Source: Candidatus Latescibacterota bacterium (GTDB lineage: Bacteria > Latescibacterota > UBA2968 > UBA8231). From it: a stretch of 64,000 nucleotides of DNA. Numbering within the stretch: the first letter of the stretch is position 1; each line of letters begins with the position of its first letter. Under the pieces are notes generated by a model. It made no database searches. It was not told the origin of the DNA and saw only the letters and a list, made by a program, of their open reading frames with translations. Shown here piece by piece: positions 1 to 64,000 of this stretch. Made by a program: the position numbers and the translations under genes. The stretch lies in the NCBI GenBank assembly GCA_965203175.1, contig OZ241867.1:2528001-2592000 (forward strand). Direction: 5' to 3'.

Positions 1-779
1 CCAAAGCGCGGCTTACCGTCGAACACTTCAGACGTGGAATTGAACATCGTCACCGTGCCGCCGTCTTCGGGGTATTCGGCATCGGCGACGTGGGCGACGG
101 TGGATTTGAGCGCGGTCTCGTTCCAGACGAAGGCGATCCAGCCCGCGTCGCCGTTGGTGCCGACCTTGTGCCAGCCGTTTTGCGGCTCGATCCGATAGTC
201 GAGCGCGAGAGCGCGAGGGCCTAGGTGGATGCCAGCTTCGTTGGGGTCGGTGCTCGGCCAGAACAACAAGCTGCGGCGGCCTGTGCTACGCCAGGGGGTG
301 ACGCCGATGCCTGCATCGGGGCGGATGACGTTGAGGGCCCAGCAGGCGATGCGGCGCGGTTTGTCGCGCATGTTTTTGAAGCCGTGGCGGATGTGGAGCA
401 TCGGTTGTTCGGCATCGAGTGCAATCTCCATGATGAGCTGTAAACCCGAACTGTCGTCTGGGGCGGCGGTGAGGCGAATAGCGCGTACGCCGGTCATTTC
501 TGCGGCGGCTGGTTGCAGGGCCGGCAGCCCGGATTCGGGAATCTGCGTTGGCTCGAAAAACCACGAGCGCACGCCGATGTATTCGTATTCGCGGGAGACG
601 TGGAGGGGATTTTCGCCGCCTTTGAGGCGGAAGGCGAGGACTCGCGGATAGGGCGTGGCAATGGCAAAAACCTCGGCGCGGTCGTTTTCGAGCCAAAAGC
701 CAGTAAAGTCTTCGTACTGGTCGGTTTGGGCGGCTAGGGGCAGGGCGGTCAAGAGTAGAACACAGCAGGCGATGAGCAT
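1..779 (-). CDS. Secreted hypothetical protein, DUF4380/galactose-mutarotase-like (3' end runs off the window)
   Basis: Not in the ORF track because it is open-ended. Translated by hand from ATG at 779 (RBS AGAGGA): MLIACCVLLLTALPLAAQ signal peptide, then PYPRVLAF...LHIRHGFKN...ACWAL...KVG...GWIAF...EYPEDG, with no stop before base 1. Confidence 0.6.
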   Translation of the reverse strand, partial: MLIACCVLLLTALPLAAQTDQYEDFTGFWLENDRAEVFAIATPYPRVLAFRLKGGENPLHVSREYEYIGVRSWFFEPTQIPESGLPALQPAAAEMTGVRAIRLTAAPDDSSGLQLIMEIALDAEQPMLHIRHGFKNMRDKPRRIACWALNVIRPDAGIGVTPWRSTGRRSLLFWPSTDPNEAGIHLGPRALALDYRIEPQNGWHKVGTNGDAGWIAFVWNETALKSTVAHVADAEYPEDGGTVTMFNSTSEVFDGKPRF

Positions 780-892
780 GAGATTCCTCTGCTTTAAGGG
801 TAGGGGACGGCCAAAGAGTTGTCGGCGACCGATTTATTGTGCATGATAGGGCCTCCGAATATACTCGTCAACGCAACAAAGGAGAGAAGCTA

Positions 893-1624
893 ATGATCGT
901 CGAAGAAGTACGGCTGTGGAAATTGACTCGCCGCCATGTGCGCGAGCGGCTGGAACAGGGTCTGATCAAGGGGGCGATCCTGCCCACTGGCAGCACGGAG
1001 CAGCACAACGAGCACTTGGCGATGGAGCACGATATCGCCAGCGCGGCGCATGTTGCGCACCAAGCGGCCCTGCAGCTCTATCCGCAAGTAGTGGTGGCTA
1101 CGCCTCTATCCCTAGGCATATCCGAGCACTGGATGGAGTTCCCCGGCACCTTGAGCCTGCGGCCAGAAACCTTCTTTGCCGTGGCCTACGACGTGTGCGA
1201 GTCGCTCAAGCGGCACGGGATCGAGCACGTCCTGATATGCAATGGCCACGCTGGCAACGGCCCCTTGGGCGGCCAGGTCGAGGAGTTCAGCAAGCGGCTG
1301 GACATGGATGTGCAGTTTTATTCGTATTGGGTGGCGTATTCGGAGGAACTGGTTGCCGAAGTGCTGGAGTCGGGGGACTGCCCAGCGCACGCGGCCGAGT
1401 TTGAGACCTCGTTTGCCATGGCGGCGTTTCCCGAGAACGTGCATTGGGAGGGGGTCGATTACGAGGGGGCCAATCTCCAGATACAGAGCGAGAGCTACGC
1501 GCCGCGCGACCCGGTCTACTTCGAGGCGGGCCGCGACTTGGCCACGCCTAAGAAAGGCCGGGTGATGGCCGATGTGGCCATTGACTGGGTCGCCGCTAAG
1601 ATGAAGGAGATGATCGGCGAGTGA
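893..1624 (+). CDS. Creatininase/creatinine amidohydrolase family protein
   Basis: Motifs LPTGSTEQHNEHL, GISEHW..FPGT, NGHAGN and HAAEFETS; RBS AAGGAG before ATG 893. Confidence 0.9.
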   Translation: MIVEEVRLWKLTRRHVRERLEQGLIKGAILPTGSTEQHNEHLAMEHDIASAAHVAHQAALQLYPQVVVATPLSLGISEHWMEFPGTLSLRPETFFAVAYDVCESLKRHGIEHVLICNGHAGNGPLGGQVEEFSKRLDMDVQFYSYWVAYSEELVAEVLESGDCPAHAAEFETSFAMAAFPENVHWEGVDYEGANLQIQSESYAPRDPVYFEAGRDLATPKKGRVMADVAIDWVAAKMKEMIGE

Positions 1625-1645
1625 GCATGCCGCCGATCTAAACGC

Positions 1646-1680
1646 AAAAAGCCGGTACCCCGAGGGGCACCGGCTTTTTT
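1646..1680. terminator. Bidirectional rho-independent terminator
   Basis: AAAAAGCCGGTACCCC-GA-GGGGCACCGGCTTTTTT hairpin with A and T tracts, between convergent genes. Confidence 0.85.
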
Positions 1681-1702
1681 GTGCGGTTGTTGAAAAAGGA
1701 TA

Positions 1703-2605
1703 CTACTGAGCGGCCTTGATCTGGCCCCAGCTCACGTCCTCGACGGCGGTCGCGGACTCCATCTCCGGCAATAGCTGGTCCAGCAACACGTCGTTGGTGG
1801 CGGTGCAGCAGCTTTCCGGCGACATGGTCCAGAAGCCCTGATAGCTTTCGAGCGCACACTCGGTGCACGGCTCGTCGAAATCGCCCACGGTCACGGATGT
1901 GTGGATGATCTCGTCTTCCGCGAGGTCGAAGATCACGGCTTGCTCTGGGGTGGCCGACTCGTCGTTGGGCATCGAGATGATCGGCGTGATAGCCAGTTCG
2001 TAGTAATAGGTGCTCTCGCCGAACTGCTCGCCATCGTAGCCCCAGCCGAAAGTGATAAAGTCGCTGCCATCTACGAACCACTCCAGCGCCCGCACCGGGC
2101 GGTAGAACTGATAGGCACCTTCCACCGGCGGCACGGCCCATTTGTAGCTAAAGTTGTTGGCCGGCTCGCCTTCGAGGTTGTGCTCCTCAGTCGGCGTGTG
2201 GTCGGGATTGACCTCTACTTCCCAGGCGTCGTCCTGCCAGAAGGCCGAGGGGTTTTCGCGGTCCAGGTTGTGGACATTGTCGAAGACCTCGGTCATGTAG
2301 TAGAGCTTATTCGCGTTGTCGTTCCAGCCGATGAGGTGGCGAATGTTAATGTCGCTGACGTCGATCTCGCCACGACCCACGGGCTGGATATCAGCCACCG
2401 GCGAATAGAGACGGTCGTTGCGGATCGTGTACGGATCGATCGGCACGACGTCCCAGTCCGACAAGTCGCCGTCCATGGTGGGGACGAGATTGTCGGGGAA
2501 CTGCACGGCGAAATAGAGTTCGCCGGGAGGCGCATGGCCAAAGGACGTACCGCACAAGCCCATGACCAAAGCTGCCGCTAAAACGAATTTGGTCCGCTCT
2601 TTCAT
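1703..2605 (-). CDS. Secreted CBM9-like/DOMON-like sugar-binding protein with C-terminal WGQIK motif
   Basis: Signal peptide; PTMDGDLSDW, IGWND...LYY...V.DN and WQDDAWEV are typical of CBM9-like domains; ends TAVEDVSWGQIKAAQ; strong RBS AAGGAGG. Confidence 0.65.
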   Translation of the reverse strand: MKERTKFVLAAALVMGLCGTSFGHAPPGELYFAVQFPDNLVPTMDGDLSDWDVVPIDPYTIRNDRLYSPVADIQPVGRGEIDVSDINIRHLIGWNDNANKLYYMTEVFDNVHNLDRENPSAFWQDDAWEVEVNPDHTPTEEHNLEGEPANNFSYKWAVPPVEGAYQFYRPVRALEWFVDGSDFITFGWGYDGEQFGESTYYYELAITPIISMPNDESATPEQAVIFDLAEDEIIHTSVTVGDFDEPCTECALESYQGFWTMSPESCCTATNDVLLDQLLPEMESATAVEDVSWGQIKAAQ

Positions 2606-2721
2606 AGCGAAAACCCTCCCTCCTTAGGAGAAGTGAAAAATGCTGGTAAAACTTGTATAAAAAATACAGCGCACTCGGCACGCGCTTAATGCCCAATGAA
2701 TAATCAACTCAACGCCGTTTG

Positions 2722-4842
2722 TCAATAAGCGACTGAGAGGATGCCGACGCGTTCTTCCTTCTCTTCTAGCTGCAGCCGCCAGATATAGGTGCCCGGAGAC
2801 ACGAGATGCTGAGCGGCGTCGCGGCCGTCCCAGCGATGGGCGAATTCGCCGCTGCGCGCGGTGATGGGCGGCAGCTCGACTACGAGTTGGCCGGCGAGAT
2901 TGTAGATCGCCAGTTGCACCGGGCGGCTAGCCGTGACTTCGCGCAGCTTATAGGCGATTTCGACAGTCTCGTTCACTCCGTCGCCATTCGGCGTAAGCGG
3001 GTTGGAAGTCACGGCAATATCGACGAGGAGCCGGCCGCCGACGGGCGTGTTGACGGCGATGGCATCGCCTGAAAAGCGAAAGGTGGCGTTGCCCGGGCGA
3101 ACTTGCTGCTTGATCTGGTCGGGGTCGTTGCTGTCGAAGACCCAGCCCGAAAACTCAGTACCAAAGCGCAGGACCGGCACCACAAAGCTCACTTCGAGCT
3201 GTTTGAAGCTGTCGTCTTCGCCTTGCAAGCGGGGGAAGGACACCACAAAGTGGTCGTCTTGTATATCTGGAACAAAGGCGTTCAAGTCGAGTTCGGTGCC
3301 GTCGCGTTTGACCGCAGAGACGGCTTGGACTTGGGCATGGGTGCGGATTTCCAGCCGGTCGAAGCCGGTGTCGTCAGCGGTAAATTCCGGCCGGATGACG
3401 TAGGTAAATTCCGTGGGCGCGAAGGAATCGACGGCAATGGGCCACACTTCACCGAGGATTTCTCGGGCAGCCGGCGCATCGCCGAATTGGATCGTGAGTG
3501 AGCGGATGCGCGGCGCAGTGGTAAAGGTAGAAAACAGGCGAAAGGCGAGTTGGATGTAGCGGCTCGGCCCAGGCGACAAAAGCGGCGTGCCGTCGCGCCA
3601 CGCTTCAGCCGGCTCGTCGCTGTCGCGCAAACCCGCGGCAAAGTCGTAGGGCGGTGACCAGAAGCTCCAGTTGTCGGTGTCGTACACGGTGGGCAGGCGA
3701 CCGGACGGGTCGAGCTTTTCGTATTCTTTTAAGGTGATCGGACGGATGTCGCCGTTGATGTTTTCGTCGAAGTAGAGGCTGGGATCGGGGGTGTTGCCAG
3801 TGCGGGTGCGAACCTCGATGCGGGTGCCCTCGGGCACGTCGGCGTCCCAGCGAATTTTGCCCCAGTTGATTGGCTGGCCAAAGTCGAGAATCTGGGTGAC
3901 GAGGACGGTCTCCTCGACAAAGCCCTCGCCGTACACCTCGAATTCGGCGACCTCCCAGTCGCGCAGAGGAAAGGCTTGGGCGGTGATGTAGCGGATCGAC
4001 TCGGTGGGAAAGCGCAACTCTACTACGGGATCGAGATTTTCGCGGTTGGATTCGATTACGGTAAGCGCGGGGTCTTGGTTGCGGACCCAGCGCAGGCCTT
4101 TAGTGACGCGGCTGACTCGGTCACAGGGGCTGTTGGCAAAGCGCACGTTGTTGTCGCCTTTGCGCAGCTCGTACCAGGCGAGGAAGTTGGCGGCGAAGCT
4201 GTCTTCGCCAAATGCCTCTAGGGGCGGCTTAGGCTCAGTGAGCTCCTCGATGAGCAAGATGTCGTCTTCCTGTCCGAGGCGGGGAAGAAAGCGGATGCGG
4301 TTGACTGGTACAGCTGTGCTAAAGTCGATGACCACGGAGTTTTTCCAGCCTTCGCCGGTGACCCCGGCGACGATTCTGCCGCCGCTGAAGATGCCTTGGC
4401 CTGGGGTGAAGCGGCGGAAGTGGGCTGTGGTGAAATCGCCGTCGAATTGCTTTTTCACGGCGCGGATCTGGTCGTCGCGGGCCGAGCAGCCGTCGGTCGT
4501 CTGGATTTGGCCTCCAGTGTACGGCAGTAGAGTGTTGATGTCCGCGGCATTGGGGTCAATCAGGGTTAGGTTGACCGCTGGGTCGATGAAGCGCGGCCCG
4601 ATGGCGTTGTCGGCAAAGTCGATGAGGGTATCCGCAGCCGCGCCGTGGGGCGTGACGCCCACGGGTTCGGTGCCCACGAGCTGGCCCTCGGCATCAAACA
4701 GCCAGTACTCACCGGCTCCTTCTTCAGACAGCAAGCTGGGCCAAGGATTGCCCTCGTCTCCCCCGACGCGAAACTCCCCGCGGCTGTGCGCCGGCGCAAT
4801 CGATAGGACGAGCAGGAAACACGAAGCAATGATGTACTGCAT
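2722..4842 (-). CDS. Large secreted protein, discoidin-like region + C-terminal FlgD-Ig/T9SS-B-like domain (paralog A)
   Basis: Signal peptide; VVIDF..VPVNRIRF, EVAEFEVYG, RTRTG, WSFWS, SPGPSRYIQ, NPLTPNGDGVN, WDGRD..PGTY; ends VAY. Confidence 0.75.
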   Translation of the reverse strand: MQYIIASCFLLVLSIAPAHSRGEFRVGGDEGNPWPSLLSEEGAGEYWLFDAEGQLVGTEPVGVTPHGAAADTLIDFADNAIGPRFIDPAVNLTLIDPNAADINTLLPYTGGQIQTTDGCSARDDQIRAVKKQFDGDFTTAHFRRFTPGQGIFSGGRIVAGVTGEGWKNSVVIDFSTAVPVNRIRFLPRLGQEDDILLIEELTEPKPPLEAFGEDSFAANFLAWYELRKGDNNVRFANSPCDRVSRVTKGLRWVRNQDPALTVIESNRENLDPVVELRFPTESIRYITAQAFPLRDWEVAEFEVYGEGFVEETVLVTQILDFGQPINWGKIRWDADVPEGTRIEVRTRTGNTPDPSLYFDENINGDIRPITLKEYEKLDPSGRLPTVYDTDNWSFWSPPYDFAAGLRDSDEPAEAWRDGTPLLSPGPSRYIQLAFRLFSTFTTAPRIRSLTIQFGDAPAAREILGEVWPIAVDSFAPTEFTYVIRPEFTADDTGFDRLEIRTHAQVQAVSAVKRDGTELDLNAFVPDIQDDHFVVSFPRLQGEDDSFKQLEVSFVVPVLRFGTEFSGWVFDSNDPDQIKQQVRPGNATFRFSGDAIAVNTPVGGRLLVDIAVTSNPLTPNGDGVNETVEIAYKLREVTASRPVQLAIYNLAGQLVVELPPITARSGEFAHRWDGRDAAQHLVSPGTYIWRLQLEEKEERVGILSVAY

Positions 4843-4987
4843 GGCGTCTCTTCCTTGAGATGCTGATAATATAAAAAAAGAAGAGGTCGATTTGGCAAGT
4901 TAAGATATGCACACGGCGCACCTTATTTAACTTGATTTATGCCTGTACTTTGATTGTTTTATGCAGCAAACCGCACGGAGGATGGAC

Positions 4988-7078
4988 ATGAAAGCGCATT
5001 GTGCCGCGGCCAGCCTCGTCTTAGTGCTCTGGCTGCCGAGTGGAAGTTGGGCTCTCGATACGGTCTCGATAGGGGAGGGCGGAGAGTTGGACTGGCAGGG
5101 TGAAGGCGAGGCCGTCGTCACCACCATTGACGCCGAGCACCGCTCGCCCTTAGATCCCAACAACCTGCTGGTGGGCAACGCACCTGGCGACTTAATCGAA
5201 TTTGCACGCGAAGACTTTTCCCACAGCATCCTGCCTCTGCGCATTGCCGAGGGAGAGAACGTGGCCGTCGGCACTATCGAACGCGGCGGCGATATAGATT
5301 CGCCCAATGTCTTCGACTTCAGCGGCACGTTCAAGCCGCTCGACTTGGAGATGATGCTAAAGGAGTTGCTCTCGGACGAGCCGGGCGGCGAGTTGTTGGC
5401 CTTTGAGCGCAAGAATCAGAATTCCCTCGGCATCCTAGTCCTGCTCAATTTAGGAGCGCGCTTCGGGGTCGAGCGCATACGCATCTATCCGCGCAATACG
5501 GTTGTGTCCTCGCCCTCGACCCCCTTCCAAAACGACTACCTGCGGGCGTATGAGCTTTTTACCAACGACGGCCTGAACCTGACCAGCGAGGACACGCCTA
5601 TCTGGAGGCCGCTGATCGCCGAGACCGACAACCAAGTCGCGGTTATCGACGTGCCGCTCGACCCGCCGCGCTACGTTCAGCATCTGCGCTTGCGGGCGAC
5701 TTCGCCGGTAGATTTTGAGATCGATGAGATCGAGGTTTTCGGCAAGGGCTTTCTGTCGCGGGCCCAGTACGTATCGGACATTTTCGACGCTGGGCAACCA
5801 GCCGTGTGGGGCACCTTGCGCTGGGTGGAAGAAGTGTTGGGCGATCCGCGTTTCTCCAGCGCGCAGATCCGTACGCGCACGGGCACGGACACGTCGCCTT
5901 TTGTGTACACCCGCCGGTTGCGCGGCAAGCAAGACGCCGAGGACATTCCTTTTTCGCTGGAAAATCCCGGGGAAGAAATGGGCCTAGCCGAGTATCGGAA
6001 ATTTCCCCAAAAGGCGGGTCAGACGCCCATTACCGATTCTGCAGGCCGCGAGTGGATGGCCGGGGCCGTGACCGACGACCTGATCAACTGGAGTCCCTTT
6101 AGCACGCCTTATCCGGCGGACGCGGCCAATGGCCCGGGCCGGCCCATTGTCTCGCCCAGCCCGCGCCGCTACATGCAGTTTGAGGTGGTTTTTAATAGCA
6201 GTGACCTAGAGGCCGCGCGAGTGATCAAGTCGCTGAGCTTCGACTTGTTGACGCCGCCGTTTGCCGACGCCTTGGTCGGCGAGGTTTTTCCGCGCGAGGT
6301 ACAGGTGTCTGAGGAAGTGCCCTTTACCTTTGCCATGCGCGCTGCTATGGGCACGGACGGCCTGCGTGGCTTCGACACCATCGACATCAACACGCCAGCG
6401 CGAGTATCGAGCATCGACGCGGTGCAGATTATTGATGGCGCTGGCGCGGTCGTGGCCGAGCACCAATTCGACAGCCTCGACGCGGCCGGCGAGGAGTTCG
6501 CCATTGCCGAGGTTGCCGACGACCGCTTTGCCGTGCGCTTCCCCGTGGTGACCGACGACCAGACTCAGGTCCGCGTTCGCTTCCAGACCAATGTGCTGAC
6601 GTACAGCACCAACTTCACCGCGGCGGCGCGGCTCACGACCGAGCCTGGTGCCGCCCAAGTAATCGACCCAGGCAATGTGGCTTTTTTGGGCGAAGGCGAT
6701 GAGGACGCGTTTTCCGGTACCACGGTACTCAGCCCGTCCGTATTGGCCGAGGGGCAGCTATTGGGTCAGGTTCAGGCTGCGCCCAACCCCTTTACCCCCA
6801 ATGGCGACGGTATCAACGACGAGGCGATCATCCACTACAACCTGCTGGCGTTGAGCACCCCGCGGCCGGTCGAGGTCGCGCTCTACGACTTGAACGGCCG
6901 GCGCGTGCGCGTCCTCTTCGCCGGTGAAGAGGCTAACGGCCGCTACACAGATAAGGTGTGGGATGGCCGCGACGACCAAGGCCAAGCAGTTCCTCCGGGC
7001 CTATACGTGGCCCGCGTCTTTGTCTCCGGGGATTCGGGCGACGCCGAGCAAAGCCGCGTCGTAGCCGTCGCGTACTAA
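4988..7078 (+). CDS. Large secreted protein, discoidin-like region + C-terminal FlgD-Ig/T9SS-B-like domain (paralog B)
   Basis: RBS GGAGGA before ATG 4988; signal peptide; LNLGARFGVERIRIYP, EIDEIEVFG, RTRTG, WSPFS, SPSPRRYMQ, PNPFTPNGDGIND, WDGRD..PGLY; ends VAY. Confidence 0.75.
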   Translation: MKAHCAAASLVLVLWLPSGSWALDTVSIGEGGELDWQGEGEAVVTTIDAEHRSPLDPNNLLVGNAPGDLIEFAREDFSHSILPLRIAEGENVAVGTIERGGDIDSPNVFDFSGTFKPLDLEMMLKELLSDEPGGELLAFERKNQNSLGILVLLNLGARFGVERIRIYPRNTVVSSPSTPFQNDYLRAYELFTNDGLNLTSEDTPIWRPLIAETDNQVAVIDVPLDPPRYVQHLRLRATSPVDFEIDEIEVFGKGFLSRAQYVSDIFDAGQPAVWGTLRWVEEVLGDPRFSSAQIRTRTGTDTSPFVYTRRLRGKQDAEDIPFSLENPGEEMGLAEYRKFPQKAGQTPITDSAGREWMAGAVTDDLINWSPFSTPYPADAANGPGRPIVSPSPRRYMQFEVVFNSSDLEAARVIKSLSFDLLTPPFADALVGEVFPREVQVSEEVPFTFAMRAAMGTDGLRGFDTIDINTPARVSSIDAVQIIDGAGAVVAEHQFDSLDAAGEEFAIAEVADDRFAVRFPVVTDDQTQVRVRFQTNVLTYSTNFTAAARLTTEPGAAQVIDPGNVAFLGEGDEDAFSGTTVLSPSVLAEGQLLGQVQAAPNPFTPNGDGINDEAIIHYNLLALSTPRPVEVALYDLNGRRVRVLFAGEEANGRYTDKVWDGRDDQGQAVPPGLYVARVFVSGDSGDAEQSRVVAVAY

Positions 7079-7183
7079 CGCATCAATCTCTCCAACCGAT
7101 TTTACTTGCACTCGTGGGTCGCCGAGTAGCACATGCCCGAAAACGGCCCAGCGGCTCGCGTTGTGCATCGAGAAGTCGCTGGA

Positions 7184-9397
7184 TCAGCCACCGAAAATTT
7201 GTTCGATTTGGGCTTCCATTTCCCGCCGCGCCACCTTTTCTATGCGGTGGGCGCGTTGGCTGCGGCTAAAGGCCGCGAATTGGGCATCCGCGTCGGCTTG
7301 GCGTCCGGTGCGTTGGTAGAGGTGCCCGAGGAATAGGTGCGCTTGGTAGTCGCGCGGAGCGATCTGGAGCAGATGCTCAAACAGGGGCACGGCCTCTGCA
7401 TAGCGTCCTTGGCGGGCGTAGAGCATGCCCAAGCTCCAATGGGGATGCGCGATCTTGGAGTCGAGCGCAATGGCGCGGCGCAAGAGTTCTTCGGCCTCAG
7501 CTAGTTGAGTTGTCTGCCCGAGGGTCATGCTCGTTCCTTGTTCGGACTGGATGAGCAGGTCGGCGAGGCGGGCTGGGTACTCGGGCACGTGCGGCTCGCG
7601 CTGCATTAGCTGCTCAAACTCGGCGATGGCCTCGCGGTTTTGCCCCTGCGCCGCGTACAGGCGGGCCAGTTGATAGCGCACGAGCGTCGAGTCTGGGTTC
7701 AGTTTGAGCGTGCGGCTATAAGCTCGGGCAGCGCGTTGGGGTTGGTCCGTCATCAGCAGGGCGTAGCCGAGGCCGCCGTGCGCGGCCGCCCAGTTGGGAC
7801 GCGCAGTTGCGACCTCGGAGTACGCGGCCGCAGCCTCGTCGTAGCGCCGAGCGAGCAGCGCGGTGTGGCCAAGGAGAAAGCGCACGTCCACGTCGTTAGG
7901 CTGCGTTTTAAGGTAGCGCCGATAGAGGTCGATGGCCTTGCCATAGCGCTCGGCCTCGCCGTGGAGTGCAGCGAGCGCGAGGAGTGGTTCGGCGAAGGTG
8001 GGATCGCGAGCAATAGCGTGGCGGTAGTGGCGGGCGGCGTGGGCCGGCATGTCCCGTTCCTCGTACGCGTAGCCGAGATAGTAGTGCTCGTGGGCATCGC
8101 CCTCTCGGTCCATCGCGCCCGTGGCCACATTGCAAAAGATCAAGAGTGCAGCAACGGCGGCGAGCGCGGGCCAAGGCCGCTGCCACAGGGCGCACACCCC
8201 ATAAGCCGCAAACAGCAACAGCACGGGCACGGTCGGTAGGCGATAGCGCCCGGTGACGAAAAACAGGACTACGGAAAGCGCATAGCAAGCCACAAAGAGC
8301 GCCAGCAAGCGCCCCTCGGGAGATTCGGAGGCACGCAGAAAGGCAAAAAACCCCAATAGGGCCAACGGGGCGACCAAGCCGAAGGGAAACGCCAGCCCTT
8401 TTTTCCACAGCAGGATCGACAAAAGCGAAGAGTCATTGCGGGCGAAGTAGAGGTCGCGGTTGCGCGGGATTTCGTCACCGCGCAGGAATAGGTAGCCCTT
8501 GTAGGCTAGCAAGCCCAAGAAATCGAGCGGCTCGGAGGCCATGTACTGCCAAGATTGGGCAAAAAAATAGCGCGACTTGGCCGAAGGCTGCTCAATGCCA
8601 GCGCGGCGTTCGGGCATTTCCACTAGCTCGGCCCAATCCCGTCCCGGGCGGATGTGGGTCGTTTGCGCGTAGTCGGCGTTGTTGCCGATGTAAAAGTTGA
8701 TACCCGCGTTGTGCGAGATGAGCACTAGATCGCCGCCGACTGCCCAGTTGCGATACGCGACCGGCGCGATGACCAGCGCACAGCCCAAGAGCAGAAAAGC
8801 CGCCGGGCGCAGCCGCCGCTGTCGCCAGTAGAGATAGCCCAACAGCATGGGCGCGAAGAGCAGCACGTTGGCCACGGCGAGCGCGGACAGGCCCAGCAGC
8901 ACGCCGGCGGCTAGCCAGCGCACCCAACCACCCTCGCCGATTACGAGCAGCAGTACGATCAAGTTGAGGCAACAGGCCAGCAAGGTTGGCAGCAACGCGC
9001 CGCCAAAGTAGATGAGGGGACCGTACAATGCCGCGGCAACCCCCGCGCCGAGTCCAATCCCCGCGCCAAAGACCCGGTACCCCAACAGGCAGATGAGAAC
9101 GCAGACGAGTGCGCCTATGACGGCTTGGATGAGTCGCGGCAGGTAGAGGTCATCTCCGGCGAGGGCAAAGAGTCCGCCGAGCAGCACGGGGTAGAGTGGC
9201 GGTTGCCAGAAGGGCGCGGGCCGACCCGCAAAGGAGACTTCGCTGAAGTAGCGCGCTTCCTCGGTATAGGTGCGGGCATCGACGACAGGAGCGGTGAAAA
9301 GCGGGCTGGCGCGTATTTCGTGAAGGTAGTACAGGCGCGCTGAGAGGGCGAGCGCAAAGACGACCACTCCCCCCATGAACATCCAGCGTCTAGCCAT
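7184..9397 (-). CDS. GT-C (GT39/PMT/ArnT-like) membrane glycosyltransferase fused to C-terminal TPR repeats
   Basis: VVDARTY...FWQPPLYP, about 11 hydrophobic segments, NAGINFYIGNN, RYRLP, then about 8 TPR-like repeats. Confidence 0.8.
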   Translation of the reverse strand: MARRWMFMGGVVVFALALSARLYYLHEIRASPLFTAPVVDARTYTEEARYFSEVSFAGRPAPFWQPPLYPVLLGGLFALAGDDLYLPRLIQAVIGALVCVLICLLGYRVFGAGIGLGAGVAAALYGPLIYFGGALLPTLLACCLNLIVLLLVIGEGGWVRWLAAGVLLGLSALAVANVLLFAPMLLGYLYWRQRRLRPAAFLLLGCALVIAPVAYRNWAVGGDLVLISHNAGINFYIGNNADYAQTTHIRPGRDWAELVEMPERRAGIEQPSAKSRYFFAQSWQYMASEPLDFLGLLAYKGYLFLRGDEIPRNRDLYFARNDSSLLSILLWKKGLAFPFGLVAPLALLGFFAFLRASESPEGRLLALFVACYALSVVLFFVTGRYRLPTVPVLLLFAAYGVCALWQRPWPALAAVAALLIFCNVATGAMDREGDAHEHYYLGYAYEERDMPAHAARHYRHAIARDPTFAEPLLALAALHGEAERYGKAIDLYRRYLKTQPNDVDVRFLLGHTALLARRYDEAAAAYSEVATARPNWAAAHGGLGYALLMTDQPQRAARAYSRTLKLNPDSTLVRYQLARLYAAQGQNREAIAEFEQLMQREPHVPEYPARLADLLIQSEQGTSMTLGQTTQLAEAEELLRRAIALDSKIAHPHWSLGMLYARQGRYAEAVPLFEHLLQIAPRDYQAHLFLGHLYQRTGRQADADAQFAAFSRSQRAHRIEKVARREMEAQIEQIFGG

Positions 9398-9410
9398 GGG
9401 CACTACACGC

Positions 9411-12074
9411 TTATTGCAAGCCCGCGTAGATCGAAATAAAGATCTGATTAATAATCACCGCGTCCTCGCCCCGTGGCTGGCGGCGGTCGATTTTCATGCC
9501 CGCATGGGTTGTGACCTTATAGCCGAGATAATCGGAGATATTGGCCAACTGCAAGGCCCAGACTAGGCCGTTGAAGTCGTTGGAGTCGCGCTTCAGGTCG
9601 TTGAGGAAGGTCATCTCCAGCCCGCTCATCAGGGTTGTGTGGCTGAGCAGGGGAAAGCCGAGGATGAAGCCGCCGATCTCGGCCAGTTCGGTGCGTTCGT
9701 CGGCTGAAATCAGGTCGCGGCTCTGACGGCGGTACTCGCTTTTCCAGCGCGGCTCTAGCCACAGGTGCCCAAAGTCGAAGCGGTAGCTGATTTTGTTGAT
9801 TAGGCCAAAGAAAAAGTCGCGCTCGCGCAGGCCCAACAGCGCGCGCTCATTGGCACTCAGCCGCTGGTGGTACAGGTCGTATTTGAGGTAATTGGCCGTC
9901 AGCAGGCCGCGCAGCTTGTAGTCGTGGCCGACCCACAGGCTGTTGATCCAAGCGTCGCGAGCGATGAGAGGATCCTCGACTTTGGTTGGTTCACCAGTGC
10001 GGATATTGGCATTGGGCAGCCACTGCAAGAGGTCGTCGGGGATGTCGTCGGTCGTGGACTTGAGCATCTCGAAGACGCGGAAGCGGCCCCAATCAGGGGT
10101 GTCGCGGTCCAGGGTCAGCAAGACGTAATTGGCATGGTTTTTTTGGATAGAAGAAATGAGACCCTCGCGCAGGACGCCGACCATCAGCCGCAACTCCGGG
10201 GTGAAGTGGATGCCGCCATAGGCGTTGTACCCTCGGTGATCCTTCTTGTAAGGGTAGTCGGGCAGTTCGTCGTTTTCAAAGCGATCGACCCATAGGTTGT
10301 TGTTCAGGTCGATGCCGAAGAGGAATTCGGGCCGATCGACGTTGTGGCGCAGGAACGGCTCCTCGTAGTCCGGGATGAGGTTGCTCAAGAAGCGGTTGTC
10401 GTTCTGGTTGAAATCCGAGATGAAGTCGTTGTTCTCATCCCAGCCGGGAAAGACGCTCGGATCGCCGACTTGCCAGTCCTTGCGCACGGTGTCGGGAAAT
10501 TCGTCTTGGTCGTCGTTGTCCTCGACTAGCTCGACGACGTGGATGCGTTCGTCCTCGTAGTCGATAAAGCCATCGCCTTGGGCGGTGAACGTGCGGGTGG
10601 AGTAGCGAGGATCCATGCTGTATGCCTCGCCGAAGAAGAAAAAGGGAAACGCGACCCGCGAGAGGTTCATCATCCACGCGGAGGCGGCGCGGTCGCCGCG
10701 GATGCCCGAGAAGGTGGTGTGAGTCTTGGCGACTACATTGGGATATTTGGTGTAGTTATAGCTGAGATCGTACTCGCCGTAGAAGTCGAAGCCGAGGACC
10801 TGTTGCAGCTCTAGGGTTCCTCCCCAGATCTGGGTGGAGGTCGGCAGGCCGTAATCGAAACTGACGATCTGCAAATTGGTGTTGTCTTGGACATTGCCCT
10901 CGGCTTGGGCGACGAGCAAAAGCACGGACTCGCCGCTGGCGTTGAGCTGGCTGTCGGAGGTGACCCAGACCTGATAGTCGTTGCCCAACACGAGGCGGAA
11001 CTCGACCTTTTTGATTTCTTCTTTGGTGCCCGAGGAGCGGTTGACAAAGGCCGGACTGTCAAAGTCGTAGCGCAGGCGAATTTCCTCGACGCCGTCGGCC
11101 GAAAGGAAGCCCTCCCCCACGAGGCCACCCTCGATGATCGGTTCAAAGCGGATGGCCTTGCCGTTGTCTTGCGTGCCGTCGAGATAGGTGATGATGATGT
11201 CCGAACCAGCGCTGAAGAAGGCCGCGCCGCCGACACCGTCCTCGGGACTGTCGTCGCGCAAGACGATTTCGATGATCGAGACGGTCTGGTTCTGATCGAC
11301 CGATAGCTCGCCGGTGAAGGGGTTGCCGGTAAATCCGTCGATGAGGGTGTTGGACTGGTGGGCGTTGACCATCGTCAATCCTATGGTGGCGAAGTCGCCC
11401 ACCTGCGCGGTGGTGCGGCTGCCGAACATGGATGTGGCGTTGGTGACCAAGCTCTCTTGATCGTTGGTTGACGTGCCGCCGGGTCGGCTGATGCGCGAAT
11501 AGATTAGAGTGCCTTGGTATTTGTCGGCCGCGTAGTCGAATTGAATGCCGTCCCAACGCGGCTTGGAGAAGGTCATCGGCGTCAGGGTCGAGCGAATCTT
11601 AGTGCCGGCTGTCAGGGCGTAGTGATGCTGGCCCTTGGAGTCGGCCGAAATGACCAAGCCGCTAAACCAGCCCTCGAAATTTCTGGACTTCAGCACGGAA
11701 GAGCCAAACTGTCGAGGCTGGGTCTGCGAGTTGTTGAAAACCAGCCAGCCTCGGGTGATGAGGTTGCCGTAGAGGTCGTAGTAGTAATCGCCTTCGCGGA
11801 TGGCGCTGACGTAGCGCTGGTAGTGATCGCGGGCGTAGTTGGAGTATTCCCACTGCCGCCACTGGTATTCGTTAAAAAGCTCCTGCGGCACGTACCACCT
11901 GCGCTTAGCCGGGTCGAGGGCGCCGAACAGGACGCCGGACCCCTGTGGTTCAAAGGAAACCACCCCACCCCTTTTGACCGTGCCGAGGCGAGCGCCGTAT
12001 TCTTGGGCTTCGGCAGCAACGCTGCCGAGCCACAGAATGGCTATTGCCGTCCAGAATATCCGTCTCCGGTTCAC
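9411..12074 (-). CDS. Large exported hypothetical protein (887 aa), possible outer-membrane beta-barrel with acidic Ca-binding-like loops
   Basis: GTG at 12074 after RBS GAGGAGG (the ORF-track start 12257 overlaps the upstream gene); signal peptide ending AEA-Q; aromatic-rich with D/N-rich loops; amphipathic-looking strands ending ISIYAGLQ. The barrel call is inference. Confidence 0.6.
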   Translation of the reverse strand: MNRRRIFWTAIAILWLGSVAAEAQEYGARLGTVKRGGVVSFEPQGSGVLFGALDPAKRRWYVPQELFNEYQWRQWEYSNYARDHYQRYVSAIREGDYYYDLYGNLITRGWLVFNNSQTQPRQFGSSVLKSRNFEGWFSGLVISADSKGQHHYALTAGTKIRSTLTPMTFSKPRWDGIQFDYAADKYQGTLIYSRISRPGGTSTNDQESLVTNATSMFGSRTTAQVGDFATIGLTMVNAHQSNTLIDGFTGNPFTGELSVDQNQTVSIIEIVLRDDSPEDGVGGAAFFSAGSDIIITYLDGTQDNGKAIRFEPIIEGGLVGEGFLSADGVEEIRLRYDFDSPAFVNRSSGTKEEIKKVEFRLVLGNDYQVWVTSDSQLNASGESVLLLVAQAEGNVQDNTNLQIVSFDYGLPTSTQIWGGTLELQQVLGFDFYGEYDLSYNYTKYPNVVAKTHTTFSGIRGDRAASAWMMNLSRVAFPFFFFGEAYSMDPRYSTRTFTAQGDGFIDYEDERIHVVELVEDNDDQDEFPDTVRKDWQVGDPSVFPGWDENNDFISDFNQNDNRFLSNLIPDYEEPFLRHNVDRPEFLFGIDLNNNLWVDRFENDELPDYPYKKDHRGYNAYGGIHFTPELRLMVGVLREGLISSIQKNHANYVLLTLDRDTPDWGRFRVFEMLKSTTDDIPDDLLQWLPNANIRTGEPTKVEDPLIARDAWINSLWVGHDYKLRGLLTANYLKYDLYHQRLSANERALLGLRERDFFFGLINKISYRFDFGHLWLEPRWKSEYRRQSRDLISADERTELAEIGGFILGFPLLSHTTLMSGLEMTFLNDLKRDSNDFNGLVWALQLANISDYLGYKVTTHAGMKIDRRQPRGEDAVIINQIFISIYAGLQ

Positions 12075-12144
12075 CTTGCAATCCCTCCTCAGTAGATGTA
12101 CATGGTGCGTCAATGATAATCGGCCCCGGGCGTTCCAGCAATAA

Positions 12145-15100
12145 CTAGTAGGCCACGGCGATAATCCGCGCTTGGGTCGTCGGCTGCCCTGTGGCGTCGG
12201 CGTCGAGTTGGACTTGGCACAGATACAGCCCAGGCGGTGCACGGCGGCCGTGGTCATCGACGCCGTCCCAACGCACGGTGGTGCGGCCGCTCAGCACCAT
12301 CTCCTCGCGCTGCCAAACCCGTCGCCCATCGAGCGTGTAAATCTGCACTTGGAGGCGGCGGCTAGAAGTGAGCTTGAAGATATCCAACGAGATTTCAGCC
12401 GCGTCGTTGATCCCGTCGCCGTTGGGGGTAAAGGGGTTGGGACCGACTGCGAGACCATGGACGAGATCGCTGTCGATGGGGACGTTGATTGAGAGCGTGT
12501 TGCTGGCGATGCCTTCGTCAGCGTCGCCCGCTTCAACGGCCTGCCATGCCACTTCGGCGTCGGCGCTTGCTGCATTGCGCACGAACAGGCGCAGGGTCGT
12601 GCCGTTGAGAAAGACCGGCGCTGAAAGGCGCAAGCGGAAGCGCTGGCCCGGCCCGGTCACAATGCCGCGCTCGCCCGCGGCGAGGCGGTTGTACGCGCGC
12701 GAGTCGAGCGAGTCGCCGCGGGCGTCAAAGGGGAATTGGGCTCCGTCGCCGCGCAGAATGCGGAAGAAGCGGACGGGACCTTGCTCCTCGCCGGGCAGGT
12801 CTTGGTAGCTGGTTTGGTCAATCTCGCTGAGCTGGTCGCCGTTGCGGCGGAAGTAGCGGATGGCCCCCCGTTCGTCTTCGTCGAGGGTGCCGTACGCCGC
12901 GCCCGTAAGCGGCAAGCCGTCTTGGGTCACAGGCACCTCTTCGCCTTCAAGGGTAATGCGATTGTACGTGCGGCTGGCTGCGGGCAGGATGTTGAGCGCG
13001 TCGTCTAGGCGCACCCAGATCGAGTCGCCGCCGTTGGCCAAAAGCGCGGCTTGCGTCTGGTCGCTGGCTGTGAACACGCCGCGCTCGGTCCCAGGGCGAA
13101 AGACCTTTTCGCCATCTGGGCCGCTGATGCCAAGCTCCAAGAGTTCGAGCTTTTCCGAGGCCGGCATGGTCAGCAGAATCTCATTGAAGCCAGAGCTGCG
13201 CGAGGCCGCAGGCGACTCGATGAAGTAGGGCTGAGCAAAGACGTCAAAGGTCTCCCGCACACCGGAGACTTCCACCGAGGCCGGCCACAGCTCGGCCGCG
13301 ATGCGCTCGGCCACGGGATTGAGCAGTTCGACCGCGAGCGAGCGGATCGAAGCTGCGGCCTCACGGTCGGTGGTAATCATCTCGACTTGGAACTGCATGA
13401 ATTTGCGCAGACCGGGGGAAGTGACGATATCGCCAGGCTGCTGGTAGGCGCGGCTCCAAGGGCTCCAGCCACTGGTGGACACAAAGGTGGTGTCGGCTGG
13501 CCCCTTGAGTCGGGCCAAGAGGTTTTTCCAAGCGTCATAGGTGATTTCGTTGCCCGTTTTGTCGAAGTAGCGAATGACCTTGCCCAGCAGGTCGCCGGTG
13601 CGGGTTCGGATTGCGACGGTCGTACCTGGGGGTGTCTCGGCCTCCCAAGTAATGGCTCCGAAGTTGCGCGCCCCAGGCAGCGCAATAAGGTCGGAGGTCA
13701 GCACTACTTGCGCTGGATAGCCCGTGGAAAAAAGCTGGTACTCGGCAATGTTCGGCCCGGTGTTGTACCCGCCTCGACGGCGCGGGTCCGCCGAGATGAT
13801 GCTTATTTCGAGAAAGCGGAGCTTGGGGCTAGGATCATAGGTGTCGAGAATGTGTTGAAAGCGGTCGCGGCTATTGTCCTCGCGAAAGCGGGGACTGAGG
13901 CGCGACCACTTGATCTTGCCGCGCGTGTCGCGCGAGCCGTCGGAGCCTCGGATCAAGTACCCGTCTATATAGGGCCGGGGCCGGGTCGAGGAAATGCGCA
14001 TGGCGTCGAGCCAAAACGACGCGCCCATATCAACGGTGAGCACGCCGCGGTCGATGGTCGGCGACCAAACCAGGTGCAGGAAGTTGGTGTTGAAATCCGC
14101 GTCGAAAGCCGGTCCTGGTATGAAACCGTCGCCGGTCAGGTCGAGCTGGCCGCCGCCGGCCACCAAGCCGTTGCTGATGTTGTCGCCAAATCCGTACACC
14201 TCGATTCCGGCTAGACGCGGCCGTTCGCGTCGGTAGTAATCCAAACGGCCTTGGCGCTGGGGGTCGAGGCTTTCATAGATCGCTTGCTCGACCGGCTCTT
14301 CAAAGCCCTGTTCGTCGCGGATGAAATAGATGATCGCGCCGCGCTCATCGGCTGGCAGGGTTTGCCATTCCTCTTCGCTGATGCGCTCGCCGCGCTCGCC
14401 GCGGGTATCGCTGACCACGATGCGGATGGTCTCTACCAGCTTGCCCTGCCAGCCGGGGTCGGCATTGAGTTGTTCGAGACCAATGCGGAAGGTGCGCTGG
14501 TCGCGGTTGGGGGCTTTGGTGTTGGCGATGCGTTCAAAGGTGATTTTGTCGGCGTTTTCTTGCACCGGCTCTTGGTCGGGCGCGGCGAGGACGCGGAACT
14601 GGAAGAAGGGATCGCCTAGTTCTTCTTCGACAAAGTGAATGACGAGGGAATCGACCGCCACGACGCGACCCAAGTCTATTTCGATCCACCAGTCGTCGAT
14701 CGGTGCCTGCGGGTCGGGCTCCCAGAAGGTGGTTGGATCGTCGTCGAGGATGTTGGCGGCTGCGGCCGCATTCGAGCCGACGCGGCTGATGCCCGGACGA
14801 AAGAAATAGGAGTAAATGGGGTTGCCCTTGCGGTCGGCGATGATCTCGCCTTTCACGTCGCGGGTCTGGGTGCTATCGATGTTGAGGATGGCGGTTTGGT
14901 TACTGCGGCGACGCAGCTCGGGGATGGGGCGGGTAAAGGTCTCTAGATCGTCGAGCAAATTGAAGTGCTCGCGAAAAAAGTGCGGCTCGACCGTGCCGTC
15001 CGGCGATACCTTCACGGCGTGGGTGGGGAGCTGCCAGTTGTGCCAGTGCGCGGCTCTGTTGACTACTACGGAGCGGCTGGTGACGCGATGGCCTTTTTGG

Positions 15101-15156
15101 GCGTCGGCTGCGAGCAGCGGTGCCAAGCAGATGACGAGAAACGCTAAGAGTCTCAT
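12145..15156 (-). CDS. Large secreted protein with discoidin-like domains + C-terminal FlgD-Ig/T9SS-B-like domain (paralog C)
   Basis: Signal peptide; ILDDDPTTFW...WWIEIDLGRVVAVD (F5/8C-like), IAEYQLF, RTRTG, WSPWS, SPGLRKFMQ, PNPFTPNGDGIND, WDG..PGLY; ends VAY; RBS AGGAGG. Confidence 0.75.
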   Translation of the reverse strand: MRLLAFLVICLAPLLAADAQKGHRVTSRSVVVNRAAHWHNWQLPTHAVKVSPDGTVEPHFFREHFNLLDDLETFTRPIPELRRRSNQTAILNIDSTQTRDVKGEIIADRKGNPIYSYFFRPGISRVGSNAAAAANILDDDPTTFWEPDPQAPIDDWWIEIDLGRVVAVDSLVIHFVEEELGDPFFQFRVLAAPDQEPVQENADKITFERIANTKAPNRDQRTFRIGLEQLNADPGWQGKLVETIRIVVSDTRGERGERISEEEWQTLPADERGAIIYFIRDEQGFEEPVEQAIYESLDPQRQGRLDYYRRERPRLAGIEVYGFGDNISNGLVAGGGQLDLTGDGFIPGPAFDADFNTNFLHLVWSPTIDRGVLTVDMGASFWLDAMRISSTRPRPYIDGYLIRGSDGSRDTRGKIKWSRLSPRFREDNSRDRFQHILDTYDPSPKLRFLEISIISADPRRRGGYNTGPNIAEYQLFSTGYPAQVVLTSDLIALPGARNFGAITWEAETPPGTTVAIRTRTGDLLGKVIRYFDKTGNEITYDAWKNLLARLKGPADTTFVSTSGWSPWSRAYQQPGDIVTSPGLRKFMQFQVEMITTDREAAASIRSLAVELLNPVAERIAAELWPASVEVSGVRETFDVFAQPYFIESPAASRSSGFNEILLTMPASEKLELLELGISGPDGEKVFRPGTERGVFTASDQTQAALLANGGDSIWVRLDDALNILPAASRTYNRITLEGEEVPVTQDGLPLTGAAYGTLDEDERGAIRYFRRNGDQLSEIDQTSYQDLPGEEQGPVRFFRILRGDGAQFPFDARGDSLDSRAYNRLAAGERGIVTGPGQRFRLRLSAPVFLNGTTLRLFVRNAASADAEVAWQAVEAGDADEGIASNTLSINVPIDSDLVHGLAVGPNPFTPNGDGINDAAEISLDIFKLTSSRRLQVQIYTLDGRRVWQREEMVLSGRTTVRWDGVDDHGRRAPPGLYLCQVQLDADATGQPTTQARIIAVAY

Positions 15157-15189
15157 GGTGCCCTCCTGAGGATCTAGTCATAGTTGAAG

Positions 15190-15219
15190 CAAATAGGTCG
15201 AGATGCTCGTCGTTGTCAA
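15190..15219 (-). promoter_or_regulatory. Candidate sigma70 promoter for paralog C and downstream genes
   Basis: TTGACA-18 nt-TATTTG on the minus strand about 35 nt upstream of ATG 15156; the -10 is imperfect. Confidence 0.35.
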
Positions 15220-15322
15220 GGTTTAAAGAGAAGCCACATGCCTGCCTTCCACCGGGAAAAGGACTCCAGCGCGTCAGGTACATCGGCAAAGGCCGCCAAG
15301 CACAGGACGCGGAAGCGGCGAC

Positions 15323-16771
15323 TCACGGCCCTTGATCCAGCTCGCCTAGCTTGGCCCGGGCGCGCTGGTGATCTGGGTCGAGGGCGAGCACCTTTTGCAG
15401 GGTTTGCCGCGCTTGTTCCCGCTGTCCTTGCTGCATGAGGATCAGCGCCAGCCCATAGTGCGATTCCGCGTGGTCTGGGTCGAGGGCAATGCTGCGGGCG
15501 AAATGGGCGCGGGCATCGCGGTAGTTGGTTTGGCGGACATAGGCTAGCCCGAGGACGTAGTGGGCGTCGCGGTGGTCGGGATTGCGGGCGAGGGCTTGGC
15601 GCAGCGCGGCAACGGCCCCGGCAAAGTCGCCGCTTTTGAAACGCGCGCGGCCCAAGCCATAGGCAGCGGCAAACGAGTCGGGATCGATCGCCAAGGCACG
15701 GGCAAAGTACTCGTCGGCTTCTTTGGGCATACCCTCGTGCAAGTACAGGTCGCCCAGCATGATATAGGCGTCGCGGTGGTCGGGATTGCGGGCGAGGACT
15801 TGCTCCAGCGCGGCGCGGGCGTCGGCGAAGCGCTTTTGCTGCGCGTACACAGTGGCGAGACGCAGGCGAATGTCCACGGAAGTAGAGTCGCTGGCGAGGG
15901 CGCGCTTTAGGGAGTCGATCGCCTTGTCCCACGCGCGTTGGCGGATGTAAATGTTGCCCTGATTGAGGTGGCGTTCGGCCGCGCTCAACTGCTGGAAGCG
16001 CCCCTGCGCGTTGCGGGCGTCAGCGGGGCGGTCGCCCTCGGCGTAGGCTTGGGCCAACAGGTAGTGGGGAGCGGGGTTGTGCGGGTCGGCGTCTGCGGCG
16101 CGCTCGAGCACGGGAATGGCCGCTGTGGGTTCCCCGAGGCGGATGAGCAGGCCGCCCAAGCCTATGCCACCTTGAACGTGGTCGGGATCGCGGGCGAGTA
16201 GGTCGGCAAAACCGGTACGCGCTTGGGACAATTGCTGGTTGCGCACGAGCAGGTCGCTGTGGTAATAGCGGGCCTCAAGGTGGTCGGGCACGAGTTCGAT
16301 GGTGCGTTTGAACGCTGTGAGTGCGCCCGCAAAATCGCCGGTGGCGCGGCGCATCTCGCCTAGGTAGAAGTGGTATTTGGCGCGTTCGGGCGCGAGGGCG
16401 ATGGCTTGCTCCAGATGAGCTGCGGCCTCTAGGTAGCGGTGCTGGTCGCGCAGCACCGCGGCGAGGGCAAAGTGAGCGTGGGGCTGATCGGGCGTCAGGG
16501 CCAAGGCGCGTTCAAAGGCTGCGATGGCGAGCGCGGGCTGGTCGCGCCGAGCGTGAGCTAGGCCCTTTTGAAAATGGGCGGTGCTCGACGTGGAATCGAG
16601 TGCCACGGCCTGTGTGAGCTCTGCTAGGGCGCGGGCGGGCCGGTCCTGTTGCAAAAAAAGCGTGCCGCGCTGGAGCAAGCGGCGGGCTTCCTCGGGTCGC
16701 GCCGCGTCCTGCGGGTCGGGTTGGTCGGCGCAGGCGAGTGCGCCCAAAATCAGCAACAGGCGCGCGGTCAT
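15323..16771 (-). CDS. TPR-repeat lipoprotein
   Basis: Lipobox-like ALAC followed by about 12 consecutive 34-aa TPR units (A..A...P....A...LG). Confidence 0.9.
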   Translation of the reverse strand: MTARLLLILGALACADQPDPQDAARPEEARRLLQRGTLFLQQDRPARALAELTQAVALDSTSSTAHFQKGLAHARRDQPALAIAAFERALALTPDQPHAHFALAAVLRDQHRYLEAAAHLEQAIALAPERAKYHFYLGEMRRATGDFAGALTAFKRTIELVPDHLEARYYHSDLLVRNQQLSQARTGFADLLARDPDHVQGGIGLGGLLIRLGEPTAAIPVLERAADADPHNPAPHYLLAQAYAEGDRPADARNAQGRFQQLSAAERHLNQGNIYIRQRAWDKAIDSLKRALASDSTSVDIRLRLATVYAQQKRFADARAALEQVLARNPDHRDAYIMLGDLYLHEGMPKEADEYFARALAIDPDSFAAAYGLGRARFKSGDFAGAVAALRQALARNPDHRDAHYVLGLAYVRQTNYRDARAHFARSIALDPDHAESHYGLALILMQQGQREQARQTLQKVLALDPDHQRARAKLGELDQGP

Positions 16772-16774
16772 CGC

Positions 16775-18418
16775 TCAGGTGCCTTGGACCAGCGAATCCG
16801 GCAGGGCGGCCTTGAGGGCGCGCTCGTCGATCTCGACTCGGCTCTGATAGCGCTGGCGCAGGTCTTTGACGAAGCTGGTGAAGGCCGCGTTTTCCCGTTC
16901 GCGGCGCAACAGAGCGCGGGCGCGGCGCTGGACCTGCTCGTACGGTTCGACCCTGCCGGGGTTGCGTCCTTGGACGCGGAAAATAGAGTACCCGTCGCGC
17001 ACTCGGATTGGCCCGACGAGCTGACCGGGTTCCGCCGCATAGATGGCCGGGACTAGGCGCGGATAGAGCTTCTCGTCGCGCGGATGGAAGTGGAAGCGCG
17101 CTTGCGACTGGACCGCTTGGGCGCGCACGCTGCGGTCGGCGAGATCGGCAAAACTCGCGCCAGCAGCAAGTTGATCGCTGAGCCGCTGGGCCTCGGTCGG
17201 GCTGGATGCGAGCAGTTCTTCGACCTCGACGGATTCTTCGTGATAAAACATGTCGGGATGACTGTCGTAGTACTCCCACACCTCGGCGTCGGAGAGCATT
17301 TCGACGGCTGCGAAGCGGTTGCGCACGGCGTTGAGTAGCGCGTCTTGGTAGGCCCTCTTGGCTAGTCGTTGGACGTCTGGGTCGTCGTACAGGTCCTGTT
17401 CGCGGGCGGCGCGGCGCTGGAGGAGGGGGCGCAGCACTAGCCTGTCTAGCGTGGTGCGTGCGCGCGTGCTGTCTTTGAGGCTGCGCTGGGCATTGAGCCG
17501 CCGCAATGCCTTATAAGCCGCGGCGACTGTGGCCTGGCCCTCGGCAAAGGTGTAGAGCGGCGCGGTGCACGTGTCGAGCAGCGCGCCGTCTTCCCGCTGG
17601 GCCGCGCTGAGCATGAGTTGCAGCCCGTCGCGGTCGAGGGCCGCCCCAGCGGACGCACGAAGCGACTCAAAGTGCTCGGCCTCAACTTGGGCTAAGCGCT
17701 CCCTGAACAACTGCTCCTCGACGAGGGGCCGGTAGCGCTCGTAGGGCGTGTCGCGGTCTTCGGTGAAGCGGACGATGTGCCAACTAAGGCCAGCGCGCAA
17801 AGGAGCGGATATTTCCCCCAAGGGCAGCGTATTGAAGACCTCGGCCGGAATGTGCAAACTGGGCGCGGCCTCGCGGCCAATAAAGCCCAACTCGCCACCC
17901 TGTTCGGCCGAGCGCTTGTCGAGCGAGTGGGCGCGGGCCACTTCGGCAAAGGGCTGGCCGGCGTCGAGGGCCGCCACAGCCGCTTCGATTTCAGCGCGGG
18001 TGTGAACCAAGATCGCGTTGAGCTTGCGCTCGCGGTGGTAGCCTTCCTCGGCAAAGACGCGCCGCACCTCCTCTTCGGGCACTTGCACCTGAGCGGTTAT
18101 GTTGCGCGCCCGATAGAGGGCGACAACCCGCGCATCCACGGACTCATCCACAGCGCGTCTTACCGAGCGCAGCGTGTCTAGTCCGTGGGCGATGGCCTCT
18201 TTGAGGATTAGTTGGCGGTCGATGAGCGATTGCACGTATTGCCGCCGCGCCGCATCGCCGCCTTCGGGGTTGCGCAAGCCTGGGGGCAGCTTTTCGACAA
18301 AGGACCGCAGGCTCTCTCCTGAGATGGGCACTTCATCGACTCGCGCTATGGGCGCGTTCGTTTCTTGAGAACAGGCCGCGAGGGCGATAGTGATAGCGAG
18401 TATGTATAGAGGAGGCAT
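16775..18418 (-). CDS. PpiC/parvulin-type peptidyl-prolyl isomerase lipoprotein (PrsA/SurA-like foldase), two-module
   Basis: Lipobox LAAC; FAEVARAHSLD..SAEQGGELG...GEISAP...WHIV; second degenerate module FADLADRS...GQLVGPI...GYSIF. Confidence 0.85.
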   Translation of the reverse strand: MPPLYILAITIALAACSQETNAPIARVDEVPISGESLRSFVEKLPPGLRNPEGGDAARRQYVQSLIDRQLILKEAIAHGLDTLRSVRRAVDESVDARVVALYRARNITAQVQVPEEEVRRVFAEEGYHRERKLNAILVHTRAEIEAAVAALDAGQPFAEVARAHSLDKRSAEQGGELGFIGREAAPSLHIPAEVFNTLPLGEISAPLRAGLSWHIVRFTEDRDTPYERYRPLVEEQLFRERLAQVEAEHFESLRASAGAALDRDGLQLMLSAAQREDGALLDTCTAPLYTFAEGQATVAAAYKALRRLNAQRSLKDSTRARTTLDRLVLRPLLQRRAAREQDLYDDPDVQRLAKRAYQDALLNAVRNRFAAVEMLSDAEVWEYYDSHPDMFYHEESVEVEELLASSPTEAQRLSDQLAAGASFADLADRSVRAQAVQSQARFHFHPRDEKLYPRLVPAIYAAEPGQLVGPIRVRDGYSIFRVQGRNPGRVEPYEQVQRRARALLRRERENAAFTSFVKDLRQRYQSRVEIDERALKAALPDSLVQGT

Positions 18419-18433
18419 AGATATTTTTTCCTT

Positions 18434-20383
18434 CTAATATACAGGTGTTCGATTGCCGACCATGCCGGTAAAGCCATCCACCACCAGCCACAGGCCGGCG
18501 GCAACGAACTGGCCGAGCACGACCCCGACGAAAAAGGGGCGGGTGAGAAGGTACGTGCGGGGACCGCCGTATTTGAGGACGGTGATCTTGATGAGCCAAG
18601 CTAAGAAGATCGAAAACCAGATGCTGTTCATTACCCAACCGGTGCTCACGGCAAAGCCGAGCGGGTGAAAGGGCCACCACACGAAGAAGTGGCGGGCGGT
18701 CATCAAGCCGCCCATGATCAGAGCGCCAAAGCCCGTCCACAGCCACCCGACGAGGCTCGGCCCCGTGGGGTTGGCGAGCTTTTTCGCGGCAAAGTCCGAG
18801 GGATATCTGGCAAAGCCCGTGAAGTACTGAGGATGCAGATTGAGCGCGCCGTCGCGGTACGCTAGGTAGAGCATAAACCAGCAGGAGACCACGAGGCTGA
18901 TGAGCATGGCCGCGACAATCGCCCAAAAGAGCGGGCGGCGGGTACCCTTGATCACACTGCCCAAGCGCAGGCTGTTGGCTAGGGGCGCGGTCATAAAGAC
19001 CAACAGGTCCCCCGTCCAGACAAAGGAGTAGCCTGTGGCGACCATGCCCGGCGCACCGAGGGCGGGAACTCCAACGCCGGAAACGACAAAGCCGGCTGGG
19101 ACCATCTCTGGGGTTACGGTGGGCATGCCCGCTTCGGCGATGACGCGCGCTAGGCCGATGAATATGACCAGCGATGAGAACAGGAAAAAGGGCACGATCC
19201 AAGCCGGAATCCCGCTCTTCCACAGCCAGAAGCCCATCGTGCTGGCACCGCCGACGAAGAGCCAAAACGCGGCCCGATAGGAAAGGATCTCCGCAGAGTC
19301 GTCGATTCGGTCGTCGCCCCACAGGGCCTTGCGCAGGACGTTTTTGAGGTGGGGCCGCGCCGTCCACAGCCCATAGAACACCAAGACGATGAGCGCGCCC
19401 ATCATCTGATGCCCCATGATCGCGCCCACCGGCCCAGACCCAGTCCAAGGCCCCAACTCCTCAGGGCTGAAGATGCCGATGTAGCGGAAGATGCTTTCTT
19501 GTATTACGTGCAGCAGGTAGAAAAACCACAGGCTGAAGGCGATATTGGAGTTGATAAAGTACGCAAAGCCGAACATCAGAAAGTTGATGCGGATGTTGAG
19601 CGAGGCCGTGCGGTTGAATAGTTCGACGCTGGTCTGGAGGGCGAGGGAAGGGACGAAGTTGAAGTAGTGGTGCAGAGCGTTGGTGCTGTTGAACAAGAAG
19701 GGCAGTAGCAAACCGCACCACATGATGGGGTTGCGAAAAAAGGGTTTGAGGCTTTTTCGCTCGCCCTCGTCGTCTTGGATCATGGCGAGGGGGACTTGGG
19801 CCAGCGGAAAAACGAGGCGCTCGTTGTCAACCCACTGGCGGCGCAAGATGGATATGGCCGCGATAATGGTTGCGTAGAGCGCCGCGTAGAATGCAAACCA
19901 GCGTCCGAGCGGCTTGAGCCAGACGTCATAGGGGATGGCCGAGCCTTTGGTGCCCTCGTAAAATGCTTTTACCGCGACCGGGTCGTACACCACCATCCAA
20001 TCGGAGAGAAACGGGTGGACTAAGTCGGCCCATTGGTTTTCGGGAGTGGCGTAGTAGAAGGTGCCGGTGATCATGGGCAGCAGCATGCCCACTACGCCGC
20101 GCGTGGGGATGGCCGTGGCGACGGCCATCATGGCGAAGATGACGACCAACTCGCCGCGCCGAAAACCCCAGCGTCCCAAGGCGACTTGGACAGTCAGCAG
20201 CAGGACGAACAGCAAAAAGAACGCCGCTGGCGTGGCCGAGCTCAGCCCGAGACGCGAGCCTTGGATGACCATGCTGCCATAGGGAATGCCGATGGCAATG
20301 CCCAAGCTCAGCGCGGCACCGATGAGGATGCTCCGGCCCGTAATGGCGGCCGATGCATTGTCAGAAGAGTCGATTTCAGCCAT
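18434..20383 (-). CDS. Polytopic membrane protein, DUF6785/DUF6784-like (putative transporter)
   Basis: About 16 hydrophobic segments with LRRQWVDNERLVFPL, RVIAEAG, WWPFHPLG, LIKITVLKYGG and PFFVG. Confidence 0.75.
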   Translation of the reverse strand: MAEIDSSDNASAAITGRSILIGAALSLGIAIGIPYGSMVIQGSRLGLSSATPAAFFLLFVLLLTVQVALGRWGFRRGELVVIFAMMAVATAIPTRGVVGMLLPMITGTFYYATPENQWADLVHPFLSDWMVVYDPVAVKAFYEGTKGSAIPYDVWLKPLGRWFAFYAALYATIIAAISILRRQWVDNERLVFPLAQVPLAMIQDDEGERKSLKPFFRNPIMWCGLLLPFLFNSTNALHHYFNFVPSLALQTSVELFNRTASLNIRINFLMFGFAYFINSNIAFSLWFFYLLHVIQESIFRYIGIFSPEELGPWTGSGPVGAIMGHQMMGALIVLVFYGLWTARPHLKNVLRKALWGDDRIDDSAEILSYRAAFWLFVGGASTMGFWLWKSGIPAWIVPFFLFSSLVIFIGLARVIAEAGMPTVTPEMVPAGFVVSGVGVPALGAPGMVATGYSFVWTGDLLVFMTAPLANSLRLGSVIKGTRRPLFWAIVAAMLISLVVSCWFMLYLAYRDGALNLHPQYFTGFARYPSDFAAKKLANPTGPSLVGWLWTGFGALIMGGLMTARHFFVWWPFHPLGFAVSTGWVMNSIWFSIFLAWLIKITVLKYGGPRTYLLTRPFFVGVVLGQFVAAGLWLVVDGFTGMVGNRTPVY

Positions 20384-20398
20384 GTTTTTTAGGTGTTG

Positions 20399-21937
20399 AT
20401 GGACGCGCAAAACAAAGTAAAAACAACAAATAAGGCAAAAGGCCGGATCGTTGCTCTACTAGTTGGTCTGTCGCTCGTTGCGCTCTTTGAGGCGGGCTTG
20501 TGGCTGGTGGGCATCGGGCCGGACGACACCCTTTTTGTGGCCAGCGACTCGTCCTACCGCATCAATCCGCAGGCTGCGCGGCGCTTCTTCCCCCGTCAGT
20601 ACGTGCGCTTGGCCCCTGGGCAGGATCGCTTTGCTCGCGACAAAGACGCGAGCGCATTTCGCGTGTTCGCGCTGGGAGCTTCGACTCTGCTCGGCTTTCC
20701 CAACCCCGCCTATACTTCGTTTCCAAACTTCTTGCAACAGATGCTCGCCGATGCGTATCCAGCGCGCGAGATCGAGGTCGTCAATTGTGGCGTCACGGCC
20801 ATCAATTCCTTCGTCGTGCGCGAATTTGTCGAGGAGGTGGTCGAGTACGAGCCGGATCTGGTCCTGATATACGCTGGTCACAACGAGTTCGTGGGACCGT
20901 ACGGGGCCGCGACTCCGTTTGTGCGCCTGAGTGGCAACTGGTACTTCATCCAGTTGCAGATGTTCCTGCAGCGGACTAAGACCTACTACTTGCTCGACAG
21001 TCTGCTGCACTACGTCGTGGCTGCACTGCGTCCCGCTGCACCTGCCGAGTCCTTTGGCGTGCACTTGGTGCAGCGCGAGATTTACTTGGAGGACGAGGCG
21101 CACCGGCAGACCGAGGCCCATTACCAGCGCAATATGACCGAGATAGTCGAGATGCTGCGCGAGCGCGAGGTGCCGGTCGCGCTCTGTACGCTGGTTTCCA
21201 ATTTGGCTGGATTTTATCCCTTGCGCTCGCAGGGATCGGTCCCACCGGACGCTACATCTGCGGATTATCCACAGCACGCGGGCCTGCACTTTGACGCGGG
21301 CTTGGCGCATCAAGCGGCTGGAGATTCAGCGCAGGCGCTCGCCGCGTTTGTGCACGCCCGCGATTTAGACGGCATTCACCTGCGGGCCTGCTCGCCTTTC
21401 AACCGCGCCATCCGCACCTTGGCCGCTGAGTCGGGTGCGATCTTGATCGATGTGGAGCAGACGTTTGCCGCCCATGCGCCGGCTGGTTTGGTCGGCGACG
21501 AGCTGATCACCGAGTATTTGCATCCCACGGTGTGGGGCCACTACCTGATCGCGCAGACTATAATGACGACCCTATTTGCGCGGGAGGATGCGCTGGGTTT
21601 GGCGGAGGGTCGTGCGGATGCCTTGGACGATTTTGCCGGATATTGCCGCCGTTTGGGCTACGGAGTCCGCGAGCGCGTGCTAGCGCGCAACGACCTAATC
21701 CTGCTGCTGAAGAACATGCCGTACGCCGAGCGGCCACCGATCTTAGAGCGGCGGCTCGCGCATTTAGTCGGCGAGCAGCTAGCCGACCTGCCCAAGCTGA
21801 GCTACGCGCAGATTGCGGATTTTGCCCATCGCGGCGGCGTGGCCTTCTTGGCGGCTGTCATCGCCGACCTCGCCGACCCACAGCCGCTGGCTGATGCGCT
21901 AGATGAGTTGGTTGGGCCGTTGGGGTTAGCCCCCTAG
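20399..21937 (+). CDS. Membrane-anchored SGNH/GDSL hydrolase family protein
   Basis: N-terminal TM; RVFALGAST, EVVNCG, YAGHNEF and EYLHP blocks. Start is uncertain. Confidence 0.7.
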   Translation: MDAQNKVKTTNKAKGRIVALLVGLSLVALFEAGLWLVGIGPDDTLFVASDSSYRINPQAARRFFPRQYVRLAPGQDRFARDKDASAFRVFALGASTLLGFPNPAYTSFPNFLQQMLADAYPAREIEVVNCGVTAINSFVVREFVEEVVEYEPDLVLIYAGHNEFVGPYGAATPFVRLSGNWYFIQLQMFLQRTKTYYLLDSLLHYVVAALRPAAPAESFGVHLVQREIYLEDEAHRQTEAHYQRNMTEIVEMLREREVPVALCTLVSNLAGFYPLRSQGSVPPDATSADYPQHAGLHFDAGLAHQAAGDSAQALAAFVHARDLDGIHLRACSPFNRAIRTLAAESGAILIDVEQTFAAHAPAGLVGDELITEYLHPTVWGHYLIAQTIMTTLFAREDALGLAEGRADALDDFAGYCRRLGYGVRERVLARNDLILLLKNMPYAERPPILERRLAHLVGEQLADLPKLSYAQIADFAHRGGVAFLAAVIADLADPQPLADALDELVGPLGLAP

Positions 21938-22944
21938 TCGAGCAGGGCTTCTCCGTAGGCGAATAGCAGCGGCGTTCCGCCGGTGTGGACGAAGACGATG
22001 TTTTCGCTGTCGCGGAAACGCCCTTGGCGCACCTGATCGATTAGGCAGGCCAATCCCTTGCCCGAGTAGGTTGGATCGACGAGGATGCCCTCGCTTTGGG
22101 CGAGGAGGCGGATGCTGTCGAGCGTGGCGCGGTCCAAATGGCCGAAGCCCGGGCCGACGTACTCATCGGTCACGGCGATGCGCTCTGGGGCGGGCGCGCA
22201 TTCGAGGCCGAGGTGGGCCGCGGCTTCCGCAGCGGATTGCGCAAGGCGCTCAGACACTCCTTCGCGCTGGCCCATCTTGCTCTGGGGCGTGCCGAGGAAG
22301 CGGGCCGAGTGCCCCAAGAGGGCAAAGCCGGCTACCAACCCGGCCAAGCTGGTCCCTCCCGACCCGATTACCACGTCGTCGGCTTGGATGCCTGCGGCGC
22401 TCAGTTGGGTTTCGATTTCCAAGGCACATTGGATATAGGCAACGCGCGACAACAGGCCGGACAGGCCACTGAAAGGTTTGTACCCCTCTTCTTTGAGTCG
22501 CTCCACTTCCTCAGCTATGGTTGCGCCGACGCCCTCGGGCGGAGCAAAGCGGATGCGCGCCCCGCATAGCTGGTCTAAAAGGTGGTTGCCTTGGACTGGC
22601 GACTTGCGCCCCATGATGGAATCGTTCTCGCGCAGGACGACGACGCCTTTGAGGCCGAGCTGGGCGCAGGCCGCGGCGAATTGGCGGCAGTGATTGGACT
22701 GAACGACTGCGCTCATTACGGCCGCGTCGCAGCCTTGAGCCGTGCCCTCGGCGAGCGTGAATTCGAGGTAGCGGGATTTGTTGCCGCCAAAGGCGAGGCC
22801 GGTCAGATCGTCGCGCTTGATCCATATCTGCGGCCCTTCGAGCGCGGCCGATAGCCGCGGACAGTGCTGTAAGGGCGTTGGCAAATGCGTCAGGCGGTGG
22901 CGGGGCAGCGCGTCAATGGCGCGTTGGATCGCTTGGATGTCCAT
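21934..22944 (-). CDS. D-cysteine desulfhydrase / ACC deaminase family PLP enzyme
   Basis: IKRDDLTGLAFGGNKSR, QSNHCRQ, DPTYSGK and VFVHTGG. Confidence 0.9.
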   Translation of the reverse strand: MDIQAIQRAIDALPRHRLTHLPTPLQHCPRLSAALEGPQIWIKRDDLTGLAFGGNKSRYLEFTLAEGTAQGCDAAVMSAVVQSNHCRQFAAACAQLGLKGVVVLRENDSIMGRKSPVQGNHLLDQLCGARIRFAPPEGVGATIAEEVERLKEEGYKPFSGLSGLLSRVAYIQCALEIETQLSAAGIQADDVVIGSGGTSLAGLVAGFALLGHSARFLGTPQSKMGQREGVSERLAQSAAEAAAHLGLECAPAPERIAVTDEYVGPGFGHLDRATLDSIRLLAQSEGILVDPTYSGKGLACLIDQVRQGRFRDSENIVFVHTGGTPLLFAYGEALLD

Positions 22945-22958
22945 GTTGTTAGCTCCTT

Positions 22959-22993
22959 GGAATTAGGAATTAGGGATTAGGAATTGCGGATTG
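22959..22993. repeat. Heptamer tandem repeat, GGAATTA-like x5
   Basis: GGAATTA GGAATTA GGGATTA GGAATTG CGGATTG in an intergenic spacer. Confidence 0.85.
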
Positions 22994-23004
22994 TGGATAT
23001 GTTC

Positions 23005-24177
23005 CTATTTCCACAGTTCTCGGCGGGAGCCAATCCATTCGAGATGGGCGCGGCGGATGAGGCCGTAGTTGTAGAAGGCGTAGCCATTGACGCCCGCTTG
23101 GTGCAGCGCGGTCAGGTGCGTGCCGAGTGCGTCGCTATCGGCGAATCCCCCAGGGTTGACTATGGCGCTTAGGTCGGTGTCGGCTGGGAATTCGCCGCGC
23201 AGGGTGCGGACGCTAGCGGCTAGGGCGTCTGGCTCGCCGCCCACGCCGGCGTTGACCATGTACACGTTGCGGAGGACGCGATCTGAGTCAAGCCCATTGA
23301 CGGTTCGGTCGCGGCCACCGAAGAACGAGGCGCGCGCGCCGGCTTGGTTGGCGATGGCAATGGCTTCCTCCACTAGCGAAGTTGCCGCTTCGACGCGGGC
23401 ATTGAGGAAAGTCTGCAAGCGGCCGGAAAAGGCGGTGGCGAGGAATTCGGCGCTGGGAGGCTGCATGTCTTCTGGGGTAGGCTCGGAGGAGAGTTCGCGT
23501 GCGAGGTATTCGGCGACATCTGCGCGGAAGCCCTCTCCGTCTAAGCCGAGGGCACCGGCCCGTTGCAAGCAGTGCTGGCAGTAGCACAATCCCATCAGCA
23601 GTTCGCAGAAGGGCGTGATCTTTACGCCGACTTTGGGATTGCGGAAGCCGTAGCTGAAGTGCAGGTAGCCCAGTGATTCAAGGTGGAATTCGTCGGGCTG
23701 GAACTGCGCGGCTATATCGCGGCAGAGTGCGCGCGCGTAATCGCGCACCAAGGGGCTGGCTGGGCATAGCTGGGCGAAGTTGATGTGTCCAAAGGGATCG
23801 TGCTTGGCCGCGTCTGGATAGCGCTGGGGCAGGTAGTGGTTGTAGTTGAAGACCAGCCAACTCGTCAGGTCGAGGCCGCGCGCTCTGATTTTGTCCGCGA
23901 TCCGGCGCATGTAATCCGGGCCATCGACGACTTTGCTGATCAGGGGCTCGATGTGGCTCTCTTCGTAAAAGGCGGCGGACGGTTGGAAGTAGAGCGCGCC
24001 TTCTTCTCCCCAGTAGAGGGGCCGCCGGGGATTGTGCGGCAGGAAGTACGTCGATACGTGGTAGCTTTGGGCTAGGCTGACGCTGTTGAGGCCGGCTGTG
24101 TGGGCGATGGTGTCTAAGGCCGAGTCAATGCCTTCGTCGGTCAAGTCCCAGGGGTATGTGTATATGGTCGCTCGCAT
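23005..24177 (-). CDS. Hypothetical glycoside-hydrolase-like (GHL10/DUF187-like) TIM-barrel protein
   Basis: IYTYPWD, SYH, LCPASP.VR, FHLESLGY, CYCQHC and YAFYNYG; ATG 24177 after AAGGA. Confidence 0.6.
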   Translation of the reverse strand: MRATIYTYPWDLTDEGIDSALDTIAHTAGLNSVSLAQSYHVSTYFLPHNPRRPLYWGEEGALYFQPSAAFYEESHIEPLISKVVDGPDYMRRIADKIRARGLDLTSWLVFNYNHYLPQRYPDAAKHDPFGHINFAQLCPASPLVRDYARALCRDIAAQFQPDEFHLESLGYLHFSYGFRNPKVGVKITPFCELLMGLCYCQHCLQRAGALGLDGEGFRADVAEYLARELSSEPTPEDMQPPSAEFLATAFSGRLQTFLNARVEAATSLVEEAIAIANQAGARASFFGGRDRTVNGLDSDRVLRNVYMVNAGVGGEPDALAASVRTLRGEFPADTDLSAIVNPGGFADSDALGTHLTALHQAGVNGYAFYNYGLIRRAHLEWIGSRRELWK

Positions 24178-24230
24178 GGGGTTGTTTCCTTGTTTTGTAA
24201 TCGTCTTTCCCGAGGAACTCATCATTCTTC

Positions 24231-24803
24231 TCATGTGGTGCGGATAGCGGCTTCGAGACGCTGGGCAAGGTTATCGAAATCATCGGGACATTTCTGCCGA
24301 ATCGCGTCGATCCGTCGGGACGCTTCTTCTCCCAGATGCTTTCGACCACCGCCTAACGCGTCCGATAGTCCGCGTTGGGAGGCGAGCGGTTCGAAGTAAA
24401 TTTCCTTGACTTGTACTTCCGCTCGAACGGTCCTCCAATCCCAATTTCCGGGCAAATCTAAGCCCGCGAGGAGCCAAGTTTCAATCTCTTCCCAAGCGTT
24501 CTCAGCCAAGAATACCCGAACATCCCCAAACTCCGCTTCGATCTGGTCGAGTCTCTGACGTCGCCCTTTCTCGCCGTCCCGGTCTATGCACAGGATGAAG
24601 ATATCCGTCATGCCTCCGTGTTTTCCGATGACTTCTGCAATGCGCTCTGATTTTAGCGCTTCCCCGATGCCGCCAAGCAGCGGATCACGGCAAACGTCAA
24701 CATGTACACGCCGCTTAACAATGGATTGAAAGAGCCGTGAGAAAAGGGGTTTTAGAATGTACTGGTCGTTGCGGAAGTCTTCGGGAATGATGAGAACATT
24801 CAT
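24231..24803 (-). CDS. TOPRIM-like (DUF4276/RloB-like) putative nuclease
   Basis: VLIIPED N-terminal acidic motif, CIDRDG DxD motif and EIETWLL; ATGA overlap with the upstream ATPase. Confidence 0.6.
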   Translation of the reverse strand: MNVLIIPEDFRNDQYILKPLFSRLFQSIVKRRVHVDVCRDPLLGGIGEALKSERIAEVIGKHGGMTDIFILCIDRDGEKGRRQRLDQIEAEFGDVRVFLAENAWEEIETWLLAGLDLPGNWDWRTVRAEVQVKEIYFEPLASQRGLSDALGGGRKHLGEEASRRIDAIRQKCPDDFDNLAQRLEAAIRTT

Positions 24804-26068
24804 TCTCCATCCCCCTCCGCTTCGTCGTGGTTCTCGGTGAAGGCAAGTGCGGTTTCCATCCAGCCTTCGGTAAGCAGCCCTCCCAATCCTCTCCCAGACT
24901 TGCGCAATTTCTTGGCGTCGGGCAGTTCGGCAACCGGGCGGATGATGGCGTCGTGTAAGTCTTCCAGCCGGCAGACGACGGACATATTCTCGAACGTGCT
25001 GTCGTTGACAAAGGTCAATAGGTCCGACGCATGAGTGGTGGTCATTATTTGAATATTGCTCTTAGCGGCCTGCTTTTCGATCAGTTCGAGCAAGAGCCAT
25101 TGCCGTGCCGGGTGAATGCCGGTATCGATTTCCTCGAAGAAATACAGTCCCTTGGGGTTTTCGCCGAGCAGTACAGACAGCATGGCGAGAAAACGCAGCG
25201 TGCCATCCGATGCGCTATAAGCCGACACCTTTCTGCCGTTTGACTCGCATAGCGTGAGATGGACCCGACCACTAGGATCGCGCGGGAACTCGAAGTCGGC
25301 CACATCCATAGGTGTGAGTTCGCTTAACCAATCGGCGAGAATCTCTTTGCGCTTGGGGTCGGAGCAGATGTCCTCCAGCACCACCGGCAAATTCTCGCCG
25401 GAGTCGCCCAAGACAGTCGCGCCGGGAAAGGCCGGTTCTCGCATCTGGTCCGGTGACGGTTCCAAAAAGCGCATGTTGGCAAAGATGTCGATTATCTGTT
25501 GGATGTACGGTTCAAGGCGTTTTTTAAAGGGGCGAGTCATTGATATGAACTCTCCCATTTTCTCGAGCGCTGGTTCAAACTTGATCTGGATTTTGGGGTC
25601 TTCCTCTTTAATGGCCAAAAACAGGTTGAGAAGTAGAGGGAAGGCGTCGGATTGTGTTTGGACGGAATCGTCTGGGTCGGGATTGCTTTTAACGTAGAAG
25701 GAAGGACCCATAAGTCCTTCATTGGTGAACCGGAATTCATTGGGGCCTTCTTTGTCGTTACTAACCTCGATCAGGTAACATATGTCTGTATCTTCTAATC
25801 TCATACGGACCTCAATAGAAAACGCAGTCTGCCCGAACCGGACGATCTCATTCGCCGCACCGCGAATCGGTTTCCAGTCTGCCCCGTATTTGCCGCCGAT
25901 GATCTCCGCCAATGAGTATCCCCGGCCCATACCGTGTAGGAAGCGGAAGGCGTCGCGGATATTGCTCTTACCGCTGGCGTTTGCGCCTACGATTACGGTG
26001 AACGGACCGACGCGCAGGGTCTCGTCGGCGAAGTTTTTGAAATTCACGAGGCGAATCGATTTAATCAT
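24800..26068 (-). CDS. ABC/SMC-type ATPase (AAA_21-like)
   Basis: NFKNF, Walker A GANASGKS, signature SDGTLR, Walker B FFEEIDTGIHP and H-loop TTH. Confidence 0.9.
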   Translation of the reverse strand: MIKSIRLVNFKNFADETLRVGPFTVIVGANASGKSNIRDAFRFLHGMGRGYSLAEIIGGKYGADWKPIRGAANEIVRFGQTAFSIEVRMRLEDTDICYLIEVSNDKEGPNEFRFTNEGLMGPSFYVKSNPDPDDSVQTQSDAFPLLLNLFLAIKEEDPKIQIKFEPALEKMGEFISMTRPFKKRLEPYIQQIIDIFANMRFLEPSPDQMREPAFPGATVLGDSGENLPVVLEDICSDPKRKEILADWLSELTPMDVADFEFPRDPSGRVHLTLCESNGRKVSAYSASDGTLRFLAMLSVLLGENPKGLYFFEEIDTGIHPARQWLLLELIEKQAAKSNIQIMTTTHASDLLTFVNDSTFENMSVVCRLEDLHDAIIRPVAELPDAKKLRKSGRGLGGLLTEGWMETALAFTENHDEAEGDGE

Positions 26069-26166
26069 CGGACTTTCTCCGGTTGACTATTCACCCGATA
26101 CTCGGCTTTCGATAGGCTTAGTGAGAACGGAAGAGAAGTCATCGGGATTTGTCTAAACAGGGCTTT

Positions 26167-26604
26167 TCACGCGAACTCATACAGAGGCACTGTACTTACT
26201 GGTTGATGCTTATCTTGAAGTAGAGCCTCGATTTTGCGAACTGTTTCCGGCCTCATCAGCACGTCTCCGCATACAGAACAAATATCAGCCGGAACGTGGT
26301 CAATGACCATTACTTTACCATGGTGCCGCACGGGGTGTATGATTTTTTTCGCTTCGTATTCTCCCGGACATCCATCAATACGGCATTTCATGGCGCGTTT
26401 CTTGCGACTATCTGCGATCTCATCGCTGTATGTTCCATCGGCCTTCTCCCAGACAACTTTACCATCCTTGAACACAACTACCGCACTGCCAGTTTCCGCA
26501 GCTCGTTGGCGCACGCGTTCAGCAGCCCTACGCAGGGCAATCTCAGCACCGACAAGGTCTGGGTCTCGTGGTTTCTTGATCGACTTTTGATTCTGCGAAC
26601 ACAT
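26167..26604 (-). CDS. Fusion of a small hypothetical protein with a C-terminal YgiT-type (MqsA-like) zinc finger
   Basis: C-terminal MKCRIDGC...VIDHVPADICSVCGD...V..IE is a YgiT-type finger with its own ATG at 26391; the N-terminal ALRRAAERVR...VVFKDGKVV reads through in frame. Confidence 0.65.
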   Translation of the reverse strand: MCSQNQKSIKKPRDPDLVGAEIALRRAAERVRQRAAETGSAVVVFKDGKVVWEKADGTYSDEIADSRKKRAMKCRIDGCPGEYEAKKIIHPVRHHGKVMVIDHVPADICSVCGDVLMRPETVRKIEALLQDKHQPVSTVPLYEFA

Positions 26605-26725
26605 CTCAATTTACCTCTCAGCCAATAATACAGGAATCTACCCGAATTATCGAGAATAGCCTGCTCATCTACAAGCCCTCGATAGATTAACTCAAAGTTG
26701 TGCCAGTTCGCTAAAAACCGCGCCG

Positions 26726-27541
26726 CTATTCCTTCACCGCACCAGCCGTCAGCCCCTGCGTGAAAAATCGCTGGGTGAAAAGAAAGAACATCACCGTCGG
26801 CACCAAGGCGATGATCGAGGCCGCTGAGATGTAGCGCCAGTTGACGCCAAAGACGCCTTGGAGGCTGGCCAACCCCAATTGCAGGGTGTACAGCTCGCGG
26901 CTTTTGAGCACCACCAGCGGCCACAGGAAGTCGTTCCACTGGGCCACGAACGTAAAGGCTGCCTGCGCGGCGAGGGCTGGTTTGACGAGGGGCATCATAA
27001 TGCGCGCATAGATGGTCCACGGGCCGCAGCCGTCGATGCGGGCGGCGTCTTCTAAGTCGGTGGGAATGGTGGTGAAGGCTTGGCGCAGGAGGAAGATGCC
27101 AAAGGCGTTGACCGCCACCGGCAGGATGACGCCGGCGTACGAATCCACGAGGCCGAGCTTTAAGGTGACGATGAAGAGCGGGATTAAGAGGACTTGGAAC
27201 GGCACCATGGTCGTGGCCAAGATGCAGTAGAAAATGGCTTGGCGGCCGCGAAAGTGCATACGGGCAAGGGCGTAGCCGGCCAGCGAGCAGCACGTCAAGT
27301 TGAGCAGGACCGTGGCGATGGCGATGTAGAAGGTGTTGAAGAGGTAGCGCATAAACGGGAGGATGTTCCAAGCCTTGGCAAAGTTGCCCCAGACGATGGG
27401 GTCGGGAATCCACTGCGGCGGATGGGCGAACAGATCGGCCGACTCGGCTTTGAGCGCGGTGGACAGCAGCCAGGCGAAAGGGGCGAGCAAGACCGCGCCG
27501 ACTGCGCACAGGATTACATAGAGCAGAATGCGCTGGACCAT
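26726..27541 (-). CDS. Carbohydrate ABC transporter permease (MalG-like)
   Basis: EAA loop IPTDLEDAARIDG, WNDFLWPL and QRFF.QG; start overlaps the upstream stop (TGATG). The ORF-track start at 28315 is over-extended. Confidence 0.92.
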   Translation of the reverse strand: MVQRILLYVILCAVGAVLLAPFAWLLSTALKAESADLFAHPPQWIPDPIVWGNFAKAWNILPFMRYLFNTFYIAIATVLLNLTCCSLAGYALARMHFRGRQAIFYCILATTMVPFQVLLIPLFIVTLKLGLVDSYAGVILPVAVNAFGIFLLRQAFTTIPTDLEDAARIDGCGPWTIYARIMMPLVKPALAAQAAFTFVAQWNDFLWPLVVLKSRELYTLQLGLASLQGVFGVNWRYISAASIIALVPTVMFFLFTQRFFTQGLTAGAVKE

Positions 27542-28476
27542 CACACCCCGCCTCCGGTATTGTCGCCTCCGGCGATGCGAAAGTTGAGCAGGGCAAAGAT
27601 CAATATGACGACTAGCAAGCAGAGCGAGACGGCTGCGGCGTACCCTACTTCGAGGTATTTGAACCCGAGCGTGTAGATGTAATAGGCCAATAGGTTGGTG
27701 CGGTGGAAGGGGCCGCCGCCGGTCATCACGTACACTTCGCCGAAGGTGCGCAAGGCGGCGATGGTGGCGATGATGGAGACCACGAGCGTGTAGGGTTGGA
27801 TCGTCGGGATGATGACGTGGCGCACGACTTGCCACCAACCGGCTCCATCGACGCGGGCGGCTTCTTTGAGCTGGGCTGGGATGCCCTGCAAGCCGGCCAG
27901 ATAGATAATCATGTAGTACGGCGCGGCCTTCCACACGGTGACCATGGCCACGGCAAACAGGGCAATCGCCGGCTCGGTCAACCACGCGGCTTGGGTCTCC
28001 ACGCCCAGCAGGCCCAAGAACGCCTCGGGGACGCCGCGCACATCGGCTAGCCACGATGGGCCGCTGACACCCAGCCCCTTGAGGAAGGCGTTGAGCAGGC
28101 CGTCGGCGTTGTACAGCCACTTCCAGACGATGCCGGCGACGACGATGGAGGTGACGACCGGAATGTAGTACAGGGTGCGAAACACCTTGATCAGCCGTAG
28201 CGAGTTGTCGAGGAGGAGCGCCATGAAAAACGAGAGCACGACGAGCGCGGGCACGACGACGATTGCATAGAGCAGGGTATTGGCCAAGACCCGCCAGAAC
28301 AGCTCGTCGCCCCAAGCGCGGCGAAAATTGTCGAGGCCGACGAAGGTGGGCGGCGAGAAGATGTTGTAGCGGTGCAGGCTGAGATAGAGCGTGTCGAGCA
28401 AGGGATAGGCGAAGAACACGACTAAGAGCAACAGCCCAGGGGCGACGAAAAAATAAGGTGCGTAGCGTCCGTACAT
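27541..28476 (-). CDS. Carbohydrate ABC transporter permease (MalF-like)
   Basis: FVGLDNF, LAGLQGIP.QLKEAARVDGA and MTGGGP. Confidence 0.92.
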   Translation of the reverse strand: MYGRYAPYFFVAPGLLLLVVFFAYPLLDTLYLSLHRYNIFSPPTFVGLDNFRRAWGDELFWRVLANTLLYAIVVVPALVVLSFFMALLLDNSLRLIKVFRTLYYIPVVTSIVVAGIVWKWLYNADGLLNAFLKGLGVSGPSWLADVRGVPEAFLGLLGVETQAAWLTEPAIALFAVAMVTVWKAAPYYMIIYLAGLQGIPAQLKEAARVDGAGWWQVVRHVIIPTIQPYTLVVSIIATIAALRTFGEVYVMTGGGPFHRTNLLAYYIYTLGFKYLEVGYAAAVSLCLLVVILIFALLNFRIAGGDNTGGGV

Positions 28477-28478
28477 GG

Positions 28479-28520
28479 TCAATTGCGAATTAGGAATTAG
28501 GAATTAGGAGTTGCGAATTG
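28479..28520. repeat. Heptamer tandem repeat, GGAATTA-like x6
   Basis: TCAATTG CGAATTA GGAATTA GGAATTA GGAGTTG CGAATTG; same unit and orientation as 22959-22993. Confidence 0.85.
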
Positions 28521-28560
28521 GATTGGTTTGGCGACTCAGTAATAAGTTCATGATTGGGTC

Positions 28561-29814
28561 TCAATGAAAGCGCGACAGGTGGTTCCACTTGGATTCGATG
28601 CGGCTCAAGGCCGCGTCCGCGCTTTGCTGACCGGCCAGTGCCTTGGCGAATTCCTCGTGGAGGATGTCCTCCATCCGGCTCCAGCCCTTGACGTCGGGTG
28701 GGGCCATGACAAAGGAGTGGGCGATGTCGGCCGCGGAAAGCTGGTTGGCGGCGTCGGCCAGCGTGGCGGGTTGGCGGCGGAAGTAGGGGTCAGCGGCCGC
28801 TTCTACGGTCGAAGGCAAGATGGCGACGCGGCGGCAGAATTCGAGTTGGTTGGCGTCGTTGGTGACAAACAGCCCGAAGTCAACGGCTTGCTCTACGTGG
28901 GGTGAGGCTTTGGGTACGACCAAGACTTGGCTGGTGGCCGGTACTTGGCCGAGGCTGCCGCGTGGCATGGGCGCTGGTACCGCCTTTTTGGCGAAAGAGT
29001 CGTCGAAGTAGCGGGTGATCCAGCCGCCGGAAAAGGGCAGCATGGCCGCGCGCCCTTCGATGAACCAATTGACCTCGTCGCGGTGGGAGGCTGCGAGGGC
29101 CTCGGGCGGAATGATCTCCTGCTGGTAGGCGTTGATCCACTGCTGGAAGATGGCCTTGGCCTCGGGGTGGTTGATGCGGGTGCGGCGGGCGTTGGGAACG
29201 AAGAGGGGCCAAAATCCGTCTAGGCGTAACAGGGCCCAAGGTGGAGCTATGAGCGAGGGATGTAGCCGCCAAGAGATGCCGTATTTGCCGGTGCGCTCGC
29301 GGATTTGGCGGCCCATGGCGAGCATCTCGTCGATGGTGACAGGCGGGCGCTCGGGATCGAGGCCGGCTTGGGCGAAGAGGTCCTTGTTGTACCAGAGCAT
29401 GGTGACGCCGACGTACCAGGGGATGGCGTAGTTGCTGCCTTGGAAGTAGCCGACGCCGCGCCAGAAGTTTTCGAGTCGTTTGGCCTTTTCGGCGGGTGCG
29501 ACTGCCTCGTCCATGTTGACGAGGATGTCGTATTGCAGGAAGCGAGGCAGATCGTAGATGTTGGCCAAGTCTGGAGGCGCGTCACCGACCAAGGCGGCGA
29601 GGAACTTCTCGGCCACTTCGCCGCCGCTGACATCGACCCACTTGACTTTTACGCCGGGATGCGCCTGCTCGTACTCGTCGATCATGCCCAAAATGTAGTC
29701 GGCGAATGCATCGCCGAGGGCAATGGTCCAAAACTCGAGGGTGACGGTGGCGTCTTGGCGCGGCTCAGGGCTACAGGACGAAAGGACGAGGAGGAGCGAA
29801 AGGACTAATGGCAT
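28561..29814 (-). CDS. Sugar ABC transporter substrate-binding lipoprotein
   Basis: Lipobox LSSC; YEQAHPGVKV, PPDL, YAIPWY..LWYNKDLF..AG and F.EGRAAM. Confidence 0.9.
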   Translation of the reverse strand: MPLVLSLLLVLSSCSPEPRQDATVTLEFWTIALGDAFADYILGMIDEYEQAHPGVKVKWVDVSGGEVAEKFLAALVGDAPPDLANIYDLPRFLQYDILVNMDEAVAPAEKAKRLENFWRGVGYFQGSNYAIPWYVGVTMLWYNKDLFAQAGLDPERPPVTIDEMLAMGRQIRERTGKYGISWRLHPSLIAPPWALLRLDGFWPLFVPNARRTRINHPEAKAIFQQWINAYQQEIIPPEALAASHRDEVNWFIEGRAAMLPFSGGWITRYFDDSFAKKAVPAPMPRGSLGQVPATSQVLVVPKASPHVEQAVDFGLFVTNDANQLEFCRRVAILPSTVEAAADPYFRRQPATLADAANQLSAADIAHSFVMAPPDVKGWSRMEDILHEEFAKALAGQQSADAALSRIESKWNHLSRFH

Positions 29815-29935
29815 GAAAAGGATACAGAGCCTTGTTCACAGAAATAGAATTGGTCATTATCGCACGGCGCGTGCGGTTGACAAACTACGTTTAGGTGCAT
29901 CTGCAAGCAATGCGCCAATCCCGAAAGGATATTCT

Positions 29936-31129
29936 ATGCGTCTGTTTTTCTTTTTCCTGCTAAGCGCGGTTTTTTTCGCCTGCGGGGATAATCCGCTCGC
30001 GGAGCGAGTGGATGAATTAGAGCAGCGGCTCGACGAAGTTGAAGCCGCCCAAGAGGAGGACCGGCTGAGCTTGTTGGCGCGGCTTGATGCCCTCGCGGTG
30101 ACGGCGGACAATGCCGAAGAGATCGGCGCAGTGCGCGCCAAGCTGAACCAGACGGATATTACGCGGTCAGAATTTGAGGATCTAGAAGAGCGCGTGGACG
30201 AGCTGGAAGGTCAAATTGGGGATTGGAGCGGGATCGTCCACTCTTTGCAGTACTCCGTGTACGCCGTGCTCCACGGCGTGTACAACGAAAATATAGAGGA
30301 TTGGACTATTACGTTTATCGGCACGAGCTTTGCCGTGGAAAGCGGTACGCTTGTTACCAATGGGCACATCATAGATGGACTGATTGAATTGGACGGCCAA
30401 GTAGCGACATTTAACAGCAGGTATGGAACCGATTTACAGGGTACATGGATCGTGGTGCAAAACCTGACGACCGATCTGTCATACCAAGAAAATTATTTCT
30501 TCATTGGTACTTATTGGTCGCACCCGCAATGGGACCCCGAGAATCTGAGCTCGCCCGACGTAGGTACGCTGCACATCTCCGAAGGCTTCATTGGGCGGCG
30601 CGCCCGCTTGGCGACGAGCAACGCGGTTTATCGCTTGCGAGTCGGTGCCCCGATCGCGACGTTGGGATTTCCCGGCGAACTCCAGGGCGGCGAGCTGTCT
30701 CACCTTTTCCCGATCGGCACCTTTAAGAACGGCACGATCAGTGCCTTGCGCCCGCCCTTCCGAGGCGAGATGTACACCACGTCCGACTCCTACGTCGTTC
30801 AGCACAATCTCGACCTGTCCGGCGGCACTAGCGGCAGCCCCATTTTCGATGCTTCTGGCCAGGTGGTGGCCATCAACAACGCGGGTATTGAGAATGTGGT
30901 GCTCAGCATAGTCGGTACCCCTGCGCGCATCTCACAAGCCGCCTTGGGATTTGGCATTCGCGCCGACAAAATTCACGAATTGCTCGACGAGGTGGGCGTA
31001 GTGGCCAAGCCGACAACGCCCGCCGAGCCGAGTGGATTAGCCAGTAGCTTGGACGGACGGGATATTGGCTCCCTTGATATTGGGACGACGCAGGAGGACT
31101 TGGCGGATCGACTAGCCGGGAGTGAGTGA
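29936..31129 (+). CDS. Trypsin-like (S1C/HtrA-like) serine protease lipoprotein with N-terminal coiled coil and no PDZ domain
   Basis: Lipobox FFAC; heptad region RVDELEQRLDEVE...LEERVDELEGQI; triad TNGH / PDVG / GGTSGSP. Confidence 0.85.
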   Translation: MRLFFFFLLSAVFFACGDNPLAERVDELEQRLDEVEAAQEEDRLSLLARLDALAVTADNAEEIGAVRAKLNQTDITRSEFEDLEERVDELEGQIGDWSGIVHSLQYSVYAVLHGVYNENIEDWTITFIGTSFAVESGTLVTNGHIIDGLIELDGQVATFNSRYGTDLQGTWIVVQNLTTDLSYQENYFFIGTYWSHPQWDPENLSSPDVGTLHISEGFIGRRARLATSNAVYRLRVGAPIATLGFPGELQGGELSHLFPIGTFKNGTISALRPPFRGEMYTTSDSYVVQHNLDLSGGTSGSPIFDASGQVVAINNAGIENVVLSIVGTPARISQAALGFGIRADKIHELLDEVGVVAKPTTPAEPSGLASSLDGRDIGSLDIGTTQEDLADRLAGSE

Positions 31130-31175
31130 ATGCCATCCAGCCCTGCTAAAAGTGCTCACCGTATGAGCTGCTCGG

Positions 31176-31196
31176 CCTGTCCATGACATGGACAGG
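31176..31196. repeat. Perfect 10-bp inverted repeat with 1-nt centre
   Basis: CCTGTCCATG-A-CATGGACAGG, upstream of higB. Confidence 0.7.
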
Positions 31197-31242
31197 TCAC
31201 GCCGATACGAACATCGGGACTCGGAGAATGACGTTGACGACC

Positions 31243-31270
31243 TTGACAGAGTTTGTGGATTCCATACGAT
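31243..31270 (+). promoter_or_regulatory. Candidate sigma70 promoter of higBA
   Basis: TTGACA-16 nt-TACGAT, 24 nt before ATG 31295. Confidence 0.5.
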
Positions 31271-31294
31271 AAATTATTCTGGTTTTAGTCGGGA

Positions 31295-31585
31295 ATGATT
31301 CAGACATTTGGACATGACTTGGCGGAGGATTTGTTCTATGACAGGAGAACCAGAGCAACTCGTTCATTCTCCGCCCAACTCCATCGAACAGCTAGGCGGA
31401 AACTTCTCTACCTTCACGATGCAGCAGACTTGAGAGATCTGAGAACACCGCCGGGCAATAGGTTGGAAAAGCTCAAGGGAGAATGGGAGGACTTTTACTC
31501 CATCAGGATCAACGATCAGTGGCGATTGGTCTTTCGATGGAGCGACGGACAGGCGTATGAAGTACGGATTACCGACTATCACTGA
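31295..31585 (+). CDS. higB: HigB toxin (RelE/ParE family)
   Basis: MIQTF...ARRKL..L...DLRTPPGNRLEKLKG...YSIRINDQWRLVFRW...ITDYH. Confidence 0.93.
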   Translation: MIQTFGHDLAEDLFYDRRTRATRSFSAQLHRTARRKLLYLHDAADLRDLRTPPGNRLEKLKGEWEDFYSIRINDQWRLVFRWSDGQAYEVRITDYH

Positions 31586-31604
31586 CAGAGGCAAGGTAAA
31601 AACT

Positions 31605-31886
31605 ATGGAACGACAACCTAAAAATCCCTTTCACCCGGGCGAGATGCTTCTCGAGGAGTTTCTCGAACCCATGGGTATGGACTTAACGGCATTTGCGGAG
31701 AAAATCGGCTGGTCCCAAGCTCGACTCGATGCATTCATTCGAGGCGAGCACGATGTAACGGCCGATGCAGCACTCGATCTTGCCGAGGCCCTCGGAACAT
31801 CGGCGAAGCTTTGGATGAACATGCAGTCAACATACGATCTGGATAGAGCTGCCAAGGCACGTAGCTTAGCTATTTCTAGCACTTAG
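31605..31886 (+). CDS. higA: HigA antitoxin (Xre HTH)
   Basis: HPGEMLLEEFLEP...VTADAALDLAEALGTSAKLWMNMQ..YDL, directly downstream of higB. Confidence 0.93.
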   Translation: MERQPKNPFHPGEMLLEEFLEPMGMDLTAFAEKIGWSQARLDAFIRGEHDVTADAALDLAEALGTSAKLWMNMQSTYDLDRAAKARSLAISST

Positions 31887-31994
31887 CAAATTCCCAAAGA
31901 TATACCGACCTGTTCGGCGAATATGTCTAAAAAAGCCCGAAAAATCGACACGTTTTCGGAATATGTACACGATGTGGACATATCGGACGCCGGA

Positions 31995-32858
31995 TCAATC
32001 GGCCTGGATCTTGAACGACTGTTCGACGATGTGCTCGTGATCCGACATTCGCGCTTTCTTTAGGGCGTGCTCGGTCAGCGGCAGATAGTAATGGGTCTCG
32101 GCGTTGGCTTTGATAAAGCCCTCGGCGTAAGCGCACCCGGCGGCTGTGCCGAAGGCTCCGTCGCTGGTCTCGATCCGCTTGCGCGCATACGCCCCGCCGT
32201 AGCCTTGGCTTTCTAGGCAATCCAATGCCGCCAGCTTCTTGGCAACCACGTCGGTAATGTCGATAAAGACGTCGTTGTAGTAGCCGCCTTCCGAATCCCA
32301 GACACTGCGCGGAATTGACGCAGCCCCGGTGCCGAAATAGAAAACTTGGGCGACTCGGTGCGGTGGACGGCTGTCGCCGGGATCTACCCCATAGGCGAGC
32401 GCGAGCGCGTGGAGGACGATTTGCCCGCAGACGGCATGGGCGTTGGTCAGCCCATCGCCCTCCTTGGGAAAGTGGGTCAGCACTACATCCGGTCGGAGTT
32501 CGCGCACCAGCCGCGCTAGGCGGCGCACCGCTTCCTCGGTAACCCGCAACACGGCGTCGTCGGCTCCGAAAAAGTGGATTTCCTCGACGCCGAGCAGGGC
32601 ACAGGCTCGCCGCACCTCGTCGGCTTTGACATCGGCGCGCTCGGCCATCAGCTCTGTTAGTTGGTCGGCTTGCGGGACTTCTGCCCGGTGGAACATCTCG
32701 TCGCTGATCACCTTGTCGTGGACTCTCGCTCCGTGCGTGAGTACCACGCAGCCGACCCAGTCGCCGCGGGTGACGTGATGGGCCATGGTGCCGCCTGACT
32801 GATCGAATATATCGGCCGGATGCGCGCCGATGGACAACAGTCGCAGAGTATCGCTCAT
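31995..32858 (-). CDS. PIG-L/LmbE family Zn metalloenzyme, GalB-like
   Basis: IGAHPAD...GG, LTHG, RPDVVLTH...H, IDITD..KK..AL...SQ and YAEGF; RBS AAGGA before ATG 32858. Confidence 0.8.
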   Translation of the reverse strand: MSDTLRLLSIGAHPADIFDQSGGTMAHHVTRGDWVGCVVLTHGARVHDKVISDEMFHRAEVPQADQLTELMAERADVKADEVRRACALLGVEEIHFFGADDAVLRVTEEAVRRLARLVRELRPDVVLTHFPKEGDGLTNAHAVCGQIVLHALALAYGVDPGDSRPPHRVAQVFYFGTGAASIPRSVWDSEGGYYNDVFIDITDVVAKKLAALDCLESQGYGGAYARKRIETSDGAFGTAAGCAYAEGFIKANAETHYYLPLTEHALKKARMSDHEHIVEQSFKIQAD

Positions 32859-32887
32859 GTTCGGTTCCTTTCGCGTTTTGTTCGCAT

Positions 32888-34168
32888 TCACGCCGAGACC
32901 ACGACTGGCACTCGGTGAATGACGTTGCCGAGGTAGCCTTTGGGGTTCCAAGGCTGGCGGAAAGGCTGGGCGTTGCCCGCATCGTCAAACGCCCGCGCCC
33001 AGATTTCGTAGTAGCCCTTGCTCGCAAAGGTTAGCTCGGCGCTCCAACTATACCAAGCGTATTTATTGGCTGGCGGGGTCAGCTCGGCCTCTTGCCACTG
33101 GATGCCGAGGTCGGTGGAGATGAGCACCTTGGCCACGCTGCGTTCGCCGGCCCAAGCGTGTCCGCTAGCGCTGAGTGGAACGCCCGCTTGGACGGTCGCG
33201 TTGGCTTGCGGCGCGGTGATGAGCGACTTGACGACCCACGAGGTAGCAATGACCATGTCGGCTTCCGGCGGCGGTTTCCCCGGTTCCACCGGATAGGCTG
33301 GAACGCGGTAGGAATAGCCGGTCATTTTATCGGAGTCGTGGACGGTGTCGCGCACCCAGATGCGGTTGAGCCACTTCTGCATGGAGCTGCCGATCCAACC
33401 CGGAACGAGCAAGCGCGCTGGGAAGCCGTGGGCCGCCGGCAGTGGCTCGCCGTTCATTTTGAGCGCGATTAACGTGTGCTCGTCCATGGCTTTCTCGATG
33501 GGAATGCCTCGCGAAAACGGAGGGTCGTCCTCGCCGTAGTTGGCGAGGTACACGGCTTTCTCGGTTACTTCGGCCGCTTGTAACACGTCGCGCAAGCGCA
33601 CGCCCGTCCACTCGCTACAGGCGACTGCTCCGCGAATCCACTGTGTACCGCCCACCGTGGGTGCGAATGAGCTACGACCGTTTCCGGCGCATTCTAATAC
33701 TACCTTCAGCGTGACTTGCGGTAGGCTGTGCAAATCGTCCAGTGAGAAGGCGCGTTGGCTGCGGACTTCGCCGTCAACGGTCAGGCTCCAGCCTTGGGCG
33801 TCTTGGCTTAGGGCGCGCTCGGGGATGCTGCCGTTGTTGCGTACGAAATGGCGTGCGGTCGGCGTGACGTCTGCGGCGAGTAGATGCGGGGGAAACTCGC
33901 CGTTGAACGGGTGTTGCGAGTGGACGATCATGTCTGGCTTGGGCAGACCGACCGCTGCTGCGCTGACCCCGTTTCCCTCCGGCTGAACGGGTCCCTCGCT
34001 ACAGCTTGGGCCAGCGCCAAAGACGCCGAGGCCAGCTAGCGCGGCTCCCTTGCCTATGGTCGTTAGGAAGTGTCGCCGCGAGGTGATCCGGTCAAAGTGC
34101 GCCAATTCGTCCGCACGCGTCCCGTTTTCCGCTGGCAGGTAGTTTTGTTCGTAGTTTGATTCAGGCAT
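32888..34168 (-). CDS. Sulfite oxidase family molybdoenzyme (SorA/SorT/SoxC-like), Tat-exported
   Basis: SRRHFL Tat motif, HFVRNN, ECAGNGR, MNGEPLP..HGFPARL.VPGWIG...KWL and a dimerisation domain ending WNPKGY. Confidence 0.9.
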   Translation of the reverse strand: MPESNYEQNYLPAENGTRADELAHFDRITSRRHFLTTIGKGAALAGLGVFGAGPSCSEGPVQPEGNGVSAAAVGLPKPDMIVHSQHPFNGEFPPHLLAADVTPTARHFVRNNGSIPERALSQDAQGWSLTVDGEVRSQRAFSLDDLHSLPQVTLKVVLECAGNGRSSFAPTVGGTQWIRGAVACSEWTGVRLRDVLQAAEVTEKAVYLANYGEDDPPFSRGIPIEKAMDEHTLIALKMNGEPLPAAHGFPARLLVPGWIGSSMQKWLNRIWVRDTVHDSDKMTGYSYRVPAYPVEPGKPPPEADMVIATSWVVKSLITAPQANATVQAGVPLSASGHAWAGERSVAKVLISTDLGIQWQEAELTPPANKYAWYSWSAELTFASKGYYEIWARAFDDAGNAQPFRQPWNPKGYLGNVIHRVPVVVSA

Positions 34169-34195
34169 AGATGATTTCTCCAGTCTATGGAGTCC

Positions 34196-34843
34196 TCACT
34201 TGAACAAGCTCTTGCGGCCTATTCTGCTGCACAACAGGCACTCGGCCGGCTGGTGGCCGCGCGCTGGGCAGTGCTCGCGGCCAAAGTAGATGATTTGTAG
34301 GTGCAAGTCGTTCCAGCGCTCTTGGGGAAAAAGGCGCTTGCAGTCCCGTTCCGTTTGCTCAACGTTCTTTCCGGTGGATAGTCCCCAGCGGTAGATCAGC
34401 CGATGGATGTGGGTATCCACGGGAAAGGTCGGCACGCCGAAGTTCTGCGCGAGCACGACCTGCGCGGTCTTGTGCCCCACCCCAGGCAGGCGTTCGAGCG
34501 CGGCCAGATCGGGCGGAACTTGGCCGCTGTGTTCGGCGAGCAGGATTTGCGACAGTTCCCAGATGGCCTGCGACTTGCGCGGAGCCAGTCCGCAAGGGCG
34601 AATGATCTGCTCGATCTCTGCCACGGCCAGTTCGGCCATGCGCTCGGGCCGGTCGGCGCGGGCAAAGAGCGCGGGCGTTACTTGGTTGACACGCGCATCC
34701 GTGCACTGCGCCGAAAGCAACACGGCAATCAGATGCGTGTAGGGGTCTCGACGCTTGAGCGGGACTGAAGGATTGGGATAGAGCCGCTGGAGTACGTCGA
34801 GGACGATCTGAACTTTGGCCGTGGTTGTTAGCGTAGCACTCAC
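34196..34843 (-). CDS. nth: Endonuclease III
   Basis: LLSAQCTD.RVN, HhH LPGVGHKTA, VDTH and C-terminal Cys cluster; GTGA overlap with the upstream stop gives start 34843. Confidence 0.93.
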   Translation of the reverse strand: MSATLTTTAKVQIVLDVLQRLYPNPSVPLKRRDPYTHLIAVLLSAQCTDARVNQVTPALFARADRPERMAELAVAEIEQIIRPCGLAPRKSQAIWELSQILLAEHSGQVPPDLAALERLPGVGHKTAQVVLAQNFGVPTFPVDTHIHRLIYRWGLSTGKNVEQTERDCKRLFPQERWNDLHLQIIYFGREHCPARGHQPAECLLCSRIGRKSLFK

Positions 34844-35970
34844 TGGTTTCTGGCTGCCGCCCACTGATTTTTCATCTGTTCCATCTCCGCGTTGGGGCGA
34901 ATTTTCCGACTGGTGATTTGATTCTCTGGATCGTACAACCACTGACCCTGGTCGTCGCGGAGGACGGGCAGGCGCTGGGCGACGGCGGGGGGTTCGGCCA
35001 CGCGGGTGGGTTCGGCTGCGTACCAGTAGGCAACGCTGCTCATCTCATTGCAGAGGTGGTTGCCGTGGCCGTGTTCGATGGTGGCCTTGATTTCTCGCTG
35101 GAAGTGAATCGGGTTTTCGAGGTGGTGGACGTACGAAGTTTGGTAGCCGTTGGTGTTTTCTTCGTGGATGGAGGAGCCGTTGCGCAAAAAGGCGTTGTCC
35201 TGCATGCCCCACGCTTGGTTGAGATAGTCCTCGCTCCCGGTGCCGTGCAACTCGGGAGGCCACTTGTAGCCATCGATCCAAATCATGTCGTCGCCCTCGC
35301 CCCACCAAGTGCCCTGAAAGTTGGTGACGCTGATGTTGCAGCCGATGTAGTGGCCGCGGCCTTGGGTCTCCAAGATGACGTAGTTGTTGTCCCAAGCCGT
35401 CTGTTCCTTGTTGACGATGTTGGCCTCCGGCGAGTTAACGCGAATTTCGTGGCCCCAGCCGCCAAAGGGGTTTTCGCGGCGGAACTCCGCGTGGAAGTAC
35501 CCGGACTCGCTCGGCACGTCGCCGGTTTCGTAATCGACGTAGAAGTACTGGCGGTGCCGCTCGCTGCTTTCGTTGACTAGTTCGACGACTGCGCGTTGGC
35601 GGAAGGGCATTTGTGCGTACGCGTTGAGGGCGCAGCCGGTGTTAAAAACATTGTTGCTGCGCGTCGAGGCCGAAAAGAGCAGGGATTGGTAGGAGTTGAC
35701 GATGCCGTGGCCGAGGCCGAAGAAATCGCCCAAAGGGCACACCACGCTGGGAGAATCTGCGTCGTCCCAAGTGATCTTGAGCAAGCACTCTCGATAGTGG
35801 TTGGCTTGGGTCAGCCACAGGTGGGTGATGCGGCCGGGGCCTTTGATGTCGGCGAGGACTGCGCTCTCGCCGGGTTCGATCCACCAGGCGTCGCTGTTGC
35901 GGCCGGTTTCTTCCCAGGACGAGGCGCGCCCGGTCTGGGCGCTGCGGAGATAGGCGAGTTGGTCGAGCAT
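34840..35970 (-). CDS. DUF2961 / glycoside hydrolase family 172 protein
   Basis: GPGRITHLW, PLGDFFG, MPF, WWGEGD, GTGSEDY, IEHGH.N and SSVAYWY. Confidence 0.9.
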   Translation of the reverse strand: MLDQLAYLRSAQTGRASSWEETGRNSDAWWIEPGESAVLADIKGPGRITHLWLTQANHYRECLLKITWDDADSPSVVCPLGDFFGLGHGIVNSYQSLLFSASTRSNNVFNTGCALNAYAQMPFRQRAVVELVNESSERHRQYFYVDYETGDVPSESGYFHAEFRRENPFGGWGHEIRVNSPEANIVNKEQTAWDNNYVILETQGRGHYIGCNISVTNFQGTWWGEGDDMIWIDGYKWPPELHGTGSEDYLNQAWGMQDNAFLRNGSSIHEENTNGYQTSYVHHLENPIHFQREIKATIEHGHGNHLCNEMSSVAYWYAAEPTRVAEPPAVAQRLPVLRDDQGQWLYDPENQITSRKIRPNAEMEQMKNQWAAARNQ

Positions 35971-35983
35971 GAAGCGTTCCTTT

Positions 35984-37198
35984 CTAAGCCTTGAGTTTGC
36001 CTTCTTTTTGCACCTGTTCATAAATCCGGGCGAATTCTTCCGAGCCGTCGTCGTTCCAGACCTCGGTGCGCACGCCGCGCACATTGCCCTCGACAAATCC
36101 GGTCAGTCGCTCGACCGCCGGGATGCTCGGGGTGTAGTACGTGGTGCCGCCGGGCAGGTGCAAGACGCCGACGTGGCGCGGCAGTTCGCTCTTGGGCCGC
36201 GCAGCTAGCTCTGTCAATATGCGCTCATCGACTTCCACGCCTAGCCCCGGCCCCTCGGGCACTGGCGTGCTGCCTTCGCTGACTTCGAGGCGGTCGCCGG
36301 TCACATCCTCCGCGTATTGGTCGTCTAAGTTGGTCGAATGCGAGACATTGGGAATGACCGCGGCCAAGTGCATGGCCATGGCCTTGCACAGGGTGCCGCC
36401 GGTGAGCTGGACCACGGTCGAAACCCCGGCCGCCGCCGCGGCCAAGCCCCGGCGGATGGATTGGCCAATGCCCATTTCGCCGATCATGTAGAGATCGGCC
36501 ACATCCCGCTGAATCTCCGGGCCGCCGCCGAGTTGCGGCACGTGCATCAAAAGCGGCAGGGAGGTCTTGGAACGCAACAGACGCCAGCCCTCGATGTCGT
36601 AGGGGTAGAGCGGATCTTCTAAGAAGCCGACGACTGGAAATTTTTCCAGCTCATCGACGATGCGCAACACGGCTGTAGCGGGCCGATTGTGGTTGAAGTC
36701 CCAGTGGACCTTAAAGCCAGTCGGCGCGACTTCTTGGGCGGCGCGCGTCTGCTCGATCACGTCGTGCTGTTCGGCCGAGTGCATCTTGAAGATGGTGTAG
36801 CCCTCTTGGGCGGCGCGCTGGATTTCGCTGGCGAAGTCCTCGGGGGCCGCGGGCCGGGTCCACGCCGCCACGGGTACGCGGTCGCGGACCTTTTGGCCCA
36901 TCAGTTTGTACGCCGGCTCTTCGATGGCCTTGCCCATGGCGTCGTACAGTGCCCCCATCAAGCCGGCGCTGAGCGCGCCAGCGACGTAGTTGAACGGCGA
37001 TTGGTCGATCATGCCCGCGATTTGCTGCTCGGAGAGCGAGACGTGACCGCGCTCGTCGCCGTAGCCGACGACGCCGTTGTCGAGAGTTACGCGGAAGACG
37101 GTCTGGGTGTCGATGCCGGAGAAGCGGACTTCGTGACCTTGGTAGCGGTCGCAGAGGCGCGGATTGATGTGGAAGAATTCGACGTTGGTGATTTTCAT
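35984..37198 (-). CDS. Mandelate racemase/muconate lactonizing enzyme (enolase superfamily)
   Basis: G.VGYG, ALYDAMGKA...P.YKL.G..VRDRVP, FKMH, DFN, LEDP and VPEGPGLGVEVD. Confidence 0.88.
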   Translation of the reverse strand: MKITNVEFFHINPRLCDRYQGHEVRFSGIDTQTVFRVTLDNGVVGYGDERGHVSLSEQQIAGMIDQSPFNYVAGALSAGLMGALYDAMGKAIEEPAYKLMGQKVRDRVPVAAWTRPAAPEDFASEIQRAAQEGYTIFKMHSAEQHDVIEQTRAAQEVAPTGFKVHWDFNHNRPATAVLRIVDELEKFPVVGFLEDPLYPYDIEGWRLLRSKTSLPLLMHVPQLGGGPEIQRDVADLYMIGEMGIGQSIRRGLAAAAAGVSTVVQLTGGTLCKAMAMHLAAVIPNVSHSTNLDDQYAEDVTGDRLEVSEGSTPVPEGPGLGVEVDERILTELAARPKSELPRHVGVLHLPGGTTYYTPSIPAVERLTGFVEGNVRGVRTEVWNDDGSEEFARIYEQVQKEGKLKA

Positions 37199-37231
37199 GG
37201 CGATCTCTCTAGGTTGAGGGGAATGGCGGCT

Positions 37232-38614
37232 TTAGATGCGCAGGATTTTGCCGGGGTTCATCAGGTTGTCCGGGTCGAGTGATTTTTTGATGCGGCGCAT
37301 GACCTCGACGCCCGGGCCACACTCGGCTTCGAGCGCGTCGATTTTGCCCAGGCCGATGCCGTGTTCGCCGGTGCAGGTTCCCCCGGCTTGGAGTGCCCAC
37401 TCGACGATTTGCTCGCCTAGTCGTTGGACCTGTGCTAGTTCCTCGGCGTTGCCCGGTTCGATGAGGCAGACAACGTGGAAGTTGCCGTCGCCGACGTGGC
37501 CGAAGAGCGGCGCGGGAAAGTCGAGGTCGGCCAGCGCGGCTCTCGTCTGGTGGATGCAGCGGGCTAGGGCCGTGATCGGCACGCAGACATCGGTTACGTA
37601 GCCGACTGAGCCGGGGCGGAGTGCGCGCGAGGCGTAATAGGCATCGTAGCGCGCCTGCCACAAGCGTTCGCGTTCGCCCTCGGCCGTGGCCCAGCGGAAG
37701 GGACCGCCGCCCCGCCGAGCTACGTACTCGCCAGCGATTTCAGCTTGTTCGACGACTCCTTTTTCCGTGCCGTGAAATTCAAAAAAGAGCGTTGGTGCCA
37801 CTTCGTAATCGAGGCCCGCGTATTGGTTGCAGGCCTGCATTTGCACTTCGTCGAGCAATTCGAGCCGCGCGACGGGGATCCCCGCACTCAAGACGTCAAT
37901 GGCTGCGGCGACGGCGGTGTCGAGGTCGGCAAAAGGGCAGACGGCTGCGGAGATGGCCGCTGGCAGCTTGGCTAGGCGCAGAGTCACTTCGGTGATAAGG
38001 GCCAGCGTACCTTCGGTGCCGACGAGTAGGGCGGTCAGGTCGTAGCCTGCCGAGGATTTGCGCGCGCGTCCGCCCGCTTCGACGATGGTGCCATCGGCGA
38101 AGACGGCCTTGAGGCCCAAGACATTGTCGCGCATGGTGCCGTAGCCGACCGCGGCGCTGCCCGAGGCGCGGGTGGCGGCCATGCCGCCCAAGGAGGCGTC
38201 AGCGCCGGGATCGACGGGGAAGTGCAGGCCGGTATCTTGTGCTTGGAGGTGTTCGTTGAGCTGTTGGCGGGTGACGCCGGCTTCGACTGTTGCATCCATG
38301 TCGGCGGTACTGACGTGGAGGATGCGGTTCATGCGCGAGAGATCGACGCACAGGCCGCCGCGCACGGCGACAATGCCGCCTTCGACGGCCGTGCCGGTGC
38401 CAAAGGGCACGATTGGCACTTGGTGCGCGGTGCAGATCTGGGCGATTTGGGCTACTTCGTCAACGCTTGTGGGAAAGGCTACGGCCTGCGGCGGTTGCGG
38501 GGCGTGGTAGGAGGCGTCGGCAGCGTGGGCGCGGCGCACCTCAGAGGTCTCATTCAGACGTGGGCCGAGGAAAGCGGCCAGCGCCGACAGGGCTTGGGGG
38601 GCTATGGGTTTCAT
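37232..38614 (-). CDS. FAD-linked oxidase, D-lactate dehydrogenase/glycolate oxidase GlcD-like
   Basis: PFGTGT.VEGG, PVDPG, KSSAGYDL..L.VG.EGTL, GHVGDGNFH, TGEHGIG.GK and NPGK. Confidence 0.9.
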   Translation of the reverse strand: MKPIAPQALSALAAFLGPRLNETSEVRRAHAADASYHAPQPPQAVAFPTSVDEVAQIAQICTAHQVPIVPFGTGTAVEGGIVAVRGGLCVDLSRMNRILHVSTADMDATVEAGVTRQQLNEHLQAQDTGLHFPVDPGADASLGGMAATRASGSAAVGYGTMRDNVLGLKAVFADGTIVEAGGRARKSSAGYDLTALLVGTEGTLALITEVTLRLAKLPAAISAAVCPFADLDTAVAAAIDVLSAGIPVARLELLDEVQMQACNQYAGLDYEVAPTLFFEFHGTEKGVVEQAEIAGEYVARRGGGPFRWATAEGERERLWQARYDAYYASRALRPGSVGYVTDVCVPITALARCIHQTRAALADLDFPAPLFGHVGDGNFHVVCLIEPGNAEELAQVQRLGEQIVEWALQAGGTCTGEHGIGLGKIDALEAECGPGVEVMRRIKKSLDPDNLMNPGKILRI

Positions 38615-38622
38615 GGGGCGGT

Positions 38623-38651
38623 AATATGCCCAACGGCTGGAGGGCCGTCAA
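38623..38651 (-). promoter_or_regulatory. Candidate sigma70 promoter giving a near-leaderless transcript
   Basis: TTGACG-17 nt-CATATT-8 nt-ATG on the minus strand; no Shine-Dalgarno. Confidence 0.55.
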
Positions 38652-38793
38652 AAAAGGCGATCATCAAATGCTTAGGTGGGTAAGGAGCGCCGATTATAGA
38701 GCAGAGGATAACTCCCGTTCAGAGGTCACTTCTGGACGGCTCGGTGCCTTTTTCGCATTATCGTTTTCCACCTCTAACCGGAGCCTAAACAAA

Positions 38794-39168
38794 ATGTCGA
38801 ACCCCCTTCTCAGCGCCGCCGAGACCCGCCAGAACCGCGTAGACGAATCGTGGGGCCATCTGACTTGGTTGGCGGGCCGTCCGCAGGGCAATGTCGAGGG
38901 CCTCACGTTGGGCCGCGTCGTCCTCAAAGCTGGTCAAGCCAACCCGCGTCACTCTCACCCCAATTGCGAAGAAGTGCTCTATTTGCTCGCTGGCCGCGTA
39001 GAGCACAGCTTAGGCGACCAGTCTTTTACGCTGGAAGCTGGCGATACGCTCGCCATCCCAGCCGGCGTTTTCCACAACGGAATTAGCCTCGGCCCCGAGG
39101 ACGCGGATATGATCGTGGCTTACTCGGAAGGCGATCGTCAATTCGTCTTGGAAGAGGACGGCTCGTGA
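38794..39168 (+). CDS. Cupin domain protein
   Basis: HSHPNCEEVLY.L.G...GD...IPAGVFH. Confidence 0.9.
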   Translation: MSNPLLSAAETRQNRVDESWGHLTWLAGRPQGNVEGLTLGRVVLKAGQANPRHSHPNCEEVLYLLAGRVEHSLGDQSFTLEAGDTLAIPAGVFHNGISLGPEDADMIVAYSEGDRQFVLEEDGS

Positions 39169-39340
39169 CCCGCAACGGCTATCAACACATGGTGTTCGAA
39201 TACTACGTCGGCCGTCTGCGACCGTTGCGTGCGGCCCGTCGTTAGCCCTTGCAGTCCATGCCGAGCCGCCGTCTGCGTGCTCAACTGAAAGAGCTGGGGT
39301 TGACCAAGATAGTCTGGACAAAGCCTAACCGCGCACTGCG

Positions 39341-40066
39341 ATGGACGTCTATACCCAAGCTGACCTACAGAGCCATTTAGAGGCCCTCGGAGTCGAAGCG
39401 GGGGATATGCTCTTTATCCATTCCTCGTTCAAAAGCTTGGGGCCTGTCGCCGGTGGAGCGCAGACTGTGGTCGGTGCGCTCCAGGCAGCAGTCGGCCCCG
39501 ACGGGCTTATCCTGATGCCCTCGTTCCACCTGATAGAGCGGAGTGAACGAGCGCGCCGTTGGGACTGGGCGACTACCCGTTCGACCGTGGGGTGGCTGAC
39601 CGAGTTCTTTCGCTGTTTACCCGATACTTATCGCTCGGATCATTACTCTCACTCGGTAGCGGCCCGAGGGTGTGGCGCGGCGGATTTCGTTGCAGATCAC
39701 TTACGCCAGGAGGGCCATACGTCGCCTTGGGACTTGGCTCCTTGGGGACGGACCTATGGCACTCACTCGCCCATGTTCCGCGCCTATCGACGCGGCGGCA
39801 AAATTCTCATGCTGGGCGTCGATTACCAGACTTCTACCTACATCCATCTGGTCGAAGTGCTCTACTGGCATCACTTGCGCCGAACCGATCCCCAAGCCGC
39901 TTATCCCGCTTTGGACCGCCCTCGTCTAGGGGACTTTTGGGATGCTACTGGTCCGCTGACACGGGGCCTCGTCGGCGCGTCTCCGTGCCGACTTTTTGCC
40001 ATAGATACGTATGTCGATACTCTGCTGGCCGAGGTCGTGGCAAACCCCGAACGCTATTTGGCCTGA
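39341..40066 (+). CDS. AAC(3)/YokD family N-acetyltransferase
   Basis: LFIHSSFKSLG, LMPSF, VGWLTEFFR, RSDH..HSVAA.G and GV...TYIHLVE. Confidence 0.88.
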   Translation: MDVYTQADLQSHLEALGVEAGDMLFIHSSFKSLGPVAGGAQTVVGALQAAVGPDGLILMPSFHLIERSERARRWDWATTRSTVGWLTEFFRCLPDTYRSDHYSHSVAARGCGAADFVADHLRQEGHTSPWDLAPWGRTYGTHSPMFRAYRRGGKILMLGVDYQTSTYIHLVEVLYWHHLRRTDPQAAYPALDRPRLGDFWDATGPLTRGLVGASPCRLFAIDTYVDTLLAEVVANPERYLA

Positions 40067-40080
40067 CTCTGACTGCCGGA

Positions 40081-40872
40081 TCAGACTCGCATCCGCAGCA
40101 TGGGGCGGCCAAAAGACACTTCGAGGAATTCTCCGGTGTGCGCCGAGCGCGTGCCAGGGGGCATGAAGTGGATGACAAAGGCGCGGCGCTGGCGGTCGGT
40201 TTGGTTGGATGGGGTGTAGTGGAGGGTTTGGCAGTGGTGGAAGAGCGCGCCGCCTGCGGGCAGGTCGATGACGGCGGCGTGGGCTGCATCGACTTGGTCG
40301 CCGTAGTCGAGCAAGGCACTGGTCTGCTCTGAGCGCTCGTGCCCGACGGGTGTCAGGTGCGATTCGGGCAGCAGGTGCATGGCACCGTTGGTCACATCGA
40401 CGTCGTCGAGCGTCATCCAGCAGCTAACCAAGTTGGCCGGCATACATTTCCAGTAGGCGTTGTCTTGGTGCCAAAAGACGGGGCCGCCGTGGTGGGCGGG
40501 TTTGTAGAGGGCTTGGTCGTGGAAGAGCTGGATGTTCGGGCCGATGAGATCTTCGGCAATGTCGAGGATGCGGGTGTCGTAGAGCAGTTGTCGGAAGTGG
40601 ATACTGCGCTCGCACATTTGCATGATCTGCAACATCTGCTCGTCGGCGTTGTTTTTTTCGTCGAGGTCGTCGGTGTCGCTGATGGACAGGTTGCGGAAGC
40701 GCCCGTTCTGGCGCGCCTCGGCAAAGAGGCGATCGTATTCATCGCGCAGCGAGGCGACGAGGTCGTCGTCTAGCAGCTTGCCGATGATGATGAAGCCGCG
40801 GCGGCGGAATAGGTCAATCTGCTCTTGGTCGAGGGCTTTGTGGAGTTGGGTAACGGGCGGGGCTGTGGTCAT
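40081..40872 (-). CDS. Phytanoyl-CoA dioxygenase family Fe(II)/2OG enzyme
   Basis: KP...WHQD, W..LDD...NG....P.SH, H...LH..N.T...RR. Confidence 0.9.
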   Translation of the reverse strand: MTTAPPVTQLHKALDQEQIDLFRRRGFIIIGKLLDDDLVASLRDEYDRLFAEARQNGRFRNLSISDTDDLDEKNNADEQMLQIMQMCERSIHFRQLLYDTRILDIAEDLIGPNIQLFHDQALYKPAHHGGPVFWHQDNAYWKCMPANLVSCWMTLDDVDVTNGAMHLLPESHLTPVGHERSEQTSALLDYGDQVDAAHAAVIDLPAGGALFHHCQTLHYTPSNQTDRQRRAFVIHFMPPGTRSAHTGEFLEVSFGRPMLRMRV

Positions 40873-40942
40873 TTGTATTCTCCTGATGAGGCGTGCAAAT
40901 TAACAAGGGTAGTAGCGGATCACAACCGGTTAATGGGCCGCA

Positions 40943-41302
40943 TCACTCCACGTACACGACCACTTCCTCTCCTTCGCGCCCTGCCTCGTACGTCTTCACC
41001 CGCATGGTTTCGTCGTACAGCGCCTGCCCGGTGGCCAAGTCGAATTCCCACTGGTGCCAGGGGCACTTGAGCACCAAGCCCTCTTGCTGATAGTCGATCT
41101 GATACACGCCTGGCGACACGACCAAGGGCCGCAACCGGCCCCGGCACAAGGGACCGTTTTTGTGCGGACAGCTATTGCGCAGGGCGTAGTAGCGACCTCC
41201 GATGTTGAAGACGCCGATTTCTCTGTTGTCCACGCTGACGATCTTGCGCGCTCCAGTGGGCAGTTCCTCGGCCCGGGCGACTACGTAGCGCTTAGAAGCC
41301 AT
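40943..41302 (-). CDS. Rieske [2Fe-2S] ferredoxin
   Basis: CPHKNGPL...CPWHQWEFD; start 41302 overlaps the end of the amidohydrolase gene. Confidence 0.92.
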   Translation of the reverse strand: MASKRYVVARAEELPTGARKIVSVDNREIGVFNIGGRYYALRNSCPHKNGPLCRGRLRPLVVSPGVYQIDYQQEGLVLKCPWHQWEFDLATGQALYDETMRVKTYEAGREGEEVVVYVE

Positions 41303-42395
41303 AGAGTTCCGCGGCGTTTTGCGCCATGATGCGGTGGCGATAGTCCGCGTCAAAATCGGCGAGGAAACCCGTTGGCTCGTCCCAATCCCAGTGCGGATAG
41401 TCGCTGGCGAAAACCAGGACCTCATCGGCGTGCAACCACTCTAAAAAGCGCTTCATATCGTCGCGCGTGGGTGGCTGGATCATGGGCTGGGTGCCAAAGC
41501 GGATGTGCTGCCGCAGGTACTCGCTGGGCAGGCGCTTGACCCACGGCGTATAATCGCGCAGGCCCTTCCAGTCGGAATCCATGTGCCACATCAGCCCCGG
41601 GACCCAGAACACATCGTGCTCGACGAAGAGGACCCGAAAATCGGGGAATTTTTCAAAGACGCCCTCGCAGATGAAGCTGACCGTATGCGCCATGGCGATC
41701 TGCGGCCGGGCCATGCGCATTTCCAGATAGTGCGAGGGATACCCCGCGGCCGTGGGCGGCGCGGCAATGCCGGATCCCTCGGCTCCGAAGTGGATGCTCA
41801 GCGGCAGGCCGTGGCGCTGGCAGGCCTCGTAGATGGGATGGTAAAAGCGGTGGCCAAAAGGCTGGCGCGAACCAGCCGGCATCATCACTTGGACGCACTC
41901 GGGCCTGGAGCCTAGGCGGTCTATTTCCTCCACGGCTAGCTGCGGGTCTTGGGGGGCGATGTGGATGGAGGATCTAAAGCGCGAGTCTACACCCACCCAG
42001 TGCTCTAGGGTCCAATCGTTGAAGGCCCGGCAATAGGCCGCTGCATAATCGCAATCCGAATGCACGGCCGCGCTGTACGGCCCACCCGTCAACACGGCCA
42101 CGTCGATGTCGTACTCGTCGAGATGCCTCTGGCGCGCTACTTCGACATTGGCCGCTGGATTGGTCTTTTGTTCCTCCCACAATTCTTGGCGGTTGCCGTG
42201 TTTAGGCATATTGGTATGGCCCAACTGCGGCATCATGGAGCCGAAGTCCTCAATGCGCTCGACATAGTGGCGCGGCAAGTAGGGAAAGAGGGCCTTGTCG
42301 TTGGGCAGGGTGTGATGCACGTCGCAGTCGATGAGACGAAACTGGGTGGCTGTGTGGCCGTTTGTGGATGGGACGGGTTGGGCATTAGCAGTCAT
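41292..42395 (-). CDS. Amidohydrolase_2 family protein (possible dinuclear oxygenase)
   Basis: IDCDVHH, AFNDW, PL.IH, EGVFEKFP....FVE, TQP and ASDYPHWD. Confidence 0.88.
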   Translation of the reverse strand: MTANAQPVPSTNGHTATQFRLIDCDVHHTLPNDKALFPYLPRHYVERIEDFGSMMPQLGHTNMPKHGNRQELWEEQKTNPAANVEVARQRHLDEYDIDVAVLTGGPYSAAVHSDCDYAAAYCRAFNDWTLEHWVGVDSRFRSSIHIAPQDPQLAVEEIDRLGSRPECVQVMMPAGSRQPFGHRFYHPIYEACQRHGLPLSIHFGAEGSGIAAPPTAAGYPSHYLEMRMARPQIAMAHTVSFICEGVFEKFPDFRVLFVEHDVFWVPGLMWHMDSDWKGLRDYTPWVKRLPSEYLRQHIRFGTQPMIQPPTRDDMKRFLEWLHADEVLVFASDYPHWDWDEPTGFLADFDADYRHRIMAQNAAELYGF

Positions 42396-42480
42396 GGTTC
42401 ATCTCCAGGGATGAGGCGCGGATGTATGATGTAGATAAGAAGCGTCATCCGTAGTGTGTCAAGGGGATTCAAAAGCGACC

Positions 42481-43608
42481 TCATGCGGACCCATCCCGGC
42501 TCAGGGTGAGGAGCGCGATTTCGGAAGGGGCACCGAGCCGCAGCGGCGGACCCCAGTAGCCAGTACCTCGGTGGACGTAGATCCAGGTGTCGCGGAATTT
42601 GTGCAGGCCCGCGACATAGGGCTGTTGGAGGGGGATTGCGTACTTCCACGGCACGAACTGGCCGCCGTGCGTGTGGCCCGACAGTTGGAGGTGGCAGTCG
42701 GCTTGGCTGGCGGCCTCTATGCTGCGCGGCTGGTGCGCGAGCAGGATGCGCACATCGGCTCCGTCGCTCGCAGCAAGGGCCTTGGCCGGGTCCGATGCGT
42801 GGTCGGGCACTAGCTCGCCGGCACTGAAGTCGGTCGTGCCGGCCAAGGCTATCCGCCCGCCATCGCAGTCGATCTGGCGTAGTTCGTTGATTAGGACGTC
42901 GAAGCCGAGAATACGCGCCTGCTCAGTCCAGCTCTCCACGCCCGAGTAGTATTCGTGGTTGCCAGTGCAGAAATAGATTCCGAGCGGCGCGGTGAGTTCG
43001 GCTAGAGAGGCTGTATGTGGGGCGAGTCGTTCGACCGGCCCGTCGGCGAGGTCGCCGGTGAAGGCGATTAGGTCGGGTTGCAATTCGTTGACGCGGGCGA
43101 CGACGCGCTCTACAAAAGGGGCTTTGATGGTTGGGCCGATGTGGAGATCGCTGATCTGGACGATGCGCAGTCCAACTAGCGCGGGTGGAAGATTCGCGAT
43201 AGGGACGTCGACGCGGCGGACCGCTGGCGTGCGGCGAGCTTGGTAGTAACCGTAGCAGGCCGCAACCAAGGCTAGGGCAAAGGTCGCCAAGTCGATGCTG
43301 GCATTGAGCGATGCGTCGATGGGATAGATCAGGACCAAGAGCAGTCCTCCAAGATCGCGTAGGACCAGTAGCGTCGAGCAGATGGTGAAAAAGCCCATGC
43401 CGAGATAGGCCACCCAAGCGAGGGGATCCGTCAGCCAAGCCAGATGTGGACGGGAGCGCAGGCGAAAGAGCAACAAGGGCGTCAATAGCAGGAATACCAG
43501 CGCTAGTGCGGCACCGATCTGTGCGGGCGGCGGGAGATAGGGAATGAGCCGCCAGCCCGAATAGCCGTAGATCGAGCCGAGCAGCGATAGAAAAATCAGC
43601 GCAAACAT
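42481..43608 (-). CDS. Membrane-anchored calcineurin-like metallophosphoesterase (YkuE/YaeI-like)
   Basis: N-terminal TMs; SDLH, TGDLAD, GNHEY, AHQP and SGHTHGGQ. Confidence 0.92.
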   Translation of the reverse strand: MFALIFLSLLGSIYGYSGWRLIPYLPPPAQIGAALALVFLLLTPLLLFRLRSRPHLAWLTDPLAWVAYLGMGFFTICSTLLVLRDLGGLLLVLIYPIDASLNASIDLATFALALVAACYGYYQARRTPAVRRVDVPIANLPPALVGLRIVQISDLHIGPTIKAPFVERVVARVNELQPDLIAFTGDLADGPVERLAPHTASLAELTAPLGIYFCTGNHEYYSGVESWTEQARILGFDVLINELRQIDCDGGRIALAGTTDFSAGELVPDHASDPAKALAASDGADVRILLAHQPRSIEAASQADCHLQLSGHTHGGQFVPWKYAIPLQQPYVAGLHKFRDTWIYVHRGTGYWGPPLRLGAPSEIALLTLSRDGSA

Positions 43609-43771
43609 GCCCTGGTCTTTGTTTGAGAGGAAATGCGGCTTTTATTTTAGGGGCAATCCAAGACCCTTACAAGTCAAGGTACGCTGACTGACGGGTCTTG
43701 TCCCCAGTCGGTCGAGTAGTTATTAAAAGACTTGGAGGCAGGGGAGAAAATTGAACAGAAGGAGACCAATC

Positions 43772-44635
43772 GTGAAAGGCCAACATCTCGACTTTTTCGA
43801 GGAAGAAGGGTACGTCATCGTCAAAGGAGGGCTTACCGACGACGATCTCGCGCCGCTCATCGAGGATCACAATATCATCGTCGATGAAATCGCCCGCGAT
43901 CTACACGGCCAAGGCAAGATCGCCAACCTCTACGAAAACGAGCCTTTTGCGCGGCGCTTGGCCTGCCTCGCCGAAGAGTGTGACGAGGTCGATGGCTGTC
44001 CCGACATAGGGGAGACCCGCCGGCGCGGCACCTTTGAATTTTTGCGCAACCAAAACCTCGTCGATCTGATTGAGCCGTTCATCGGTCCAGAAATTACCTG
44101 CAATGCCGTGTCGCACGTTCGGCCAAAGATGCCGTCAACAGACGTCATCTTTCATCAGGATGCCGTGTTTACCACCCAACAAGCACAGGGTATCCTGCAG
44201 GTGACGGTCTGGATTCCCCTCGTCGAGTCAACCGAAGAGAACGGCTGCTTGCAGGTTCAGCCTCGGGTCCATCAGCGGCGCATGGTCTATTGGAGGTACG
44301 GGCAGGACCTGCCTCAGACTGAGCGGATTAGTCTGCCCATGCAGAAGGGGGACGTTCTGTTCGTACACAAACTGACGCCCCACGGCTCGGGCCCGAATAA
44401 CACCAACGCCGTGCGCTGGAGTATGGACCTGCGCTACCAGAAAACGGGCGAGCCTTCCCCGCGGCCCGAATGGCCCAGTCTCGTCGCCCGCAGCCGGCGC
44501 GACCCCGCCTCGGAGACCGCCTATGAAGACTGGCGCGACCAATGGGCCGCTGGGCTAGAAAAGACGCCTAAACAGATTCACTACGAGCGTCCAAACAAGC
44601 CTTTGCCCTTCACCGGGGAGATGTTTCTCAAGTAG
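43772..44635 (+). CDS. Phytanoyl-CoA dioxygenase family Fe(II)/2OG enzyme
   Basis: RPK...FHQD, TVWIPL..ENGCL, PHGS.PN...RWSMDLRY; GTG 43772 after AAGGAG. Confidence 0.88.
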   Translation: MKGQHLDFFEEEGYVIVKGGLTDDDLAPLIEDHNIIVDEIARDLHGQGKIANLYENEPFARRLACLAEECDEVDGCPDIGETRRRGTFEFLRNQNLVDLIEPFIGPEITCNAVSHVRPKMPSTDVIFHQDAVFTTQQAQGILQVTVWIPLVESTEENGCLQVQPRVHQRRMVYWRYGQDLPQTERISLPMQKGDVLFVHKLTPHGSGPNNTNAVRWSMDLRYQKTGEPSPRPEWPSLVARSRRDPASETAYEDWRDQWAAGLEKTPKQIHYERPNKPLPFTGEMFLK

Positions 44636-44717
44636 CGCAAACCGACCTGCTGACGCGCTGGTGGATGTGGGTGTGGACTGCGCCAGTCGGGCTGCTGCCT
44701 AGACCGAGGAGGACTTC

Positions 44718-45755
44718 ATGTACGGCGTTGGTGTATTGGGCAATTGCTGCACCCACGGAGCTGGGACCGCCGGGCAGTTCGCCGCGCATCCTCGGACCTG
44801 GGTGGTGACGGGATACGAGCCTAGGGCGCAGCGAGCCGGGGAATTGCAGCGGGCCATGCGAGCGCCCCTTGCCGCCAGTTATGAGGCTGTGGTGAACCAT
44901 GCCCAGGTCGAAATCCTGGCTCTGGCGACCGATCCCTGCGACAAAGCCGAGATGGTCGAATTGGCCGCTCGGGCTGGCAAGGCGCTCTGGATCAACAAAC
45001 CCCTGTGCCACAATCCAGCCGCCGCCCGACGCATTGAAGAACAGGTCCGGGCTGCGGGGGTCCCCGCTGTTTTCGACGCCCCCATGGTTAAATTCCAACC
45101 CGCCTTTGACAAATTGCTGCACCAGGTGCGGGCCGGGCTATACGGCGAGGTGGTGAGCTACTACCACACCTTTGGCATGACCTTTGCCCCGGACTTCCCG
45201 ATCCGGGACACTTGGCCCGAGCGCTTTGATCCAGCTACCACGGCCGGCGGCGGCGAAATGACCAATATGGGCTGCTACGCCATTGACTACGCCCTGCATT
45301 TGCTGGGCGTGCCCCGCCGGGTGGAAGCGCGCTGGCAGAAGTTTTGGCGACCCTATGTCGAGGCCGATGTGGAGAACTTTGGCCAGATATGTCTCGACTA
45401 CGGACGCTTTTGGGCCGTATTGGCAGTGGGCAAACAGGCCGTCGAGGGCCAGCGGGGTCCGCGCAATGCCTTGACCATTGAATTCGAAGCGGCCAATTTC
45501 TTCCTCGACCCAGGTGCTGGCCTAGTCGTCGAGACCGGTCGGGCCCGTTCGCTCGACGAGTACCTGGACGGCCATCAATGTCCCTCCTCCATTGACCAGT
45601 TGCTCGCGGCCCTGGAAGAAGGCCCTGCACCCCAGAGCGATATAGCCACGGCGGCCAGAGGCGTGGAAGTTCTGTGCGGCGCGTACCAATCCATCCTCGA
45701 AGAACGGCCCGTGGACCTGCCGCTAATCCGGGCGAAAAATCCCCTATTTGAGTGA
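44718..45755 (+). CDS. Gfo/Idh/MocA family oxidoreductase
   Basis: GVGVLG Rossmann start, AGK...NKP (variant of EKP) and GGG...MGCY.ID. Confidence 0.85.
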   Translation: MYGVGVLGNCCTHGAGTAGQFAAHPRTWVVTGYEPRAQRAGELQRAMRAPLAASYEAVVNHAQVEILALATDPCDKAEMVELAARAGKALWINKPLCHNPAAARRIEEQVRAAGVPAVFDAPMVKFQPAFDKLLHQVRAGLYGEVVSYYHTFGMTFAPDFPIRDTWPERFDPATTAGGGEMTNMGCYAIDYALHLLGVPRRVEARWQKFWRPYVEADVENFGQICLDYGRFWAVLAVGKQAVEGQRGPRNALTIEFEAANFFLDPGAGLVVETGRARSLDEYLDGHQCPSSIDQLLAALEEGPAPQSDIATAARGVEVLCGAYQSILEERPVDLPLIRAKNPLFE

Positions 45756-45864
45756 AGCTCCTGAGAAGCCGTCTGCTTCACTACGCCTTTAGGCGTGACA
45801 ACCCCCGGCGACCGGTGCCCACCCTGTAAGGGACCGACCTCGATCCTTTGAAAAAGGGAGGCAG

Positions 45865-46851
45865 ATGTCAATCGACGCAACCGATTCGGACGCACCGAAA
45901 TTTCCCGAGCGATTCTTGCGATACGCAACTAGAGAATTTGGCAAAGAAGGCGAGGCGTGGATTGAGGAACTGCCGTCTATTCTCGTGCGGTGCTGCGATA
46001 AGTGGGGTCTGACACTCGGCCGACCGACCGAAGAGATCAAAATCAACTATATCGCTTACGTCGAGATGGGCAATGGAGAAGAGGCCGTGCTCAAGGTGGG
46101 CGTCCCGCACGGCGATTTCAGCGCGGAGATGGAAGCGTTGGCGATCTACGAGGGCCGTGGGATAAACCGGCTCATCGACTGCGACAAAGCGCTTAACGCC
46201 ATGCTGCTCGAACGACTGCGTCCTGGCAAGATGCTAGACTCTGTTGGGAACGCGCACGAGCAAAGCGAGATTGCGGCGCGTATCCTCCGGGAGTTACACG
46301 CGACTCCGCCGCCGTCGCACCACACACTGCCGCACTTTATGGATTGGATGCGAAGTGCATTCGCGGATGCCAAAAGCTGCGAGGATCGCGAGCGGGCGCG
46401 AGGCTATATCGAGCAGATTCCGCGCGTGGAATCTATGATGGGAATCCTGATGGAGGCGGATGAACCTCAGATACTGCTGCACGGCGACCTCCATCACTGG
46501 AACATACTGTCCGACGCAAGCCGCGGCTGGATGGCGATTGATCCGAAGGGCGTGATCGGGGCCTCGTGTCTGGATGTCGGCCGGTTTATCAACAACGCGA
46601 TGGGATTCGGCGAGACTATTGCGGAGAAGCGAGAGATCCTGCTTGAGGCGGTGACGATTTTCAGCGGTGTACTGGGAGAAAATGAAGAACGGATGTTTGC
46701 GGGCGCTTTCTGCGACAAGATCATGGGTTCATCGTGGGGATTGCAACAGGAGCCTGATGAGCACGAGGCGAGTTCGCAAGAGGCGCTTAGAGTGATGGTT
46801 GAGATGGCGAGGGACGTGGATGATTGTCGGCTGCGATGTCGAGTCATCTAG
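45865..46851 (+). CDS. Aminoglycoside/hydroxyurea phosphotransferase family (APH(6)-like) kinase
   Basis: G.AW...LP, AVLK, MLLERL.PG, LLHGDLHHWNIL and IDPKG. Confidence 0.9.
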   Translation: MSIDATDSDAPKFPERFLRYATREFGKEGEAWIEELPSILVRCCDKWGLTLGRPTEEIKINYIAYVEMGNGEEAVLKVGVPHGDFSAEMEALAIYEGRGINRLIDCDKALNAMLLERLRPGKMLDSVGNAHEQSEIAARILRELHATPPPSHHTLPHFMDWMRSAFADAKSCEDRERARGYIEQIPRVESMMGILMEADEPQILLHGDLHHWNILSDASRGWMAIDPKGVIGASCLDVGRFINNAMGFGETIAEKREILLEAVTIFSGVLGENEERMFAGAFCDKIMGSSWGLQQEPDEHEASSQEALRVMVEMARDVDDCRLRCRVI

Positions 46852-46974
46852 TGGTGCAGACGCACCAAGCCACATCGCGTTGCACCTACTTGCGCAGATG
46901 CAACGCTCATCGTGCGTGGCTGGTCGGGTAGCGAGGCGGACTTGCGCTTGCAGCCACTTGTCCGCCTGTCATTG

Positions 46975-47307
46975 TTAACCCTTGAGCCGGTTGATCGTCC
47001 TTCTGACGAGGATGGCTATAACGGCGGCGTATAGAGCGATGCTGACCTGATCGACGATGGCGTCTAAGCGATCACCAAGCGTGTCGAGAAGTTCCTGGTC
47101 CAGCACGTTCGCACTTGCGGCAGCGCCAACCGCAATGGTGACTGCCAAGTAGGCTGTTGCGTCCTCGGCGTCGATCGCTATCGCCCCATATATCAGACCC
47201 AGAACGACTAGCGCGAGCGTCAGAATGCCTCCTCCGATCGGGGCACCTGCCGCACCCTGAATGATGGCCACAAGAGCCATCAGGCCAATGATAATCCTGA
47301 CTGCCAT
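46975..47307 (-). CDS. Small hydrophobic membrane protein (110 aa)
   Basis: Strong RBS GGAGGGAG before ATG 47307; 3-4 hydrophobic segments. Confidence 0.7.
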   Translation of the reverse strand: MAVRIIIGLMALVAIIQGAAGAPIGGGILTLALVVLGLIYGAIAIDAEDATAYLAVTIAVGAAASANVLDQELLDTLGDRLDAIVDQVSIALYAAVIAILVRRTINRLKG

Positions 47308-47637
47308 TTCTCCCTCCTGGAGTAAGTTGATAACGACTAGCGTACTCAACCTCCCGTGACGGTCACCGAAGGTATAACGCAGTCGCAGAAACCACACCGC
47401 CAATGGAGAAAAAAACTGTCTCGGAAAAAATCGATTATGTGCCTATATGTCGTTCCGCCGGGATCGAATCTGTAGCTTGGTGCAGCTTGGTTAAATTTGG
47501 TACAGGAATAGCCGAACCATTCGGCGCTACACCAATAGTTGTGCTAGACAATATAGAGAGATACGATATTATGGGGCGCGCATCAAGAAAATAATGATGC
47601 GCCATAGTGCGGAAAGGACGTTTATAGGGACGCTGAG

Positions 47638-48690
47638 CTAGGCAATGATGCCGCCGCCGAGGCAAATTTCACCGTCGTAGAACACGGCGTGCTGGCCTGG
47701 AGCAATGCCGGGATCGGGCGTAGATAAGGCGACGTGGGCGCGATCCGGCGCGAGCATCTGTACCTGACAGGGAATCAGGGCTGGCCCATGCCGCAGCTTG
47801 ACTTGGAGCACGGTCTGCTCCGGTGCTCCAGCAATCCAATGGATTTGTTCGGCGATCAGTTCGCGGCGTCCGGCCCGCGTCAGCGCGCTGCCGTGGGCGA
47901 TGTACACGATGTTGTTGGCAACGTCTTTGTCTGTCACATACCAAGGTCCGCCGCCGAGTTGCAGGCCGTGCCGTTGGCCAATGGTGTAGAACCAATAGCC
48001 GGGGTGCTCGCCCTTCTTTTGTCCGCTCGTCTGCTCGACGATGTCGCCTTGGGCTTCTCCCAAGTGGAAGCGGACGAAGTCCCGGTAGTTGATCTTGCCC
48101 AAGAAGCACATGCCTTGGCTGTCGGGGCGATTCTTGGCCGGCAGGTCGAATTCCGCGGCGAGTGCGCGCACTTGATGCTTGTGCAGGTGGCCGATGGGCA
48201 GGCAGAGCCGAGCGAGTTGCGCTTGGCTCAGATTGGAGAGGAAATAGGTCTGGTCCTTGACCGGATCGGCGGCGCGCCGGAGCCGATAGCCGCCCGCGGT
48301 CTCCTCGACGCGGGCGTAGTGTCCGGAGGCAATTTGCTCGCACTCGTTGGCCACCCGCTGATAAAAGGCTCCGAACTTGACGCGCTGGTTGCAACAGATG
48401 TCTGGGCTGGGCGTGCGCCCCAAGCGCAGCTCGGCCAATGCGTACTCGACGATGTGGTCGCGGTACTCGCTTTGCAGCGGTACGACTTCGAGTGGCACCC
48501 CGAGCTGTTCGCAGGTGGCGCGGGCGTAGGTCAAGTCCGTTTCCCACGGGCAGTCGCCGAGCGAAAACAGCTCGTCCTCCAGCCAGATCTTGAGGTAGTA
48601 GGCTTTGAGGACGAGCCGCTTTTCGCGTTGGAGTAGCGCGAGGGCCAACGAGCTATCGACCCCACCGGAAAGCAGGACGGCGACGTTCAT
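47638..48690 (-). CDS. mnmA: tRNA 2-thiouridylase MnmA
   Basis: SGGVDS, GRTPSPDICCN..VKF, GHYA, KDQTYFL, DSQG.CF, YTIGQR.GL and PGQ.AVFY. Confidence 0.96.
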   Translation of the reverse strand: MNVAVLLSGGVDSSLALALLQREKRLVLKAYYLKIWLEDELFSLGDCPWETDLTYARATCEQLGVPLEVVPLQSEYRDHIVEYALAELRLGRTPSPDICCNQRVKFGAFYQRVANECEQIASGHYARVEETAGGYRLRRAADPVKDQTYFLSNLSQAQLARLCLPIGHLHKHQVRALAAEFDLPAKNRPDSQGMCFLGKINYRDFVRFHLGEAQGDIVEQTSGQKKGEHPGYWFYTIGQRHGLQLGGGPWYVTDKDVANNIVYIAHGSALTRAGRRELIAEQIHWIAGAPEQTVLQVKLRHGPALIPCQVQMLAPDRAHVALSTPDPGIAPGQHAVFYDGEICLGGGIIA

Positions 48691-48696
48691 GGGATG

Positions 48697-50019
<1,323 letters not shown>

Positions 50020-50066
50020 TGAGTTCTCCTTATGAATGATGAGTAGTTTGTTGTGTGGCAAATTCC

Positions 50067-51644
50067 TCATGCCGGTCCGGCTTGCTTTACGGCCGTTGAA
50101 GCTCCGTCCACAAAGGCGGCGAAGTTCGCCTTGAACAGCTCGGCGAGTTGGCCAGCGCGCTCGTCGTAGGCCGCTCCATCGGTCCAAGTTCGTCGTGGTA
50201 CCATCTGCGCAGTGGGCACGTCTGGACACGCGCACACTACGTCAAAGCCGAAGCGCGGATCCTGCTCTGTGGGCGCGTTGGCCAGGGCTCCGGCGTGAAT
50301 CGCACTGATAATCGCCCGAGTGTGCTGAAGCGAGAGGCGCGTGCCTATCCCGTACGGCCCTCCCGTCCAGCCCGTGTTGACCAGCCAGACTTGCGCGTTG
50401 TGGGCGCGGATCTTGTCGGCTAGCAGAGCGGCGTACTTGTGCGGATGCCAGACTATGAAGGCCGCGCCAAAGCAAGCCGAAAACGTGGCTTCTGGCTCGG
50501 TGACGCCCATCTCGGTACCGGCGACTTTGGCCGTGTACCCGCTCATAAAGTGATACATAGCTTGGTCGGGCGTCAGGCGGCTGACTGGCGGCAGCACGCC
50601 GAAGGCATCGCAGGTGAGGAAGATGATGTCGCGTGGATGGCGACCGGTGCAGGGGATCATCGCGTTGGGGATGTAGTCAATGGGATAGGCCGCACGGGTG
50701 TTTTCGGTGATCGCGTCGGCAGCGTAATCGACTCGGCGGCTCTCCTCGTCGCAGACGACGTTTTCCAAGACCGTGCCAAAGCGAATGGCGCGAAAGATCT
50801 CCGGCTCTTGCTCTGGGGTTAAGTCGATGCATTTGGCATAGCAGCCGCCCTCGATGTTGAAGATTCCCTCCGCGCTCCAGACGTGCTCGTCGTCGCCGAT
50901 CAACTGCCGCTGTGGATCGGTTGAAAGCGTGGTCTTGCCCGTGCCCGACAAGCCAAAGAACAACGCAGTGTCGCCGCTGGTTCCCGCATTGGCCGAACAG
51001 TGCATGGGCAGCAGGCCGGCTTTGGGCATGAGGAAGTTCATGACCGTGAATACGCCTTTTTTCATTTCGCCCGCGTACTCGGTTCCCAAAATCACCATTT
51101 CTCTGCGCTCGAAGCTCAGGTCGATGCTGGTTGTGGAGGTCATCTCCGAAGTGTAGCGGTTGGCCGGAAAGCGGCCAGCGTTGTAGATGGTAAAATCCGG
51201 CGGATCAAATTGGGCCAGTTCGGCTTCGGACGGGCGGATGAGCATGTTGTGCATGAAGAGCGCGTGGTATGCGCGAGAGCAAATCACGCGAATTTTGATC
51301 CGATATTGGGGATCCCAGCCGGCGAATCCATCGACCACGTACAACTGCTCGCAGGTGTTGAGATAGTCGATGGCGCGCTCTAGGTTGATCATAAAGGTGT
51401 GCTCTTGGAGCTTGATGTTGACCGCACCCCACCAGATGTCGGCGCTACTTTGCGGGTCGAAGACGATGCGCTTGTCAGTGGGACTGCGCCCGGTTTTGTT
51501 GCCCGAGGAAACCACGAGCGCGCCTTGATCGGAAATGATGGATCCGCGCTCGTGGCGCAGCGCTTCTTCGTAAAGCTTGGCTGGCGCCACGTTGCGGAGA
51601 ATCGCGCCGACCGAGATATCGTCGAGCTGGATGATTTCGCTCAT
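50067..51644 (-). CDS. pckA: Phosphoenolpyruvate carboxykinase (ATP)
   Basis: [37 protein letters not shown] and NTGW.GG. Confidence 0.97.
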
Positions 51645-51852
51645 AGTTTTTTGTTGAGTTGTATAAAAGTCATCTTATACGCTTTAAATGCGGCCTTCAC
51701 CGGTGCCGGTGGAAGTATTTAGGTATTAGTCAATTAAGATACTTACCTGCGAATGAGCAAGCGCGTCCCACCAAGTTGACGATACAGTCTCAACACCCTA
51801 CCTTGCCCCCACCTTGAGGAAATTCTGCCTGTCATGTTATATCCAATCTATC

Positions 51853-52419
51853 ATGCAATCCCTCGTCTCCCCCTCCGTCCTGTACCGGGATAGCTTCATA
51901 GAGGGCGCAGCCGAGTTCTTGGCCGAAGGCCGTTTCGACTCGACGTACGCCCGATCCCTCGGCTACGACAGCGACTCCCTCGCCGATCAGTTTCCGCAAT
52001 TCGTGCGCGACCTCAAGGCTCTTGCCGATGAGACAGGTTTACGAGTGCGGTACCCAGATCGGGTGCTCTGGCTCGTACACGACGGCGAGTACATCGGCCA
52101 AACCTCTATAAGACCCGAACTCAGCACTCCGTATTTGCTCACCTACGGAGGGCACATTGGCTACAGCATTCGACCTTCTCGGCGGTGTCGCGGTTACGGC
52201 AAGGCCATTCTCGCCCTGACGCTAGAGGTATCACGGGAAATCGGGCTGCGCCGCGTGCTGGTCACCTGCGACTCGGACAACATTGGCTCGCGCAAGATCA
52301 TCGAGCACAACGGCGGCCAATTCGAGAGCGCGATGACCATGCCCAGTCAGGTGTTTCGCGCCGAGGATCGCAAACCCGCGCAGCGCATTGAGAAGTTGCG
52401 CTACTGGATTGACCTATGA
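51853..52419 (+). CDS. GNAT family N-acetyltransferase
   Basis: GGHIGYSIRPS.R..GYG and VLVTCD.DN..S.KIIE.NGG. Confidence 0.9.
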   Translation: MQSLVSPSVLYRDSFIEGAAEFLAEGRFDSTYARSLGYDSDSLADQFPQFVRDLKALADETGLRVRYPDRVLWLVHDGEYIGQTSIRPELSTPYLLTYGGHIGYSIRPSRRCRGYGKAILALTLEVSREIGLRRVLVTCDSDNIGSRKIIEHNGGQFESAMTMPSQVFRAEDRKPAQRIEKLRYWIDL

Positions 52420-53366
52420 TTGCCCTAGCTATCGCCTTATTGCTATCCACCGCTGGCTTGACTCTAGCGGATCAAGGGGACGCAGCGCTGCGTCGCACAC
52501 TCTACGCCACCCTGCAAGAGCAACTCGCGCAACAGGCCAGCTATTCGCAAGACCTCTTAAGTAGAATCGCGCAAGGAAGTGGCGTCCCCGTAGAAGAGTT
52601 GCGCCCCCGGCTCCAGGTACTGCTCGACTCACTGATGGCCCAGCGCAAAGCCGAGACAGACGCTTGGGAAATGCTGCTTTTGCAGGGCGGGCCAGACATT
52701 GCGCCCGAGCGCGCCGACAAGCTAATCGCCTATTTGGCCAAGGAGAGCCGCAGTGTGCTCGCCAACGAAAAAAACGTCCTGCTCGAAAAGAGGATCAAAA
52801 AGGTGGCGCGCAAGGCCAAGGTGCCGTTTTTCCAGAGCCGCGATTATATTCTCAGAACCCTCGCATGGGCGGTCGCCAGCAGCGCACCTCAAGAGCGGGA
52901 AAAGCAGCCCCTACACTTCTTGGTCGTCGGCCATACCAACCCCTTTGAGGTGGCGCTTGATCCCCTTTTCCTGTTTTTCGGCACCGAGGACGAAGCCTTC
53001 GTGCGCGAACAGGTTCGCGAAGTCCAGCGATTTCTCGTGCCGGCATTGGTCCAGCGGCTACCCGAATTGGAGGCTATTGGTTGGGCTGTACGCGAACGCG
53101 AGTCTAACGCCCTCGTGATTCCCGACTATCGACTGAGGGTCGGAATCGACGAGCTTCGCTTCGTTGGCTCAAACCTAGATCTCAAGCCCTGTATTGAAAC
53201 TACTCTCGAAGTGACGCAGTGGAAATCTCAAGTCCGCTTGATGGAGGAACCGTTCTCCTTTTGTAGCGAACAGCACGGCTCGGCTACCTCCCGCGAATTG
53301 GCACCCTTCTGGGACGAGGCTGCCGACGCGATTGGGGTACACATAGTGGAGCGGCTGGGGCGCTAG
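52416..53366 (+). CDS. Secreted hypothetical protein
   Basis: Signal-like N-terminus; ATGA overlap with the GNAT gene; no recognisable family. Confidence 0.65.
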   Translation: MIALAIALLLSTAGLTLADQGDAALRRTLYATLQEQLAQQASYSQDLLSRIAQGSGVPVEELRPRLQVLLDSLMAQRKAETDAWEMLLLQGGPDIAPERADKLIAYLAKESRSVLANEKNVLLEKRIKKVARKAKVPFFQSRDYILRTLAWAVASSAPQEREKQPLHFLVVGHTNPFEVALDPLFLFFGTEDEAFVREQVREVQRFLVPALVQRLPELEAIGWAVRERESNALVIPDYRLRVGIDELRFVGSNLDLKPCIETTLEVTQWKSQVRLMEEPFSFCSEQHGSATSRELAPFWDEAADAIGVHIVERLGR

Positions 53367-53451
53367 CGGTCTTAATTTTTCCACTACTTTTTTTCACTAA
53401 CATTTTCCCTCGCGTAAAACTTTTTGTGCTCGTCTCTCGTCTTAGAGGGGT

Positions 53452-54009
53452 ATGAGCGACGCCGATCTCATCCTGCGCTTCAGGGCTGGCCAGCACCAAG
53501 CGTTCAATGCCTTGGTCTGGCGCTGGCAGGGCCGCCTTTACCGCTTTGCGCTTCGCTACAGCGGCGATTCTGAAGAAGCGCGAGACCTCTGCCAGCAGAG
53601 CTTTATCCGCGCCTATGGCCAGTTGCACCGGCTGCGCGACCCCGAGCGCTTTTCTACGTGGCTCTACCAAATCGCCGCCAATCTGTGCCGCGACCACCTG
53701 CGCCAGCGAGTGCAGCACGTTTCGCTCGATGCGTACGAGGAAGCAAGTGCCCAGCCGCATCCGGCACTGTGCCGAGCCGCCGATATGGACAAGGTCGAGC
53801 TACGCGATCTGCTCAATCGCGCCTTGCAGACTCTGCCCGAAGAACAGCGCGTCGTCGTGGTGCTCAAGGAATACGAGGGGCTGAAGTTTCGGGAAATCGC
53901 CGAAGTGCTCAACGCCCCGATCAACACGGTCAAATCGCGCCTCTACTACGGCCTCAAGGCACTGCGAAAAACCTTTAACCAGTGGGACATTGACAGAGAT
54001 GGACTGTAA
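53452..54009 (+). CDS. ECF RNA polymerase sigma factor
   Basis: AF..LV, DL.QQ.F, FSTWLYQIA.N and LPEEQR...EGL.FREIA.VL....NTVKSRL. Confidence 0.95.
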   Translation: MSDADLILRFRAGQHQAFNALVWRWQGRLYRFALRYSGDSEEARDLCQQSFIRAYGQLHRLRDPERFSTWLYQIAANLCRDHLRQRVQHVSLDAYEEASAQPHPALCRAADMDKVELRDLLNRALQTLPEEQRVVVVLKEYEGLKFREIAEVLNAPINTVKSRLYYGLKALRKTFNQWDIDRDGL

Positions 54010-54607
54010 CGTAAAAAAAGAAGACCTACTCACCTTTTTTTACGGAGAATGCGAAAAAGGTGAACAGGAGCGCATTAAAGAACACGTGGCCGCCTGTGCG
54101 ACGTGTCGCCGCGAACTCGACGCGCTCGCTAGTACGCAAGCATTGCTTCGGGCTTGGCCGGATGAGACCCCGCGCCTCGACTTGACGTTTGTCGAGGCCG
54201 AGGTGCCGCGTCGGCGCTTCCCGCTGATGGCAGGTTTGGCTGCTGCTGCGGTGGCCGCTGTGGTCCTCTTTTTGGCGTGGCCAGAGTTTGAACTCAGCTA
54301 CCGCGCCGGCGAACTCGACCTCAAGTGGGGGGAGGCACTGGTGGACGAACCACCCACTCGGGAGGAAGTACTGGCCACACAGGAGGGTACTCTCGCGTTA
54401 GTAAACCAACTTCTGCGAGCTTCTGAGGTGCGCCAGCAGCGCGTCTTCGACCATTTGCTGACCGAGATCCAAGCCCAGCGCTACCAAGACTTGCAGTTCA
54501 TCAACCGCCAGTTCGAACAGTTCGACCGCGAGATCTACATCCACTTGCGCCGCAACGAAGCACCCGTGCTGGAAGTGCTGCCAGCAACGCGCTATACCAA
54601 CCCATAG
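53999..54607 (+). CDS. Zinc-finger (ZAS) transmembrane anti-sigma factor
   Basis: HVAACATC (HxxxCxxC), a single TM segment and a helical C-terminus; overlaps the sigma gene. Confidence 0.88.
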   Translation: MDCNVKKEDLLTFFYGECEKGEQERIKEHVAACATCRRELDALASTQALLRAWPDETPRLDLTFVEAEVPRRRFPLMAGLAAAAVAAVVLFLAWPEFELSYRAGELDLKWGEALVDEPPTREEVLATQEGTLALVNQLLRASEVRQQRVFDHLLTEIQAQRYQDLQFINRQFEQFDREIYIHLRRNEAPVLEVLPATRYTNP

Positions 54608-54616
54608 GAGATTGCC

Positions 54617-55795
54617 ATGACCACGCTCTACCGCGCCATCTTAGTCGCTGGCTTCATGGCCACTGCCAGCCTCGCCGATATGGACCCCCAGCGCCTGCAG
54701 CGCGACATCCGCATCATGGAGGGAGTGCTCTCCAACGAGAACCTGTATTACGACGTGCCTGATGGTGCTAGCTTCCGCGCCCGCGGCCTGTACCTCGATG
54801 GCTATGGGGTGCTCTTTGTGGCGGCCGGCCCAGCATCCGGGACGGAAAGATGGGACAAAAAGTTATCGCAAGCAGAATTACTGGCTGCAACCCGCGACCT
54901 GCTCGCCGAATTTCTGGGCGACTATGCCGGGACCATCGGCCAACTCGACCAAGACGACCGGATAACGGTCTGCTATCAGCCTAGGTGGCCCCCACGTCCC
55001 GCCGTTGCAGATACCGTGTCTTTCGACCTTTTCAAGCAAGTCGAAGCGATACCTGAACTTAGGGGGAGCCGCTTCGATTTTAAAGAATTAGTCGTGGCTG
55101 TGGCTGTTCCTGACTCTTTAAATGCGAAGTTCCATTTCTCAATTGACGACGAGCAAATCGCAACGATAGCTAAAGCGCGGGAGTACCTACAGGAGGCCCT
55201 AGAGACGCTGGTAGCGGGGGGCCATATCGACAAGTCGCTAGCGGAGGCAGTCGGAGAAGCAGATTCTCCAGTCAAAGTTCATGTCCGCTTCTATAACGTA
55301 CACTCCGCAGCAATCGCGGCCGCCGTCAAAAAATCTGCTATCGACGCCTTTCGCGAGGGGCGGATCGACTCGGCTAGCTTCCGCCAGCGCATCGCCTTTG
55401 CCGAGTACGGGGACTTGAGGAAAATCGACATCATGGCTGGCATCCTCGACCAAGTCTTTAGGGACGGCTCGTATCCTCCCTGGTCACGCATCCAACGCAC
55501 TTTGGGGATGTATCAGCCGGACGTAGGTGCCCTATTTTTTATTAGTGACCCAATGCGCGTTGCCAACCCTTTGCCCCGCGCCACCGTCAAAGCCAGAACC
55601 GTCGAGGCCGTCGCCGACTACAGCGCGACTCTTCGCCAAGTCCAGTCCGATGAGCACGTCATCGTCGAATATCGCTCTCCGTTTTCCGCTCGCAGCGCAC
55701 TGCTCAAAGTGCCCAAATCCGCCATTGATGCCTACGCCCGCGGCGACTTGGACCTCGACGGCTTCCGCAAAAAGGCGGTGTGGGAAACGCAGTAG
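54617..55795 (+). CDS. Secreted hypothetical protein with an internal two-fold domain repeat
   Basis: Signal peptide; halves align as RDIRIMEGVL/RKIDIMAGIL, GLYLDGYGVLF/GMYQPDVGALF, DYAGTIGQL/DYSATLRQV and KSAIDAFREGRID/KSAIDAYARGDLD. Confidence 0.75.
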   Translation: MTTLYRAILVAGFMATASLADMDPQRLQRDIRIMEGVLSNENLYYDVPDGASFRARGLYLDGYGVLFVAAGPASGTERWDKKLSQAELLAATRDLLAEFLGDYAGTIGQLDQDDRITVCYQPRWPPRPAVADTVSFDLFKQVEAIPELRGSRFDFKELVVAVAVPDSLNAKFHFSIDDEQIATIAKAREYLQEALETLVAGGHIDKSLAEAVGEADSPVKVHVRFYNVHSAAIAAAVKKSAIDAFREGRIDSASFRQRIAFAEYGDLRKIDIMAGILDQVFRDGSYPPWSRIQRTLGMYQPDVGALFFISDPMRVANPLPRATVKARTVEAVADYSATLRQVQSDEHVIVEYRSPFSARSALLKVPKSAIDAYARGDLDLDGFRKKAVWETQ

Positions 55796-55861
55796 AGAGC
55801 TTGGGTCGCGGGCGATTCTTCCGCAATGGGGGAACTGTAGCGACAGATCCTATGGATGTCT

Positions 55862-55890
55862 TTGGCAAGGCGGCGGACAATCGCTATATT
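55862..55890 (+). promoter_or_regulatory. Candidate sigma70 promoter giving a leaderless transcript
   Basis: TTGGCA-17 nt-TATATT-7 nt-ATG; no Shine-Dalgarno. Confidence 0.55.
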
Positions 55891-55897
55891 CGCCGCC

Positions 55898-56896
55898 ATG
55901 CCTACCTCAACCGAAGCAGTTCTGCCCGACAAGGATACTTGTCGGGCGCTCTATCGCCAGATGCTGGTCATCCGCCGCTGCGAAGAGCAGCTTGCCCGGT
56001 CCTACCAAGCTGGTCTGATCCCCGGCGCCTGCCACACGTACGTCGGCGAGGAAGCTATCGCCACTGGCGTTTGCGCCCACCTCAACGACGATGACGCGGT
56101 TTTTAGCACGCATCGCGGCCACGGCCACGCCCTCGCCAAAGGCGTACCGCCCAAGGAGCTGCTCGCCGAGCTTTTCGGCAAAGCTACGGGCTGCTCGCAG
56201 GGGCGCGGTGGCTCCATGCACCTTTTCTCGCCGCAAGTGGGGATGATGGGCACCAGCGGCATCGTCGGTCCCTGCATCCTCCAAGCCGCTGGCGCTGGCT
56301 ACTCCTTCAAACTCTTGGGCGTCCCCAAGGTCGGCGTGGCGTTCTTTGGCGATGGGGCGGTAGCCAACGGAGCTTTCCACGAGGGCATCAATCTGGCGAC
56401 CAACTGGCAGTTGCCGGTGCTCTTCGTCTGCGAAAACAACCTCTATGCCACGGAAGTGGCCTTTGTCGATACTACTCGCAATCCGCAGGTGGCCAACCGC
56501 GCCGCAGCCTACGGACTGCCCGGCATTGCCGTCGATGGCAACGACGTAGCGGAGGTGTACGCGGTAGCTGGCGAAGCGATAACGCGTGCGCGCCAAGGCG
56601 ATGGCCCGACCCTCATTGAGTGCAAGACCTACCGCACCCGGCCCCACGCCGAGGGAATGCGCGACGGGGGCTATCGCTCCACTGAAGAAATCGACGAGTG
56701 GAAGAAGCGCGATCCCATTCCGGCTTTCGCCCACCGGCTGCTAGAGGCAGGCCACGCCCGCCAAGAAGAACTCGACGCGGTCGCGGCGGACGTTACCGCG
56801 CTGGTTGCTGAGGCTTTGCAATTTGCCCACGACAGTCCATGGCCCGACCCGGCCACCGTGGCCGACCACGTCTTCAGCCAAAGGGGCGGCATGTAA
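55898..56896 (+). CDS. TPP-dependent dehydrogenase E1 alpha subunit (AcoA/PdhA-like)
   Basis: STHRGHGH, GRGGSMH and GDGA...ENN TPP motif. Confidence 0.93.
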   Translation: MPTSTEAVLPDKDTCRALYRQMLVIRRCEEQLARSYQAGLIPGACHTYVGEEAIATGVCAHLNDDDAVFSTHRGHGHALAKGVPPKELLAELFGKATGCSQGRGGSMHLFSPQVGMMGTSGIVGPCILQAAGAGYSFKLLGVPKVGVAFFGDGAVANGAFHEGINLATNWQLPVLFVCENNLYATEVAFVDTTRNPQVANRAAAYGLPGIAVDGNDVAEVYAVAGEAITRARQGDGPTLIECKTYRTRPHAEGMRDGGYRSTEEIDEWKKRDPIPAFAHRLLEAGHARQEELDAVAADVTALVAEALQFAHDSPWPDPATVADHVFSQRGGM

Positions 56897-57873
56897 TGCC
56901 CGAACTCACGTATGTAGAAGCGGCGCGCCAAGCCCTAGCCGAGGAGATGGCGCGCGACGAGACCATTTTCGTCGTCGGCGAAGGCGTTGGTCCGCGCGGT
57001 GGCAACTTCAACACTACTACGGGTCTTTTCGACCTGTACGGGCCGGAGCGCCTGCGCGACACCCCGATATGCGAGCGCGGCTTTGTCGGTTTGTGCGCTG
57101 GCGCGGCCATGACCGGGACGCGGCCGGTTGTGGATTTCATGTTCTTGGACTTCATCCTCGATTCATTTGGCGAACTGGTCAACCAGATTGCCAAGATGCA
57201 GTACATGAGCAGCGGCCGCCTAAAAATGCCCATCGTCCTGCGCGGCTGCATTGGCGTCGGTGGCGCGGCCGCCACCCATCATTCGGGCAATTACTATCCG
57301 ATCTTTACGCATCTGCCCGGTTTCAAGGTCGCAGTGCCGTCCAATCCGCACGACGCCAAGGGCCTGTTCAAGACGGCCCTGCGCGGCGATGATCCGGTGC
57401 TTTTCCTCGAACACAAGTCCTTGCTCAACACCCGAGGCGAAGTGCCAGAAGAGGAGTACTCCATTCCCTTTGGCCAAGCGGCCGTGTGTCGTCGCGGTGA
57501 GCATCTGACCGTCGTGGCTTTGACGACCATGGTGCCCGAGACGCTGCAAGTCGCCGAGGCCCTATCTGGCGAGGGCATCTCGGTCGAAGTGATTGACCCC
57601 CGCACTACGTCCCCCCTCGACATCGATACGGTGCTCGAATCCGTCCACCGGACGGGCCGCCTGCTGATCGCCGATGAGACCTTTGCCCCCTGCGGCATGG
57701 GCGCGGAAATCGCCGCCGCAGTGGTTGACCAAGCCTTCGACGACCTCGACGCGCCGGTGCGCCGCCTCAATGGCGCGCACGTACCCACGCCGTACAGCGC
57801 GCCCCTAGAGGCGGCGATTGCGCCCAATAGGGAAGACATAGAACGGGCCATTCGCGACCTGATGGCTGAGTAG
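56896..57873 (+). CDS. TPP-dependent dehydrogenase E1 beta subunit (AcoB/PdhB-like)
   Basis: DTPICE, DPVLFLEHK and EVIDPRT..PLD; TAATG overlap with E1 alpha. Confidence 0.93.
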   Translation: MPELTYVEAARQALAEEMARDETIFVVGEGVGPRGGNFNTTTGLFDLYGPERLRDTPICERGFVGLCAGAAMTGTRPVVDFMFLDFILDSFGELVNQIAKMQYMSSGRLKMPIVLRGCIGVGGAAATHHSGNYYPIFTHLPGFKVAVPSNPHDAKGLFKTALRGDDPVLFLEHKSLLNTRGEVPEEEYSIPFGQAAVCRRGEHLTVVALTTMVPETLQVAEALSGEGISVEVIDPRTTSPLDIDTVLESVHRTGRLLIADETFAPCGMGAEIAAAVVDQAFDDLDAPVRRLNGAHVPTPYSAPLEAAIAPNREDIERAIRDLMAE

Positions 57874-57883
57874 GAGCAAGCGC

Positions 57884-58972
57884 ATGGCCGAGCCAATCGC
57901 AATGCCCCGCTTGGGATGGACCATGGAGGAGGGCACGCTCGTCGAGTGGCTCAAAGCCGATGGCGATACAGTCGAGGCCGGCGAAATCCTCTTTACGGTG
58001 GAAAGCGACAAGGCCCTCAACGAGATCGAGACTTTTTCCAGCGGCATCCTGCGCATCCCCCCGGACGCGCCCCAACCCGGCGATACGGTGCCGGTGGGCA
58101 CCCTGTTGGGCTATCTGTTGCAGCCCGGCGAGGAAATGCCGACTGCGCCACCTCCAACTCCTACCGCAGAGCCGGTTCCAACGCCTGCGGAACCCGCGAC
58201 CGTAGCAAAACCAAAACTAGCCCCAACTCCTGCACCAGCTCGCTCCGCGGAGCCGACCATCAGCCCCCGCGCTCGGCGCGTGGCCTCGGAGCTTGGGGTG
58301 GAATGGCGCGTGCTTACGGGTAGCGGACGCACGGGCCGGATCGTCGAGCGCGACGTCCGCGCGGCTGCCGCCCGCAGCAGCCAAGCTGCCCCCGCGATCC
58401 TGACGACCGAAGCAGACGCAACCGAGTTAGTGACGTTGCGCCCGCGGCTCAAGGCGGAAGATGCACCAGCACCTGCCTATCACCACCTGATTGCCAAGCT
58501 AGCGGTCGTCGCCTTGGCAGATTACCCCCAGTTGAATGCCGCGGGGACCGAGGCTGTCCACCTCAGTCTCGCCGTAGATACGGGCGATGGTTTGGCGAGT
58601 CCAGTCATTCGCGACGCGCATACCAAGAACTGGGCCGAACTCGCGGCCGAGGCCCGCTTCCTAGCGCTTCAGGCGCGGCGGCACGTCTTAGGGCCGGAGG
58701 ACATGCAGGGCGGCACCTTTGCCATCGCCAACCTCGGCATGTACGGAATCGACGCCTTTACTCCCATCCTCCGCCCTCCCTATCGCGCTGCCTTGGGACT
58801 GGGTCGCATTGCCGAGCGCCCGGCCGTGCGCGAGGGCCGCGTGGTGCCCCGGGCGTTGATATCTTTGAGCCTGACGGTTGAGAGCGAGTTGCTCGAAAAT
58901 GGCGCAGCGCCCCGCTTCCTCGACCGCCTGCGATCCTTGATTGAGCGGCCCGAATTGGGACTGCAAGACTAG
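57884..58972 (+). CDS. Dihydrolipoamide acyltransferase (E2)-like protein lacking catalytic residues
   Basis: Lipoyl domain VESDKA, Pro/Ala linker and binding domain ISPRARR..GSG.TGRI...DV; the catalytic DHRxxDG is replaced by ESELLEN. Confidence 0.85.
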   Translation: MAEPIAMPRLGWTMEEGTLVEWLKADGDTVEAGEILFTVESDKALNEIETFSSGILRIPPDAPQPGDTVPVGTLLGYLLQPGEEMPTAPPPTPTAEPVPTPAEPATVAKPKLAPTPAPARSAEPTISPRARRVASELGVEWRVLTGSGRTGRIVERDVRAAAARSSQAAPAILTTEADATELVTLRPRLKAEDAPAPAYHHLIAKLAVVALADYPQLNAAGTEAVHLSLAVDTGDGLASPVIRDAHTKNWAELAAEARFLALQARRHVLGPEDMQGGTFAIANLGMYGIDAFTPILRPPYRAALGLGRIAERPAVREGRVVPRALISLSLTVESELLENGAAPRFLDRLRSLIERPELGLQD

Positions 58973-58981
58973 GCGCGTCCC

Positions 58982-61381
58982 TCACTTCAGCATCGTCTGC
59001 ACGACCATGCGCGTCCCGTCAATCCGCACTTGTACCGCGCCGGTGTGGTCAGTGCGCAGCACTCGCGCTCCGTGCGCTGCGTAGCGCGCGACGATCTCTG
59101 GGGCCGGGTGCTTGAACTTGTTGCCTTCCCCCAACGACATCACCGCCACTGCGGGCGCGACCGCTTCGATAAAAAGTGGCTGCGACGAGGTGCGCGAGCC
59201 GTGGTGAGCCACCTTGAGCAAGCGCGCCTGCAGCCGCGGGCCCCAAGCGAGGATCGCCGGATCGGTTTCCTGCTCTACGTCGCCGGTGAAGAGCACGCGC
59301 ACGGTTCCGTGCTGTAAGCTAAAGACCACCGAGCCGTTGTTGGGGCCAAAAGGGGTGTTGCCGTCTACATCGACAAAGTCCGCAGTCGGATGCAGGACCA
59401 GTCCCGCGACTTCGCCCAAACCCGCCAAGCTGTCACCCGCCGCGACCCGATGGTAGCGCACGCCCCGCTCGGCGATCAGTTCTTGCAAACGCCGCGCGGT
59501 CCACGAGTCATAGACTTGCCCGCTGTCGAGAAAGTGGCCGACTTCCATTTGCTCCAACAGGGCTACCAGTCCGCCGATGTGGTCGTTGTGCGAATGCGAG
59601 GCTACGACGACATCGACCCGCCGGACGCCCGTGTAGCGCAAGAAAGGCAACAGCACTTGTTCGCCGCAGTCGAAGTATGCGCTGCGCTCGCCGCCATCGA
59701 CGACCATGGTTTTGCCGTTGGGGAAATGCACAAACGCTGCGTCGCCTTGCCCCACGTCCAAAAAGACGATCTCCAAGTCGCGGGAGCGGAGCGCGTAGGT
59801 CCACACTGCGACGTTGAGCCAGATGAGCGACGCGAAAATGGCGGCTTTACACGCCCACGGCCTATGGGGCAACAGCGGGCCGAGCAGGCAGAGGGCGGCG
59901 GCCACTGCGACGAAGAGTACCCCCGGCCGCGGCACGACCACGGATGTAAAGGGCAGCGAGGCCCACCACGAGACTAGCTCGATCAGCCCCACGAGGACTA
60001 GGTAATTGGTGGCATTGAACGCGGTGGTGATCCAAGGCAAAATCCACCCCGTCAACGCGGCCAGCAGACCCAAGCCCACGGCGAGCGCCAAGAGTGGCAC
60101 GACTACTAGATTAGCCACCACGGCTCCCAATGCTAACTGCTGAAAGGAATAGGCGATTAAAGGTCCGGTGCCGAGCTGGGCCCCTAGCGAGGCGCATAGG
60201 GGGATGACAACCCAGCGGCCGATCCGGCTATCAGCGCGTTGAGAGGCCGTAGGGAAAAGCGAGGCGAGCGGCCCGTGCAAGGCGACGATGGCCCACGTCG
60301 CGCCAAAGGAGAGCTGGAAGCTAAGGCTCCACGGACTCTCTGGCCATATCACCAAGATCACTAGTGCCGCCAGCCCAAGGGTGTTGTAGATGTCACCCTG
60401 CCGCCGCAGCACCCGTCCCAACAGCACCACCGCTCCCATCATCACCGACCGCACCACTGGCACCTGCGCTCCGGTTGCGAGGGCATAGAGCGCCAGTGCG
60501 GCGATTGTGGCTGCGGAGCTCGACCGGTCGGCGAGCCGCAGGAGACGGAAGCCGAAGAAGAAAAATCCGCCTACCATCCCGACGTGGAGTCCGCTGACCA
60601 CGAGCGCATGCGCCAACCCGGTGCTGCGAAACGCAGTGCGCACCTCCTCGGGAATTCGCCGCTTCTCTCCCAAGAGTACGCCCAACAACAGCCCGGCCGG
60701 TGCGCCTGAGAGGTTGCGCTCAATGCTCTGGCGCACGGCGCGTCTGAAGGGCAACACCACACCCTCGTACAGCCAGTGTCCAGGCAAGCGCTCCACGGAA
60801 ACGACCTGATCGGGTTTGCCGACGAAAAGCGTGCCGTAGATGTCCTGCTGGGCCAAAAAGGCTCGGTAGTCGAAGGCACCAGGATTCCGCACTGCACGGG
60901 GCCGTTGCAGCCTCCCGCGCAGGGACACGCGGTCGCCGTAATCGGCGGGCAAGTACGCGTCTTTTACTGTGACTAGCACTTGCCCGCTCAAGTGGTAGAT
61001 GGCGCTGTCGGTGACTACCTGTTCCAGCTCTATGGCAAAGTGTACTCGCTCGTCGCTGCGCTCTGGTTCTTGGACGATGCGCCCGGTGACCACGCCGCGC
61101 TGGCCAAAGACCTCGAGCTCGACTAGGTGCGGCAAAGGGGACAGGGCTGTGTCGATGTGGTAACGCAGCGCACCTAACAGGACGACGACCACCCACACCA
61201 TCCAACCCGTCCAACGCGCCTTGCGATAGAAGCCTGTGGTTGCGCCGGCAAGGGCTAAGCCGCTCAGGACCGTCGCTGCGGCTAGGTCTATCTCCACAGT
61301 CTGCCCTAGGAAAATGCCGCTTCCGAAACCGAGGGCCGTCCACAGCGCGGGCCGCCGGAGCGTCTTTTTGCTCGCAGACAT
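58982..61381 (-). CDS. comEC: Competence protein ComEC/Rec2
   Basis: RNPGAFDY, TGLAH.L.VSGLH, SFQLSF, DVGQGD, SHSHNDHIGG and KVAHHGS. Confidence 0.95.
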   Translation of the reverse strand: MSASKKTLRRPALWTALGFGSGIFLGQTVEIDLAAATVLSGLALAGATTGFYRKARWTGWMVWVVVVLLGALRYHIDTALSPLPHLVELEVFGQRGVVTGRIVQEPERSDERVHFAIELEQVVTDSAIYHLSGQVLVTVKDAYLPADYGDRVSLRGRLQRPRAVRNPGAFDYRAFLAQQDIYGTLFVGKPDQVVSVERLPGHWLYEGVVLPFRRAVRQSIERNLSGAPAGLLLGVLLGEKRRIPEEVRTAFRSTGLAHALVVSGLHVGMVGGFFFFGFRLLRLADRSSSAATIAALALYALATGAQVPVVRSVMMGAVVLLGRVLRRQGDIYNTLGLAALVILVIWPESPWSLSFQLSFGATWAIVALHGPLASLFPTASQRADSRIGRWVVIPLCASLGAQLGTGPLIAYSFQQLALGAVVANLVVVPLLALAVGLGLLAALTGWILPWITTAFNATNYLVLVGLIELVSWWASLPFTSVVVPRPGVLFVAVAAALCLLGPLLPHRPWACKAAIFASLIWLNVAVWTYALRSRDLEIVFLDVGQGDAAFVHFPNGKTMVVDGGERSAYFDCGEQVLLPFLRYTGVRRVDVVVASHSHNDHIGGLVALLEQMEVGHFLDSGQVYDSWTARRLQELIAERGVRYHRVAAGDSLAGLGEVAGLVLHPTADFVDVDGNTPFGPNNGSVVFSLQHGTVRVLFTGDVEQETDPAILAWGPRLQARLLKVAHHGSRTSSQPLFIEAVAPAVAVMSLGEGNKFKHPAPEIVARYAAHGARVLRTDHTGAVQVRIDGTRMVVQTMLK

Positions 61382-61483
61382 ACCAAGTCTAACGGCAAAA
61401 ATCGTTCCAACTCGACGGGACGTTGGCGAGTCTGTATGCTAAAGCGGAGAGAAGAAGAGAAAGTTTTGACGAAGGAAGATTAG

Positions 61484-61795
61484 ATGACCAATCCCATAGC
61501 TAAATTACGCGGCAAAGAACGCCGCTATTTGCGCGGTTTAGGCAACGCGCTGCGCCCGACCGTGTATTTGGGCAAAGAAGGGCTTTCCGCTGCCGTTATC
61601 CGTTCGCTCAATGAAGCCTATTCCAACAGCGAGTTGGTCAAGGTGCGCTGCGAGCGCAACAGCCCCCTCGACCGCCGCGAAGCCGGTGAGCAGCTTGCCG
61701 CCGCTACCGAGTCACACCTAGTGCAAGTCTTGGGCAACACGCTGCTCCTCTACCGTCCCGATCCCGATGATCCCCAAATCTCGCTGCCCGAATAG
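61484..61795 (+). CDS. yhbY: YhbY/CRS1 RNA-binding protein
   Basis: ERRYLR..G..L.P...GK.G, ELVKV and VQVLG..LLLYR. Confidence 0.92.
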   Translation: MTNPIAKLRGKERRYLRGLGNALRPTVYLGKEGLSAAVIRSLNEAYSNSELVKVRCERNSPLDRREAGEQLAAATESHLVQVLGNTLLLYRPDPDDPQISLPE

Positions 61796-61832
61796 AGGCG
61801 CAGGCTTTCGTTGAGAAGCGAGAAATATCACT

Positions 61833-62633
61833 TTGAAACCTAGACGCGCGTTGATCACCGGCGGAGCCAGCGGCTTTGGCCTAGGCACCGCCAAGGCCCT
61901 GCTCGCCCAGGGTGCCCAGGTCGCCATCGCCGATATCGATGGCGAGAAACTACGGACAGCAGCCGACGAATTGCACAGCGATCGCGTGTTGCCCCTAGTG
62001 CTCGATGTCACCTCGCCGACATCCGTCCAACAGACCGTAGCCGCCTGCCAAACGCACTTTGGGGGCTTGGACATTCTCGTCAATTCCGCCGGCGTCATCC
62101 ACTTCGGCTCCTTGGCAGAAACCACCGAAGCGGATTGGGATAGGGTCATCGACATTGACCTCAAGGGGGTTTTCCTCTGCTGCCAGGCCGCTGCCCCGCT
62201 TTTGCGCCAGAGCGGTCGGCGCGGTCGCATCGTCAATATCGGCTCGGATGTGTCCAAGATCGGCTTCCCGCTGATTGCCTCCTATTGCGCCGCCAAGGCC
62301 GGAGTCGTCGGCCTGAGCAAGGCGCTGGCCGGCGAACTAGCCTCCGACGGTGTCACCGTCAACTGCGTCTGTCCGGTCGGCGTCTCGACCACCGGCATGG
62401 GCCAGGAGGTGCTCGCCTACAAACGACAGGCGACCGGCGCGACCAATGAAGCGATCCTCGCTGCGACAGCGGCGGACATCCCGCTCGGCCGCAACCCCAC
62501 CCAAGACGATGTCGTCAACGCCATTCTGTTTTTCCTCGCCGAAGAGTCGTCCTTTTTGACCGGAGTCGCGCTCGATGTCGATGGCGGTCTGCTCAGCACC
62601 TCGACCCTGCCCGGCGTTACCGATGGCCAGTAA
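61833..62633 (+). CDS. SDR family NAD(P)-dependent oxidoreductase
   Basis: TGGASGFG, VNSAG, YCAAK and VDGG. Confidence 0.93.
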   Translation: MKPRRALITGGASGFGLGTAKALLAQGAQVAIADIDGEKLRTAADELHSDRVLPLVLDVTSPTSVQQTVAACQTHFGGLDILVNSAGVIHFGSLAETTEADWDRVIDIDLKGVFLCCQAAAPLLRQSGRRGRIVNIGSDVSKIGFPLIASYCAAKAGVVGLSKALAGELASDGVTVNCVCPVGVSTTGMGQEVLAYKRQATGATNEAILAATAADIPLGRNPTQDDVVNAILFFLAEESSFLTGVALDVDGGLLSTSTLPGVTDGQ

Positions 62634-62686
62634 AGGGAAGTGCTAGTTCCGCAAATGAAAAAAGAAGGGAAACTTTGACGGATGCG

Positions 62687-62951
62687 ATGGCTTACACCAT
62701 CCATTTAGAACGTCGTGCTGAACGAGAATTTCGGAGGCTGCCACGAGAAGCTACCAGACGCATCGATGCTGTGTTCCGTCAATTAGCAAGTAATCCACGT
62801 CCAGATGGCGTCGTTAAACTTTCAGGTCGGACAGCTTCTGGTTGGCGGGTATGTGTCGGGGAGTACCGCATCCTCTATCAAATAGATCGACGGCAGGAAC
62901 CGCGTTGATGTTTATCGAATAAAACATCGTCGGGAAGCCTACCGTCAATAA
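62687..62951 (+). pseudogene. Frameshifted RelE/ParE (StbE-like) toxin
   Basis: MAYTI...AEREFRRL...NPRP.G..KL.G...WRV.VGEYRILYQID; one extra base near 62888, after which the shifted frame gives the canonical end DGRNRVDVYRIKHRREAYRQ-stop. Confidence 0.8.
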
Positions 62952-62988
62952 CAAATTGATTGTCGCGGGGCGACTTTTCGAGGCCCTC

Positions 62989-63495
62989 TCAGTTGCTCCC
63001 ATCGCCGCTAGCAACCACGACGAACGTACCTTCCACCACATTGTTCGTCTCATTGGTCTCACGAAGATCGTCAGCCCGGTCGAGAACGAACTCGTAGCGA
63101 TAGGTCCCCGGTTCAGGCGGCTTGAAACCTATTTGATACCACAAAGTAGAATCCATGATCTTATAATGAAGCATCTCGGGAGAAGGGGGCTCTTGGTAAA
63201 CCTTGGCAGGATCCGCTTGATAAACCTTGATAGGACCCGGTACGTAATCAAAAAATTCTCTCTCTCCATCGACGAACAGTTCAACATGGAATGATTTTTT
63301 CGGAATAGCAGTAAGCCCTCTGTTGTCGTAGAACGCCTTAAAGACCACCGTGTTACCCACTTCGATCTTTTCAGGCTCGACTATGACTCCAACAGCATTC
63401 AAGTCGTAGTTTCCCGGAGGAGCCGAAACGATTCTTCCCGTCGATTGACAGGACAGAATAGAAAAGAGTAGTACGGCATAGCAAGTATAGCGCAT
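62989..63495 (-). CDS. Lipoprotein with CARDB-like Ig domain
   Basis: Lipobox ILSC; V.F.A...NRG and LD.ADDLRETNETNN; RBS AAGGAG. Confidence 0.75.
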   Translation of the reverse strand: MRYTCYAVLLFSILSCQSTGRIVSAPPGNYDLNAVGVIVEPEKIEVGNTVVFKAFYDNRGLTAIPKKSFHVELFVDGEREFFDYVPGPIKVYQADPAKVYQEPPSPEMLHYKIMDSTLWYQIGFKPPEPGTYRYEFVLDRADDLRETNETNNVVEGTFVVVASGDGSN

Positions 63496-63509
63496 ATCTA
63501 TCTCCTTAC

Positions 63510-63533
63510 GTAGGGGCGAATCTGCGTTCGTCC
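63510..63533 (+). repeat. GTAG-type REP-like palindrome
   Basis: GTAG followed by hairpin GGGCGAA-TCTGCG-TTCGTCC in an intergenic region. Confidence 0.5.
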
Positions 63534-63606
63534 ATTGGGAAGTCCTTTAGACATTATACATTATCCGGAATAGAGAGCCAAACCGTCTAGGATGCCAAAT
63601 CGGTTC

Positions 63607-64000
63607 TCACCCCTTCCATGCCTGAGCAAAAATGCCGAGTGAGCCGGGCGCGTACCCGGCGTAGTGGTTGTTGAAAAACACGTACGCGGGCTGCTCCGGC
63701 GCAGCCTGTGCCAACTCCCGCACCTGCCGCGCCCACTGCTGGGTCTCAGCGGCGCGGTCCCAGACGAGGCGATCCCAATGTCGTTCCTGTTCGCCCTTGC
63801 GAATTCGCTCCTCGACGTAGGCGTCCATCTTTTTGCGGTCGCCCAAAAAGCGCACGTAGAGGAAGTCGGCGGTTACTGGATTGCTCCGTTCGACGGTGTC
63901 CGCTAAGCCCGGCATGGTGTAGTAGTTGTTCAGCACCAGCGCCACTCCGTGTTCGCGCAGCAGGTCTAACAGTTCCGCCCGCAGCCAACTCCCGTTGCGC
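63607..64000 (-). CDS. DUF72 domain protein (5' end outside the window)
   Basis: TADFLYVRF.G and AYVFFNNHYAG.AP; the frame stays open to the window edge. Confidence 0.85.
   Translation of the reverse strand, partial: RNGSWLRAELLDLLREHGVALVLNNYYTMPGLADTVERSNPVTADFLYVRFLGDRKKMDAYVEERIRKGEQERHWDRLVWDRAAETQQWARQVRELAQAAPEQPAYVFFNNHYAGYAPGSLGIFAQAWKG

Follow-up and report, generated by a model that had tools for sequence, protein, structure and literature searches.

The window, by which we mean the whole 64,000-nt stretch of DNA analyzed here, contains a minus-strand gene that is predicted to encode a giant outer-membrane beta-barrel, together with genes for secreted cargo proteins and other cassette genes. 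The residue ranges given below refer to the 887-aa barrel.

1703..2605, minus strand: secreted protein of cassette cluster 2, 300 aa, CBM9-like
2722..4842, minus strand: cargo A, 706 aa, type-B-like CTD
4961..7078, plus strand: cargo B, 705 aa, type-B-like CTD, passenger homologous to those of cargos A and C
7184..9403, minus strand: membrane protein of cassette cluster 8, 739 aa, recurrent, 7 nt downstream of the barrel gene
9411..12074, minus strand: predicted giant outer-membrane beta-barrel of an unnamed family, 887 aa (ORF, homologs, AlphaFold model)
Residues ~1-23: signal peptide
Residues ~24-90: conserved N-terminal segment, unmodelled
From residue ~140: barrel strands
Residues ~243-400: beta-rich insert, confidently modelled
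Residues ~497-612: D/N-rich loop region
12145..15156, minus strand: cargo C, 1003 aa, signal peptide, CTD in the last ~100 aa (PNGDGIND...IIAVAY), 70 nt upstream of the barrel gene
15323..16771, minus strand: TPR protein of cassette cluster 6, 482 aa, lipoprotein-like N-terminus
16775..18418, minus strand: SurA-like protein of cassette cluster 3, 547 aa, two parvulin PPIase domains, lipoprotein-like N-terminus
18434..20410, minus strand: DUF6785+DUF6784 protein of cassette cluster 5, 658 aa, ~9 hydrophobic segments

The longest frame for the barrel gene (9411-12257; 948 aa) begins with an ATG that we disfavored because of its overlap with the upstream gene. The GTG at 12074 is preceded by GAGGAGGGA at a distance of a few bases and fits the family, since full-length homologs (887-891 aa) align with the 887-aa protein from residue 1. 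The stop codon of cargo C at 12145-12147 leaves the gap of 70 nt. By eye, the N-terminus, VNRRRIFWTAIAILWLGSVAAEA/QE, resembles a signal peptide (RRR, a hydrophobic stretch, and AEA/QE), and the aromatic-rich stretch WYVPQELFNEYQWRQWEYSNY occupies residues 60-80. Three D/N-rich stretches were located at residues 518-528, 546-560, and 589-602; their D/N positions were invariant across 44 homologs and mostly >90% conserved among 78 more diverse homologs, which places these stretches far from chance. The reality of the ORF, its signal peptide and aromatic-rich N-terminus, the clustered D/N loops, and the position 70 nt downstream of cargo C had been claimed in an earlier note on this DNA, and our data agree with all of these claims.

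The last residue is Gln, within the C-terminal motif FISIYAGLQ. The C-terminal beta-signal of outer-membrane barrels usually ends in an aromatic residue, and the earlier note, which read the Gln correctly, took it as weakening the barrel idea. The C-terminal consensus of the family was F-[IV]-[TS]-[IV]-[YF]-A-G-L-x, with F-x-T-x-[YF]-A-G-L-x as a conserved near-terminal motif, and only 4 of the 62 paralogs in the window genome ended in F or Y. Judging from these alignments, the non-aromatic last residue is a trait of the barrel family.

RNA contigs of four libraries from three studies matched the barrel gene at 90-99% identity; one example covered 9475-9992 (518 nt) with 6 differences. Such contigs carry no level and leave DNA carry-over uncontrolled, and they give a weak hint that the gene is transcribed.

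Family and predicted structure of the 887-aa protein

The description of the protein as an orphan was overturned by our searches, which returned 1,088 homologous proteins and 712 matching clusters at 50% identity (both at E<=1e-3), as well as 62 ORFs of the same family in the window's own genome (6.58 Mb). The family members were 860-1050 aa in length. Searches of Pfam and NCBIfam with the 887-aa protein gave no match, and Pfam at E<=10 on 44 family members yielded only two single chance matches. At that threshold the 44 members contained no match to PF11751 (PorP/SprF) or to Plug and TonB-dependent-receptor profiles, and no usher profile matched among them. Neither a TonB box nor any transporter family was detected in the barrel. 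In the window genome, 31 ordinary Plug-domain TonB-dependent transporters exceeded the cut-off, and none of its 32 Plug matches lay inside a barrel family gene. Alignment of the family profile with small PorV/PorP-type barrels by hhalign gave a probability of 1%. Sequence searches of the PDB with the barrel and with cargo C returned 0 matches each, and an ESM Atlas search returned only unnamed clusters; the nearest named one, DUF6029 (score 0.89), is a lead without support from the profile searches.

The AlphaFold model built with 78 diverse homologs (pLDDT 83.5, pTM 0.81) superseded an earlier model from 44 close homologs (pLDDT 62.4) and consisted almost entirely of beta hairpins, which reached the last residue, with no C-terminal domains beyond the barrel. 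Residues 19-48 and 57-90 were unmodelled, and a folded beta-rich domain was inserted after the first barrel strands. Foldseek matches at E<=1e-3 were exclusively membrane barrels, as were 50 of the 50 rows listed by VIA; the structural neighbors comprised MtrB, SlpA, FimD/PapC, LptD, TBDTs, BamA, and porins. The best Foldseek matches were 6r2q_B (E 1.4e-7), 8agd_A (E 2.8e-7), and 9fw9_D (E 1e-6), and FimD/PapC were matched at E 1e-6 to 1e-4 (VIA Z 10.9 over 297-328 residues). However, the Foldseek TM-scores were just 0.13-0.31 at 5-13% identity, the list was flat, and TBDTs ranked no higher than other barrels, which indicates a shared architecture, whereas kinship with any barrel family is not demonstrated. 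On the basis of this model, the 887-aa protein is predicted to be a large outer-membrane beta-barrel with ~22-24 strands, a number estimated from the DSSP string. The membrane face on which the insert and the D/N-rich loops would lie was likewise derived from a strand-parity count of that string. Two further claims of the earlier note are in keeping with these results: strand-turn-strand hairpins ran to the C-terminus in both models, and the proposed outer-membrane barrel had only membrane-barrel neighbors, with no soluble fold.

Linkage of the barrel gene to type-B-like cargo genes

The cargo tails have the form PNGDG...VAY and contain a PNGDGxND motif. CHU_C (PF13585) exceeded its cut-off of 27 bits in all three window cargos (33.6 bits in cargo C; 27.3 and 39.3 bits in the others), whereas TIGR04131 reached 15.4-20.5 bits (16.2 bits in cargo C), under its cut-off of 35, and we therefore label the tails type-B-like. 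A discoidin domain (F5_F8_type_C) at ~130-205 of cargo C scored 26.9 bits, just under the cut-off of 28.2. T9SS genes were present in the window genome: SprA_N matched a 2133-aa frame with 82 bits, PorU was matched with 632 bits (cut-off 420), and a PorV-like gene adjoining the PorU gene scored 147 bits, under the cut-off of 250. Searches for GldM (TIGR03517) and for Pfam PorP_SprF found no match in this genome, and none in the control genomes either.

The 62 barrel family ORFs grouped into 48 units. In 42 of these, the next gene upstream lay on the same strand and encoded a CTD; the background was 4.2% of the 4,996 ORFs in the gene set (binomial p ~1e-51). This linkage was specific to type-B-like tails. 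Type-B-like CTD genes lay within three genes of a barrel in 99 of 168 cases, against a background of 5.2% of all genes, and type-A-like CTD genes, with 5 of 72, showed no linkage by the same measure. Among other MAGs, an ORF of ~1000-1200 aa ending in [AV]Y was directly upstream of the barrel in 64 of 67 testable loci, which are close relatives of the window's barrel gene and are mutually non-independent. Linkage to VAY-CTD genes, which the earlier note had put forward as a check, was thus observed both within the window genome and elsewhere.

The cargo-then-barrel order and the short gaps were kept among paralogs as low as ~40% identical. One barrel was often located downstream of three cargos, and the window genome contained 168 cargo genes versus 62 barrels, so the pairing is not one to one. 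The barrel and its cargo were co-duplicated: the further two barrels had diverged, the more their neighboring cargos tended to differ as well (Mantel r: CTD, 0.45; passenger, 0.59; none of 2000 permutations reached these values), although co-duplication would account for this correlation without any binding.

A distant branch was homologous to the main barrel family over 782 columns (hhalign E 5e-85) at ~29% identity. Each of its 39 testable loci had a discoidin-type B-like cargo upstream, and the gene order in all 39 was cargo, small PorV/PorP-type barrel, giant barrel. This three-gene form, which is new here, provides a concrete and testable architecture.

Several further genes accompanied the barrels. 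The SurA-like protein of cassette cluster 3, the DUF6785+DUF6784 protein of cluster 5, and the secreted protein of cluster 2 had 32, 17, and 33 copies near barrels, respectively; the CBM9-like match was weak in the window copy of the last (E 1e-3) and clear in its paralogs (E 8e-10 and 2.5e-7). The cassettes repeatedly contained a SurA-like chaperone, a DUF6785 membrane protein with multiple passes, and discoidin or CBM9-like domains, and genes for an ABC solute-binding protein, a DHDPS-family protein, PhyH, an FGE-sulfatase, and a GDSL lipase were also found. The 739-aa membrane protein combines a GT39/PMT_2-like N-terminal part (PMT_2, 28.3 bits; cut-off 26.1) that has ~10 hydrophobic segments with C-terminal TPR repeats matched by many TPR models. 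ExbB/ExbD genes adjoined some divergent cassettes, and no glycoside hydrolase was seen in the small sample of cassette genes annotated. Cassette cluster 7 (~260 aa) was considered both as a hidden small barrel and as TonB, and rejected as each: hhalign against small barrels gave a probability of 1.8%, and three tested members (L016, L017, and L143) had no TonB_C match. One longer member was borderline for TonB_C (23.7 bits by hmmscan and 26.4 bits in a six-frame search; cut-off 24.6).

Possible roles of the giant barrel

The ~60 copies in one uncultured Latescibacterota genome and the near-constant place after a secreted surface protein of sugar-binding type suggest that the barrel is probably the membrane core of an undescribed device for capture or display at the surface. 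We lean, with only modest confidence, toward a reading in which the giant barrel, embedded in the membrane, forms the center of a complex at the cell surface together with lectin-like proteins exported by the T9SS, and possibly also acts as a conduit. The lectin-like cargos, with their discoidin-type domain and type-B-like CTD ending in VAY, would be exported by the cell's T9SS and would then stay associated with the giant barrel. The folded insert domain and the three invariant acidic D/N-rich loops may form the docking surface, the loops being candidate Ca2+ sites. The barrel would probably also serve as a conduit for material captured by the lectins, a SusC-like role without TonB-receptor ancestry. 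This reading is weakened by the failure to detect a plug, a TonB box, or a transporter family in the barrel, by the 31 ordinary TonB-dependent transporters already present in the genome, by the excess of cargo genes over barrels, and by the lack of glycoside hydrolases in the small sample of annotated cassette genes.

Among the alternatives, the one that fares best is a simple replacement of PorP/SprF by the giant barrel within the main Latescibacterota branch, where it would detach type-B cargo from the SprA translocon and hold it on the surface without acting as a channel. The silence of Pfam PorP_SprF in this genome would fit such a replacement, to the extent that the equally silent controls allow, as would the scarcity of small barrels: a lineage-specific HMM found only 10 small PorV/PorP-type barrels in the window genome, and just one of the 168 B-like cargos had such a barrel directly downstream. 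However, the giant barrel is about three times the size of a small barrel, has no profile similarity to this group, and often follows three cargos singly. Moreover, the retention of both barrels side by side in all 39 distant-branch loci argues for distinct roles and makes the giant barrel an additional partner rather than simply a PorP/SprF substitute, and we regard pure replacement as unlikely. The earlier note had proposed a larger, unrelated analogue of PorP/SprF, a description that proved too simple in view of the coexisting small barrel. Since the small barrel lies between the cargo and the giant barrel in these loci, the cargo may be held by the small barrel, and the link to the giant barrel could be indirect.

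A less probable explanation is that the barrel is an independent channel or structural outer-membrane protein that forms no complex with the lectins, the linkage reflecting only a shared regulon or cassette duplication. Cassettes duplicate as units, so adjacency can be inherited, and the solute-binding protein, DHDPS-family, PhyH, FGE-sulfatase, and GDSL lipase genes suggest metabolic loci. Nevertheless, the conserved gene order, which persists among diverged paralogs and in the distant branch, and the restriction of the linkage to one tail type are hard to account for by co-regulation alone, and we consider this explanation improbable.

The least probable reading, a dedicated usher-like or two-partner-like translocon exporting the adjacent cargos independently of SprA, would draw on the place of the ushers among the better structural neighbors, the usher-like position of the insert, and the adjacency of cargo and pore genes, but it is opposed by the flat structural list, in which porins, BamA, and LptD are equal or better, by the lack of an usher profile match, by the T9SS-type tails of all three window cargos, by the SprA, PorU, and PorV-like genes of the genome, and by the fact that no usher-type periplasmic chaperone was seen.

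Returning to the surface complex, its broadest form would place the family alongside the translocon and the small PorV/PorQ/PorP shuttles, as a third type of outer-membrane component coupled to the T9SS. In this tentative and rather doubtful extension, the giant Ca2+-loop barrel and type-B lectins, ancestrally with a small shuttle barrel, would constitute a SusCD-like capture-and-import machine that is independent of TonB-dependent receptors and is present as ~48 cassettes in one genome.

Comparison with known systems

Large outer-membrane barrels are of few kinds and perform central jobs, such as LPS insertion, pilus assembly, TonB-dependent uptake, and T9SS export. The present family appears to be another kind: its members, conserved at ~890 aa throughout a phylum, carry no family name, and their genes account for ~62 x 2.7 kb in a genome of 6.6 Mb. 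In fold class and size range it resembles MtrB (26 strands), LptD (26), FimD/PapC (24), and Deinococcus SlpA (30). The FimD/PapC usher is a 24-strand barrel with a plug domain and periplasmic N- and C-terminal domains, and the TonB-dependent transporter SusC is a 22-strand barrel that is closed by a plug and has a TonB box. We found no published description of a cassette of cargo and giant barrel.

The cassettes are similar to SusC/SusD loci in that dozens of diverged copies per genome combine an outer-membrane barrel of ~900 aa with surface proteins that have carbohydrate-binding-type domains (discoidin and CBM9-like); some divergent cassettes adjoin ExbB/ExbD genes. In contrast to SusC/SusD, the giant barrel has no Plug or TonB-dependent-receptor domain, SusD is absent, and the binders are T9SS cargos instead of lipoproteins.

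A close parallel is offered by the T9SS of Bacteroidota, in which type B CTD cargos are paired with cognate barrels of the PorP/SprF kind that act as shuttles or anchors, namely SprB-SprF, Fjoh_3952-Fjoh_3951, and PG1035-PorP-PorE (PMC9143113, PMC12618676). As in these systems, SprA and PorU genes are present in the window genome, and the barrel gene immediately follows one that encodes a type-B-like tail, a linkage specific to that tail type. However, the giant barrel differs from PorP/SprF in its length (887 aa versus ~300), in its 62 copies, which often follow three cargos, and in its coexistence with a small PorV/PorP-type barrel in the distant branch; it also has an inserted domain and acidic loops, and no sequence or profile similarity to PorP, SprF, or PorV. 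The strict pairing with one T9SS tail class extends the rule of a type B cargo and its cognate barrel beyond Bacteroidota. It also offers a clue to how uncultured Latescibacterota associated with sponges and sediments construct their surface and, possibly, to how these bacteria feed.

Gene, family, and predicted fold of the giant barrel

The longest open reading frame at the giant-barrel locus (9411-12257, minus strand) begins with ATG and encodes 948 aa, and its start overlaps the last part of the preceding gene. The shorter, 887-aa form starts at a GTG (12074) preceded a few bases upstream by GAGGAGGGA, and homologs of full length (887-891 aa) match it from residue 1 onward. The stop codon of the upstream gene, which encodes cargo C, lies at 12145-12147, in agreement with the 70-nt gap reported in the earlier note; the G+C content of the window is approximately 60%. 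The signal-peptide-like N-terminus, the aromatic-rich part (residues 60-80), the three D/N-rich stretches (residues 518-528, 546-560, and 589-602), and the terminal Gln were all present in the translation. The reading frame and the sequence features described previously are real; the label "orphan" is not.

Of 8,000 candidates scored, 1,088 proteins were related to the giant barrel at E<=1e-3; relatives were also found in 712 clusters at 50% identity, and 62 ORFs of the window's own genome (6.58 Mb, single contig) matched the family HMM at E<=1e-5. The best 120 relatives shared 54-96% identity and were nearly all 870-935 aa long; the named ones were all annotated as "hypothetical protein" from Candidatus Latescibacteria/Latescibacterota. 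The family was present in 71 of 121 genomes sampled from the phylum (E<=1e-20), including 40/40 of the window's own taxonomic family and 0/29 and 0/13 of two others, and some distant members carry Ignavibacteria or Bacteroidota MAG labels. Sequence searches of Pfam, NCBIfam, and the PDB with the giant barrel returned nothing, and when 44 family members were compared with Pfam at E<=10, only two single chance matches appeared.

A first structural model drew on 44 close homologs and was of low quality (pLDDT 62.4); a second, based on 78 sequences down to approximately 25% identity, reached a pLDDT of 83.5 and a pTM of 0.81, with pLDDT below 50 only at residues 19-48 and 57-90. In the second model, long beta hairpins follow one another from approximately residue 140 through the final residue, broken by a confidently modelled beta-rich insert (approximately 243-400) and the D/N-rich region (approximately 497-612). 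All 46 Foldseek matches in the PDB at E<=1e-3 were membrane barrels (TM-scores, 0.13-0.31), including MtrB (1.4e-7), SlpA/SDBC, FimD, LptD, TBDTs, and porins. The 50 rows listed by VIA-align against 48,161 chains were also all membrane barrels, with Z decreasing smoothly from 13.8 to 9.2. Since both searches returned only membrane barrels and Z fell smoothly, the modelled fold class is settled as a membrane beta-barrel, which the earlier note had considered possible, and no particular family is indicated. The DSSP string suggests about 22-24 barrel strands, and strand parity counted from a periplasmic C-terminus would place the insert and the D/N loops outward. The non-aromatic terminal residue, correctly observed before, characterizes the family, whose C-terminal consensus is F-[IV]-[TS]-[IV]-[YF]-A-G-L-x, with F or Y as the last residue in just 4 of the 62 paralogs.

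Gene cassettes around the giant barrels

The giant-barrel gene belongs to a cassette of six minus-strand genes separated by gaps of 3-166 nt, beyond which lie cargo B (plus strand), cargo A, and a gene for a CBM9-like 300-aa protein.

Genes of the window cassette and the adjoining cargo pair
18434-20410, minus strand: gene 1, DUF6785/DUF6784 multi-pass membrane protein
16775-18418, minus strand: gene 2, SurA-like double PPIase
15323-16771, minus strand: gene 3, TPR protein
12145-15156, minus strand: gene 4, cargo C
9411-12074, minus strand: gene 5, giant barrel
7184-9403, minus strand: gene 6, GT39/PMT_2-like membrane protein with TPR repeats
2722-7078: convergent/divergent pair of cargos, A (706 aa) and B (705 aa), with no barrel of its own

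In the closest paralogous loci, two further cargos are followed by a second barrel, which is missing from the window locus; with its barrel-less A/B pair, the latter is thus a one-barrel, three-cargo variant. The families of the window cassette recur around other barrels, along with FG-GAP/ASPIC proteins and, occasionally, ABC solute-binding protein, DHDPS-family, PhyH, FGE-sulfatase, and GDSL-lipase genes.

Genes for an ABC permease and a solute-binding protein (26726-29814, minus strand) lie approximately 8 kb from the window cassette, and a similar solute-binding protein gene is found inside another cassette (L016:18087-19445). Directly behind a triple-barrel cassette, a 375-aa gene (L019:6190-7317, minus strand; C1:6510190-6511317) matched TonB_C close to the cut-off of 24.6 bits (26.4 in a six-frame search and 23.7 in hmmscan); TonB_C was found in none of the three shorter members of its BLAST cluster that were tested. 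An AAA_21/AAA_15 (AbiEii-type) ATPase gene (24800-26068, minus strand) lies beside ORFs of no family (23005-24234 and 24231-24803, minus strand), and the G+C content falls to 0.54 in the stretch holding them; 23005-26068 may represent a small island of defence or mobile genes.

Linkage of type-B-like cargos to giant barrels

The C-terminal 110 residues of cargos A, B, and C served as the seed of a CTD HMM, which matched 260 ORFs of the own genome. By a rule of our own that uses the final Tyr, 168 were classed as type-B-like (PNGDGxND near the domain start and an [AV]Y end), 72 as type-A-like (NPFNP and a K or R end), and 8 were left without class. We use the term "type-B-like" because cargos A, B, and C all scored above the cut-off of CHU_C, the Pfam type B model, but below that of NCBIfam TIGR04131.

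Counting tandems once, the 62 barrel genes fall into 48 units. In 42 of these, the gene directly upstream lies on the same strand and encodes a CTD, versus 4.2% for all genes in a greedy, non-curated set of 4,996 ORFs (binomial p ~1e-51). In the runs upstream of barrels, 73 of 75 CTD genes end in Y. Three genes or fewer from a barrel lay 99/168 type-B-like and 5/72 type-A-like genes, versus 5.2% of all genes. The passenger parts of 113 type-B-like cargos near barrels constitute one BLAST family. Barrels and their adjacent cargos have diverged in parallel: Mantel r was 0.45 against the CTD and 0.59 against the passenger, values reached in 0 of 2000 permutations. This correlation shows co-duplication of barrel and cargo, not binding. 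About a third of the type-B-like CTD genes (54/168) lie more than five genes from any giant barrel, and some of these sit in arrays of as many as seven cargo genes in a row (e.g., C1:5505519-5521029).

The 68 loci taken from other genomes are closely related (58-99% identity) and do not count as independent; of the 67 with upstream DNA, 64 have an ORF of approximately 1000-1200 aa ending in [AV]Y directly upstream. The linkage to VAY-CTD genes that the earlier note proposed to measure was thus found in the own genome and in these related loci.

Small barrels and putative function

The own genome also contains an SprA_N match in a 2133-aa frame and a PorU (curated cut-off, 420 bits) directly followed by a PorV-like gene under its cut-off; this order matches the canonical gene pair of the attachment complex, found here in a member of the Latescibacterota. 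Pfam PorP_SprF and TIGR03517 (GldM) had no match in the own genome and were silent in every control genome too, so these negatives are uninformative.

T9SS-related loci of the own genome
C1:2958744-2963097 (fetched as L014/L088): porU (632 bits) and PorV-like gene (147 bits)
C1:2790001-2808000, approximately 6923-17279 (fetched as L143): type-B-like cargo (552 aa), PorV/PorP-type small barrel (286 aa), divergent giant barrel (978 aa), TPR/YfiO-like protein (1090 aa), ExbB, and two ExbD

We also compared 54 metagenome loci around relatives of P0230, a distant family member. The barrels of this distant branch are homologous to those of the window's family across 782 aligned columns (E 4.9e-85; hhalign probability, 100%) and retain the acidic motifs in a DxDNDGIPD-like form. 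All 39 loci with enough upstream DNA had the order type-B-like cargo, small ORF where present, giant barrel. The cargo is approximately 540-630 aa long, and the one scanned (L089) contains an F5/8 type C domain over cut-off (36.6 bits). The intervening ORF (301-339 aa) was present in 38/39 loci; the gap in L112 holds two short ORFs only. PorP_SprF exceeded its cut-off in three of the four small ORFs tested first and matched 12/34 at E<=0.01 (a set including three own-genome candidates), and one small ORF matched the NCBIfam PorV/PorQ family (97.2 bits; cut-off, 90). Judged by these matches, the small ORF is a T9SS shuttle-type barrel; its profile and that of the giant barrel show no relationship (hhalign probability, 1%). 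The small-barrel HMM found 10 members in the own genome, only one of which follows a type-B-like cargo. That cassette (L143), of "ancestral type" with a divergent giant barrel, continues with a 1090-aa TPR/YfiO-like protein, ExbB, and two ExbD genes; a second small barrel (L144:5857-6792) precedes genes for a 1081-aa TPR protein, ExbB, ExbD, and a DUF4159 protein.

We slightly favor the view that the giant barrel forms the membrane core of a complex at the cell surface together with lectin-like proteins exported by the T9SS, for which the insert and the acidic loops would provide a docking surface; the barrel may also be a conduit. A role as a pure replacement of the shuttle or anchor appears unlikely. 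The cassette has lost the small barrel in the expanded branch of the Latescibacterota; where both barrels exist they stand side by side, so the giant barrel is not a simple PorP/SprF stand-in. The partner idea of the earlier note fared well in both the fold and linkage analyses, and its PorP/SprF analogy is qualified by this coexistence. A function beyond anchoring is argued for by the barrel size, the shuttle-type barrel beside it in the distant branch, partners of the carbohydrate-binding type, the cassette's multi-pass membrane protein, and ExbBD beside divergent copies. The absence of a plug/TonB-receptor signature (0 of 32 Plug matches in the own genome fall in a family gene) and the 31 ordinary TBDTs already over cut-off in that genome count against a transporter. 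That the giant barrel is a channel co-regulated with the cargos yet separate from them seems improbable. An usher-like export pore, despite FimD being among the structural matches, is the least likely reading.

A full-text literature search for Latescibacter* with "type IX secretion" found no such work, and a looser search with T9SS, PorP, SprA, or outer membrane returned Bacteroidota work only. Passages of PMC4454575, one of the papers containing both Latescibacter* and "polysaccharide utilization loci", mention only non-specific porins and Plug-domain receptors. Compared with the pairing of type B cargo and PorP-SprF described in PMC9143113 and PMC12618676, the giant barrel shares the logic but differs in family: it is a new protein family, with a putative function, in a variant of the known combination of type B cargo and dedicated barrel.
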